A stretch of DNA of 63,794 nucleotides, the filler included, from Octopus bimaculoides (lineage: Eukaryota): the NCBI RefSeq assembly GCF_001194135.2. It is 5 parts of 5 records of this genome, joined end to end, with 100 filler letters (N's around TTAATTAATTAA, not from the genome) between each part and the next. Parts side by side here need not be neighbours in the genome. Positions count along the whole stretch, not along the records: positions 1 to 14,704 come from NC_068988.1; 4 more parts are not named here. The stretch is one strand, 5' to 3'. Shown in pieces: positions 1 through 63,794 of the stretch; position 1 is the first letter of the stretch; the number at the start of each line of letters is the position of its first letter. The notes beneath the pieces are model-generated. The model was not told where the DNA came from and did not search any database. It saw only the letters and a program-made list of their open reading frames with translations. Both the position numbers and the translations under genes were made by a program.

Positions 1-34
<34 letters not shown>

Positions 35-249
35 CAAATATTGATCATAGAACAAATATCAAATTGGAGTCAACGACTTCATATAAACACCATACCTCAA
101 ACATTTGGTCATATATAAATATCACCATGGTTCTTAAACATATAAAAATATACATATACATAAGAACATAGAAGGTAAAAATATATATGCGAATAAAATG
201 CAAATATATAGAATGGCCTATCAGAAAGGTAAATATAAACGACTGGATG

Positions 250-650
250 TGTGGATGTGTGGCAAGAGGCTTGCTTCCCAAATACATGGTTCCGGGTTTA
301 GTTTCATTGTGTGCCACCTTGGGCAGATGCATTTTACTATAGCCTTGGGCCTATCAAAGCTTTGTTAGTGTATTTGGTTGACGGAAACTAAAAGAATCTT
401 GTATATGTATATATGTATATGTGTGTGACTTTGTGTCTGTTCGTCCCCTCAGTATCGTTTGACAACCGATGACGATGTCTTTACGTCTACGTAATCTAGT
501 GGTTCGTCTAATGAGACCGACAGAATAAGTACTAGGCTTACGGAGAATAAACCCTGGGGTCGATTTCTCCGACTGAAATCCGTTTAAGGTGGTGCTCAAG
601 CATGGCTGCAGTAAAATGACTGAATCAAGTAAAAGAAACGAGTAAAAGAA
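250..650 (+). mobile_element. tRNA-derived SINE, family A (internal TA/TG microsatellite), near full length
   Basis: A-box-like GTGGATGTGTGGC and B-box-like GGTTTAGTTTC head; body matches copies at 3293-3571 and 46450-46973; internal TA/TG tract about 403-425; tail GACTGAATCAAGTAAAAG. Confidence 0.85.
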
Positions 651-927
651 TATATATATATATATATATACATCAAGTGTAGACAAGAAAGGGAGAAAAA
701 GAAAACAAAAAATATTACTACAAAATAAATGGAAGAGGGATGTTGATAGCAAGAGGCTGTTAGATGAAAATTAGATTACATAAAGTTTAAAGCGAGAAAT
801 GTGTACTAGAAAGAAGAAAGGAAGAATATAGACAGGAGAAATTGTGTGGGAGGGCTTTATAGATATGATGTGACCTATTCAGTAATGATATTAAAAGTCT
901 GTCATCACAATAATTTTAAGGTTATAG

Positions 928-1900
928 GTCAACCAGGTGCTTTGTTACATACATTTATATCTAGAGTATGTTGTCTCAGTTTACATTGTATACGTTGTAT
1001 TATTCTCATTCAGATCTTCTTCCGAGGTATAGGTTATAGATTTGTTGCAAATGAAGTTGTCACTCAGTGGAGTTGGGGCGGTGAATTCAAAAGGTCGAAG
1101 CATATGTTTTTAGTGTTTAGTTTATATTGTTTAGGTTTTTGTTTCTCTCGTATTGTGCGAAAGTGTGCTTAATTGTATGCAAGCATCTGGGTAGTCTCTC
1201 TGAGAATATATTTATAATCCTATATTTCGTCAACAATATAGACAGCAATTCATCGAAACATAACTGACATTTCCGGGGTAGGGTATTATAGAGACTCTCG
1301 TGTCTAATTATTGATAAGGGCAGGTCGAGTTTGACCTTCACTTTAATGAGTCACCTGATGAAATCAGCCAGTGATGTTGCGTGCCGTTTATGGATCCTTC
1401 GAATGCTGGAGGTGTGATTTCGATATCTATATTTGAAAATATCGACCGATCATCCGCTATACACATACGGGAATCCCCTAGTATTTACAGTGCATGTGTA
1501 TACTACATTACGGCTCTTACATTAGTTACCCAGAGGACATTTATATTGGTCTTTGCATTAGCATTGGTTGCCACTTATTTTATTAGCATGTTTACAGCCG
1601 GTGCTATGTTCATTTGTGCTAGTTGTTAACCTATTATCATATCTATTATTTCTGAGTGTGTTTGTGCTGTTGTTTGAGTAGCTGACTATCACGTGTTAGA
1701 AGGTTGCTATAGTTCTCGTTGAGGATATGGTTTATAGGTAGGTTAGTGTTGTTCAAGTCATTGTGACTGGTATAGTTATTACTTCTGGGAGTTTTTGTGT
1801 TGTTGTTAGAGTTCTAGTGACTATCGCAGGATAACTCGAAACGATCGGTATACAAAATAAAGATTTCTACTAATTCCATCTTCTTTTTACTCAATCCAAT
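928..1900 (-). mobile_element. Penelope-like retroelement remnant: GIY-YIG endonuclease C-terminus plus 3' UTR
   Basis: Minus strand about 1570-1117 reads C*CKDQYKCPLGN*CKSRNVVYTCTV...YVYSG*...FKYRYRNHTSS...ATSLADFI...RKCQLCFDELLSIL...INIFSERLPRCLH. This gives the VVY/YxG, R...H and CxLC...N...CxH motifs of EN+ PLEs, with several stops. Confidence 0.85.
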
Positions 1901-2588
1901 ATTATCTCAGATAACTGCGAAATTACTGACGTAGCTCCAGAGGAAATATAACTACAGATGACACCAGGTAGTCCAAAATATTACATACATACATATATAC
2001 ATACATGCAATCATACAGACATGTGTGTATGTGTGTGGGGGGTAGGAAAAAATTGGGAGTACTTTCCAAGGTTTGGCTTCCTCGACCTCATGAGAGGGAT
2101 GGTCAATGGTTTGATGATAGCGACTAAACCGAAAGCTAGTAATCACTGTCAACATGTTACGTGTAAAAGAAAATTAATCATCTACTATAAAGTACTTTAA
2201 TGTTCAATTATTCCTATATATACTACATGCATATAAAAGCAATATACACACATATATCTGTTTTTATGCGTCTATATGTGTCCACGTGAGTGGTCAACGT
2301 TATATATAAAAATATATTTTAATCCCCTGAGATCGCAGATATTGTTTCTGAATCTCTTTGATTCTTTAAATGTGCTAGTTTCCTGGTAATAAATCGATAT
2401 TAATTAATATATGATTGTTTACCCTATGTTTTTTATTGAATTAACCATTACCAAGTTCTCAAACTGGATATATGCGACGCAGTAAATATTTTTTTTCTGC
2501 AGACATATTCCCGGAACAATTTAGGTCTTAGTAGACACAAGATGTGATCTATTTCTAGCACATTAAGTGTCCACCTGAGTGGTCAACG

Positions 2589-2628
<40 letters not shown>

Positions 2629-3140
2629 NNNNNNNNNNNNNNNNNNNNNNNNNNNNNNNNNNNNNNNNNNNNNNNNNNNNNNNNNNNNNNNNNNNNNNNN
2701 NNNNNNNNNNNNNNNNNNNNNNNNNNNNNNNNNNNNNNNNNNNNNNNNNNNNNNNNNNNNNNNNNNNNNNNNNNNNNNNNNNNNNNNNNNNNNNNNNNNN
2801 NNNNNNNNNNNNNNNNNNNNNNNNNNNNNNNNNNNNNNNNNNNNNNNNNNNNNNNNNNNNNNNNNNNNNNNNNNNNNNNNNNNNNNNNNNNNNNNNNNNN
2901 NNNNNNNNNNNNNNNNNNNNNNNNNNNNNNNNNNNNNNNNNNNNNNNNNNNNNNNNNNNNNNNNNNNNNNNNNNNNNNNNNNNNNNNNNNNNNNNNNNNN
3001 NNNNNNNNNNNNNNNNNNNNNNNNNNNNNNNNNNNNNNNNNNNNNNNNNNNNNNNNNNNNNNNNNNNNNNNNNNNNNNNNNNNNNNNNNNNNNNNNNNNN
3101 NNNNNNNNNNNNNNNNNNNNNNNNNNNNNNNNNNNNNNNN

Positions 3141-3203
<63 letters not shown>

Positions 3204-3292
3204 ATATAGAGATTTGAGAGGAGGAAATCGGGTGTACCTTCGAAGTTTCGGTTTGCTCGACAACAAGAGACGAGACTATCATCAGTCTCATG

Positions 3293-3571
3293 ACAGTGTG
3301 GTTGTGTGGAATGAAACTTGCGTCCGAGCCAAATGGTTCCAGGTCCAGTCCCACTGCGTGGCACCTTGGACAGATGACTTTTCCTATAGCTGCAGCCAAC
3401 CAAAGCCTTGTGAATGGAATTGGTTGACGAAAACTGAAAGAAGCCTGTCGGACATATATGTGTATGTGTCTGTGTTTGCCCCCACCGTCATCGCTTCACA
3501 ACCGATGTTGGTGTGTTTACGTCCCCCCTAAATTAGCGATTCGGCAAAAGTACTCGAAAGAATAATTACTG
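3293..3571 (+). mobile_element. SINE family A, 3'-truncated
   Basis: Head GTGGTTGTGTGG...GGTCCAGTCCCACTGCGTGGCACCTTGG; same body as 250-650. Confidence 0.85.
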
Positions 3572-3950
3572 GCCAGGTGCTTTGTTATATACATTTATAT
3601 CTAGAGTATGTTGTCTCAGTTTACATTGTATACGTTGTATTATTCTCATTCGGTTCTTCCGACGTATAGATTTCAGGTTTGCTGCGAATTAAGTTGTCTC
3701 CCAGTGGAGTTGGGGCGGTGGATTCAAAAGGTCGGAGTGCATGTTTTTAGTGTTTAGTTTGCATTGGTTAGATTTGTGTTTCTATCATTTTTGTTTCTAT
3801 CATGTGAAAGTGTGCTTAATTGCATGGATGCATCTGGGTAGCCTCTCTGAGAATATATTTATGTTCCTAATTGTCGTCAACAATACAGACAGCGATTCCT
3901 CGGAATTTAACTGGCATTTTGGGAATAGGGTGTTATGGAGACGCGCTTTT
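3572..3950 (-). repeat. Second copy of the Penelope-like 3' end seen at 932-1330
   Basis: CCAGGTGCTTTGTTA(C/T)ATACATTTATATCTAGAGTATGTTGTCTCAGTTTACATTGTATACG... aligns directly with 932-1330. Confidence 0.85.
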
Positions 3951-5519
3951 TTCTAATCAGACTTCAATCATACGCTTTATCTTACCTTCAAAATGTTTCA
4001 TTGCATAACACTTTGCTTCTACCATATTGTGCCTACATTATTGTATCAACATTAATTTCTCATATTTATAGAGGAGATTTTTATCATCACTTTAAACAAA
4101 ATTATTGCATTACTAAGCAAACCGAGAGCCATTTCTTTTTAGTCATTCGACCTACAAAAAATATCAGTAAGCTCCTTCGAATAATTTCATTTTTATCAAA
4201 TCTAGTTTATTGGAGATTGTAGTCTTAGATATAAGAAAATGGTGAACATCCACTACTGAGATACCTTACCATCTTGGATTACAAGGAGATAAACAACAAC
4301 TGACACTTCATTGACCTTGCATAGTTGAAAAGCAAATTTAAATCTAGTGGGTGCTAATCTACATGTATGATCAATAACCTAAAAGCCTAATGTGTTTCTC
4401 GACTCTACAAATTTCTAACTATAGGAGGCAGTATATGTATCTAAAAAATATGTGTACCTTCAATTTGTGCCCGTAGAATACTTGTGCTATTTAATTGTTG
4501 CTGCTGTTGTTAGTTTGATTTTAATGTGCGTTTTCTGTTTAAGAAGCGATTTAGGTCGTATTTTCTGTCATTTGTGGAAGGTTTCGCTTACTATAATTTC
4601 TGATTCACAGTGTCACTGTCTCCTATTTTGGCCTTTTCCACTTCTACTATCATTTCCTCGCTCACTGTAGTTTACTGGTCTCGGGTCACCTCCACTCAAC
4701 CATACAAGATTCAATAAAACCCTCTCTTCTTTCTATCCATATCTTCTTTATAAACCATTCATCAATACGCCATATTATTCCCTCCAACAATTACTGCTCT
4801 CTGGGACTGCTTATCAGCACGTCTATTTTTCATAACCGTCAGGATCGAACGCTAATCAACTTGGCATTGGACGAGTTTTTGTACAGAATATTGAGATAGT
4901 AGGACAAAATTTATACATAACTGTTCATATTAAATATGTACATGACAATGGTACATTCATGTTAAATCTTTAAACTATTACAAATTTTCGCGAAAAGTGC
5001 CTCATGAAATATATGTATATTCCGAAGGCAATTATACTGTCAAAGTTTAAAACTTAGCAGATTCATAGTTTGAGATTTAAGGATTTCGTCCATAGGCTAA
5101 CCAAGCATCTCTCTCAGAATATGTACCATACAGCTTAAAGATATGTTTTTTTTTTATTTTTACTCGACATTTTTGCTCAACTGAACACGCTTTGCCTTAA
5201 ATGATAACACACAAATAATGTCATTGCTGGTTTCCAAATGTCCAATATGTTACAGGATGCTTTTTGTTCATTTCTATAACCAACAAATTTTCAAGGAATG
5301 ATTACAATACATGATATCCAGTGCCTGAAAAATAAGATTAAAACTGAATTCGGGGTCGTCTCGGCAAGAAAGGCTTTGAGTATATTTTGTGATATTAACC
5401 TTGTTTAATGACTATAAAAGAAGCGTGTATATTTTATGCAAAACAAAATTGAACCGACAAGCATGTTTTTACATGCTAATGGAATTTATTAATCGATATC
5501 GATTTTAAAATAAATTATG

Positions 5520-5936
5520 TCACATCTGCCAACATAGCACCCAACTCCTTTGTAGATACACACGTCCAGAGTAGCAGAAGTGTGTATGTTTAGAAAATTA
5601 AAGGTACACAGCAAGCAAATGTGTGTGGAATGTTGTTATTCCCCCCACCCCACCCCGGATACTATCCATCAACAAGTGTTATATATAGTTTCCCTGAGAA
5701 TTGGTGCTGTGCCACAGTATAAATGCGTCGTTCACGCAATCGGTGCGCCGTTACAACAATCGCTAACTGATGCAGCTATCGTTACAGCACTGCAACAGCC
5801 GTTCGTTGCGGTTGTAATTGGAAGTAATGTTCAAGCAAAGCATAATTTTGCATGCCTGTCAAACCCAACATTTCTACAGCACGCTGGGCATTTAAAGCCA
5901 TTTTTCGATGAAAGCTCTGAATTGCAACAACTATTA
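5520..5936 (-). pseudogene. Decayed exon of a di-cysteine-repeat (galaxin/usherin-like) protein
   Basis: Perfect branch point TACTAAC (5959-5953) and TTTTCAG acceptor (AG 5938-5937). Reads NSCCNSELSSKNGFKCPACCRNVGFDRHAKLCFA*TLLPITTATNGCCSAVTIAASVSDCCNGAPIA*TTHLYCGTAPILRETIYNTC*, then after frameshifts ACCVP and KHTHFCYSGRVYLQRSWVLCW. CC-x11-CC spacing recurs. Confidence 0.65.
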
Positions 5937-6199
5937 CTGAAAATGTTATACGGTTAGTAATTAAAAATATCTAAATGCAAAAATAAAAGAATAGAAAAGA
6001 ATACTGATTTTGGTTAGATTTAAGAATAAGAAAGGGATACTGATAATGGTAGGAGTCATTCATGCATTCTTGCTCAAACGCACATTCACACATATTCACA
6101 CATACACACGTTTACACAAGCACATTCACACCCATATGTATATTATATGCACGTATGTGTGTGTATATATATATATATATATGTGTGTATGTGTGTGTG

Positions 6200-6208
6200 C
6201 GGGTATTC

Positions 6209-6251
<43 letters not shown>

Positions 6252-6929
6252 CGCGTGTGTGCGTGTGTGTGCGTGTGAATCGTACAAAGACAACGATTAC
6301 GATGTTGTTACATAACTTTCTTCAAACACACATTCGTTCCGAGGAACTATACATCACTATATACTGTTTTGAACATATAAGTATACGTAATATCATGTAA
6401 GTAAACAATCGATGGAGGAAACAGATTGCCTTATTCTAGACTGACGAGTATATTAGAAGGTAAAATATTTAGTTAATTAGTTAATAATTGTATGGATGTA
6501 AATAAATTTACTTGTACAAGTCAATGTGCATATGGACGAAATAATTTCTCACGTCTTTCGAAATGATCGCAAAATTGAATAAAGTTATATAACATCACTA
6601 TTTGCCGTCTGATTTTTGTTATAGACTATGATAACTGCACCAGCCAGTAGACTGGTGACGTCCTCAGATTTATAGCTTGTATAGAATGCCTAGTAGATTA
6701 AATTTATACGGATTCTCATTTTTCTGACTTGACATTCTGTCAGCTATGTCTTTGCATGGATTACTGGGGTATAACATATTTCCTGGAAAATATACGTATA
6801 TTTATATGTTCAAAACAGCATATAGTGATGTATAGTTCCTCGGAACAAATGTGTGCTTGAAGAAAGTTATGTAACAACATCGTCATCGTTGTCTTTATAC
6901 GACTCACACACACGCACACGCGCACACAT

Positions 6930-6964
<35 letters not shown>

Positions 6965-6965
6965 T
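6200..6965. repeat. Foldback (inverted repeat) with about 190-bp arms including (TG)n/(CA)n
   Basis: 6278-6390 (AAAGACAACGATTACGATGTTGTTACATAACTTTCTTCAA...GAGGAACTATACATCACTATA) is the near-exact reverse complement of about 6785-6905. Confidence 0.85.
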
Positions 6966-7029
6966 GATTAATCGCTGACAAAAACATTCAATTTTTTTCT
7001 CCGTGTTTTTCTCCTTGTTTTCTCTGTAT

Positions 7030-7067
7030 TCTTTCTGTTGAAGAGCGTAGCTCGAAACGTTAAAGAC
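7030..7067 (+). ncRNA. Minimal hammerhead-ribozyme-like cassette with non-canonical core
   Basis: TCTTT-CTGTTGA-A-GAGC-GTA-GCTC-GAAAC-GTT^AAAGA: helix I TCTTT/AAAGA, helix II GAGC/GCTC, palindromic ACGT helix III. Core is CUGUUGA instead of CUGANGA. Part of a repeat (about 7000-7155) with a second copy at 36290-36420. Confidence 0.5.
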
Positions 7068-7869
7068 TTTCTGTATTCCCGAGCGTTAAACTAATACATC
7101 CTTTTGTTGTCTACATCACTTGTCCTCGTCTGTTGTTTTTTTCGTAAATTCTCCCATGTATGTATGTATGTATGTATTATGTATGTATGTATGTATATAT
7201 CTATGTATATGTATGTATGTATGTATGTATGTATGCATGTATGTATGTATGTATGTATGTATGTATGTATGTATGTATGTATGTATGTATGTGAGTATGC
7301 ATGTATAAATATTAATGGCTGTTTCTGTTATAATAAGCAGTTTAACATTAAACAATTTCATTTATATTGTAGTATTAATCCATACATTTATTTGACAGAA
7401 TACAAATTTATTACGTTTTCACAAGAATAGCATTGATAGTATCTGAAAGTTCCGGCTTGCTACCCCGTTACAGGTCTGCGGAACATTTGTGTTCATCTTG
7501 GATTTATCTAGTGTAAGCTGAGTTCTGGTGAATGATAAATTAGGTTCTATGGTAGGTTGTGATGGCAAAATTTTGTGGAGAATTTTAGTTCATTAAATCT
7601 GGATTGTGTTCTTGTTTAGAATTTATTTATGCTTACGGAACTTTGTAGACATATGTGTATATCTAGGTGTGTCATCTTCAAGAGTGCTATGTATTGGAGA
7701 ATTATACATCTTTTCTATCATATGAAATTCCAAAACTCGTTTTTTTTTTTGTATATATGTTTTAGAAACCTTAGATATCATAGTTCTGCCCATCGAATAC
7801 ATTTTTATTAAAAATCAATAAAAGTACAAACTCCATTCACAAGAAGGCTTTTATCTTTAATACTTTCAG

Positions 7870-7992
7870 TTCGCTTCATCGACCCGTATGTGGAATATAT
7901 GGAAAGAAGTTGTACAAGAGTGTCAGTCTTTGGCAGAGATTGTTCAACACTTGATTTAATGAAAATCGATTCGGTGCACAGACCCATCGCAT
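7870..7992 (-). pseudogene. Further decayed exon of the galaxin-like gene
   Basis: Acceptor TTTCTTTTGTATAAGTGTCTTAG; reads a|CDGSVHRIDFH*IKC*; downstream FDGQNYD remnant. 3' boundary not resolved. Confidence 0.4.
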
Positions 7993-8430
7993 CTAAGACA
8001 CTTATACAAAAGAAATGCATGTTGGAATTTTATATACAGGAACATTTANNNNNNNNNNNNNNNNNNNNNNNNNNNNNNNNNNNNNNNNNNNNNNNNNNNN
8101 NNNNNNNNNNNNNNNNNNNNNNNNNNNNNNNNNNNNNNNNNNNNNNNNNNNNNNNNNNNNNNNNNNNNNNNNNNNNNNNNNNNNNNNNNNNNNNNNNNNN
8201 NNNNNNNNNNNNNNNNNNNNNNNNNNNNNNNNNNNNNNNNNNNNNNNNNNNNNNNNNNNNNNNNNNNNNNNNNNNNNNNNNNNNNNNNNNNNNNNNNNNN
8301 NNNNNNNNNNNNNNNNNNNNNNNNNNNNNNNNNNNNNNNNNNNNNNNNNNNNNNNNNNNNNNNNNNNNNNNNNNNNNNNNNNNNNNNNNNNNNNNNNNNN
8401 NNNNNNNNNNNNNNNNNNNNNNNNNNNNNN

Positions 8431-8575
8431 CGTGACTTAGTGGTTAGGGTGTCAGCATCATGATCGAAAGATTGTGGTTTCGATTCCTGGACCGGGCGAC
8501 GCGCTGTGTTCTTGAGCAAAACACTTCATTTCACGTTGCTCCAGTCCACTGTGGCAAAAATGAGTAACGCTGCGG
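8431..8575 (+). mobile_element. tRNA-derived SINE, family C (CORE-like central segment)
   Basis: GTGACTTAGTGGTTAG...GGTTTCGATTCC head; GTGTTCTTGAGCAAAACACTTCATTTCACGTTGCTCCAGTCCAC body; related copies at 38190-38345 (-) and 42078-42190. Confidence 0.8.
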
Positions 8576-8578
8576 CAA

Positions 8579-8815
8579 GGCGGCGAGCTGGCAGAAACGT
8601 TAGCGCGCCGGGCGAAATGCTTAGAGGTATTTCGTCTGCCGTTACGTTCTGAGTTCAAATTCCGCCGAGGTCGACTTTGCCTTTCATCCTTTCGGAGTCG
8701 ATAAATTAAGTACCAGCTAGGCACTGGGGTCGATGTTATCGGCTTAATCCCTTTGTCTGTCCTTGTTTTTCCCCCTCTATGTTTAGCCCTTTGTGGGCCA
8801 TAAAGAAATAAGAAA
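8579..8815 (+). mobile_element. tRNA-derived SINE, family B, full length with long tail
   Basis: GGCGAGCTGGCAGAAACGTTAG...GAGTTCAAATTCCGCCGAGGTCGAC...GGGGTCGATG...CCCCTCTATGTTTAGCCC...ATAAAGAAATAAG; many copies in the window. Confidence 0.9.
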
Positions 8816-9199
8816 GATGGCCTTTCTTTCTGTTTTCCTGCCTTTTGATTGAGATGATAAATATTAATATTTTGTTTTAAATACAACTGTACTTTTCCAC
8901 TTTAATAAAACAAATATCAAGCAAACATGATCAAAAAAATATCTCATATAAATATAAGGCGAATTTCTATCTATCCGTCAACGACAATCTGAAAAATGTA
9001 AAAATGGTCGTGGGAAGAAAAAGCGAGTAAGAAAAATGGACGGACGCTGGTAGCTGCTATGACTCTTTGAAGTATACCGCCGCAAGTCGGCATTTTCAAC
9101 TTGATTCTTTTTTCTTAAATGGGGAAATGACTATTTCATTTGTAATCTTTGTCATCGTAATCAAAGAGCAGGAAACAGACAAACTTTTAGTTTTAGTAT

Positions 9200-9408
9200 A
9201 AGATAGATAGATAGATAGATAGATAGATACATACATACATACATACATACATACGTACGTACGTACGTACGTACGTACGTATGTACGTACATACATACAT
9301 ACATACATACGTACATACGTACATACATACACACATACATACGTACGTACGTACGTACATACATACATACATACATACATACATACATACATACATACAT
9401 ACATACAT
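9200..9408. repeat. Compound tetranucleotide microsatellite (GATA/CATA/CGTA)
   Basis: Directly visible; abuts the presumed LINE 3' end. Confidence 0.95.
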
Positions 9409-9527
9409 AAGTTTCTTTATTAGTAACACAGGGCCGAACAGAGAGGGGACAAAATACAATATAGCGCTTTTCTTTTCAAAAATAAAAAAAAGAAAGGAGA
9501 AAAATAAAATTCTGACCAAAAGGGATC

Positions 9528-9589
<62 letters not shown>

Positions 9590-11909
9590 NNNNNNNNNNN
9601 NNNNNNNNNNNNNNNNNNNNNNNNNNNNNNNNNNNNNNNNNNNNNNNNNNNNNNNNNNNNNNNNNNNNNNNNNNNNNNNNNNNNNNNNNNNNNNNNNNNN
9701 NNNNNNNNNNNNNNNNNNNNNNNNNNNNNNNNNNNNNNNNNNNNNNNNNNNNNNNNNNNNNNNNNNNNNNNNNNNNNNNNNNNNNNNNNNNNNNNNNNNN
9801 NNNNNNNNNNNNNNNNNNNNNNNNNNNNNNNNNNNNNNNNNNNNNNNNNNNNNNNNNNNNNNNNNNNNNNNNNNNNNNNNNNNNNNNNNNNNNNNNNNNN
9901 NNNNNNNNNNNNNNNNNNNNNNNNNNNNNNNNNNNNNNNNNNNNNNNNNNNTGACAGCAGCCGTTCGGCATAAGCCCTCAGGTCCGAAATGGTTGAACAC
10001 TGAACGAGTGCGTGCAGAACGGTTTCGTCGCTCTGACCGCATCTCAGACAAGTCGGTTCGGTGTGTGTGGAATCGTGCCTGTAGAGCTTATCTCGAACGG
10101 GTAATGCTTTTCGATGGCACTGCCAGGCCAGGGATCTTTGGTGAGTGTCCATAGGTCCCGGTCCGAAAGTTGTCCTGAACAGACGGGTCAGGTGTTCCTC
10201 GTCGACGCCCAGATTCTGTCCAAGAACGTTGTTGCAACTTCCCTCCACTAATCCTCTATAGAACGCCTTTGTGGAGTTGAAGTCGCCCAAGTTTGGTCCC
10301 AGACGGCAGAGTTGCGTGAGAGCAAGGCGACACTCACCGTGCCATTCGTCTAGCCTCGATCTCCATTTGTTCCACGACTGCAGTTCGGCCAAAGAGACGA
10401 GCTGCGAGAAAGCGCGCTGCACAAACAGTGACCACAGCTGTTCACTGTCGTCTGTGAAGCGCCGGAGATGTCGCAGTCTCAGTCCATGTCTGCGCAACAT
10501 CAACCACGGCATGCCTAGCCCTACATTTAGTGAGTGTTGACAGCAAATGGATCACCTAACCATCGGAACGCTTCTCTTCCACAAAAAGCGGAAGAGTATG
10601 CGTTCCAGTTTGGTAATGGTAGTATCGGGACAAGGCACGACGGTCAGACGGTAATCGATGACGGATGCGATGTACGCGTTCGCCACCTGCACCCGACCTT
10701 TTAGAGATAGCTTCCTCTCAGCCGATTGTTGGATGAGAGTGAGTACTCTAGTTGTTATCTCGCCCCAGTTCTTCTCCATTTGGAGGTCGGGTCGGGACCG
10801 AACCAGACTCCGAGCAATTTAACCGGTCTGTCGGTCCAGCGTCCCACAATAGAGACGCTGTTGGAAGGCATGGGCTTCCTTATCCAGATGCCGAGTCGCA
10901 AGCCCAGTGACTTTTCCCGCTTAATTTTTGCTCCCGTTACCGCTTCGTATTCTTTTAGTGTCTCGCCGACCAGGTCAATATGCCTGTGGCTCGACACTAT
11001 GACGGTAACATCGTCCGCGTATGAAGACACGCTCCTCCCGCATCCCACCTCTTGCGGGTTTCCCCTTAGCGTCGCCAGCTTCTGCAGTAGCGGCTCAAGA
11101 GCCAATGCGTACAGAAGCGACGAGAGGGGGCATCCTTGACGAACCGAACGCGTGATGTTAAATACTCTGGACAGATGACCATTTACGCGGACTACCAAGC
11201 GGATTCCGTTGTATAAGGCACCGATCCAACCACGGAAGATGGAACCGAAACCAGCCGCTCTAAGGATAGCCTCCAAGTAGTGATGGTCTACCCTATCGAA
11301 AGCTTTTGAGTGATCCAAATTTATCAGCGCTCCACCCATGTCAGGTTCCTAAACTACCCTGTCTATGATGTAGTGCATTAGATGGAGGTTGTCATGGATA
11401 CTCCTACTCAGCAGGGCGCACGTTTGCGTCTTGTTGATCCGCTTCTCGATAACAAGCGCCAACCTCTCGGCTAACGCATTGGCCAAAATTTTCAAGTCTG
11501 AGTTGAGCAGAGTGATGGGCCTGAAGTTATCTATGACGTTCCCCTTGTTTGGATGTTTCTTTAGCAGTGCCACCGCTCCTCGCTTTACAGAGTCGGGGAT
11601 ATTCCCGTTTTGCTGCCAGTTGCAGTAAGCAGCTGCCAAGACTCCTCCAAACAAGTCTGGCATATGACAATAAAGTTCGTAGGGCAGACCATTCAAGCCT
11701 GGTGACTTGTCTCCCTGCTGTAATGGATATTTCACAACACTCTGCCTCTCTTGCCGAGAGTGATGGCAGATTATGCAGGTAGGCGCTAAAGTCCACTCTG
11801 CGTTCTAACCCACCAATTGTCCCAAACAGTTGGGAAAAGTGTTGTTGAAAGGCCTCACACATCGTTTCAGGCTTGAGTAATTCGCACTCCTGTTCATCTG
11901 TCAGGGACC
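9405..11909 (-). mobile_element. L1/Tx1-clade non-LTR retrotransposon (RT plus C-terminal CCHC), disrupted and truncated by gaps
   Basis: KSPGLNGLPYELY, NFRPITLLNSDLKILA, LINLDHSKAFDRVDH, RSVRQGCPLSSLLY, SYADDV, KLLGVWFG, LSLKGRVQVAN, CLRCGQSDETVLHALVQC; split across several ORFs by frameshifts and stops. The 9405-9530 3' UTR assignment crosses an N gap. Confidence 0.9.
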
Positions 11910-12781
11910 NNNNNNNNNNNNNNNNNNNNNNNNNNNNNNNNNNNNNNNNNNNNNNNNNNNNNNNNNNNNNNNNNNNNNNNNNNNNNNNNNNNNNNNNNNN
12001 NNNNNNNNNNNNNNNNNNNNNNNNNNNNNNNNNNNNNNNNNNNNNNNNNNNNNNNNNNNNNNNNNNNNNNNNNNNNNNNNNNNNNNNNNNNNNNNNNNNN
12101 NNNNNNNNNNNNNNNNNNNNNNNNNNNNNNNNNNNNNNNNNNNNNNNNNNNNNNNNNNNNNNNNNNNNNNNNNNNNNNNNNNNNNNNNNNNNNNNNNNNN
12201 NNNNNNNNNNNNNNNNNNNNNNNNNNNNNNNNNNNNNNNNNNNNNNNNNNNNNNNNNNNNNNNNNNNNNNNNNNNNNNNNNNNNNNNNNNNNNNNNNNNN
12301 NNNNNNNNNNNNNNNGATACAAAATATTCTACTTTCTTACTTTGAAGGTACGCATATAAGCAAATAGCTGACACTAAACAGTTAATCTGCATTATCACCC
12401 AAATGTACACACTAACTTTCAGAGTACTCTACATTCTCAACGCAAACAACAGTAGCTATAAATTTATCGCACCTATAAGATACAAACACGTGAAGACTGA
12501 GTGTTCATTCACATTTGCATATAAAAACACGCAGCCATATTTCAATCGAATATTTCCAGGCATTCAAATGCAACGTTAATACAATTTAGCATGAACGTGC
12601 ATATATAATTCAAGTAGTCATGAAAAAAGAGAACAGAAAACGTTAATTAAAAGTTAAGTGTATATGCCGGTGCTTCCTAGACTGTAATTTCGACTAGTGA
12701 GGAGAAATGTATATAAGCATACATAAAAACTTAAACACACATACATACATACATACATACATACATACATACGTATGTATG

Positions 12782-12815
<34 letters not shown>

Positions 12816-13017
12816 GGTGTGTATGAGTGTGTGTGTATGTGTTTGTGTATACATACATACATACATACAAACAAAAATACGCTATTGTTGGTGTTGAAAT
12901 TCCAATAAAGGTGCCCTTGGATCTAGGTTAGAAACTGGTTCTTTCTCTATTGGCCAGAAATCTTGAAATAAACTGAATAATGACATACATAACATTCGGT
13001 ATCAATCTTGTACTCAC

Positions 13018-13117
13018 TTCAGGTAGGCTTACAACTAGATTTGGTACTAGTTTGGATGAGCAATATTCTATTTGGGACTTGATAAAATATGAACCTATTT
13101 CCAATACTGCTTATAAC
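13018..13117 (-). pseudogene. Putative exon 2 of the galaxin-like gene (broken)
   Basis: Acceptor ACAATTCTAG, donor AA|GTGAGT. Starts GT, completing the T| phase-1 codon of exon 1 to Cys. In-frame stops; a shifted frame gives SYFIKSQIEYCSSKLVP (degenerate CC repeat). Confidence 0.45.
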
Positions 13118-13480
13118 CTAGAATTGTATTTTGTAAATATGTATTCATATGATAACGTGAATACATATTTATTTAATATGGCGCCAGTAAAATTAAGGTG
13201 CAAAAAATGTATTCCTCTTACAATATATTTCAAATAATACTAATGTGATATTCAAAGTGAAATGGCGGTATCTATGACTTGAATTTTACTTTATATTAAT
13301 CTATATAAACATTACCTATAAGTACTTATAATTCACTTTAAACTCGAATGAAATATATCGATCTTCATTCGTGATATACTAGCAACTTTGAAAATATAGA
13401 AGACCTAATATTTTTTGTTATATGTACTTGCAGAATGAATAACAAAAAAAGTTACATATAGAATTGTAAAAACGACTTAC

Positions 13481-13574
13481 AAGTTGTTTGCGGAATATAA
13501 TGTGGATGTAAGGCAGTTGTTGATCCAATGATTGCAAGCAGAGCAGATGCAATAGCGATTAAAATTTTGAACAT
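13481..13574 (-). CDS. First coding exon with signal peptide (secreted protein; likely start of the galaxin-like gene)
   Basis: ATG at 13574-13572; MFKILIAIASALLAIIGSTTA-LHPHYIPQTT followed by T|GTAAGT perfect donor (94 nt, phase 1); classical n/h/c signal-peptide pattern. Too short for the ORF track. Confidence 0.7.
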
Positions 13575-13630
13575 GATCTTCCCTGTTCTCTTCTCGATTC
13601 CAGATTCACTTTGATAAGAACGGGAAAACA

Positions 13631-13638
13631 TTTATATA
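13631..13638 (-). promoter_or_regulatory. Candidate TATA box
   Basis: TATATAAA on the minus strand, 56 nt upstream of the signal-peptide ATG; leaves room for a start site about 25-30 nt downstream and a short 5' UTR. Confidence 0.4.
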
Positions 13639-13912
13639 TTGTTCTAAAGATTAAAAATTACACAAGGTAACCTAAAATTCTCACACTATTATTTTTATAT
13701 CTTGTTCCTGACTTTACTGCATGAGAATATTTCACAGTTGTGCTAATACAGAAACAAAGGATGCATTCATTAAATAATGAAACTGAAGTTAGATTGGAAT
13801 TATTTAAAAGTAAAAAAATACCCGCATGGTGTGAAGAGTAATTGTGACGCAATCGTTATTCATGTTCTTTTCATTATCAATTCTATTATTAGCATTTGTA
13901 CAATTATAATTA

Positions 13913-14275
13913 ATGCGGTGAGCTGGTAAAATCGTTGGAAAGCCAGACAAAATGTTTTGTAGTATTTCGCTCTTTTTCTCCATTCTGAATTCAACTACTG
14001 CCGAGCTGCAATTTGCCTTTCGTCTTTTTGCGTTCGAGAAATTAAATACAAGTGAAACAATGGGGTCGACGTAATCAAGTAGTCTCCTCCCCCAAAACAT
14101 CCAGCCTTGTGCTTTTAGAAGAAAAAAATATTATTATTATTAAAGTAGCGAGCTGGCAGAATCGTTACCTAGCTGGGAGAAATGTTTAGCGGTATTTCGT
14201 TTGTCGCTACGTTCTGAGTTCAAGTTACGCCGAAGTCAACTTTGCCTTTCATTCTTTCGGGGTCAATAACTCAAG
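13913..14275 (+). mobile_element. Two adjacent family-B SINE copies (old 13913-14110; younger, truncated 14146-14275)
   Basis: Both carry GAGCTGG...AATCGTT heads and TCTGA(G/A)TTCAA boxes. Confidence 0.75.
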
Positions 14276-14748
14276 TACGGTGATTTCATGTGCTGAAGCA
14301 CATTTTGTTGTGTTTGAGGGAAAATATTCTATTTTAATGCCTTATTAATTAACACACTCACCGGTTTGATTTCCACTGATTTAATTATGTATTCATTTAT
14401 CTATTTTCTAAAATTTCCATTGCTTCTTGTAAACACTTCAATAGTTGTTGTTGACTCTATCCGTTATAGGAGCTGCTTTCTTTTTGTTTGTTTGTTTGTG
14501 CACGTGTGTGTGCGTTAGTCTGCATGTATATACACATATGTATATAGCTATATATGTATGCATGTATGTACGTACGTATATATGTTTGCATATATATGTA
14601 TGTATGCGTGTATGCACGTTTGTATGTATCTATTCTACATATTCATGTGTTTGTGTGTGCATATTTGTGTGTATGTCTACCTATCTGTTTATCTACGTGC
14701 CAATNNNNNNNNNNNNNNNNNNNNNNNNNNNNNNNNNNNNNNNNNNNN

Positions 14749-14760
14749 TTAATTAATTAA
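14749..14760. other. Assembly spacer TTAATTAATTAA (also 29866-29877, 58985-58996, 62402-62413)
   Basis: Each is centred between two 44-N runs (100 bp total) and has stops in all six frames; scaffolding artefact. Confidence 0.95.
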
Positions 14761-14804
14761 NNNNNNNNNNNNNNNNNNNNNNNNNNNNNNNNNNNNNNNN
14801 NNNN

Positions 14805-15510
14805 GGTTATCTTTGGTTTATTTTACCATTTGATAAAAATGTTAAGTCGAATTTGGTAGCTCAGTTTAGGGAGGTAATTAGTAAGCATTTCCCTGCAAAT
14901 TCGCGTTACGGTAAAATTATTAATACGCATAATGTTAGGTTTGGTTTTTCCAATACTAAGAACCTAGAGAAGATTATTGCAGCACATAATTCTAAAGTTC
15001 TTAAGACAGGCATGAATGGAATCAATAGGGATGAGGTCCCTCACTTAGGTAATAATATTATAGGTTCTAAGATTGAGGTAACTGAGATTAATCCCAGGAG
15101 GTTAAAGTTTGAGGGTCCGAACGTGAGATTAAGGAATATAGTGTATCAGTGTAAGGTTAGGAGTGATACAGATGTTAGTGTTTATGTGGGTTGTTCTTCG
15201 GATAAGATTTGTAGGAGAATTTCTTGTCACTTTAATACATTTAGAGATAGGAGTAAAATAACTAGTACTAGTCTTAGTAGGTTTATTTGGGGGTTAAAAG
15301 AACAAACAAAGAACTTTTCGTTAGAAGGGTAGGAGGTATTGCAACTTGTGCAATCTTGAGTTGTTTTTTATTATATTTTCTAAGCATAAACTAATTAATA
15401 AACTAACATATAATGGGTTCAGATGTGTTCACGTTCGCAAACATACTTATCTTTGGTTTAGACAATTTCATTCTTTATTTCTCCTATAGCAGAACTTTGT
15501 TATGATCGGG
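14805..15510 (+). mobile_element. Penelope-like retroelement remnant: RT thumb/linker plus GIY-YIG endonuclease
   Basis: LPFDKNVKSNLVAQFREVISKHFPANSRYGKIINTHNVRFGFSNTKNLEKIIAAHNSKVL...NIVYQCKV...VYVGCSS...RISCHFNTFR...TSLSRFIWGLKE, then RYCNLCNLELFFI...INKL...RCVH. Confidence 0.88.
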
Positions 15511-15746
15511 TATTAAGGTCTGGGTTTTAGTATTTTTAGTTCTGCTATTGCTCTATTTACTTATTCGTACATCTGTTCATATACGTGTGCAAGTGTATAT
15601 ACATATGCATAGGTATACGTGGAAAAATGTGTGTATATATTGTATGTATGTGTGTATGTGTGTATATATGTATATGGGTATGTGTATGTATATGTATGTT
15701 TGCATGTATGTATATGTGTGTATATATACTTATATGTATATATGTA

Positions 15747-15811
<65 letters not shown>

Positions 15812-16610
15812 NNNNNNNNNNNNNNNNNNNNNNNNNNNNNNNNNNNNNNNNNNNNNNNNNNNNNNNNNNNNNNNNNNNNNNNNNNNNNNNNNNNNNNNNN
15901 NNNNNNNNNNNNNNNNNNNNNNNNNNNNNNNNNNNNNNNNNNNNNNNNNNNNNNNNNNNNNNNNNNNNNNNNNNNNNNNNNNNNNNNNNNNNNNNNNNNN
16001 NNNNNNNNNNNNNNNNNNNNNNNNNNNNNNNNNNNNNNNNNNNNNNNNNNNNNNNNNNNNNNNNNNNNNNNNNNNNNNNNNNNNNNNNNNNNNNNNNNNN
16101 NNNNNNNNNNNNNNNNNNNNNNNNNNNNNNNNNNNNNNNNNNNNNNNNNNNNNNNNNNNNNNNNNNNNNNNNNNNNNNNNNNNNNNNNNNNNNNNNNNNN
16201 NNNNNNNNNNNNNNNNNNNNNNNNNNNNNNNNNNNNNNNNNNNNNNNNNNNNNNNNNNNNNNNNNNNNNNNNNNNNNNNNNNNNNNNNNNNNNNNNNNNN
16301 NNNNNNNNNNNNNNNNNNNNNNNNNNNNNNNNNNNNNNNNNNNNNNNNNNNNNNNNNNNNNNNNNNNNNNNNNNNNNNNNNNNNNNNNNNNNNNNNNNNN
16401 NNNNNNNNNNNNNNNNNNNNNNNNNNNNNNNNNNNNNNNNNNNNNNNNNNNNNNNNNNNNNNNNNNNNNNNNNNNNNNNNNNNNNNNNNNNNNNNNNNNN
16501 NNNNNNNNNNNNNNNNNNNNNNNNNNNNNNNNNNNNNNNNNNNNNNNNNNNNNNNNNNNNNNNNNNNNNNNNNNNNNNNNNNNNNNNNNNNNNNNNNNNN
16601 NNNNNNNNNN

Positions 16611-16639
<29 letters not shown>

Positions 16640-16646
<7 letters not shown>

Positions 16647-17460
16647 CTGCACTTATCACTTTCTGATGTGTTGTCTATTCTGTATTTTATGTAATGTATT
16701 CTTAGTGCTTGCTCTTGGGCAGCATAGATTAGAGCCTCCGTTTCCGGTTTTAAATCACTTTTATTCATTCACAGCCATCTTTTTTTTCTCTGTCTATCTT
16801 ATCTTCAACATTCCTATAAAATTGTCCATGTATTCTTTTCTTTACCCATCTATTTTCAGTTTCATTCGTTGTCAATTGCTTGTACAGTGCTTTATCTTTG
16901 GCAATCTTTCAACCTACATAAGCCTGACCTTCGTACTTGTAATAATAGTGTTTCTGTGTTATTTTTAACATACCATGCTATGTTGTTTTCATCTGTTCTA
17001 ATGCTGTGTTCTTGGTACATACAGTCTGTCTGTGTCATGTTTTAGGTGGCGTATCCCATATCTAGTTAGAAACTTCCTTGTCTCTGTGTCTAAGCTGTTT
17101 ATATCATCTACTGTCCAAGCGATTACCCCTGTTCCATACCTAAGGAGTGAAACCGCCCAGGTATTGATAGCTTCAATGTTATTCTGCCCGTTTAATTTCG
17201 ACTTAAGGATAGGACTCAGGTCTGCGCAAGTATTCCACCTTAAATTTTTCTGTCATTTCCTTCCCCATCAATCTATCCATTTCTAAAGTCCCCAAGTACT
17301 TATAGCCCGTCTCTTCTATCTGCTTCATAACCTTCCCGTCCATACATTTGATTTTGCCTCTCTTCAAGACTAACACACCACACTTTCTCAGTCGGAAAGC
17401 CATTCTGATATCAGCACTCAAATTATACACCGTATCAACGAGGGAACTGACTTGGGATTC
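16640..17460 (-). mobile_element. R4/Dong-clade LINE fragment (RT 3' half to start of CCHC)
   Basis: SADIRMAFRLRKCGVLVLKRGK...YKYLGTLE...LRR; KSDLKPETEALIYAAQEQALRIHYIKYRIDNTSESDKCR. Confidence 0.85.
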
Positions 17461-17481
17461 ATAATTATTATTGTTATTATT

Positions 17482-18002
17482 GAGTGAGAGAGCAGTGCAT
17501 GCCATCAAAGTGACACTGGGGTAAAATATTACCAAGCCCATTACACCCATCATGACTACCCGTCTGATAAGGGTACACCAGACACATGCATCACAACCGT
17601 ATATGCGCGACATGGTGACTCATATCAAGATAAACACTGCATGACCTCGTAGGTGGGGCCCAGTTAGAATTTTCTTCAGGTCGAGTAGCCCATCCCGCTC
17701 AAAAGGTCCCTGAATAAGGCTTGTTTAAGGATGTTGAGCAAAGCACTCATGTTTCCAAAGGTGTATTATTCAAACCTCTCCCACTACTTCTGCTCATGAT
17801 CAGAGATGCACATATCGTCAGCCACCAAGGCACATTCTCAACTGGTTATGGTCAAACAACTGACAAGCAAATCTGTGGTATTAAGCAGAAAATTTGCTGT
17901 AGCCCATCTCTTTATACCCAGACAAAACAATGTACATGATGACACTTCCAATCAATTAAGATCAGACGCCATGCGAGCCACTGCCTGGTACTGCATCCGG
18001 GC

Positions 18003-18006
<4 letters not shown>
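17482..18006 (-). mobile_element. Unclassified about 525-bp non-coding interspersed element flanked by (AAT)n on both sides
   Basis: Higher-GC block bounded by ATT tracts at 17461-17481 and 18004-18066, between two Dong-like copies; no transposon ORF seen. Strand inferred from the AAT tail; I recall this sequence as a common octopus repeat. Confidence 0.55.
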
Positions 18007-18063
<57 letters not shown>

Positions 18064-18067
18064 TATT

Positions 18068-19830
18068 CACTTAACTTCCCGTGTTTTATCTACGTCACTC
18101 CTGAGTTCTATCCCGCAGCTAACAGACACAGGACTTACTTCAGCACTGAAGTTCTTACAAGTATTGCTGCCAACTGTATACTGCCTAAGAAATTTCGTAT
18201 TTGAAGCTCCTGATAAAAAAATATTGCTCTCTTTGAGATGGCTCCAAGTGCACCGATCACACGGGTACTGCACTCACCTTTTTAGATTCTTGGCATTCTT
18301 TTCACTTCGAATCTTAGTGCTTCGTACTTTTATTTCCTAAAGCTTGTTCTTGATCAGCAAGAATCTGTCCATCTGTCTCCTTAAAACAAAAAACATGTCG
18401 ATGAGTCATCATCAGCTTCATCCACTGTTTGTTGGATAAACACGCCATGTAGGACGTTCTCTTTCCAGTTGACGATGTTTTTTTTTATTTGTCTTCATTC
18501 GTACTCATCGGAGATCTCACTGTTGTCACTGATCACCTAAGTCAGTGCATCCTTCAACGTACTTTCATCATTATTCCTCAGATGAGCATGCAAAGACTTC
18601 ATCTTCTTTAGTGCCCTATCTTCTTCCGCCTTCCTTCCTAGGTAAGGATAATGTTGCTACGCTACTTGTATCATGCAATCATCTATGCATAGTCATTACA
18701 TTCCTAGTGTTTCTATCGGTGTTGATAAGTTCTTTTGCCCTTTTCACAACACCTGTGTAGTAACGTAACTCACCTACAGTCCACTCGTTGATGCCTCTCA
18801 TCAGGTTTCCTCAATTTATCTTAGACCAACATAGCTTTTTAACTCTGCTGATATACTTAACAATAAATTTTTACTTCATCAAGGTGTTCAAAATCTGGCC
18901 TAGTTATAAAACTCTAAGATACTTGTAATCCTCTCCGTTCACTTCATCATCTGGACGTTGTACTTTTCGCTATCTACATTTCGCTATCTACTTTTCGCTA
19001 TCTCCTTTTCGCTGTCTACTTTTTCGCTATCTCATTTTCGCTGTCTACTTTTCGTTATCTCCTCAGTTCAGTAAGAACACATATTTCTATACGAAATGTC
19101 ATCTGGGTGTATTGTGGGAAAATACGTACGGATTAGATGAGGAGGTACAATTGGCCCCTGCTAGATCCGTAAAACTTCAAATCATACATAAACAATAGGA
19201 TATTTATTGGTCTAATATTTTTTCTGCAGTTTGTAACCAGTTCCCATCTTTCTCAGGACTATGGAGAGCAGTAACATTATGAAGTCGACTTGTCCAATTT
19301 CTTGTATTTACCTGCAGTCACAACAGTATTCTATGTCTTTATGCTATTTTTGAACAAATAAATCAATTCTTTCGCTGCTCCGACCATCTCCAGGAATTTT
19401 AAGATTCACAAGTGAGGATGCATATCGTTTGGCTTCTTATAGGCAAACCATCTCCGGCAGTTCCTTAGAATTGCCTTATCAATCAGCAACTGATTCTTTT
19501 CTCCACATACTCCTTATACAACTTCCCTGTGCATCCAGTTGAAGGTCAGTTCTTTGAAAATGGTCATATAGTTTCTTTCCTATGATCTCAGTTAGAAGCT
19601 TCCACATCAGAGGTAAACAAACAATTGGGCGATGGTTATTGACCACGGCTCCATTTGATAGGTCGTTCGGAGTCAGCACAGTTTTCCCTTTGATCAACCA
19701 CTGTGGTACAAGTCTTTGGCTCTGCACAGCCTTGCAAGAGTCTTCGTAATTCCTGATGTACATTCGTCAAAATCTTGAATCGGAGACCCTGAGCTACGTT
19801 CGGGCAACAACTTTTCCAATACTTCATCCA
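18068..19830 (-). mobile_element. R4/Dong-clade LINE, 5'-truncated and heavily decayed
   Basis: WLIKGKTVL...NHRPIVCLPLMWKLLT, YKKPNDMHPH, YKYL, GNLMRGINEW...LPRKEGGR, ETDGQILADQEQAL, KYEALRFEVKR...VIGALGAI; 3' end abuts (AAT)n. Confidence 0.85.
18961..19059. repeat. 14-bp minisatellite (TACTTTTCGCTATC) x7
   Basis: Seven visible degenerate units inside the Dong RT, just upstream of YKYL. Confidence 0.9.
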
Positions 19831-20089
19831 AATGGCATGAAATATAGAGAAATACGCTGTTATAGAAATGAGGGGAGAACGAAAAGTAGACCACATTGGA
19901 GTACAACTTCCAGGTGATGAGCAGGTAAGAGAAGGGAACGGAGAGGTTTATAAATAACTTGGTGTTTTATAACTAGGCCACTTGTTGAACATCAAGATGG
20001 AGAAAATTTCTTCTGCATATATCGGGAATAGTTAAGATGATCTCTCGATAGTAATACTAGTGGCTGCGTTATTGAATCCTCATTTTGTT

Positions 20090-21745
20090 CAACATTTGAT
20101 TAATGGATAAAAGAAGTAGTACAAACAACAGTGTAAATGTGGATGAAAATTCAGGTGACAGACCTCCGCCAGGTTGTGTCATGTGGGTGAGCAGAACAGG
20201 TCTAGGCTTCATTATGCAACCGCCAGAACAATATAGCAAGGAATATAGTTGTCATGGAATGTTATCTTTTGAGCAGAACCGTTATTGATGAAAGGAAGCC
20301 CATAAGAGGCTGTAGAAAGAGAATGCGGCACATCGGGATAGAGTCGCAGGGCTTAGCTGGAACAGAGAGTGTGTGATCAGGCAACGATAATAAGGAAGAA
20401 CAGATGGTTAATGATGTTAGAGCATGAAGATATAAAGAATAGGTTACGAATTAAAACACAGTAATTGAAGATCAAGTGGATAGGGTGAATGTTGAGGAGA
20501 TTATTTCGAATGAAGCTGTTCAGGAGAATGAATTGAATTTAGTTTTGAGAATGTAAAAAGACTGAGTAATGACCATAGTGGATTGATCGACGAGATCACC
20601 AGTATCATTGAGAAAAGTCTAGATATAGAAGTAAATAAATTCAAGAATGTGGATAGAATTTTGCACAGGGGGTGGACTCGCAACGTGAATAAGATACTGA
20701 GGACATTAAAACGGACAATATTACTAGAACGGTTAGCTTGATTAAAGCTTGTATGATTTACATAGGAAAGAAGGTAGGTTTTGAACCAAATCTTAAAAGA
20801 GGAAATGTAGCAAAATAATTTTTGTGGAAAAGAAAGATAAAGCAATCAATGAACGAACTACGAAAACATATCGATATCCTGGAAAGAAAGAAACAAGGTG
20901 AAATCAGGAAGAAGCAGAGTTATTAGCAACTAAAACGTAGATATAGGATAAAGGAACAGGAGTTAAATATAAAGCTGAAACAAAGACTCTTTGTGGCAAA
21001 GATGAAGAGATATGATCATAAAATTGAACAATATAAGATCAATAAATTTGTTCCAAAGGATTGGAAAAGCGTTTATCGGCATCTGAAGAGAAAAGTTTAA
21101 CAACATTGAGAAACCGGTTGCCGAAGGAAGTAAGAGGTTTTGGAGTAATATTTGGGATAACGGGAGGAATCATAAGAAATATGATGAATGGTTGAAGGAA
21201 TTCGCATTGGAGAAAAATGAAATGAAACCGAACAATATAAGGATATCAATTGAATTAGTGACCGAGCTAATAACAAAGGTTCCAAATTGGAAATGCCCAG
21301 GCCCGATGGCGAGCAAGGGTTATGGCTGAAAAGTTTCCCATCATAACCCGAAAGAATAAGTGCACAAACGGATGAAATGATTAACAACGGGGATGAAATC
21401 ACAAAGTGGGTGACTATAGGGGAAAGGGTTCTTAGTCAAAAGGAACCCGGTAAAGGTAATGCAGTGTATATTTACAAGTCAATTTCCTGTCAGCCCTTGA
21501 TGTGGAAGCTGGTAACAATAATAATGTCTAATGTTGTTGTATGACTAATTGAAATGAATGGAAATCTGCTAGTGGAACGGAAGGGGTGTAGGATAAAGAA
21601 CCGAGGGACAAAAGAACAATTTCTGATAGACTGTTACAAAAGACACATTAATCTGGATGTGGCGTCGACCAATTATATGAAAGTTTATGACATGATTAGT
21701 CGTTCCTGGATTTTATATGAAGTCTTGAATGGATGTGATAGAGTA
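20090..21745 (+). mobile_element. R4/Dong-clade LINE, 5' portion (N-terminus to RT domain 3), decayed
   Basis: NIVVMECYLLS...RGCRKRM...EQRVCDQATIIRKNRWL; PNWKCPGP; SISCQPLMWKLVT; KGCRIKNRGTKEQFLID; YMKVYDMISRSWI. Confidence 0.8.
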
Positions 21746-22767
21746 TAAAATAATACTTGCAGATAAAAAAAAAATCATCGCTATAAAGAAAACTTGCTGG
21801 AAGTGCTTGAATAGTGTATAAGTTACTTTTTCCTTTCCCGACAAAAACGACATTTTAGTTTAATACTTATTTATCTTCATGAAGTGGATGTATTTTATAC
21901 CGTAGTAAAACAATCATTATACTGGAAAACAGTTGCATCACCAATCACAAATTTATGCAGTGTAAATTATATACTGTAATATTTCAATTCCCATGTGTAA
22001 TGGAATAAAGTTTTAGAAACGGCAATTATTTAAAAACTTTAGTTAAAAACGCGATATGATATCTACACAAACATGCCGCTATATATTTAATGTAGTTTTC
22101 CTTTATCGACTAAAAGGTAATAAAATCTCGTTAAGAATATGAGTGTTTTATGTACCGTTTTAGATGGCATATTGGTACTGTATTAAAAGTTTACTTGTTA
22201 GGGTAACCTTTAGCATTCGGATGTCAAACACTTTATATAATCTGTGTGTACCGGTTAAAAAACCTGGTTTGCTGTTAAACAAAGATAACTCAGTAAAGAA
22301 AATTCCCATCATATGGTTTTGTAGTTGGCATTTGCTCCCAATGTTATTTTATTTTAGTATGTATAAATTACTTATAATCATAAAAATCAATTCTTTCCCA
22401 TAAAAGAACTTTCCATTCAGTTTATTTAGGACGTTTTCATAAAGCACCTACAATAATATGTAAAAAAAACACTATTCTATAATAGGTTTCTTTATTGATA
22501 TAAAGCAAAACGTTTAGTATAAATATAAACATATTAGCACGGCTAGCTACATTATTTCTTTTACAGAATTAATTGACAAGGACATTGTCGTTTCATGTGT
22601 CTGTTTTATGTATTTCATGTTTTCTAGAGTGTGCCTAAAGGTTATTTATTCAAAATAACATGAAACTTCTATCTCTTCTAAACTTTATCGCTTAAACTTT
22701 ACTGCGTATTCTTTTAATTTTAATTTATTCACAACAGCAATACTTGCTCATGTTTACTTTTATATAG

Positions 22768-22872
22768 TCAGTTGTTTTACACTCTACAATGTCTTAAATA
22801 TACTTGGTTGCTCACGCGTTTCATACATTATAACTGAAGGGAGCGAATCTATCAATTCATTCCCATGTTCCG
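22768..22872 (+). CDS. Candidate internal exon (phase 1-1)
   Basis: Acceptor TGTTTACTTTTATATAG, donor CG|GTAAGC, 105 nt, open frame SCFTLYNVLNILGCSRVSYIITEGSESINSFPCS. Confidence 0.4.
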
Positions 22873-23713
22873 GTAAGCGCAAATAAAAATCTTCATTAAA
22901 AGTCTTTGTATCAAACCAGAAAATACTTCATCGAATGAGATGGATGGCATATTTCTAACCAAAAAGTTTTACTAAAGATAAAACAAAATAAGAATAATGC
23001 TCTTAATAAAAATTAAGTACGTGTCTCAAAACAGATTTTGTTCTATCACTCGAATATGGTCTGCGCATACTAATTGTTTATAAAATATTAGTTACAATAA
23101 AAAATAATAAGTAAAACATTTATAATTCACAGTAATTACTCCATTAAAGCCTACAGCCCAAACGAAGTGAAAAATCAAAATAAGATTAAAATATTTGTTC
23201 CATCAAATAAGAGCGAAATCATGATGAAACTGAGAAACATTCCTGCCAGAAATTTATACATTATTGTATGACAAAAACTTACAGTTAGAAGTAAGAATAT
23301 TTTTAATAGCATTTGCACTCAATAAAAAAAAAAAAGGAACCGGTTCTAGAAATTGACGTAAGAGCTGAAATAATGGTGCCCATTAACTATAATTCCACCT
23401 TGAAGAAAAATGCAATATTGCAATTAACATATAACTAATCTCATTGATTTGTCATGATGTTTCAAACCTACTTAGCTAGTGTAGAAAACATAATTAGTTG
23501 TAATTATGAGAATTGTTTAAACTTCAAGCTGACTCTAATTTATCATTATGAAGTATCGACTATACAGTTATACTAGAATTCATCTTCATACAGTTTAAAA
23601 CTAAGTGGAATAACTTAACTTTTCATATTAGCGGTTTTTATACAAAAATCTCTGGACTTTTCTTTAATATCTTATGGATACAACTTCATCTTGTCACGTT
23701 CTAGACCATTGTA

Positions 23714-24580
23714 CTATAAATCCATATATTTCGTGGATTCAAAAGCACTTGCAATATTTTTGTAATTTATTTGCTTTTTCGTAAAAAGCAACCTAACATT
23801 CGTACCGTGCAAGCCACCTTTTTTTTCCAGTTCTTTGATCCCACTCTGATACCAGTTCTTGTCATTTGAGGTGAAAAACTTCTTCACACAAGCTTTCACC
23901 TCCCCTTGGTTGATGAAGCATCGTGAGCAATGGGTCGGAACATGTAATAGCGCGAGGGAAATATTTTTCCGCAAACCTAACGTGCATAAGTAATGGTGAA
24001 GCAAGGGCCAGCTTCCGGAAGCTCTTGCCAATCATGGGTGTTTCGAACACGAGGTGATGCTTTGCTTCTAGTGGAAGTATGAGGGGATAATTCACTTCGA
24101 GTTTGTTCCGGACTCTCGAACCATCAATGTCAACCAGTGCTCCAAACAATTGGAGCGGATATTATGCTGTTGTGCAACAAAAATATCCAGTATTTTTTTA
24201 AAAAACCGAGATCTTCTGCAGGAAGACATCGACAAATCTCATACTGTTCGAGTGACTCGGAATAAATTCCAAAGATTAGAGGAAATCGACCTGATGCCAC
24301 ACTGAGAATATTGCCGGACTTAGTTCCATCGGATTAACGTTCCGATCCATAGCACATTTCCTGCGCGCGCGACGATTCATACATCAATAGGAGGTGGAAG
24401 TATGTGCGAGGGAGTTCTTTGCTTTGAAAGACATGAGCTGGTAACAGCGCGGGATCAAAATCTGTCAGTGTGATACAATGGTCTGTACTTCGAATGCTAG
24501 GCTGCGTTTCTTGTACTTTGATGAATACAGCAAATAAATTACAAAATATTGCAAAATTTTGGACTCAAAACAATAAAGTA
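23714..24580. mobile_element. Mariner relic with two transposase 3' ends in inverted orientation
   Basis: Plus 23955-24500: IFFRKPN...EVMLCF*WKYEGIIHFEFVP...LLQEDIDKSH...PDLVPSD*...FRSIAHFLRARRF...QRGIK. Minus 23950-23714 repeats the C-terminus (YYMFRPIA...KKFFTSNDKNWYQSGIKEL) and the same 3' tail GCAAATAAATTACAAAA(A)TATTGCAA. Confidence 0.8.
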
Positions 24581-25429
24581 CATTTATTAACAAGTATAAG
24601 AAAAATTCCATTCACACTCATAAAATAAAGCTTACTCAGTTATTGTCTTATCGACACCCAAGCAAGCCTGCACTGAAAAGTAAACGATGACGTTTTCTTC
24701 CGTCCATATTTTATGTAAGTGTATGTAGTTTAACACAATCTACATTTGCTTGCATTATCACTGAACTAAAGCTTACTGTTACATAATAAATCTAATATCC
24801 ACAAGATATACCCACTTACGTACGTAGTTCTTTATTTCAATTACATTTAATTAGATTCTACACAATAATACTCCTAATAAGATTTCATATTTATCCTGAT
24901 AAACACACATTCTGATAAATATATATAATTAGTTAAGACAATTACACATTTATCAACTAGGAGATTTAAGTAGACGTATGCATTTCTATGTATATTTGTT
25001 TCAAACTTTATTACGCTTTTATATATGCTAAAACAAAACGGCTGTGTCCGGTATACGTCTATTCACTTCTAATTTCATTGCATTTTCCAGTGTGTTTTGC
25101 TTCCTTGTACTCATAAAATCTTCTTCGATCTATAAGAATGATTCATTCAATTGTATTCAAAATATTTTCTCCTACTCTATAGTCACTTAAACTTCCATAA
25201 TAACATTCAATGATACAAAGCAATTATTTATCTATAGCAAGTACAATCCTAGATTAACAATTACTATTCATACAAAATTCCTTTCTCATTTCAGTTAATA
25301 TTTTCAATTCCAAAAAAAACGCTTATCAGGACTTATATTTTAAATGTTTTCTGTGAAATATCTCTTAATGCTTTTCGAAATATCCAAAAATCCTAAATTT
25401 ATCTCGCGTGCATTTATTCAAAAATAAAG

Positions 25430-26050
25430 TACAAAGTGAATTCCACAAGTTATCTGATTCTTCCGGGAAGGCATTTATCAATTTCAGTGAAGTAGAAAAC
25501 TTTAATTTTCTTCAAATCTGGATCTTCGGAATTCAACGCAGTTGTTGTGGTGCCCCACCTACTTCCTGAATGCTCCATGGAAATCATCAAAAGTGAAAGT
25601 GTCCAGGTATTTTGTCACAAACAACTGCTTTCGAGATTCTCCTTCAGCTTGAGGAACAGCCAAAAATCACAGGGACAAGGTCGGGAATGTCGGGTGGATG
25701 AGGAAGAGATTTCATGCCCATCTTTGTCAGGTAGTTGGATATCAGGTTGCTTTTCATTGAGTACCCTGGAAACAAATTTAGCACAAATTCTCTCTTTGTT
25801 CAAATGTTCACAAATAATTCTGTGCACAGTTGACAAACCAACTCGAAACTATGTGCTGATCATCCTAAGATACATCTGACGATTTTCATCCAGAAAATTG
25901 CAAATTCTTTCAACCAGGTCTAATGTTTTATGATATCTCTCGCCCTTCCACAAGTCTCACCACCCACCATTTACTGTCGGAGAAACCACTTCTGCCTGAG
26001 TAGTGTTAAAGTCTTTCAAAGACAGACGGCACCGCGCGGGTGCAATATTG
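25430..26050 (-). mobile_element. Internally deleted mariner
   Basis: STVHRIICEHLNKERICAKFVSRVL joined to HPPDIPDLVPCDFWLFLKLKENL; TIR-like end TACAAAGTGAATTCCACAAGTTATCTGA. Confidence 0.75.
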
Positions 26051-26588
26051 GTTAGGTGAAAATTGGTATGAGTAAATTAATTTACTAAATCAGCCGATTT
26101 GCGCAGAAGTAAGCACGATAATTGGCTGTGTGCAATATAAGCAGGAAATTGGAGAAAAGGATTGACGTATCCGCGAAACAGATATGTGGCATATTCAAAT
26201 GTATTATTTTGTGTTCTTATTTTGTTCCGTCTCACGGTTATGGTGTAAAAGAATGAAGTTCTACAGCTAATGCAGTCGATGAAAATGTGTAGCATTTGTC
26301 AGAATTCGGTAGTCACACTGACTTCAGTAATTTTAATTCGTGGAATGCTAGGATTTTAGACATCTCACAACACTATTGAGGCCCACGGTGAAATCAGAAG
26401 GATGGTCAATCCCTGTTAAACGACGTTAAGAAAAATCTTAAGTAATCATCATTATCGAAATAATGTATTCATTATCATATCCCATATAAACGCTGAGTGC
26501 AATAGAATTTTACATTTACAATCATACATAGAAACAACTATGCGTACACACATTGATATATATAAAGAGACGCATCATGTTTAAATGT

Positions 26589-26654
<66 letters not shown>

Positions 26655-27339
26655 TAGTGCGGTGTGTGTGGGCTTGAGTTCGTGTGCGATGTGCGCGCGC
26701 GCGTGTGTGTGAGTATGTAAGTGTACAAACACATACATACATGCCCACGAAGAATGGCATCACGTTCTAACCAAAAGACTTTCCTCACGGGGTACTAGCT
26801 TTAGTTGGAAAAATACAGGTGTGTTACTGCTGCTTTTAATTCGAAATTGAATTTTCTTTCACATCTGCATCACTCCAGTTCATCAGCACATAGTCCGAGA
26901 ACAGCGCTTNNNNNNNNNNNNNNNNNNNNNNNNNNNNNNNNNNNNNNNNNNNNNNNNNNNNNNNNNNNNNNNNNNNNNNNNNNNNNNNNNNNNNNNNNNN
27001 NNNNNNNNNNNNNNNNNNNNNNNNNNNNNNNNNNNNNNNNNNNNNNNNNNNNNNNNNNNNNNNNNNNNNNNNNNNNNNNNNNNNNNNNNNNNNNNNNNNN
27101 NNNNNNNNNNNNNNNNNNNNNNNNNNNNNNNNNNNNNNNNNNNNNNNNNNNNNNNNNNNNNNNNNNNNNNNNNNNNNNNNNNNNNNNNNNNNNNNNNNNN
27201 NNNNNNNNNNNNNNNNNNNNNNNNNNNNNNNNNNNNNNNNNNNNNNNNNNNNNNNNNNNNNNNNNNNNNNNNNNNNNNNNNNNNNNNNNNNNNNNNNNNN
27301 NNNNNNNNNNNNNNNNNNNNNNNNNNNNNNNNNNNNNNN

Positions 27340-27374
<35 letters not shown>

Positions 27375-27574
27375 ATATCTAAATGGTTAGTGATAAGAGA
27401 TACAGGCGATTGCCGTTCAAGCACTCCAGTATTATCTAAGTTCTGGCTAACTACATCGTATGATATGGGATTATTTAAGGTAAATAATGGAACAGTGTTT
27501 TCTCCCCACCCCCGATGGGAAAACCCTGAGTTCGCTTCTTAGAAATATACATAGTGTACTCAAAGTATAAGGCT

Positions 27575-28130
27575 GAGCAAAATTAAGCAGTACACCACCA
27601 AACTGTTACCATAACTTTGTTTTTGAACAGCTCTGGTTTAGGGAAGGTTTCCGGTGCTTCATTTTCCTGCCAGCCACTGCAAAGAACGTGTGTTGTTATT
27701 GTGCAGCATTCACTTATCATCGCAAGTTAAAATGTGGTCGAGAAATGGATCGGTCAGTTTACAGAGAAGAAGCGACAAGCAAACTTCATATCTGCACATT
27801 TTCTGATTTTCATTCAAATCGTGTGGTACCCATTTGTACAGCCTTTTTGATTTTCCAATAGTATGCAAATGGTTTCAGGCGGTTTTCTGGCTAATGTGTA
27901 GTTATTTTGCTAGTTAGTGGGTGGTGTTACGTGGATCTTTCTCAATGACGTTCTTGAATTGCTGGGACGTATTACACAGAAAGGACAAATTACAAATTCT
28001 AAGCAACGCTAGTAAAGTAAACATTATCTGTTGCAGATACATATTGTATGTGATGGAGCTGCTTTTAATTCATAATTTAATTTTCATTCATGTGTAACAC
28101 CCCAACACATCAGCACTCAAGAGTTTACTC
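27575..28130 (-). mobile_element. Mariner transposase fragment (cecropia/Hsmar1-like)
   Basis: KNVIEKDPRNTT...NHLHTIGKSKRLYKWVPHDLNENQKMCRYEVCLSLL...PFLDHILTCDDK...FPKPELFKNKVMVTVWW. Confidence 0.85.
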
Positions 28131-28248
28131 TATTGTATGTAAATCTCAGACGAGCGATTCACTCCGTTTGGAGGTGATACGAGTACGTGTTAATGATAAG
28201 CTACAACAATGACCAAATATATAGATATCTATTACTTTCTGTCCATAG

Positions 28249-28336
28249 AGGCGTTTTGTCTCGCCTGGTCGGGGACATTCTTTGTTCTTAAACATTCGGC
28301 GTCGAGGAACGTTCCGGAAACGTTATCCAGCAGCAA
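28249..28336 (+). CDS. Candidate internal exon (phase 1-2)
   Basis: Strong acceptor TTACTTTCTGTCCATAG, weak donor AA|GTGTGT, CpG-rich island in AT-rich DNA, open frame (E)AFCLAWSGTFFVLKHSASRNVPETLSSS. Confidence 0.35.
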
Positions 28337-29786
28337 GTGTGTGTCTAAATAGAACTAATCAAGAAATATGGGAATACAAATATGTATATATGTATGTGTG
28401 TGTGTGTGTGTGTGTGTGNNNNNNNNNNNNNNNNNNNNNNNNNNNNNNNNNNNNNNNNNNNNNNNNNNNNNNNNNNNNNNNNNNNNNNNNNNNNNNNNNN
28501 NNNNNNNNNNNNNNNNNNNNNNNNNNNNNNNNNNNNNNNNNNNNNNNNNNNNNNNNNNNNNNNNNNNNNNNNNNNNNNNNNNNNNNNNNNNNNNNNNNNN
28601 NNNNNNNNNNNNNNNNNNNNNNNNNNNNNNNNNNNNNNNNNNNNNNNNNNNNNNNNNNNNNNNNNNNNNNNNNNNNNNNNNNNNNNNNATATATACGTAT
28701 ATATATTTATATATATGCATATACAAATGTATTTGTATTTATACATACATACAAATATATACATACAGGAAGTCACATTTACAGTATCTTTCTACTTTTG
28801 TGTATATACATATATTTACACATGTACACACGCGCGCACGCACACACACACACGCACCCACAGATTCAGATTTTTGTGTGTGTGTGTGCCTATGCGTCTC
28901 TATATGTGTGTGTGTAGAAGTGTGAACAAGTATTCTTCATTAGGAATTTGTCCTCCTCTTTATATATATGTTTTTGATAGTAGATTTTGTTCTTTTGTGA
29001 ATCACCTTTCAGCAGCGTCTCGCACCCCACTTCATGATTGATTTGTTTGTAATCTTAAAATGATATTAATGGTTATTATATTTGCATACAAATTTTCTTC
29101 AATTTTTACTTATTTTTTGTTTTACTCATATAGTAGTAATAATATAACGTATTTCTAATGGACTACTTATTCATCACTCTTTGAGCTATCATATCTCAAC
29201 GAAGAAATTAAAGCAATATAATGCATTTCTTTTTTTAATACATTTTCAGTTATCGACATATAAGAAAAAAAACGGAAAAAGCTCATCAATTTCTGATTAG
29301 TTGCGCCGCTAGCCGATTAATATAAAGTACTAATAGACTATATTTTATTAACTTTTGGTTATTATATGAATGCATCTACTATATTCCCTCTAAAAATATT
29401 CTTTACGCTGTACTTCATTAACTTACCATTTAATTGTATTTTCGGGTTAATTATCATCTCTCACTCATTAATATAGTATTTCGCTAATTTTGCATTGTTT
29501 AAATGCTCCTTTTCACGTATTGTTAAAATCTAGATAAACAAAATAGTATTAATATATCTTTAAGGTTGTTGTTGTTGTTGTTGTTATAATAATAATAAAA
29601 ATAATAATAATTATTATTATTGTGATATCGCTAATGTTATGCTTAATCTAATAATTGATTTAGTTACTTAGACGTTTGTATTATATATTCTATATTATAC
29701 GTACGAACAAGTATTGTATTCACGAGAAATGCATACATATGTACATGCATACTTGCATATATAAAAGTATGTATATATGTATATAC

Positions 29787-29817
<31 letters not shown>

Positions 29818-29921
29818 TGTANNNNNNNNNNNNNNNNNNNNNNNNNNNNNNNNNNNNNNNNNNNNTTAATTAATTAANNNNNNNNNNNNNNNNNNNNNNN
29901 NNNNNNNNNNNNNNNNNNNNN

Positions 29922-29995
29922 GTTACTGAGTAAGATGCTTTCTTGCTTTCATGTTTTAAGACAAGTTTTAGCATCCAGTCCTCAGAGTTTTTCAG

Positions 29996-30061
<66 letters not shown>

Positions 30062-30112
30062 CATTATTACTATTATTATTATTATTATTATCGTCATTAT
30101 TATTATTATTAC

Positions 30113-30161
<49 letters not shown>

Positions 30162-30240
30162 GTTGTTATTGTTATTATCATTATCATCATCTTCATCATC
30201 ATCATCGTCGTCATTGTACTTGTTGCTGATGCTGTTGTTC
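29922..30240 (-). repeat. Short R4/Dong-like fragment (29922-29998) joined to a long compound (ATT/ATC)n array
   Basis: LKNSEDWMLKLVLKHESKKASYSV resembles the Dong post-RT region; the array is directly visible. Confidence 0.6.
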
Positions 30241-30812
30241 TTGCAGAAAAATAAATATATATAATTATTACAAAGTATCGTGTAATAATTCCCTTACATG
30301 TAAAACTGATTTTATCACTAAACGAAACATTTGTCGCTCTCCCTCTTTCAAATTACTTGGCCCTCCCTCTCTTTAACTCCCACTATTTCCCACTCATTTA
30401 TCTTCCCTGTACCTTTCTCTTTGTCTCTGATATTTTTTCTAATCCTTAAATCCCTTTGTCCCTTTGAGATGGGTATCTCTCCTCCTTCCATGTGACCAGT
30501 GTTCGGCCAGCCATGATCTTTGTTTTTTAGTCTGACTGCCGCTTGCTTTTTAGGCAGATCAATTTCATTCGTTCTCAGTTGAAAGACACCTGTTGTTATT
30601 TCTTGTTGTTTGTATTCGTAATTGTGTAGCATGTTCTCCATTTTTTTTTGTCTTTCTTGCCGTACACATTCGCTAGTTTCCTACAAAGGAGTCTAATGAG
30701 AAAACGCGGAACTGAACTCTCTCATCACGTCCTCAACGATATGCTTAAAGCTAGAAAAGTTGATATGCAGGATCTTGCAGATAAAGTAAAAACCCATTTT
30801 CAGCAGTTGACT

Positions 30813-32043
30813 CAGTGACTTTGACATTTCATTGATTGACAAAACGTAGATTGTTTAAAAATATAATCCTCTTCTTTATTTTTCAGGTAAATAGCGAACA
30901 GATTCAAGAACAGAATGTCATGGAACAACAGAATTGTTCCACCAATGTTGTTTTGGCGCGCAACTAGCACGCTGCTAATAAAATTGATAAGTCGTTGAAA
31001 CCGCCAAAAGTAACATTTTATCGTGTGTATAAACAATCTAAAGAAGAGAGAAAGATCGATAGAAAAGAACAAAAGACTCGAAGTGATTCGTAGCGCAATC
31101 CAAACTTTCACGCTGGCTTCAAACGCTCGATTGAAGTGAACCCATCCACATTCATGACGACTCTTGCAAAGACACACAATGTGTCCCTTTCCACGGTGTC
31201 CAGAGCTATGAACTTGACTCTTAGCATCACTAGTTATGTTCGACTACACTGTCACCTCGTAGCAGCCAAGGCCTCAAAGGCCAACTTATTCAGAGCCGTA
31301 AGATGCCCAAAACTTCTGTCAATCATCAAACATCAAGGCGCAGGAAAAACTCTAGTGTTTGTGGACGAGAGGAAGTTCACCGTGGACGTAGAAATGAATC
31401 GCAGAAATTCTCGAGTTACTGCATACAATACTTCCGACGTCCACGCTATGCTTGAAACTAAGAATCCTGCCTCTGCGATGGTATTTGGAGCTGTAACGAG
31501 TGATGGGAGCGTCATTGAGCCACACTTCATTGAGTCTGGCTTAAAAATCTGAACATTCTAAAGAGCTCTCTGTTACCTTGGATAGAGCAGACGTTTGGGA
31601 TTGACAACGTGCTGCTTACGCAAGATTCTGCACCATGCCATGGGTCAAAAGCAACACAGGTCTTCCTTGGTGAGATGACACATTTTGTGAGGACCAAAAT
31701 GTGGCCCAGTAATAGCCAGTTCCCACCTTTCTCTATTACTTTTAATAGGGCGTACTTTAAGCAAGGACCAATGCCTCACCACACTCCAGTGTCAACAGTT
31801 TGAAGACCTGCATCGTGCGTGTGACACGCGAAATCAAAAGGGTAGCGGTAGCGGCAGCTGCAAAAAAATTTCGTTCTCGTGTAGAGGCAGTAATTGCCCA
31901 AAAGGGCTGCCATAGAGAGTGATAAATGTTGTTCTTGTAATAAATGTTTCATTAAAAATATATATGTCTACTACCATTACTTTAGTATTCATAACCACTT
32001 TTATGCATCGTAAACATTTTCTCAATTTATGTGAAAGTCACTG
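30813..32043 (+). mobile_element. Near-complete decayed maT (DD37D-type) Tc1/mariner element
   Basis: TIRs CAGTGACTTT(G/C)ACAT at 30813 and 32043 (right end followed by TA); transposase MEQQ...FVDERKFTVD...NRRNSR...TKNPASAMVFGAVTSDG...PHFIESGLKI...LTQDSAPCHGSKATQ...WPSNS, with stops and deletions. Confidence 0.88.
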
Positions 32044-32119
32044 TATAGCCATATTTAATAAAACTGCCATCTGTTTCTGAAGTTATATTGATTTCAAATT
32101 TTGGCTCAAGACAAAGAAA

Positions 32120-32270
32120 TCACATCGATCCCAGTAGTTATTTTATTGACCAGAAAAGGATGAAAGGAACAGTCGACCTCAGTGGAATTAGAACTCAGAT
32201 CGTTAAAGACGGACGAAGCACCGCTGGGCACTTTGCCTGGCATGCTAACGATTCTACCAGCTCGTCACCT
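32120..32270 (-). mobile_element. SINE family B
   Basis: Reverse complement of GACGAGCTGGTAGAATCGTTAGC...CTGAGTTCTAATTCC...GTCGAC. Confidence 0.8.
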
Positions 32271-33574
32271 TACTTTCTGAAGTTATTTCGTATAAACAAA
32301 ATATAACATGATATGTTGCACCAACGACAACTTTGAAGTAGGGGGAACAGTTTTAATGTTAGTTGCCCGGCTATCTATGCAGCTCTCCAGCAGAGTAAAG
32401 GTATAGAAGATGCTTCGAAATGACAGAAAAACCATGTATGACAGTAGAAGCCATCTTGATGCGAGACTAAGGAGAAATAAGAGTTGCATTGAAGCTACTG
32501 CATGCAATTCCTGCATATAGACCCTTTGAAGACTAAACATTGGTGATAAGAATCTTTCAACCGCAAGACACGAGACTCTCTCTTCTATTTATTTATTTCC
32601 AAAATGCTTAGATCGAGAAAGATTGGGATTGTTCCTTTTGTAGCAGTGTTTACATTTATGAAACTCCTAAAACAATGTAGTTATATTTATTCGAATACAT
32701 ATCCTATGGTTGGCTAGGTCTGTAATGGGTAAACCCTTTCTAACCCTTATGTCAGCAATGAATCGCAGCGAGATTTTAGAAGAAATACGATGAACATACA
32801 AAGACGCAAACATTTCCCTACAATATGCTCATATTTGTATATATTCTTTTAACTAAATCTAAAATGGTTGCATACATGTAAATGACACTCCAGTAACAGG
32901 ATTATTATAGAAATTAATATTTCCGCATACTGGTCTAATTCGGTTTTCTGTAAATGTACTGGATTGAATTAAACCACAATATTGGTGGTACGCATTTTCC
33001 CCATCTTTGTGAAGGTGAAATGAAATAGTTGCCAAATGAATTATTACATATCAAACGATAGCCAGCGAAATTATAAATTCTAAAGCAATTATTCCGACGC
33101 TGTACGATATCTGTCACTGTAGCGCTATTTAAAGTAAAGACCAAAATAATGATTTTATAATTTGATACAAAACATCACAAAAGCATGAAAATATCTTTTC
33201 GTGGTTGCTCAACATGCTAAAAATAAACCCCAAATACTTTTCAAATCTATGTTTCTTGCTTGGAAGTGAAAATGACACATTTGATGTTCATATATATATA
33301 TATACATATACATACATATACACACACACACACATACATACATACACACACACACACACATTTCACACACACATNNNNNNNNNNNNNNNNNNNNNNNNNN
33401 NNNNNNNNNNNNNNNNNNNNNNNNNNNNNNNNNNNNNNNNNNNNNNNNNNNNNNNNNNNNNNNNNNNNNNNNNNNNNNNNNNNNNNNNNNNNNNNNNNNN
33501 NNNNNNNNNNNNNNNNNNNNNNNNNNNNNNNNNNNNNNNNNNNNNNNNNNNNNNNNNNNNNNNNNNNNNNNNNN

Positions 33575-33605
<31 letters not shown>

Positions 33606-33718
33606 TATAAGTTAAAGGTTGAGAAACCAACTGAAGTATAGTACCTATACAATATACTGCTTATAGTGTACCCAATTATTCATATCCAAGTGCTAGCTAT
33701 TGCATGGCAATTTCGCAG

Positions 33719-33781
33719 TTGAGTATTATATATGGGCGGGAGTAAGAAAACGGAGAGGATATAAAATCGACACCATAGTCG
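33719..33781 (+). CDS. Candidate small exon (phase 1-1)
   Basis: Acceptor ATTTCGCAG, donor CG|GTAAGC, open frame EYYIWAGVRKRRGYKIDTIV. Not phase-compatible with the open frame of 34052-34143. Confidence 0.25.
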
Positions 33782-34051
33782 GTAAGCATTCCAGTATGTC
33801 TATTTATTCAAATGTATTGGATGAATACACATACATGTATTAGTGGTACTGATTAGCGAGTGGAAAAAAACTGGTAACTGCATAAGCAAGGATGTGAATA
33901 CGTATAAGCATATAGAAACAAATGAGCAATTGAGCAAATGAGCAATTTGGCAAAAAAAATAATATAATAAATGAGCATGCAGGTGCTAGTTCCTTACGGC
34001 CGTTTCTGCCAAGATGTAACGAAGTCATCCAGGTTATGTTCATCTCTTCAG

Positions 34052-34143
34052 TGTTAAGCAGAAAGGAGCGGACAAAACTTGGATAATGGATGTGTCCCTA
34101 GACTTCTTCAGAAGCCTTGCTATTGTGACATGTGCAGCCTGGG
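34052..34143 (+). CDS. Candidate internal exon (phase 2-1)
   Basis: Strong acceptor TTATGTTCATCTCTTCAG and donor GG|GTGAGT; 92 nt; only one open frame, VKQKGADKTWIMDVSLDFFRSLAIVTCAAW. Confidence 0.55.
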
Positions 34144-34240
34144 GTGAGTTGCTAAACTGCATTATCTTTTTTAGTGTATGAATATATGGATGTTTGTATG
34201 CATGCATGTATGCAGCTATGTATGTACATATATGTATGTG

Positions 34241-34295
<55 letters not shown>

Positions 34296-34297
<2 letters not shown>

Positions 34298-34415
34298 AAT
34301 GGGGTTCTTTCAGTTTCCATCTACCGAATCCACTTACATGCCTTTGGTTGAACCGAGGCTATAGAAGAGGATATCTCCCCAAGGTGTCATGCAGTGGTAC
34401 TGAACCGAGAACCAT
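34296..34415 (-). mobile_element. SINE family A, 5' half ending in (TG)n
   Basis: Reverse complement of CATGGTTCTCGGTTCAGTACCACTGCATGACACCTTGG...GATGGAAACTGAAAGAAC. Confidence 0.8.
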
Positions 34416-34799
34416 GTTTTTCGTGTACTTTGTGAGTAGGACTGAGTGAGTTTCAAATCCGACCCGATTTTCGTTTAATCTGCTACTACCGTCTCACATA
34501 CGTGACAGCACACTGAACTGGGGCTATTGAATCACCGTCACCGGTACAGCTACTCCTAGCTTTGTTGAGGATGTAAATCGATGGATTCTTCTATTATATA
34601 AATGTCGGCATCAAACCAGATACTCCAATTATAGAAGGAGGAGATTTGCTGCTACGATTAAATAAACTAAATTTTATAACGTATTGAATATTCTTTATTT
34701 CATTTGTTAAGCAAAATACCAAACACAGACTGACACATGTACAAGTATGTATGTATGTATGCTTGTATAGATATTTAAATATATGTATAAGTACATACA

Positions 34800-34831
<32 letters not shown>

Positions 34832-34956
34832 NNNNNNNNNNNNNNNNNNNNNNNNNNNNNNNNNNNNNNNNNNNNNNNNNNNNNNNNNNNNNNNNNNNNN
34901 NNNNNNNNNNNNNNNNNNNNNNNNNNNNNNNNNNNNNNNNNNNNNNNNNNNNNNNN

Positions 34957-35010
<54 letters not shown>

Positions 35011-35529
35011 GTGTAAGTACATACATTAATATATATATGTACGTGTACATACATATTTGAAATATATATATACATATATATACGAAATTACATGAGAAAC
35101 TATGCCAAAGTTGTAACTGTCATACCCATTATCAGATGTATCAACAACCTAAAGCAAGATACATCTATTCTATTAATTATCTGTTCATATTATCAACTTA
35201 AAACTTGTTTATAATTATATTTACAATTTCACCTTCTGAAGAGAGGGTCAATAAATTTGTCTATGTCAGTTTGATGGCAATAACTATTAATTTTCCGTTA
35301 GTATTTAATTTAAGAATGTTATTTGCCATAATCAGCTATGATCGAACAAAACCCTGTTGAAAGATATCACTCCGTTGGCCAGCTTGTCTTATAATTTGGC
35401 AGCGACGAAGTTTCTCTTATATAACGTTAGAGTGTAATCTGTGAAACATTTGTCTGTTACTTCTTGCATATCAAGCAACTGTGATACGGCTTGACGTTTA
35501 ACTCGATTATTTAGGTTATATATTGTTTA

Positions 35530-35745
35530 AGGCGGAGAGCTGGCAGAATCGTTACCAAGCCGGAAATGCTGCTTAGCGGTGGTTTTTTTTTTTTTTTCGT
35601 CTTTACGTTCTAATTTTAAATTCCGCAAAGGTCTACTTTAGGTTTCATCCCTTTTAGGGGTCCATAAAATAAGTACCAGTTGCGCACTGGGATCGACATA
35701 ATCGAATTAACCTGTCCCCCAAAACTACTGGCCTTGAAACTGATA
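35530..35745 (+). mobile_element. SINE family B (short-tail variant)
   Basis: GGAGAGCTGGCAGAATCGTT...AAGTACCAGTTGCGCACTGGGATCGAC. Confidence 0.8.
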
Positions 35746-35944
35746 TTAATTTGACATTGTAGACACTAAGATAGAACAATGTATAAGAAGTGACTCATAC
35801 TATGTGTTATTCCCGATTTTGATCTAGAAATTCATTGACTGCCACAAAAACTCTGTACTTTCAAAGAACCGAGTACGTGTAAAATCATGTAAAAGCAAAC
35901 TCACTAGTGTTTTTCTGATGATAAGTCTTTTGTCTTTTGTTTTT

Positions 35945-36135
35945 TTACTTGTTTCAGTTATTTTGACTGCGGCCATGCTGGAACATTGCCTTTAGTCGAG
36001 CAAATCGACCCCAGGACTTATTCTTTGCAATCTTAGTACTTATTCTATCGGTCTCTTTTGCCGAACCGTTAGATTGCTGGGGCGTAAACACACCAGCATC
36101 TGTTGTCAAGCGATGCTGAGGAGACAAACACACAC
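35945..36135 (-). mobile_element. SINE family A, 3' half starting at a microsatellite
   Basis: Reverse complement of TGACAACAGATGCTGG...GGCAAAAGAGACCGATAGAATAAG...GGGGTCGATTTGCTCGACTAAAGG...GAAACAAGTAAAA. Confidence 0.85.
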
Positions 36136-36140
36136 ACACA

Positions 36141-36199
<59 letters not shown>

Positions 36200-36223
36200 A
36201 TGTGTGTGTGTGTGTGTGTGTGG

Positions 36224-36267
<44 letters not shown>

Positions 36268-36289
36268 ATATATATAGTTGAAATTTTAA

Positions 36290-36420
36290 GAAAAACGGAG
36301 ACAGGTGTATAAACAACAAACTGTGTATTAGTTTAACGCTCTGGATGGTGAGAAAATCTTTTATGTTTCGAGCCTACGTTCTTCAGCAGAAAGGTACACG
36401 AGGAAATAAACAGAGAGAGA
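36290..36420 (-). repeat. Second, more decayed copy of the hammerhead-like cassette family
   Basis: Reverse complement CCTTT-CTGCTGA-AGAAC-GTAG-GCTC-GAAAC-ATA-AAAGA (36394-36357), followed by GAGCGTTAAACTAATAC as at 7081-7098. Confidence 0.7.
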
Positions 36421-37562
36421 ATAAAAGAGCAGTCCAGTGGACTTCAGTACAATCAGGTCCAGTTTGTTGCTACAGGTTTGCAGTCAAAGTCGTCAGCATT
36501 CCAGGTAAATTTTTTAACACCAATTCGTTCGTTTTAAATTCTGAATTCATATGCCACCGAGGTCGAAATTGAATTTCATCCTTAAGTGGTCGATAAAATA
36601 AGTGCTAGCTGAATATTAGTTGTAAAGTGGAGGTATGGACGTAATCGTCATACCCTATCTTCTTTCTCCCTAAATTGCTGGCCTTGTGCCAAAATTTGAA
36701 GCCGACATTTTAAATATTAGTATCAGGGGGNNNNNNNNNNGGGGTTTAATTGCTAAATAGGTCGTATATTTTACGGCGCAATGAGATACTTCATTGAAAG
36801 AACTTGGTCACAGAAAAGGAAAAGTACAACTGGAAATTGTAATTTAAAAAAAAAAAGCAACCGTTACTCAATTGTTTCACGATTGTAACACCAAATATCG
36901 TGATATCGTTGATTTATTTAAACCTAACACTGGGCTAGATTAAGCAGACTGAGACGTAAAGTAATTTCAGCCGATTTAAAAAAATTCTGTTCGTTTTTTC
37001 AACAATATAGTATATCAAAAGCGACATTATTCCGCATAGTCAGCAATTTATAAGATAATAGCGTGTATTTGGCTACTAATAATTGCAGAAAGTGTGACCT
37101 CTTTAAAGTTCCTTTATTGCCCGGATAGAACATAATGAAAAATGCTCATTCGAGTGTCCAAAGTTTTATGAGATTCAAAAATATTTTAAGCACATTGTAT
37201 TAGTATAGCATCATATAATAAAATTTTGAAAACAATCACCATAATAATTTGTGAGAACCTGGCGAAATTAGTATTTCTGTATAAAGTATGGTTGTGCAGT
37301 CAGTCATAAATGATTGTATATACAGATATGAATAGAGGATTTTGAGCATTATGTGTATACACTCCACGAAAACAAAGACACAGACAGTAACTTCATGCTT
37401 ACATTATTCAATATGGCCACAAAAGTATATCTGTAGCAGTGTACAACTAGGGGGCGTGTTGCATATATCTGTATTTGTGTTTGTAAATATATATGTGTTT
37501 GTTTGTGTGCGTGTATATATATATATATATATAATTATATAGATATATATACGACTATATGA

Positions 37563-37595
<33 letters not shown>

Positions 37596-38189
37596 NNNNN
37601 NNNNNNNNNNNNNNNNNNNNNNNNNNNNNNNNNNNNNNNNNNNNNNNNNNNNNNNNNNNNNNNNNNNNNNNNNNNNNNNNNNNNNNNNNNNNNNNNNNNN
37701 NNNNNNNNNNNNNNNNNNNNNNNNNNNNNNNNNNNNNNNTATATATATACGTCTATATGAGTTAGATTTATGAGTTAGAGGTTAAACAACCATCTAAGGG
37801 ATAATAAATATCCAAATATACTACTGGACGTATACCTATGTATTTATATCCAAATGCCTACTATTGCAAGGCAATAGCGCAATTGAATAATAAGTATGAG
37901 TGGCGGTAAACAGAAATTTGGCTAAAATATATAAGGCAAAGAACAAAATGGAGAAGATAATTAATTAACAAACATCAGCCTGCAAACATCAATTGGATCT
38001 ATTTATTTAGTACGAATCAATCTTATCATCGTAGGAAACTGTGACCAATAATGTATACTATAGTATATATGTATACATTTTAGCCAACATTGTTTGTACT
38101 AACTCCACTGTATTTGAAACTAGACCTCGTAGGTTTCTCGCTTCCCATGGCGTGTAAGTAACAGAGATCTGCACTTACAAGACGCTAGT

Positions 38190-38345
38190 CTCTCGCGCAG
38201 TTACTCATTTACAGCTGAGTGAACTGTGACAGTGAGAAATAAAGTGTTTTGCTCAAGAACACAATAACGCATTTCCCGGGCCGGGAATCGAAACAGCAAC
38301 TTTGCGATGGTTAGTAGAGCAACCACTTGGTCATACGCTTTCACA
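38190..38345 (-). mobile_element. SINE family C
   Basis: Reverse complement of GTTTCGATTCCCGGCCCGG...GTGTTCTTGAGCAAAACACTTTATTTCTCAC...TCACTCAGCTGTAAATGAGTAAC. Confidence 0.8.
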
Positions 38346-39730
38346 ATGTATGTAATAAATAAATGTTAACACCAGGTCAATTTAAGCAATAACGACATGA
38401 AAAGAATAAGCGAAATCAGCCATGCAAATGCCAATCCTGTGTTGGGATTTCAATAGTGACTGAATACCTTCTTTTTCGTGCCAGTGAAACTGTTTATAAA
38501 GTTACTATTACTAACAGCTTAATTTAATCGTAAAGACCGAATCAGTTATATAACAAATTCTTGATAGCTATCGAATAATAAATTAATGGTGCATAAACAG
38601 TGCTTTGTTATATTTCTATATTATATACTGCAAAATATATCTGTAGATTTTACCCGACGTAGTATATAATAGTCGTATGTAAACAACTCGTTTCTATAAA
38701 CAAAGGCCCCATAGTTACAAAAAGTAGGATCAAGTGGACTAGTTTCTAGGAGATAATATATATATAAATACATTGTTTACTATCTGTCTGTTACATGCAT
38801 TGTTCGATAAGATCTATAGGTATACAAAAGTCTATCATAGCATTGGAACAAAACTGTTTTGTACTAGTACTTTTGTATGTAGAATAGTTTTGGTTTCATT
38901 TTAACATTAAATATTTGATTACTAATTTATATGAAAACAAAATTAAGACGTTAATATCAGCTTACTATTTTGGTAGCTAGTCCAAGCAAAACCTATCAAT
39001 TCAATATTTAAACTCTAAATCCTTAAATAATGACATATTTACTAGTTAGAAAGTAAGAAATATATGAAATTATATGATTTTAGCTTAAAACTGAAGGACC
39101 GGTGTCTGTCAATGTCACATGACGGATTTGAGCTGGAGCGGATAATTTAAAAAAAAAAATCGAATCCGAGAACGTAGACGAAGTCAACTTTTAGCCAGTG
39201 ATGAAATAATACAGTCATGAAATAAGATGGATAATGTTAAGTCTTGTGAGATAATGAGCTTGTGAGTTGAAAGTAAATTGCAGAAGTTATAACGTGTGAT
39301 AATGTGAGTTATAAATATATATACTCAATCATTCCCTTTATGATCCAATATTTATCCTCGGATCCAATTACATACTTCTTAGCTACCAACATATCTACCT
39401 ATTTTCTAGATGAAGCGAAGTTCTTCATCGCAAAGAGGAGTGTCTTGTTTAGTGAAATAGGGTTAATGGAGGAATAATAAGTAGATATATCGATTAGGAT
39501 ACAGTTAGTATACCCTAAATTGTTTTTTGTGGAATCTTAGTTGATCAAATATGGGATTGTCTAATATGCAGAATTTTGGAATAAGCTATTCTATAAAGAG
39601 AGGCAGACAGAGAGACAATTAGACGGATAGATAGATTGATAGACAGACAGACAGGAATACAGATAAATAGATAGGCAGATAGATAAGTAGATAGATAGAT
39701 AAATAGCTAAATAGATAGCTAGATAGCTAA

Positions 39731-39768
<38 letters not shown>

Positions 39769-39868
39769 NNNNNNNNNNNNNNNNNNNNNNNNNNNNNNNN
39801 NNNNNNNNNNNNNNNNNNNNNNNNNNNNNNNNNNNNNNNNNNNNNNNNNNNNNNNNNNNNNNNNNNNN

Positions 39869-39910
<42 letters not shown>

Positions 39911-39912
<2 letters not shown>

Positions 39913-40022
39913 CGAGCTAGCAGAAACGTTTCTACGCCGGGCGAAATGCTTACTGGTATTTCATCTGCCGCTACGTTCTGAGTTCGAATTCCGCCGAGGT
40001 CGACTTTACCTTTCATTCTTTC
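39911..40022 (+). mobile_element. SINE family B, 5' part, after (GATA)n
   Basis: GCGAGCTAGCAGAAACGTT...GAGTTCGAATTCCGCCGAGGTCGAC. Confidence 0.85.
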
Positions 40023-41011
40023 GTGAATATACAGCGCTGATGTGCTTGATCGTCATAAAAATCGAACAGAAACGAGAAAAGTGATGAAACGTTATGACAT
40101 TTACTGAAAGTGAAATAGGGATTTCAGCTGTGCTTAAATGCATATTTCCCCGTCTTCGTTCGGGAAAACGGGGAGGATACGTTGTCAATATGAATTTTCT
40201 ATTATGAGAGTAGCGACTAAAAATCTCGCTTTTTGATTTCAGGAAGACACCCAGATGGCGTAATACAAAAGCGAATTTTTTTAGTTGCTTTCCTTACGAT
40301 AGAAGAATTCGTTTTAGCAATGTGTTTTTTTCTTAATCTGAATTTATGCTTTTGAATGTGTGTGCGCGGTTGCGTGTATATCTTTCTCTGTCTATATGTC
40401 CCTCAGAATGTGTGCCCTGGTACCAGTTAGTTTACATTTGTTATTAGTACTGTAAAAACAAGAGAAAACGAATGGGAAACAACTTTCAAATATGTGCTGG
40501 GAATGATTTGGTTGGCTAAAACCCCCAAAGGGGATTCTCCAGAATAGTTTTAGTCAAATGGTTGAACGAGTAAATAAGTAAATAAATGAATAAATAAAAG
40601 ATTAAAAGAATGTGTGCGTGTGTGTACGCACGCACAATGTATGTATGTATGTATGTATGCATGCGTGTATGTATGTACGTATGCATGTATGTATGTATGT
40701 ATTTATGTATGTATGTATGTATGTATCTATGCATGTATGTATGAGAAGTCAAATTTCTAGTTGCCATTTTATCGGCAATTGATTGAAAGTTCAATTATAC
40801 ATTTTCATTTTGCATTATTATCAAAATGCACATATAATATTGGGAATAGATATTTTCGTCTAGACTAATTTAAAAAATATATTAACCGTTAATGTATAAC
40901 TGTGTGTGTGAGTTTGTGTTTGTGCGATTGAGTTTGAGTGTATGTTTGTGTATGTATATATATATATATACATGTGTGTGTGTATGTATATATGTGTCTG
41001 TATATATATGC

Positions 41012-41064
<53 letters not shown>

Positions 41065-42077
41065 NNNNNNNNNNNNNNNNNNNNNNNNNNNNNNNNNNNN
41101 NNNNNNNNNNNNNNNNNNNNNNNNNNNNNNNNNNNNNNNNNNNNNNNNNNNNNNNNNNNNNNNNNNNNNNNNNNNNNNNNNNNNNNNNNNNNNNNNNNNN
41201 NNNNNNNNNNNNNNNNNNNNNNNNNNNNNNNNNNNNNNNNNNNNNNNNNNNNNNNNNNNNNNNNNNNNNNNNNNNNNNNNNNNNNNNNNNNNNNNNNNNN
41301 NNNNNNNNNNNNNNNNNNNNNNNNNNNNTATATATATATATATATACTCATACATGCATACATACATACATGCACACATACATACATACATACATACATA
41401 CATGCAAATATAAGCTTATACCGATCGATGACATTCAGAGCTAATATCATTGTGTAATCACCTCACAAATGTGACCAACGTAACTGAAAAACACTCGATA
41501 ATTCAGTAAATATTGATTCTTGTATTACAGTACTGGATATCAAAAATATTTAATTATTTTACTGCATGCAACAGTATGGAACATGTCAAAATTGATAAAT
41601 ATTTTTCAATGTTATTAGCACTGTTAACGAAGTGAAAATATATGAAGAGTTAACTGTAGTCAGATTCATATCAGAGGTGACTAGGAGTCGAAGTTGCGGT
41701 TTAGGCTCGGGTCAGATGCGATCGAACAAAACTATGATAAAAGGTCCCTCCTGTCGTAACCTGATCGTCTTCGTCTCTTTCAGAAGTAATGTCTAACTTT
41801 ATTTAATGTTTCATTATGCTTTTAAGATGTTACAATGTGATTTGCGAAAAAGTCGGTTACTTTCTTTAGCATGTAAATCAACGACGTAGAATCTATTCCG
41901 TTGGCAAATGGATATGCATTTGATACAATATGATAAATGATTATTACAATATTTTCATGTGAATACAGGATGGTATATATGGCAAATCAGAAGACAAATG
42001 GTACTGAAATTAATATAATAATGACGCATTTTTCCGACAGTTTAACGTATCCTCCACTTTTACCTACTCCCACTGAA

Positions 42078-42300
42078 GGCACGTGACCTAGTGTTATGGT
42101 GTTGCATTCAAGAACGCTACGTCGTGGGTTTGACTCTTGGACCGGGAAGTGTATTGTGCTCATGAGCCAATCACTTCACTTCTCGTTGCTCTGCAGATGG
42201 GAGAGTGGAAGAATTGTTGGTACGTCAGCAGAAATGTTTTACAATATATCTTCCGGCTCTCTATGTTCTGAGTTCAAATCTCACCTGTCTGGAGAAGTCA
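42078..42300 (+). mobile_element. Old SINE C head followed by an old SINE B head
   Basis: GGCACGTGACCTAGTG...GGTTTGACTC...GTGCTCATGAGCCAATCACTTCAC, then GGGAGAGTGGAAGAATTGTT...TCTGAGTTCAAATC. Confidence 0.6.
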
Positions 42301-43417
42301 ATAGGAAGCCACCTTAGTATTCTTCCAAAACCGAATCATGGCAGCTGATGTTTCAGTAATCGACATAATGACGGCAGTGGAGAGTATTGGTCCTCCCAGG
42401 TCGTATGGAGTACCGGAGAAGCTTCACGTACACAGGACCTACCCGAGAGCAGACTTCCATTGGACTGCACTAGATCGTCCACACATCTTTCCTTTCTATG
42501 ATTGTGTGTGTGTTTGTAATCACGTGTGTACATGCGCTCTCGCGTATCGGTAAGTGTGTCGCTGTTTTTCTTACTCTAGTGCTCCGGCTTATTTTACAGT
42601 TCAAGACAAACAGCTACTCTGGGACATTGCTTTTAGTATTGAAAATTTTGTTATCTCAGTGGTTCCTATCTTGTGCAGGCATCCTTTTTTTTTTCTGGGC
42701 GATTTACTTTACACATTGTTTGTCCAAGTGTCGAATTCACAAAATGGGGAAAACTGTTCCACTTCAATTGTAACCAATACCAAAATGCTTTGCTTGGGAT
42801 GGTAGTGAGAAATATACCTGGATACCTTTGAAACCTCTCGGATTAAACTTAGATAACTTTATGTATGCTTTAGGGAGATAATCGTATAGATCTGTGCGTT
42901 AAAATACAGCAATGTTGCTGTATATTTTGAAAATGCGGTCCACATAATTCATAAACTCCGCACACCAAATTTATATCATGCCGATATCGTCTCCTTCAAC
43001 ACATCAAAAGCAGAATATACATGGGAAGAAAAAAATCATAGTACTCGCTCTTAAACTGTGGAAATACATATCTAATAACCACACACAGTGTCGATCCAAA
43101 TATCAGGACTTGACATCACTCCATCATTGAGAATTTCTCCAAGTGAACGTGTGTTCAGCAAACAATGACCATCCCCTTCAATTTATACTAATATTAGAAG
43201 TTCGCAAAATTCAGGGAATATACTGTATATATATAACAGATTGCTGATCACACAAATGACATAGTTCTGTCGTTATACATTTGGACGTCATTGATATAAT
43301 CCCCTAAAAGGTCACTCGACTTATACGCATTTAAGTACCTTACAAACGTGTTTTACAATGACTCACATTTATCTCTCTGTCTTTGTCTCTGTTTCTCTCT
43401 CGCTCAGTCTATCTTTG

Positions 43418-43465
<48 letters not shown>

Positions 43466-44133
43466 CTCTCCCTCTCTTTCTTCTCTCTCTCTCCTCCTTT
43501 CTGTCTCTCACACATGCCTCTTTAAGCTTTCTCATTTCCCATTTTTGAAGCTACTATAGTGACCTCTAGATATCAGAGCTAGCTAGCTAAATGTTACCTC
43601 TGTTTTAGCACTCACATCTCATAATGCCCACCTCTCATTACCAAAAATGTGTCAACTCTCCAACTTATCCAACCCTACCTTCCCAGGGTTCGAAAATCGG
43701 GAATTTACCCCTGCAGATATATTTTTTGAAGTGATCAACATGCAACTGTTCAAGAACAACTATAAACTGACTGATTTCGTCTGATATGAAAAAATTAAGG
43801 TTTTGTTTGCAATTTGTGTCAATCCATCATTTTTCTTTGTACGTTTTCTTCCGTTTGTTTAGCAAACTTGACACACGATTAACAAGAATCATCAACATAT
43901 ACGTGAATGATTCTCGAATTATCATTCGTAATTTGGAAAGATCGAAACCTAGGTCCTAGATTATCCACATCTGGGTTGTACACTTATTTAATGTTTTTCT
44001 TACAGTTAAGATGATTTTTTTCTGTCGCCGCCCGCATTTTTGCTTGTATATATATACAGTGAAGCTTTACTATAGCGTCTTATATTATCGACTGTTATTT
44101 CCAGTAAATATTGGGGCATTGTTGTACCATTAT

Positions 44134-44238
<105 letters not shown>

Positions 44239-46449
44239 ATCTATGTATGTATGTATGTATCTATGTATGTATATATAGACAGATACGATACCAATAATTG
44301 ATGTGCTGACTTTTTATTGCTTTTTCTAATGATTGCTTGGATCCTGCATGTGTATGTGCGAGTATTTCTAGCCTCGTACCTGACATGTAAGAATCGGTAG
44401 AGAATCGTAAATTTACTATTTAATATTTCTTCCTGCTTTTTATATCCTGATTCCTACCGCGTACAACTTAGAGTTTCATCTGGTGATATTAATTAAATAT
44501 AGACCGGTCAACAGGGATCGATGTTATCTACCAGATAATCATTCTCAAAATTGTAGGCCATGCTTCAAAACTAGAACCCATTATTATTTTTATAATCGTT
44601 GCTGTTCTGCGCGGTTATGCTGGTGATGATTGTATTAGTGGTGGCGGCGATGCTGAACTTGAAACTTTACAAGACAGTCTCTTATTTCTAACAGGATAAA
44701 AATATTTTTTTATTACTTAACAAACAAGGGGCTTTTGTAAAATTAAATTGCTATTAACAAAAAGATCTGAATATTAAATATATTTTTTGTCATGTGCTTA
44801 CATGAAATTCATTACGGCGTCCTGCCCGAAGGCTATGAGAAAATCTTTTACGAAAACTGACATTGAATTTAGGCAGACAGAATAGAAAACTATTAAAACA
44901 AGCTCAAATAAATGAAAGCAATAGTTTACTAGTCACAAATAAACGCATTAACATTAACAGCAGCAATATATTTGCCAGCGTTACCATCCAAAAAGATACG
45001 TTAGAAATTTATCGGCAGGCTCATATAAGACAATGGAGCAATGATATATCACTAAAAGTATATGATTGCATGCCTACGCTATCTATACAGGAATGGCCAA
45101 AGAAAAAGAAAAGTTATATCTGCTCCATCGTGGATGAAGTTAGTGGTTTTGATTGCCTTCACATTCATGAATATATGAAATAAATGCAAAGTTATCAGGG
45201 ACCAGGGCATATGGGAGTATAGGTCTGGTTTAAAACAAAAAACTTGGACAGAATTATTAGCTGGTGTGTCACAAATGTGCCCATTAGCTAATAATGCAAT
45301 GTATAAGAAAACAAATAAGAACGGTTGAGATGAAGAACATTGGTAGCGAGGTAAATCGATGGCATATTTTTCACCTTCTGCATTTGTTTTGAGTGGTCTT
45401 GGTCGTGGTGTTTTTTCTCCCGCTGTCCATCATCCTTTCTAGATGTAGTCAACGTTTTTTGTTTCTTTTAATTTTTTGTTCTTCAGGCTACATTTATTTG
45501 TACTCATCCTTGATAAATTCGTTATCGTTAACAAGCAGACTGTCTATTTTATTCGACAAATCTCTGTAGCTTTTATAAAAGCAACGAAATTTTAAATAGA
45601 CTTTTAGAGAGGATCTCTTGTTCCAGGCATTTGTTGGTTTTGAAGTGCAATTTTATTTTCTTGTTACATTTCTATAGCATTTGCCACATTTTGTTCTTAA
45701 GTTCATTGATAAGTGAGATAGATTTATTGATATTTTATGTATTTTTCCTCATTAATATTATAATTATAATTATTAATATTATTACTATAGTAATTCATTT
45801 ATTATCGGGTCATTTCACACTGATTTACTTGAAATAAATTGAATACCATACTGCAAATAATAACCACAATTATTTTCACTTCTGGCTTTCCATTATCAGC
45901 ACATAGACGTCATGGGTTTCCCTAAAAATGGAGAAGTCACTGCAAATGTGAAGTGTCAAGTATCTTAACAAAACAAAATCAATAAGTTGATATTATAAAT
46001 CTTTCATAAGACCAGTGGAAATGGAGTGAATTGTTTCCGGTATTTAGTCCCGCTCATCACACTTGTGAATTCAATATATATTGATCTGGACATTAATTTT
46101 CATTTACGTGGTTGGAAACATAAATACACTTAATATACTAAGATCGATATGGTTATATGCGTAAAATAGAAATCGATATACTGAGATCGATTCGGTCAAA
46201 TATATTCTCTTTCTAGAAAAGATAGGCAATTTTTTCTAATTAAAAAAGAAACATTAAGAGAAATTTACCAATTATCTTTGAATGAGGGGAGTGTATAACC
46301 TTAGATTTTCAAAATAACTCTCACTTAGAAGACGAGCATGAAGAGGAGTGACCGAAATTCAACTGCACTGAATGTTACGGTATCACCATTCCTTGATGTA
46401 AATATTTTCCGTTAACATTCCAAAAATTTTAAAAAATTATCAGTATATA

Positions 46450-46973
46450 GGTGTATGAGTGGCTGTGTGGTAAGTAGCTTGCTTACCGACCACACGGTCC
46501 CGGGTTCAGTCCCACTGCATGGCATCTTAGGCAAGTGTCTTCTACTATAGCCTCGGGCCGACCAAAGCCTTGTGAGTGGATTTGGTAGACGGAAACTGAA
46601 ACAAACCCGTCGTATATATATATATATATNNNNNNNNNNNNNNNNNNNNNNNNNNNNNNNNNNNNNNNNNNNNNNNNNNNNNNNNNNNNNNNNNNNNNNN
46701 NNNNNNNNNNNNNNNNNNNNNNNNNNNNNNNNNNNNNNNNNNNNNNNNNNNNNNNNNNNNNNNNNNNNNNNNNTGTGTGTGTGTATGTGTGTATGTGTTT
46801 GTGTGTCTGTGTTTGTCCCTCCAACATCGGTTGACAACCGATGCTGGCAAAAGAGACAGATAGTATAAGTACTAGACTTCCAAAGAATAAGTCCTAGGGT
46901 CGATTTGCTCGACGAAAGGCGGTGCTCCAGCATGGCCACAGTCAAAAGACTGAAGCAAGTAAAAGAGTAAAAG
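46450..46973 (+). mobile_element. SINE family A, full length, with an N-gap inside its internal microsatellite
   Basis: TGGCTGTGTGGT A box, GGTTCAGTCCC B box; 5' half ends in (TA)n at 46614, 3' half resumes after (TG)n. Confidence 0.9.
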
Positions 46974-47039
46974 AATAATTTATGCAAAAAGTTTACCACA
47001 TGAAGCAGTGGACTGTGAGTTCAATACATATTTAAACAT

Positions 47040-47834
47040 AGACGTTGAGTTGTGGCCTTCATACCATTGAGCAATCTATGAAAACTGCGTATTCATACTT
47101 CCGCATTCTTCTGATAAAAAGTGCACCAAACTGATCATATCTCTGGCCAATCTGACGTTATTTGAGGGAGATGCACTGGTTTTCTTGAGCATCTCCTAAC
47201 CAAGAATGAGTCATGGGTTCATTATTTTGAACCAGAGACAATGAGACAGTCATTCTTCCTCATGTACGCCAAAGAAGGCAAAGGTCATTTCATCTGCGGG
47301 GAAATTGATGGCCTTAGTTTTTAGGAATGCAAAAGGCAGTGTTTGCTGACTATCTTTAAAAGAGCCACACAATCAATGGAGAGTTCTATGCCAACTTGCT
47401 GAGACAATTATCAATAACTTTCAATACCAAACGTCCAGGAAACCTGACTAAAGGGATTTGGTTTCATCAGGACAATGGTCCAGCACACATGTCCTTGGTT
47501 TCAATTCAATGCTGTGGGTGACTTTGACTTTGAACTTGTTGATAAGCAACTCTTTACTTCTGATTTGGCTCCATGTGGCTTTCGTCTATTCCCCAACATT
47601 GAAAAATGGACTTTTGGGAACCAGTATCGCTGTGATGTTCAACAAATCTGCTCTTGATGATTTGTTTTACCGACATAATGGCAGCTTATTCACTAATGGG
47701 ATTCAAGCAATGCAACAGAGATGGAAGAAGTGCGTGGACCACATCGATGTCTATGCTACCAAATAAAAACCTCATATCACCACATTCCATGGGAGTATCT
47801 TGGTCGGCCTATGGAATTTTCCACCGACCCTCGT
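47040..47834 (+). mobile_element. Mariner (irritans/Himar-like) 3' two-thirds with right TIR
   Basis: LLTKNESWVHYFEPET...SAGKLMA...TINGEFYANLL...KRPG...FHQDNGPAH...SDLAPCGFRLFP...QQRWKKCV; end CCTATGGAATTTTCCACCGACCCTCGT. Confidence 0.88.
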
Positions 47835-48059
47835 GTGTTTGTGTGTGTATGTGTGTGTGTACAATATCGTACAAATATATATAAATACATACCTGCATAC
47901 ATGAACACGCCTATATATTTATACATGTGTGTATATACACAATTTTGAATTTCTCTTGCAAACAATTTGCTCTATAATTGCGTAGTGAAACTCTTGCAGT
48001 TATCTTTTTATTGAGGCAGATTCATATTCTTTTCTACTCTAGCCACGAGGCCCATAATT

Positions 48060-48240
48060 TTTTTGAGGGGTGGCAAACGATTTCATCGACCCCAGTATGC
48101 AACTGGTACTTAATATATCGACCCCGAAAGGATGAAAGGGAAATCCGACTTCGGCGTAATTTGAACTCAGAGCGTAAAGACAGACAAAATACCGCTAAGC
48201 ATTTCGCCCTGCAAGCTAACGTTTCTCCCAACACGCCGAC
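48060..48240 (-). mobile_element. SINE family B
   Basis: Reverse complement of the family-B head and body (GAAACGTTAGC...CTGAGTTCAAATT...GGGGTCGATATATTAAGTACCAG). Confidence 0.85.
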
Positions 48241-48720
48241 TGAAGGCAGATTCACATTGCCTATAAATGTACTCAATAGTCGCAGTTCCATCCCGTTTGT
48301 GTTAAATTATATTTTTAATTATATTTTCGAAGTTTTTTTCCCTCGCGCATACCTGTGATCTCGATAATTTAAAATTATTAAGCATTTTTTGTTTTAAGTT
48401 AAATCCCACTTCTATGTTAAATGTGTAATATGTTTTCATGTTACACCTTTGATTTCATCGGGTTCTGCGACAAACATAGTTAACACAAATCTAAAAAAAC
48501 ACATATATATATAGGCATATAATGTGCATAACTTAGTACACACATTATTGGGAAACGTACACTTTCATGGTTTATATTCAAAAGTTATAAAAATAATTGG
48601 AATCGAAATTTTCTGTTTTGATTTTATATTATGGCAGTTCACAAACACATACTCATACACACGTGCACGCAAACACATGCATACACTATTACACTCATTC
48701 TCTCTCTTTAGTAATCGCTC

Positions 48721-48760
<40 letters not shown>

Positions 48761-49296
48761 TCTTCTAATCTCTCTCTCACAAAAGTTTACTGTTTTTCAC
48801 ACTCTCTCTCTCACACACACAACCTTTTTCCTCTGGCACATTCTTTCACTCTCTCTGTTTGCCACTCTCTCACTCTCGTTCTCCCTCTCTCTCTCACTTA
48901 CACGACCTTTTCCTCTGTCACATTCTTTCCCTCTCTCTGTTTGTCACTCTCTCACTCTCGTTCTCCTTCTCTCTCCCACTTACGCACACACTCAAACACA
49001 CACACACAATTAACTTTATTTGCTGTGTAATGAAACGAATAAGTAAATGCTTAGAAAAAAAAAAAATTATTTTATTTTAATTTAATTTAAGGTAATTATT
49101 TATATATTAATCAATTTATTTATTTATTAAAATTTAGTATTCATTTTATCGTGTAGTATAAGGAAGAAGAATTTGACAAAATTTAAATAAAAATCGTTTT
49201 ATGTATTCTCTAACTACTGATATTACGCAAGTTGACAAGAGTGTACACTTCCAAAGTTACTCTTCATGTGACGGGTAACAATCTTTTATGTATGTG

Positions 49297-49327
<31 letters not shown>

Positions 49328-49521
49328 ACGTAAATGTCGAACGATGAAAATGAGTGCTCAACACCGCAATGGTGGATATGATAATTTTATTTGTGAATGA
49401 AGGCTACCATTGTTTTCATGTTACGAAAAGTAGGAAAATATTTTCCGAGCCGATCTCATGGAGAAAGTTGTTCGCCTCCATTTTAGAGAGCAATCTCGTG
49501 TAGTTCACGGGCGTACATATA

Positions 49522-49580
<59 letters not shown>

Positions 49581-49724
49581 ATGCAAACATACACATTCGA
49601 ACACACAAACACGCATATATATATTTATATATATGCATATATACATACATACATAATACGTACACACATATACAAATAGACATGTGTGTGCATGTGTATG
49701 GATGCATGAATGTATGTATAATTA

Positions 49725-50850
49725 TAAGCACGTATACATGTGTAATATATGTCGGGGGTAGTGCGTGTGTGTGTGTGCGTATTTGTGTGTGTGCGTGTGC
49801 GTGCGTGTGTGTGTGCGCTTGGATAAGTATGGAAGCATACACTTATAAATATACTATTTTGCAACTGAAGGATAGGTAACTATTGTTTGGCAAGGTGGAA
49901 GAGCCGAGCACATTCTAAGGAGAGAGTTCATTACGCGGAAACGAAGTTTCGTATTCCTTGGAGGATAATGGTTTCCAGCATTTTGTTTTAGCATTCGTTT
50001 TATTGATATGAAGATATGAAATCTAAAATTGATTCCTTTTTATCCAAAATCATATACAGCCAAATAATTCTATCTTTTTGTCATTTGTCTTGAAATAATT
50101 AATAACTTAAAATAGGCCAGCTAAATTTAGAATCAGATATTAGAAACAATGAACAGAGTTTTATGGGGGATATTCAAAATTAAGTTTTAATATACAATGT
50201 AATACAGAAAGATCAACACTAGTGCAACGCTGAAGAATATGAAGAGGCTTCGTACTCATTTGTATTATTACGGCTTATAGCATTCATTTGAAAAATGTCG
50301 CCTATTTTATATTATTAATCTATAATAATAAATGTGTGCGTGTGTGTGTGTGTGTGTGGATTTGTGAAATTGTGTCTGTCCGTTTGGGACACCTGCATCT
50401 CAAGATGCCCTCAGATATCAAAGGAGAGATGAATGACATTCGCTTCGTTAATTTTACGTCGAGATCAGAACTTTAGGACAAACTGGTCAACAGTTTGAAT
50501 TCATCTTGGGACTGAAAAAATAGAATGATTGCATTACAGAAATAATTTTCATTCGTCCTCAACCTCTGATCAAACACCACTTGAGCATATAATCATTATA
50601 GATGTATTAGAGTGATGCTATTTAATCCCCCTCAATTTTGGGTCGCTGGCTCAATTAGCCCTCCGTAGGATCTACTTTAAGCGCACGCGCTGAGTGTATT
50701 TTTTAAGATAGTAGTAGATAAAGTACGATGACCGAATATTAAATCTCTTAGTATCATCGACCATCGATTTCTCAGAGTTGAATCTGCATAAGATTCGTCA
50801 TTACAACTAAACTATCCTTTAATTTTGTGTCACAGTAGGTACTTCTTCTG
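49725..50850 (+). repeat. Copy 1 of a diverged about 1-kb unit (interrupted by about 395 bp at 50331-50724)
   Basis: Shares ordered anchors (TATACTATTTTGC, CCAAAAT(C/A)AT, AAATAATTAATAA, GAT(C/G/A)AACACT(A/T)GTG, TTAAATC(T/A)CTTA, TCTCAGAG) with 53405-54400 and 57130-58130. Confidence 0.75.
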
Positions 50851-50906
50851 ATTATTATTATTATTATTAATCTTATTATTTTTATTATTATTATTATTAT
50901 TATTAT

Positions 50907-50940
<34 letters not shown>

Positions 50941-50954
50941 TATCATTATTACCA

Positions 50955-51550
50955 TTATGTGTTAAAAGCTCTCAGCACATTTTACTGGGAGTGATGGTAA
51001 GTGTGAGTCGGCAAAAGCCAGCAGACTAAGGTGACACTTGTTTACTGGTCATGCTTCAAGAACGGTGCGATGAATTCTTGCAGTTCCAAACAACGCCAAT
51101 TTTCGTAGGAGTTCTACCTTCATACTTGCACCAACCTTTTTTTATCCATGTTGGTAGTTGAGTGCTGATACTTCCAAGTGACCCAATTACTATTGGTATC
51201 AGGTTTACTCTCCTCACTGACCACAACCTTCATATTTCCCACTTGAAATCATCATATTTGCTCTTATTTTTTCTTCTTTCACGTTGATCCTGTTGTTACC
51301 GAAGCATGCTATGTCAATTTTCATGCATGTTCTTTCTTTTTTTATTCACAACAACAATATGCAGTTTCTTATATCTGGTCAAATGATCGCACTGAATCAT
51401 TGTATATCACAGGATTTTGCTATTCACATTTCCGGTGACTCCTCCTGAGGTTTGTTCTCTCCACATTTTTGCTCTTTATAGGCCGTGATTTCCACAGAGC
51501 TCCCAAAGGATCATTCTTGCCACATTGTCATGCCGCCGTCTGCATAAGCA
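50955..51550 (-). mobile_element. R4/Dong-clade LINE 3' fragment (RLE endonuclease), between (AAT)n arrays
   Basis: RRRHDNVARMILWELC...SKIL*...IVVVNK...KIDIAC...KYDDFKWEI*RLW...IPIVIGSLG...LALFGTARIHRTVL*. Confidence 0.88.
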
Positions 51551-51558
51551 TTATTATA

Positions 51559-51614
<56 letters not shown>

Positions 51615-51616
51615 CA

Positions 51617-51678
<62 letters not shown>

Positions 51679-52021
51679 GTTATTATTATTATTATTATTA
51701 TTATTAAAGACGAAGAGCGCGATTCCATTGTAAGATATCTTATTAGTTGAACGATATTTCAACAGTACGTCTGTCTTTGTCAAGTTCAAAATAAGAAGTG
51801 ATAAAAATTCAAAATTACAGAAATTTAAACGTAAAGTATGAACGAGAGCAAGGCGACAGAAAGAAAAGGAAAGAAAAAGAGAGAAAGAAGAATATTTAAT
51901 CAAACAGTTTTGTATAAATTTTCCTGTCATCTTATTCATGCCTACAGGGCGTGATGTTAATAACCTGCTCTTCGCCTTGACTGTTTATATTTGTGAAGAG
52001 TTACGTCAATCCTTTTAGAAA

Positions 52022-52077
<56 letters not shown>

Positions 52078-52580
52078 GGTAGTCTTATTTTTATCACGTG
52101 CTTTCACTGCACTACCAGGCGCAGCTCTTTGTGCCATGGGTGTGTGCTATGGTTTATTGTGGTGCTCTTATTTTCGCTGTATTGAAAGTGTTTTACGTAG
52201 AATGTGCGAGGTGCTTAGTAGTGCGATTTTCTGTACGATATATGCATTCTAAAGTCCTGGTGTTTTGGTTATGTATTTATCTGAATATTTTTCATCATAA
52301 CCAAAGCATCTATTATCATACAAATTGTATCTAGTTTTAGACTCCACATTCGGGTTGCCTTTATTTTCAGATCTTTGCATTTTGAGAGCTTCTCTTTTCT
52401 TTAAGAAATACATTGTCATTTGCTAGTATTGATACATTTATTAGAAAGGCTTTTGTTTCCTTGGTGATCTCTGATAACTATATCCGGTCTGTTAACCTTG
52501 ATTGTTGTATCTGTATGTATTGGCATAACTCAGAGTATGGTGGCTTTGTCTTTTTCTAAACTTTTCCAGGTGTGTGTGCC
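52078..52580 (-). mobile_element. R4/Dong-clade LINE 3' fragment of a second subfamily, between (AAT)n tracts
   Basis: HTPGKV...IHTDTTIKVNRPDIVIRD...KLSKCKDLKI...RMWSLK...VQKIALLSTSHILRKTL; 3' UTR differs from 50955-51050. Confidence 0.88.
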
Positions 52581-52736
52581 TATTATTATTATCATTATAA
52601 GACTGTTCAATATTTGGTATAATTTTTGTGTGTTCTTTACCTCTTTAAGCTTTTCTTTAAACATATGTCAATATTTATGAGGCCGCAATTCTTCACATGC
52701 TTCAATAATGGAGCCACGGTATTATGACTATTCTTT

Positions 52737-52765
52737 TTCTTCTTCTTCTTCTTCTTCTTCTTCTT

Positions 52766-52846
<81 letters not shown>

Positions 52847-52949
52847 AATAATAATAATAATATTGAGGCGGCCAACCGGCAGAATCGTTAGCGCGCTGGA
52901 CGGAATTCTTAGCGGTATTTCGCCGCTTGATACGTTCTGAGTTCAAATT

Positions 52950-52950
<1 letters not shown>
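52737..52950 (+). repeat. (TTC)n-(TTA)n-(AAT)n compound array followed by a truncated SINE B head (52866-52950)
   Basis: Directly visible; SINE ends at GAGTTCAAATT in a (CA)n tract. Confidence 0.85.
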
Positions 52951-52981
<31 letters not shown>

Positions 52982-53404
52982 GTATATATATATATGGTAT
53001 ACATATGTTATTGTGCATAAGTCTGGCGGATGCTGTGATACATCGCCGTTCGCTAGCGCATCAAGTTGTTTTAGCTCTCCAAATGAAGCCACCACGCTGG
53101 CTAGGCGAGCAGGCTGGCATTCACTTGATGAGGCCTACACATTTTGCTGCTGAGTGTGTTGGAAGAGCGTAAAATGAAGTGTCTTACTCACAAACACAAT
53201 ATGCCTCAAAATCATTATGTAGTGAATGTGATTGCAATAAATTATCCGTCTACATGCCTTCGCACACACATTCACGCAGACGCAGGCACAAATACACACT
53301 TACAAACACATACATACCTGAACATAAAGAAATTATAAGGAGAAACACACATCTAAAGAGAGATAGATAGATCGATATGTATATATGCGTGCATGCATTT
53401 ACAC

Positions 53405-54400
53405 ATACATATATGCACGTAAGCATGTGCAATATACGGGAGAGGAGTGAAGCGGGGCGCATATATTTATAAATATACTATTTTGCGATGAGAGAAAATG
53501 TAACCACTGTTTGCGAAGTAGGAAGAGTCGGCGCATTCTAATTAGAATGTTTAGTATTCTGAAACAAAGGTTCGCATTCTTCAGGAGATATTAGTTGCTA
53601 AAATTTTGTTTTACTAATATGAAAATAAAAAGGCAAAGTTAATAATTGATTCATTTTCACCCAAAATCATGTAAATTCAAATGTTTTTATCGTTTCGTCA
53701 TTTCTCTTAAAATAATTAATAATTTAAAATACGTAAGCATAATTTAGAATCAGATATCTTCCAAACAAACGGATTTTATACAACCTCATACAGAAAAGAT
53801 GAACACTAGTGGCAAGTAGGATATAAGGACGTTACAGACATTTGTATTACTGCGGCTTCCTACAATATTCTGAAAACTTTCGCCACTTTTATATTATTAA
53901 TCAAACTCTAATAACCGATCATTAAATCACTTAGTATCACAGGTATCTTTATTCTCAGAGAGTTCTACCTGCATTCGATTTATCATAACAACTAAATTAT
54001 TCTTTGTATCTTGTATAATAGTTACATTGTACTTTTAATGATTTTTTTTTTGTATCACGGTTACATACACATCTGTAATATTACGGTTTATAATATCATT
54101 TTGAAAGACTTCGCACGTACAACACAGGAAAAAAAAATAGGGGTAACCATCATCAGCACAGGAATACGAACCTGCATATCCGAGTATTAAACTCTTGAAC
54201 TACAAGTCGCTTGTCTCTCCCATCTTTGCAAACAATTGTTACCTGCCATTATTTAGCAAAATTGTATATTTATGCATATATGCATGCATACCTATTCCCC
54301 CACACACACTCACCAACACACACACACGCACACACACACACAAATTGTATTACGTATATTACTGCATTATTGCATGTAACCATGCATACGATCACATCTA
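53405..54400 (+). repeat. Copy 2 of the about 1-kb unit
   Basis: Colinear with 57130-58130 over its whole length and with 49725-50850. Confidence 0.8.
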
Positions 54401-54764
54401 TATGTGTGTGTGTGTGTGTGAACGCATTATGTATTAATATGCATACGTGTGAGTGTGTGTATGTGTGTGAATGTCTCTGTGTTTCAAAGAGAGTGTGTGT
54501 GTTTATGTGTGAGGACACGTGGAGGAGCGGATGAATTATTGCACAAATGATCGCTATGTTATGAGATATATTCCGGACAAGGTAGCTCACCGTGTACTCG
54601 AGTAAGTTACCAAAGACTATTTAGACAAACGAAATGCGTGAAATTATTTATAAATAAATATCAGAAGGGATGGCATTATTAAAAAAAAACATCACGAGTG
54701 GCAAGGGAATTATCAGCCGTAAAGGCAAATGTATAAAATATATACATTCAATATCAGGTATGCA

Positions 54765-54817
<53 letters not shown>

Positions 54818-55422
54818 GTATATGTATATANNNNNNNNNNNNNNNNNNNNNNNNNNNNNNNNNNNNNNNNNNNNNNNNNNNNNNNNNNNNNNNNNNNNNN
54901 NNNNNNNNNNNNNNNNNNNNNNNNNNNNNNNNNNNNNNNNNNNNNNNNNNNNNNNNNNNNNNNNNNNNNNNNNNNNNNNNNNNNNNNNNNNNNNNNNNNN
55001 NNNNNNNNNNNNNNNNNNNNNNNNNNNNNNNNNNNNNNNNNNNNNNNNNNNNNNNNNNNNNNNNNNNNNNNNNNNNNNNNNNNNNNNNNNNNNNNNNNNN
55101 NNNNNNNNNNNNNNNNNNNNNNNNNNNNNNNNNNNNNNNNNNNNNNNNNNNNNNNNNNNNNNNNNNNNNNNNNNNNNNNNNNNNNNNNNNNNNNNNNNNN
55201 NNNNNNNNNNNNNNNNNNNNNNNNNNNNNNNNNNNNNNNNNNNNNNNNNNNNNNNNNNNNNNNNNNNNNNNNNNNNNNNNNNNNNNNNNNNNNNNNNNNN
55301 NNNNNNNNNNNNNNNNNNNNNNNNNNNNNNNNNNNNNNNNNNNNNNNNNNNNNNNNNNNNNNNNNNNNNNNNNNNNNNNNNNNNNNNNNNNNNNNNNNNN
55401 NNNNNNNNNNNNNNNNNNNNNN

Positions 55423-55472
<50 letters not shown>

Positions 55473-55569
55473 ATTTATTTATATTTATAAAAGTACATAT
55501 ATTGTATGTATATATATATATACATACAATATATTTACTTCTATATACATATATATACATGTATGTATA

Positions 55570-56114
55570 TACAAGGGTGAGTGAAAAAGTAATGCCAGTT
55601 TGTTTATGACACAGGAACATGTATCATACATCAAAATGAAGCTGGTCCTCTGTGGATCACATCCCTACTTCTCAACATAGTCACCGTTTCTCTCAATAGC
55701 AATGTTCCATCTTCGAATGAGTGCATGTATCCCTGCCCCGTGAAATTATGTTGACTGTTCTTTGAGCCACTTCTTCACTACAGTTTCACTTCCTCGTCAC
55801 TGAACTATCATCGTCACTGGATTATCATCTCTTCGGACCCATGAAAGAGAGTTTGAGAGGCAAACATTATTTCAGTGATGAGGAAGTGAAAACTTTAGTG
55901 AAGAAGTGGCTGAAAGTACAGGCAACAGAATTTTACGGGGAAGAGATACATGCTCTCATTCGAAGGTGGAACATTGCTACTGAGAGAAACTTTAACTATG
56001 TTGAGAAGTAGGGATGTGATCTGCAGAAGACCAGCTTCCTTTTGACGTATGATACATGTTCTTGTGTTGGTAATTATACCTGTCCTAAACGAAATCGTAT
56101 TACTTTTTGACTCA
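55570..56114. mobile_element. Mariner-derived foldback element built from two 3' ends
   Basis: Left arm 55570-55804 is the reverse complement of 55871-56114 (roughly 85% by eye); right arm encodes DYHLFGPMKESLRGKHYFSDEEVK...IHALIRRWNIA; TIR TACAAGGGTGAGTGAAAAAGTAAT. Confidence 0.9.
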
Positions 56115-56428
56115 CGCTATACTAAAGGTTTAAATGAAATGATTAAAAGATTAAAATGGGCGGGGGGCAAGATAGATCACTATAAAGTAAGCTAAAGTCG
56201 TAAGCTAAATGCTAATTCAAAAGTGGATGAATGGAGACTATAAAGAGAGTTCATCAAATATTAAAAAAATTCTCCTTAAGGAAAAAACTAAGAAAATACT
56301 AATATAAAGCGAAGAAAGTAAATATAAAAAATAAATAAAGCATCATAGCCTAGTAATATATTATATTATTATACGATATTAATGCATTTTAATCCTTTAA
56401 TCATTTAATCTAAATCTTTAGTATAGCG
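56115..56428. mobile_element. Unclassified 314-bp MITE-like element with about 45-bp TIRs
   Basis: CGCTATACTAAAGGTTTAAATGAAATGATTAAAAGATTAAAATG ... CATTTTAATCCTTTAATCATTTAATCTAAATCTTTAGTATAGCG. Confidence 0.7.
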
Positions 56429-57036
56429 TTTACAGCCCCCTCCCTTTATAACTCTATGTAAACAAGCGTTCTTACTTCAAACGGTCACTTACTTGGCCAT
56501 GTAATATTATAACTCGTAAGTTAGCTCATCAATTCGCATTTGTCTTGCTTCTATAAGTTGTTTTCCTGACGATGAATATATGTGGAATTCCAGCAGAATC
56601 TAACTTCTTTGGAGTAGGAAACACATATATTTTGAAACATATGTAGGAATTAAAGGAACTTTTATTTATATGCGCTTTGCTCCATTTATTGTTATTATTC
56701 ATATATATATATATATATATATATATANNNNNNNNNNNNNNNNNNNNNNNNNNNNNNNNNNNNNNNNNNNNNNNNNNNNNNNNNNNNNNNNNNNNNNNNN
56801 NNNNNNNNNNNNNNNNNNNNNNNNNNNNNNNNNNNNNNNNNNNNNNNNNNNNNNNNNNNNNNNNNNNNNNNNNNNNNNNNNNNNNNNNNNNNNNNNNNNN
56901 NNNNNNNNNNNNNNNNNNNNNNNNNNNNNNNNNNNNNNNNNNNNNNNNNNNNNNNNNNNNNNNNNNNNNNNNNNNNNNNNNNNNNNNNNNNNNNNNNNNN
57001 NNNNNNNNNNNNNNNNNNNNNNNNNNNNNNNNNNNN

Positions 57037-57071
<35 letters not shown>

Positions 57072-57129
57072 ATATATATACATACAGAAACAGAGATTGA
57101 TATGTATATATGCATGCATTTAAACATAA

Positions 57130-58130
57130 TTATATGCAGGTATACATGTGTAATATACGGGTGAGGAATGTGTGCGTGTGTGCATAGGAATGGGCGCATA
57201 TATTTATACATATTTTGTGACCACAAAACAGGTAAGCACTATTTGCTTAGGAGGAACATCCGAGCGAAGCTTCGTATTCCTGAAGATATAATAGTTGCCA
57301 AAAAATTGTTTTACTATTATGAAAATATGATATCGAAGTTTATAATGCATAAATTTTCATCCAAAATAATGTAAATTCAAATGATTCTATCGTTTCGTGA
57401 TTTCTTTTAAAATAATTAATAACATAAATTACGTAAGCAAGATTGAGCATCCGATACCTTACAAACGAACGGAATTTACGAGTAATATTTTCGATTAAGT
57501 TGTAATATTTAATCTCATACAGAAAAGATAAACACTTGTGGCAAGTAGAAGGATATAAAGACGTTACAGTCATTTCTAATATAGCGACTTCAAACAATAT
57601 TCTGAAATATTGCACCACATTTATATTGTTAATCATAATCTAAGGCTAATGACCAATCATTAAATCACTTATTATGATAGCCAATTGGTATTCTCAGAGA
57701 GTTCTACATGAATTCGATTAGTCATAACAAGTAAATTATTCTTTGTATTCTGTATAATAGTTATATTTTAATTTCAATTTGATTTTTTGTTTCAGAGTTA
57801 CATAGCCATTTGTAATATTACGGTTTCTAAAATTCTTTTGAAAGATTTCGCACGTACTAACAAAAAAAAATGGGTAGCCATTATTGCCAATGGAATACGA
57901 AACTGAATTTCAGAGTATCAAACCCTGGAAATAAAAGGCGTTTGTCTCTTCCACCTTGTCCAACAAGAGTTACCTGGCATCGTTAAGCAAAATAATTTAT
58001 GATAAATATATGCACTCATAACTATGCATACACATACACTCACACAAACACTGCATTACGTATATTAGTAATGTACATGTACATATATGCATGCATTATT
58101 CATGTAAGCATGCATACGATTACATCTATC
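57130..58130 (+). repeat. Copy 3 of the about 1-kb unit
   Basis: Colinear with copy 2. Confidence 0.8.
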
Positions 58131-58249
58131 AAAAAAAATATCTATATAAATTATACATTTGATTGGGTATATAGGCGCGTGTGTCCATCAGTGCTTGGAT
58201 GTTGTATGGAAGTATGCACACGTGAATATGTGTGTACATAAGTGCATAA

Positions 58250-58314
<65 letters not shown>

Positions 58315-59987
58315 TATGAGTTTGTGCATGGACATTTATACGTATGTTGAATACTTTTCGTATATGAAGTATGAGCAATTGTAGTAAGTCCTTGGATCTG
58401 CAAAAATAATTTACAATTATTTTAACTTTGAATTTTTAATTTGTAATCATTAATTTAATTAGGGACGTTTACTTTTACTTATTTAATTGACCACTAGGCT
58501 CACTGATTTATAGATTGTTTATGCAATTACTTGGGAAATTAGCTGCTTCTTTGGCTGTCTAGTCAGCTCACTGAGTAGGTGCACTGTATGCTAGAACAGC
58601 AGTCTCCAATTTAGGCCATATTCCCTAGTTATTGCCTCCCGTAACCCATAATTTCACGTTCCTACTTAAAAAAAAAAACTTCTGGGCCATTTTCACACCA
58701 AGCGTCTTATTTCCTAAATATCCAAATAGGTTTCTCTCTTAATATTTATTCCATAATATTTTTTTTAAATCTAACATATACTGTCCCAAGCGTTTTCGAG
58801 GCCCTTACAATATATACCAGTTTCTCTTTCATATATTTATTTATCTTAACGTGTATAGCGGTCAAATTCAGTGGTCTTTTGTCTTTCAATTTCAACTCAC
58901 CAATTCGATATGAACGCTTTTATGTGTTTCCTTTAAACACNNNNNNNNNNNNNNNNNNNNNNNNNNNNNNNNNNNNNNNNNNNNTTAATTAATTAANNNN
59001 NNNNNNNNNNNNNNNNNNNNNNNNNNNNNNNNNNNNNNNNTGTACATATTTGTGTCTGTGTTTCTCACCCAACCATCGCTTGAAACCGATGTCAGTATGT
59101 TTACGTCCCCGTAACATAGTGATTCGACAAAATGGTTATTTTTTCATATATACAATACTTTACTAGGTATTCATGTATATTATCCTTACATGTTTAATCT
59201 TAATCTTGCAATTCCTGCCCAGTGCCGCTTAATTTCCGTTTATGTTGAAATGGTTCATGTATTTTTGCCTTTTGTTTTATGTTTTAGTTACGTTATCAAT
59301 TGCTAAAAATAGAATAGTTCGACGGTAATATATTCAGTGGAATGATTCAGCAAACGCATTATATATGGTCAGCCCACCCGAAGAGATGTAATGCACCGGC
59401 CTTGTTGGAATATTGTTAATAATAATTGATATGCTATGTTAAATTATATTTTTAAATAATGCTTCAGCAACGTTCTTGCTGGTAAATGAAAATAACAAAC
59501 TGCGTTGCTCAATCCATTATCACATACAGAAACACACATGCGCACACACACACTCACACTCACACACACGCAAACACTCACACACACGCGAGCACTCACA
59601 CACACACTCACGCGAGCACTCACACTTATACAAACGTAGGTAGTCACAATCATACAGACACAGACACATAAGTACACACAAACATAGACAAGCACATACA
59701 TACACACACGTGTATATACACCCGCACATACCACGCAAACATTATGATAGCGACAGGAGCAATATTAATACCATAAACCAATCTTTGGGTCCAGCTTAAC
59801 GTGGCTGTTGTGTTAGAATACCGAATTGCCTAGAGACGTCCAATTATATGGAGTTGTGATACATAATAACACACGTATCAACATCATGACAGCAAACAAA
59901 GGCAGAGACGTGGAAGTATCTACGCATGTATGTGTACGTGAATGTTGCATATACGCACAGATGTATCTATGTTCGTATTCATAAGCT

Positions 59988-60218
59988 ATTTCTTTATTGC
60001 CCACAAGAGGCTAAACATAGAGGGGACAAACAAGGACACACAAAGAGATTAAGTCGATTACATCGGCCCCAGTGCGTAACTGGTACATAAGTTATCGACC
60101 CCGAATGGATGAAAGGCAAAGTCAACCTCGGAGGAATTTGAGCTCAGAACGTAACGGCAGAGGAAATACCCGCTAAGCATTTCGCCCGGCGTGCTAACGT
60201 TTCGGCCCGCTCGCTGCC
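59988..60218 (-). mobile_element. SINE family B, full length with long tail
   Basis: Reverse complement of 8579-8815, including the TGTCCCCTCTATGTTTAGCC...AATAAAGAAA tail. Confidence 0.9.
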
Positions 60219-60326
60219 TTAGTTCGTATGCATATCCATGTATACATGTATGTGTCTAAATGCCAGCACGTGCGAATATACATGTAGAATACATGCAAAG
60301 GATTTTGTAATCCATATTGCTAAAGT

Positions 60327-60998
60327 TATGAGGTCTGTTTGATAAGTATCCGAACTGTGGCAATAGTAATGAAGCTAAAGCGCAAAGAGTGAAGTCGCTT
60401 GGCGAAAATTGACCTGATCTGTGCTGTACATGTGCACTAAGTTTTAACGTTCTAACTCACTTCCGCTGTTTACAGCAGTGCTTGGTAGGAAGGTGTGTAG
60501 CGTGTGATCATCGCATTGCTCTCAACAAAGAAAGTTGTTATGGCGATACCTGCTCAGAGGATGTGCAGTTAGTTACGTTTCAGTTTAGTTCATTATCACT
60601 GAAGATTTGGGTATGAGACACGCGTCTGCCAAATTTGTGCCCGAGCTGCTTTCAGCTGGCCAGGAAGGCTCTGGGGTTTCAGTTGTACAAGATCATGATT
60701 GTGTCGAGAACGATGAAAACGTTTTGAAAACTTTGCGTGACCCAATGAGCAGATATCGTCAAGCCTTTTGCAAAATTTGATGGAGTTTCCTTGCTCAACT
60801 TCCTCTGTTATGATCAATGCCATGATCACACCTTCCTTCCATGCACTGTTGTAAGCGGCGAAAGTGAGCCAGAACGTCAAAAACGTAGTACGCATGCGCA
60901 GCAGATTACAAAATCAATCTGTGCCAAGCGGCTTCACACTACGTGCTTTAGCTGCGTTTCTATGGCAACAGACTTTCATTATAGCAACATACCACATA
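60327..60998. mobile_element. Mariner-derived foldback element built from two 5' ends
   Basis: Left arm 60327-60540 (TATGAGGTCTGTTTGATAAGTATCCG...) aligns to the reverse complement of 60780-60998; minus strand continues into a transposase start MALIITEEVEQGNSIKFCKRL. Confidence 0.8.
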
Positions 60999-61322
60999 TA
61001 CATATTATTTTAAAACGCTAATAATCTAGTCGTTGTCTATACACATTGTAAACATAACATTAAACCAACTGTGGCTGGTGTAAATTGTTTCGAAACTAAA
61101 AAATCATTGGACAATAGATGTAGATAAAAATTCGAATCGTTTTTAAAACGATATTCAAATTCATTATATTAAAGTTTCATTTCTCACACGTAGGTAACTG
61201 AGTATGCGAATTTGCATATGTACGCCTTCGTATATCGTAATATATGCAATTAATACAAATACTGCACTTACAAGAAATACTACCTCCCACAAATTCTTAT
61301 ATCTTCATATATGCCAAAGGTG

Positions 61323-61358
<36 letters not shown>

Positions 61359-61374
61359 GCACGCACACACACAC

Positions 61375-61481
<107 letters not shown>

Positions 61482-62007
61482 AATGTCACTAAATGTGACT
61501 AGGGTGTTATGGAAGACATCAGATCAGCTTGCATTGCAGAGATTTGAAGGGATTGCTATTAAAAGTCACAATAAAAGATTTCCTTTAGAGAGAAAAAGTA
61601 AAATAACAATAAAAATATACCAGAATTACAAAGAAAATATGCCTCCTATTAATGCTAGATTGATGGAAATAGGGTGTTACAGTGTCTGATTAATCCGTTC
61701 ATGATAAATTACGATTGATATATTTAGTAAACGTCATAAGTGTCAGCTGCTTTCTCAAATATCTTAACAGTTAACGCTTGTGTGCTTTACACTCAAAGAA
61801 AACGAATGATAATATATCTAGCACGTTGTGTTTAATGCTTCCATTCCACTTCTTTCCTACTGTCTCTTTGGTGAAAGTTTTATCAGGATATTGATGTGGT
61901 TATTTGAAGATGCTATTGTCTACTCTCATCGAAACAAATCTGAGATCTAAAGTATCCCAGTTTTGATGATCGGGTCTTATTAGGGTTAACACTCGTTTTT
62001 GTTCTTC

Positions 62008-62357
62008 GTAAAGGCAGGTTAACTAGCAGGTTAACTAGCAAGTTAGTTTTTGTTTGTGGCAGATGTTCAGGTGCAATAAAGACTGCAAACAAACAGGAAA
62101 CAACTTCTATCTCATTCCAGGGTGAAAAACTAGAGGTAGTCGATAGCTTCCGCTATCTGGGCGACCAAGTTAGTAGTGGGGGTGGGTGCGCTGAAAGTGT
62201 AGCTGCTAGAATAAGAATAGCCTGGGCAAAGTTTAGAGAGCTCTTACCCCTGCTGGCGACAAAGGGACTCTCACTCAGAGTAAAAGGCAGACTGTATGAC
62301 GCATGCGTACGAACAACCATGCTACATGGCAGTGAAACATGGGCTGTAACTGCTGAG
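62008..62357 (+). mobile_element. RTE-clade LINE fragment (RT domain 7 and thumb), uninterrupted, cut by a gap
   Basis: KGRLTS...FVCGRCSG...GEKLEVVDSFRYLGDQVSSGGGCAESVAARIRIAWAKFRELLPLL...LSLRVKGRLYDACVRTTMLHGSETW. Confidence 0.9.

Positions 62358-63794: not shown

What the first reader, a model, noticed from the sequence alone, without database searches (positions are those of the whole stretch)
5520..13638. Hidden, decayed galaxin-like secreted-protein gene absent from the ORF track
Seen: on the minus strand a TATA box (13638-13631), an intact signal-peptide exon (13574-13481, perfect GTAAGT donor), a phase-matched exon 2 (13117-13018), and exons at 7992 and 5936 (TACTAAC branch point). Their translations show repeated CC-x11-CC units, with many Cys pairs degraded to CF, YC, CY, CW or C*, plus stops and frameshifts. 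Established: such di-cysteine repeats typify coral skeletal galaxin, the bobtail squid light-organ galaxin EsGal1 and the Cys-rich part of usherin. Inference: this is a unitary or duplicated galaxin-like pseudogene. If unitary, it could be a relic of a shell-matrix or symbiotic-organ function that octopuses lack. A LINE, SINEs and a foldback sit in its introns.
Basis: partly seen in the sequence, partly recalled or inferred. Interest (0 to 1): 0.75.

Follow-up and report, generated by a model that had tools for sequence, protein, structure and literature searches.

The report
Dead spare exon inside live galaxin-2
The window is the front part of an annotated Octopus bimaculoides galaxin-2 gene, and its long intron carries a decayed spare copy of the protein-coding exon; this is an ordinary by-product of a tandem gene cluster, not a hidden lost gene.

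Summary
The window is Octopus bimaculoides chromosome CM046608.1 (100% identity, same N gaps).

**Confirmed**
- The signal-peptide exon (13574-13481, GTAAGT donor) is real.
- The galaxin-like di-cysteine sequence near 5936 is real: Pfam Galaxin_repeat 30.6 bits, phmmer E 1e-13.

**Wrong**
- The gene model is wrong. Octopus galaxins have two coding exons.
- The "TACTAAC branch point/acceptor" lies inside former coding sequence.

**What is there**
- The true dead exon is 5970-5511. It has 6 stops, deletions of 28, 25 and 2 nt, and 4 of 9 Cys pairs lost.
- Exon 1 is not dead. It matches the first coding exon of annotated galaxin-2 isoform X2 (XP_014786332) exactly.
- That isoform splices to an intact exon 27.7 kb downstream, outside the window.
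- The dead exon is a skipped relic of a second, alternative terminal exon type. That type is still intact and annotated in O. sinensis.
- A sister relic sharing three lesions lies in the neighbouring galaxin gene.
- Octopuses keep intact galaxins, so the "lost function" idea fails.

Interest is low.

The parts
13631..13638 (-). TATA box TATATAAA of the galaxin-2 (isoform X2) promoter
   Evidence: Sequence read. ATATATAAATG is invariant in 8 paralogous and orthologous promoters. The annotated upstream ATG (13631-13629) overlaps it, so that ATG is probably not in the mRNA (inference).
13481..13574 (-). Coding part of exon 1: the signal peptide plus 10 residues, ending in phase 1. This is a live exon of galaxin-2 isoform X2.
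   Evidence: 100% tblastn match to P0005/P0012 (XP_014786332.2/.1) at L002 48848-48997. The signal-peptide character is judged by eye only: n-, h- and c-regions, TTA|LH.
13475..13480 (-). Splice donor GTAAGT
   Evidence: TGTAAG is conserved in 7 of 8 first-exon copies.
5973..13474 (-). Upstream part of the 27.7-kb intron. It holds the LINE, a SINE-like copy, the foldback, microsatellites and three assembly gaps.
   Evidence: Collinear at 81-90% with the orthologous O. sinensis intron. No galaxin-like coding sequence.
9952..11909 (-). LINE-type retrotransposon fragment (reverse transcriptase plus zf-RVT). It is cut by the gaps at 9590-9951 and 11910-12315.
   Evidence: Pfam RVT_1 at 9.2e-20 and zf-RVT at 1.8e-7. 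Present at the orthologous site in O. sinensis at 86% identity.
6218..6964 (.). Foldback: 172-nt inverted arms at 6218-6389 and 6793-6964, 91% complementary
8577..8810 (.). SINE-like interspersed repeat. A second copy lies at 14148-14278, upstream of the promoter.
   Evidence: Searches show many copies in both species' clusters. No tRNA or Rfam match.
5971..5972 (-). Retained acceptor AG (tttgcatttag|AT) of the dead exon. Its phase matches exon 1.
   Evidence: Alignments with the O. sinensis X1 exon
5511..5970 (-). Dead 'X1-type' terminal galaxin exon. It should encode the whole mature protein of about 170 aa. Lesions (codons numbered from the first full codon of the exon):
- C2F, 5965-5963
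- Q5* TAA, 5956-5954
- C44F, 5839-5837
- G46* TGA, 5833-5831
- R79* TGA, 5734-5732
- C84Y, 5719-5717
- C100* TGA, 5671-5669
- 28-nt deletion after 5659
- 25-nt deletion after 5647
- E144* TAA, 5592-5590
- 2-nt deletion at 5588
- W168* TGA, 5522-5520
   Evidence: Codon-wise alignment to O. sinensis XP_036361252.1 exon 2. Pfam Galaxin_repeat 30.6 bits. phmmer E 1.1e-13.
5485..5490 (-). AATAAA about 20 nt after the ancestral stop codon, possibly the old polyadenylation signal
   Evidence: Sequence. Its function is inferred only.
1..5510 (-). Continuation of the same intron. The live exon 2 (E2c, L002 76711-77249) lies about 14.2 kb beyond window position 1. The segment contains a 360-nt internal direct repeat (933-1295 and 3573-3942).
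   Evidence: No protein-family match in its ORFs.

Best explanation
**What the window is**
- The window is the 5' portion of the Octopus bimaculoides galaxin-2 gene.
- A TATA-box promoter drives a short first exon that encodes the signal peptide. Transcription initiation here is inferred.
- According to two independent annotations, this exon is spliced across a roughly 27.7-kb intron to a single large exon outside the window. That exon encodes the whole mature di-cysteine-repeat protein.

**The dead exon**
- 7.5 kb into that intron lies a dead copy of a second kind of terminal exon, here called 'X1-type'.
- Octopus galaxin units were originally built as one signal-peptide exon followed by two alternative mature-protein exons, X1-type and then X2-type. 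In O. sinensis unit 3 both are still intact and are annotated as isoforms X1 and X2.
- In the unit held by the window, the X1-type exon was disabled by stops, frameshifting deletions and loss of Cys pairs. It is now skipped. It is a non-functional relic, and the gene around it is alive.
- The relic probably died before the duplication that produced the neighbouring galaxin unit. That unit's intron holds a sister relic with three of the same lesions.
- At the strictly orthologous site in O. sinensis the exon has been removed altogether.
For: **Identity of the locus**
- The window is 100% identical to CM046608.1 (L002), with the same gaps.
- Exon 1 is 100% identical to XP_014786332.2/.1 and A0A0L8FW63. 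The rest of that protein maps at 100% to L002 76713-77246.

**Gene structure**
- All homologues have two coding exons.

**The dead exon**
- It aligns codon by codon with the intact O. sinensis X1 exon, including the acceptor.
- It carries 6 stops, 3 deletions and 4 lost Cys pairs.
- Pfam Galaxin_repeat scores fall in a gradient: about 70-80 bits for intact copies, 51.9 for the sister relic and 30.6 for the window copy.
- The sister relic at L003 14949-15433 shares loss of C2, Q5* and C84Y.

**Orthology**
- The orthologous O. sinensis gene (XP_029639690.2) has the same exon 1, LINE and exon 2 layout. It has no X1-type exon and essentially no assembly gaps.

**Exon 1 constraint**
- The TATA box, 5'UTR, ATG and donor are conserved in 8 copies.
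- Exon 1c differs from exon 1b by 4 synonymous and 4 conservative changes in 93 nt, read.
Against: - No RNA data could be examined. Use of exon 1 and skipping of the relic rest on gene models from NCBI Gnomon and from the original genome annotation.
- Intactness of a 93-nt exon is only weak evidence by itself. I estimate a roughly 15% chance of it surviving neutrally over the decay time of the relic.
- The O. bimaculoides cluster is heavily gapped. A further first exon between the relic and E2c cannot be strictly excluded.
- dN/dS between the two relics is 0.38, not the roughly 1 expected if both had been dead since before their duplication.
Confidence: 0.85

Rival explanations
1. One reading: a single hidden gene of four or more exons (13574, 13117, 7992, 5936) that has decayed as a whole. 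It would be a unitary pseudogene marking a galaxin function lost in octopuses.
For: The promoter, signal-peptide exon and decayed di-Cys sequence are on one strand and in order.
Against: - Homologues have only two coding exons.
- The two middle 'exons' have no homology. One has 5 stops, and its AG is not conserved.
- Exon 1 is part of an annotated intact gene.
- Intact galaxins lie in the same cluster and are described in the literature.
Confidence: 0.02
2. The whole unit in the window (exon 1c plus the dead exon) is a dead duplicate gene. On this view the annotated isoform X2, which joins exon 1c to E2c, is a modelling artefact caused by near-identical first exons and a gapped assembly.
For: - Exon 1b and exon 1c are about 91% identical, so homology-based models could pick either.
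- Five N gaps lie between the relic and E2c.
- Survival of a 93-nt ORF by chance is not very unlikely.
Against: - The essentially gap-free O. sinensis orthologue has no other first exon between the equivalent exon 1 and exon 2.
- Two annotation pipelines give the same model.
- The TATA box, 5'UTR, ATG and donor are all intact, and amino-acid changes are conservative.
Confidence: 0.08
3. The relic exon is still spliced and polyadenylated as a decoy terminal exon. It would divert some transcripts to a 36-residue product and so tune galaxin-2 output.
For: The acceptor AG, the long pyrimidine tract and an AATAAA just past the old stop codon are all retained.
Against: - No expression evidence.
- These short signals are expected to persist for some time by chance.
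- O. sinensis has deleted the exon at the orthologous site without apparent replacement.
Confidence: 0.05
4. The stops and frameshifts are assembly or sequencing errors, and the exon is really intact.
For: The assembly is short-read based and gapped.
Against: - There are 12 separate lesions, including 55 nt of deletions, inside one uninterrupted contig (3141-8048).
- Three lesions recur in the independent sister copy.
- The sequence is unchanged in assembly version .2.
Confidence: 0.01

Closest known systems
Octopus bimaculoides galaxin-2, isoform X2 (XP_014786332.2; earlier XP_014786332.1 / UniProt A0A0L8FW63)
   Same: The window's promoter and exon 1 are this gene's first coding exon (100% identity). 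The whole window lies inside the gene's span.
   Different: - The gene's mature-protein exon (E2c) is outside the window and is of the X2 type.
- The dead exon in the window is not part of any model.
- The 19-residue N-terminal extension in version .2 starts at an ATG that overlaps the TATA box. It is probably an artefact.
Octopus sinensis galaxin-2-like isoform X1 (XP_036361252.1)
   Same: - Its exon 2 is the closest intact DNA relative of the dead exon: 73% DNA identity and 54% amino-acid identity over comparable codons.
- It has the same acceptor and the same 3' flank.
- It shares its first exon with an X2-type isoform, so it shows the ancestral three-part unit.
   Different: - It is intact, with 9 of 9 Cys pairs.
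- It lies in a different unit of the cluster (unit 3). That unit is orthologous to O. bimaculoides unit D, so this exon is a paralogue of the dead exon, not its orthologue.
Sister relic in the intron of O. bimaculoides galaxin (XP_014767985.1), L003 14949-15433
   Same: - Same X1-type exon in the same position, between exon 1 and the live exon 2.
- 78% DNA identity.
- Shares loss of C2, Q5* and C84Y.
   Different: - Less decayed: 2 stops, deletions of 13 and 12 nt, and Pfam 51.9 bits.
- It has its own private lesions.
Euprymna scolopes galaxins EsGal1-10 and coral galaxin (Pfam PF24748 Galaxin_repeat)
   Same: Secreted proteins with a signal peptide and tandem di-cysteine repeats. EsGal peptides are antimicrobial in symbiotic organs (PMC12773714).
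   Different: Only distant sequence similarity; a coral protein scores E 8e-19 against the octopus profile. Nothing here links the octopus genes to biomineralisation or to a light organ.

Membership tests
Galaxin family (Pfam PF24748 Galaxin_repeat) | Match to the family profile at or above the curated cut-off | tested here: met
   The dead exon scores 28.4 bits over 100 aa and 30.6 bits for the frame-corrected reading, against a cut-off of 28. Intact cluster members score 70-80 bits.
Galaxin family (Pfam PF24748 Galaxin_repeat) | Regularly spaced di-cysteine (CC) pairs in tandem repeats | tested here: inconclusive
   Five of the 9 ancestral CC pairs remain. The others are CF, YC, C* and one deleted. 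The pattern is recognisable but broken.
Galaxin family (Pfam PF24748 Galaxin_repeat) | N-terminal signal peptide | tested here: inconclusive
   Exon 1 encodes MFK-ILIAIASALLAIIG-STTA|LH, a typical n/h/c layout by eye. It is homologous to the N-termini of all 8 cluster members. No signal-peptide predictor was available.
Galaxin family (Pfam PF24748 Galaxin_repeat) | Open reading frame able to give the protein | tested here: not met
   The window's repeat-encoding exon has 6 in-frame stops and deletions of 28, 25 and 2 nt. The live gene's repeat exon lies outside the window.
Unitary pseudogene | No functional paralogue in the same genome, with an intact orthologue in relatives | tested here: not met
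   - Intact galaxin exons E2a and E2c lie in the same cluster.
- The strictly orthologous O. sinensis site lacks the exon.
- The intact O. sinensis X1 exon is a paralogue.
Duplicated (unprocessed) pseudogene or pseudo-exon | Retains its genomic context (splice acceptor, flanks), lies in a tandem array with live copies, and carries disabling lesions | tested here: met
   - The acceptor and 3' flank are homologous to those of the intact X1 exon.
Usherin Cys-rich region | Laminin-type EGF or usherin-specific domains | not tested
   Pfam returned only Galaxin_repeat for the region. No dedicated comparison with usherin was made.

The most novel reading that the evidence does not exclude
Octopus galaxin genes were built as modules: one signal-peptide exon followed by two alternative exons, each encoding a complete and different mature protein. 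The X1-type alternative has been lost repeatedly: two relics in O. bimaculoides and outright removal in two O. sinensis units. The window's relic still has its acceptor, pyrimidine tract and AATAAA. It might therefore still act as a decoy terminal exon that truncates a share of galaxin-2 transcripts.
Probability: 0.1. Interest if true: 0.4.

Novelty: new member of a known kind. Interest (0 to 1): 0.2.

Why it matters
- **Annotation.** The finding places an unannotated dead exon inside an annotated immune and secretory gene. It corrects a plausible but wrong four-exon model. It also flags likely artefacts in public models: an N-terminal extension that starts inside the TATA box, and a 67-kb isoform X1 that spans mostly gaps.
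- **Biology.** The finding adds a small piece to the history of cephalopod galaxins, which are antimicrobial effectors in squid symbiotic organs. The cluster evolves by duplication of three-part units, with fast protein evolution and repeated loss of one exon type.
- **What it does not show.** It does not point to a lost shell-matrix or symbiosis function in octopuses.

Tried and rejected
- A word-indexed protein search with the 89-aa conceptual peptide found nothing. The exhaustive phmmer search was needed.
- Scanning whole translated frames against Pfam lost the galaxin hit, so that is not a usable way to look for further exons. tblastn with real octopus galaxins was used instead and found no further exon in the window.
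- The second phmmer hit, P0002 (553 aa, bacterial-looking, Gly/Ala-rich repeats), matches only a low-complexity stretch and was dismissed.
- P0004, an intact X1-type ORF known only from MetaClust, could not be placed on any contig. Its species remains unknown.
Values were relic against relic 0.38, relic against intact X1 0.41, and live paralogues 0.7-1.2.
- tRNA and Rfam scans of the window were empty.
- ORFs in 1-5954 have no credible family match.
- Selenocysteine read-through of the TGA codons was considered and dropped. The TGAs replace Gly, Arg, Cys and Trp codons, TAA stops and frameshifts are also present, and the sister copy lacks them.
Full report
**1. What the sequence shows**

On the minus strand, TATATAAA lies at 13638-13631. 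An ATG at 13574 opens a 31-codon reading frame, MFKILIAIASALLAIIGSTTALHPHYIPQTT. The frame ends in phase 1 at 13481 and is followed by GTAAGT.

Between about 5970 and 5510, one minus-strand frame reads ...PYNIFSNSCCNSELSSKNGFKCPACCRNVGFDRHAKLCFA*TLLPITTATNGCCSAVTIAASVSDCCNGAPIA*TTHLYCGTAPILRETIYNTC*.... CC dipeptides cluster there and nowhere else on that strand.

That peptide is a significant galaxin match:
- It hits Pfam PF24748 Galaxin_repeat at E 1.8e-6 and 28.4 bits, against a cut-off of 28.
- An exhaustive phmmer search of 1.84 billion representative proteins gives one real hit, at E 1.1e-13. The hit is galaxin-2-like isoform X2 of Octopus sinensis, XP_036361253.1.

The galaxin-like nature of this stretch is therefore real and well beyond chance.

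**2. Where the window comes from**

A profile of the octopus hits retrieved the other cluster members, and their loci were fetched.

The window is 100% identical to Octopus bimaculoides GCA_001194135.2, chromosome CM046608.1, and has the same N gaps. Window position w corresponds to L002 position 62479 - w. It lies wholly inside the span of the annotated gene 'galaxin-2'.

**3. The real gene structure**

Every octopus galaxin recovered has two coding exons: a short signal-peptide exon, and one large exon that encodes the whole mature protein.

Its first exon maps at 100% to window 13631/13574-13482. The remainder maps at 100% to L002 76713-77246. That position is 27.7 kb downstream and about 14.2 kb beyond the window's left end.

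Exon 1 is therefore not part of a dead gene. It is the first coding exon of a live, annotated one.

Across all eight first-exon copies of the two species, these features are conserved:
- The motif ATATATAAATG is invariant.
- The about 57-nt leader is conserved.
- The signal-peptide ATG is conserved.
- The TGTAAG donor is conserved in 7 of 8 copies.

**4. The dead exon**

DNA alignment with the intact O. sinensis 'X1' exon 2 (L001 22902-23393) shows homology beginning at a conserved acceptor. In the window this is tttag|AT, with AG at 5972-5971 and the exon starting at 5970, in phase with exon 1. Homology runs to the ancestral stop column at 5513-5511.

The window reads NY*PYNIFS where O. sinensis reads NHQPYNIFS.

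Read in the ancestral frame, with codons numbered from the first full codon of the exon, the window copy carries these lesions:

| Lesion | Window position |
|---|---|
| C2F | 5965-5963 |
| Q5* (TAA) | 5956-5954 |
| C44F | 5839-5837 |
| G46* (TGA) | 5833-5831 |
| R79* (TGA) | 5734-5732 |
| C84Y | 5719-5717 |
| C100* (TGA) | 5671-5669 |
| 28-nt deletion | after 5659 |
| 25-nt deletion | after 5647 |
| E144* (TAA) | 5592-5590 |
| 2-nt deletion | at 5588 |
| W168* (TGA) | 5522-5520 |

Five of the nine CC pairs survive. Pfam Galaxin_repeat scores form a decay series: 70-80 bits for intact proteins, 51.9 for the sister relic and 30.6 for the window copy.

**5.

'Exon 2' (13117-13018) has five in-frame stops and no counterpart in a two-exon family. 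Its AG is TAA in O. sinensis.

That region is 90% identical between the species, but so is the whole first 600 nt or so of the intron. The conservation therefore does not mark an exon.

The 'exon at 7992' has no family match. It differs from the orthologue by 9- and 2-nt indels. Both are intron.

**6. The gaps**

The essentially gap-free O. sinensis cluster is collinear with the window across all three gaps, in the same orientation:

| Window gap | Window flanks | O. sinensis merged-cluster positions | Interval compared |
|---|---|---|---|
| 11910-12315 | 11909 and 12358 | 41341 and 41037 | 303 nt in O. sinensis against 448 nt in the window |
| 9590-9951 | 9534 and 9952 | 43672 and 43257 | about 415 nt in both |
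| 8049-8430 | 8047 and 8881 | 45447 and 44200 | not compared |

Two of the gaps interrupt the LINE. None abuts a genuine exon. The corresponding O. sinensis sequence has no galaxin-like coding potential. Reading-frame continuity across the gaps is therefore irrelevant to the finding.

**7. Cluster context and history**

Cluster order in O. bimaculoides:
1. E1a, then relic psiA, then E2a. This is 'galaxin', XP_014767985.1.
2. E1b.
3. E1c, then relic psiC, then E2c. This is galaxin-2; E1c and psiC are in the window.
4. E1d.

Cluster order in O. sinensis:
1. Unit 1: E1, then E2.
2. Unit 2: E1, then E2.
3. An extra E1.
4. Unit 3: E1, then an intact X1-type exon, then an intact X2-type exon. These are annotated as isoforms X1 and X2.

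The exons fall into two types. X1-type comprises O. sinensis X1, psiA and psiC. X2-type comprises all the live O. bimaculoides exons and the rest. The repeating module is therefore one first exon plus two alternative mature-protein exons.

The two relics share loss of C2, Q5* and C84Y. Their flanks are about 80% identical, against about 85% for orthologous sequence between the species. The exon therefore probably died before the A/C duplication, and that duplication is older than the species split.

Consistent with this, the strict orthologue of the window is O. sinensis unit 2. It shares the same LINE at 86% identity and has no X1-type exon at all. The former 3' flank of that exon is present there but inverted, with the breakpoint about 15 nt past the old stop codon.

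The intact O. sinensis X1 exon belongs to unit 3, which is orthologous to O. bimaculoides unit D at 87%. It is thus a paralogue of the relic.

An intact X1-type ORF, P0004 (UPI000695361F), is 76% identical to O. sinensis X1. It may be the O. bimaculoides unit D exon, but it could not be placed.

**8. How it works**

Shown:
- The identity of exon 1 with the annotated transcript's first coding exon.
- The intact downstream exon.
- The lesions in the relic.

Inferred:
- Transcription starts about 30 nt after the TATA box, so ATG 13574 is the start codon.
- The signal-peptide exon is spliced past the relic to E2c, giving a secreted di-Cys-repeat protein of about 190 aa after cleavage.
- The relic contributes nothing.

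By analogy with Euprymna galaxins, which are antimicrobial peptides of epithelia that house bacteria, the live protein is likely an epithelial antimicrobial or matrix effector (PMC12773714; Heath-Heckman 2014, cited). This was not tested here.

**9. Caveats**

- No RNA evidence could be consulted.
- The O. bimaculoides cluster is more than 30% N. Isoform X1 (E1b to E2c over 67 kb) may be an artefact, and a hidden exon cannot be wholly excluded.
- NG86 dN/dS between the relics is 0.38, lower than between live paralogues at 0.7-1.2. This remains unexplained and makes dN/dS uninformative for this family.

**10. Verdict**

The thing is a dead duplicate terminal exon inside a live, known gene of a known family. 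This is a routine feature of a fast-evolving tandem cluster. Novelty is 'new member of a known kind', and interest is low at 0.2.

Noticed in passing
window 13629-13638 (and L002 9990-10003, L001 9990-10003): The upstream ATG used as CDS start in XP_014786332.2, XP_014786331.1 and XP_036361252.1/253.1 overlaps the invariant TATA box (TATATAAATG). The 19-residue N-terminal extension in these models is therefore probably an artefact. The older model (XP_014786332.1 / A0A0L8FW63) starts at the signal-peptide Met.
   Followed up: partly
window 252-5519 against merged O. sinensis cluster 47777-52253 (L004/L001): This 5-kb intronic segment is inverted between the two species. One breakpoint lies about 15 nt past the dead exon's old stop codon. 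O. sinensis has 364 nt where the window has the dead exon, a CA repeat and a 172-nt-arm foldback (5520-7005). The O. bimaculoides orientation looks ancestral, because the same exon-flank arrangement occurs in unit A and in O. sinensis unit 3.
   Followed up: partly
window 12920-13480: The first 600 nt or so of the intron is 85-92% identical to O. sinensis. That is as high as the promoter, and higher than the 3' half of exon 1 (69-73%). It may be an intronic regulatory region.
   Followed up: partly
window 9952-11909: The LINE fragment (RVT_1, zf-RVT) sits at the orthologous intron position in O. sinensis at 86% identity, so it is older than the species split. It still holds open stretches of 151-200 codons.
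   Followed up: partly
L003 14949-15433: A second, less decayed X1-type relic lies in the intron of O. bimaculoides 'galaxin' (XP_014767985.1). It shares the C2 loss, Q5* and C84Y with the window copy. dN/dS between the two relics is 0.38, which is unexpectedly low.
   Followed up: partly
L002 10001-48847 (between exon 1b and exon 1c): More than half of this 38-kb interval is N, with gaps of 8.2, 7.1 and 5.6 kb. XP_014790240.1 (partial galaxin-2, on a 1162-nt unplaced contig) could be a missing exon 2b. Isoform X1, which joins exon 1b to E2c over 67 kb, may be an assembly-driven artefact.
   Followed up: no
L002 76711-77249 against L003 27653-28171; L001 43230-43724: Live X2-type galaxin exons evolve very fast. 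NG86 dN/dS is 1.21 between the two O. bimaculoides paralogues and 0.73-0.81 against O. sinensis X2. Orthologous mature proteins are only about 67% identical. This fits an immune-effector family under relaxed or positive selection.
   Followed up: partly
window 8577-8810 and 14148-14278: A SINE-like element of about 130-230 nt has many copies in both species' galaxin clusters. It gives no tRNA or Rfam match.
   Followed up: partly
window 933-1295 and 3573-3942: A direct repeat of about 360 nt (83-97% identity) flanks the gap at 2629-3140. The whole 252-5519 segment looks internally duplicated and recurs in O. sinensis units 1 and 2.
   Followed up: no
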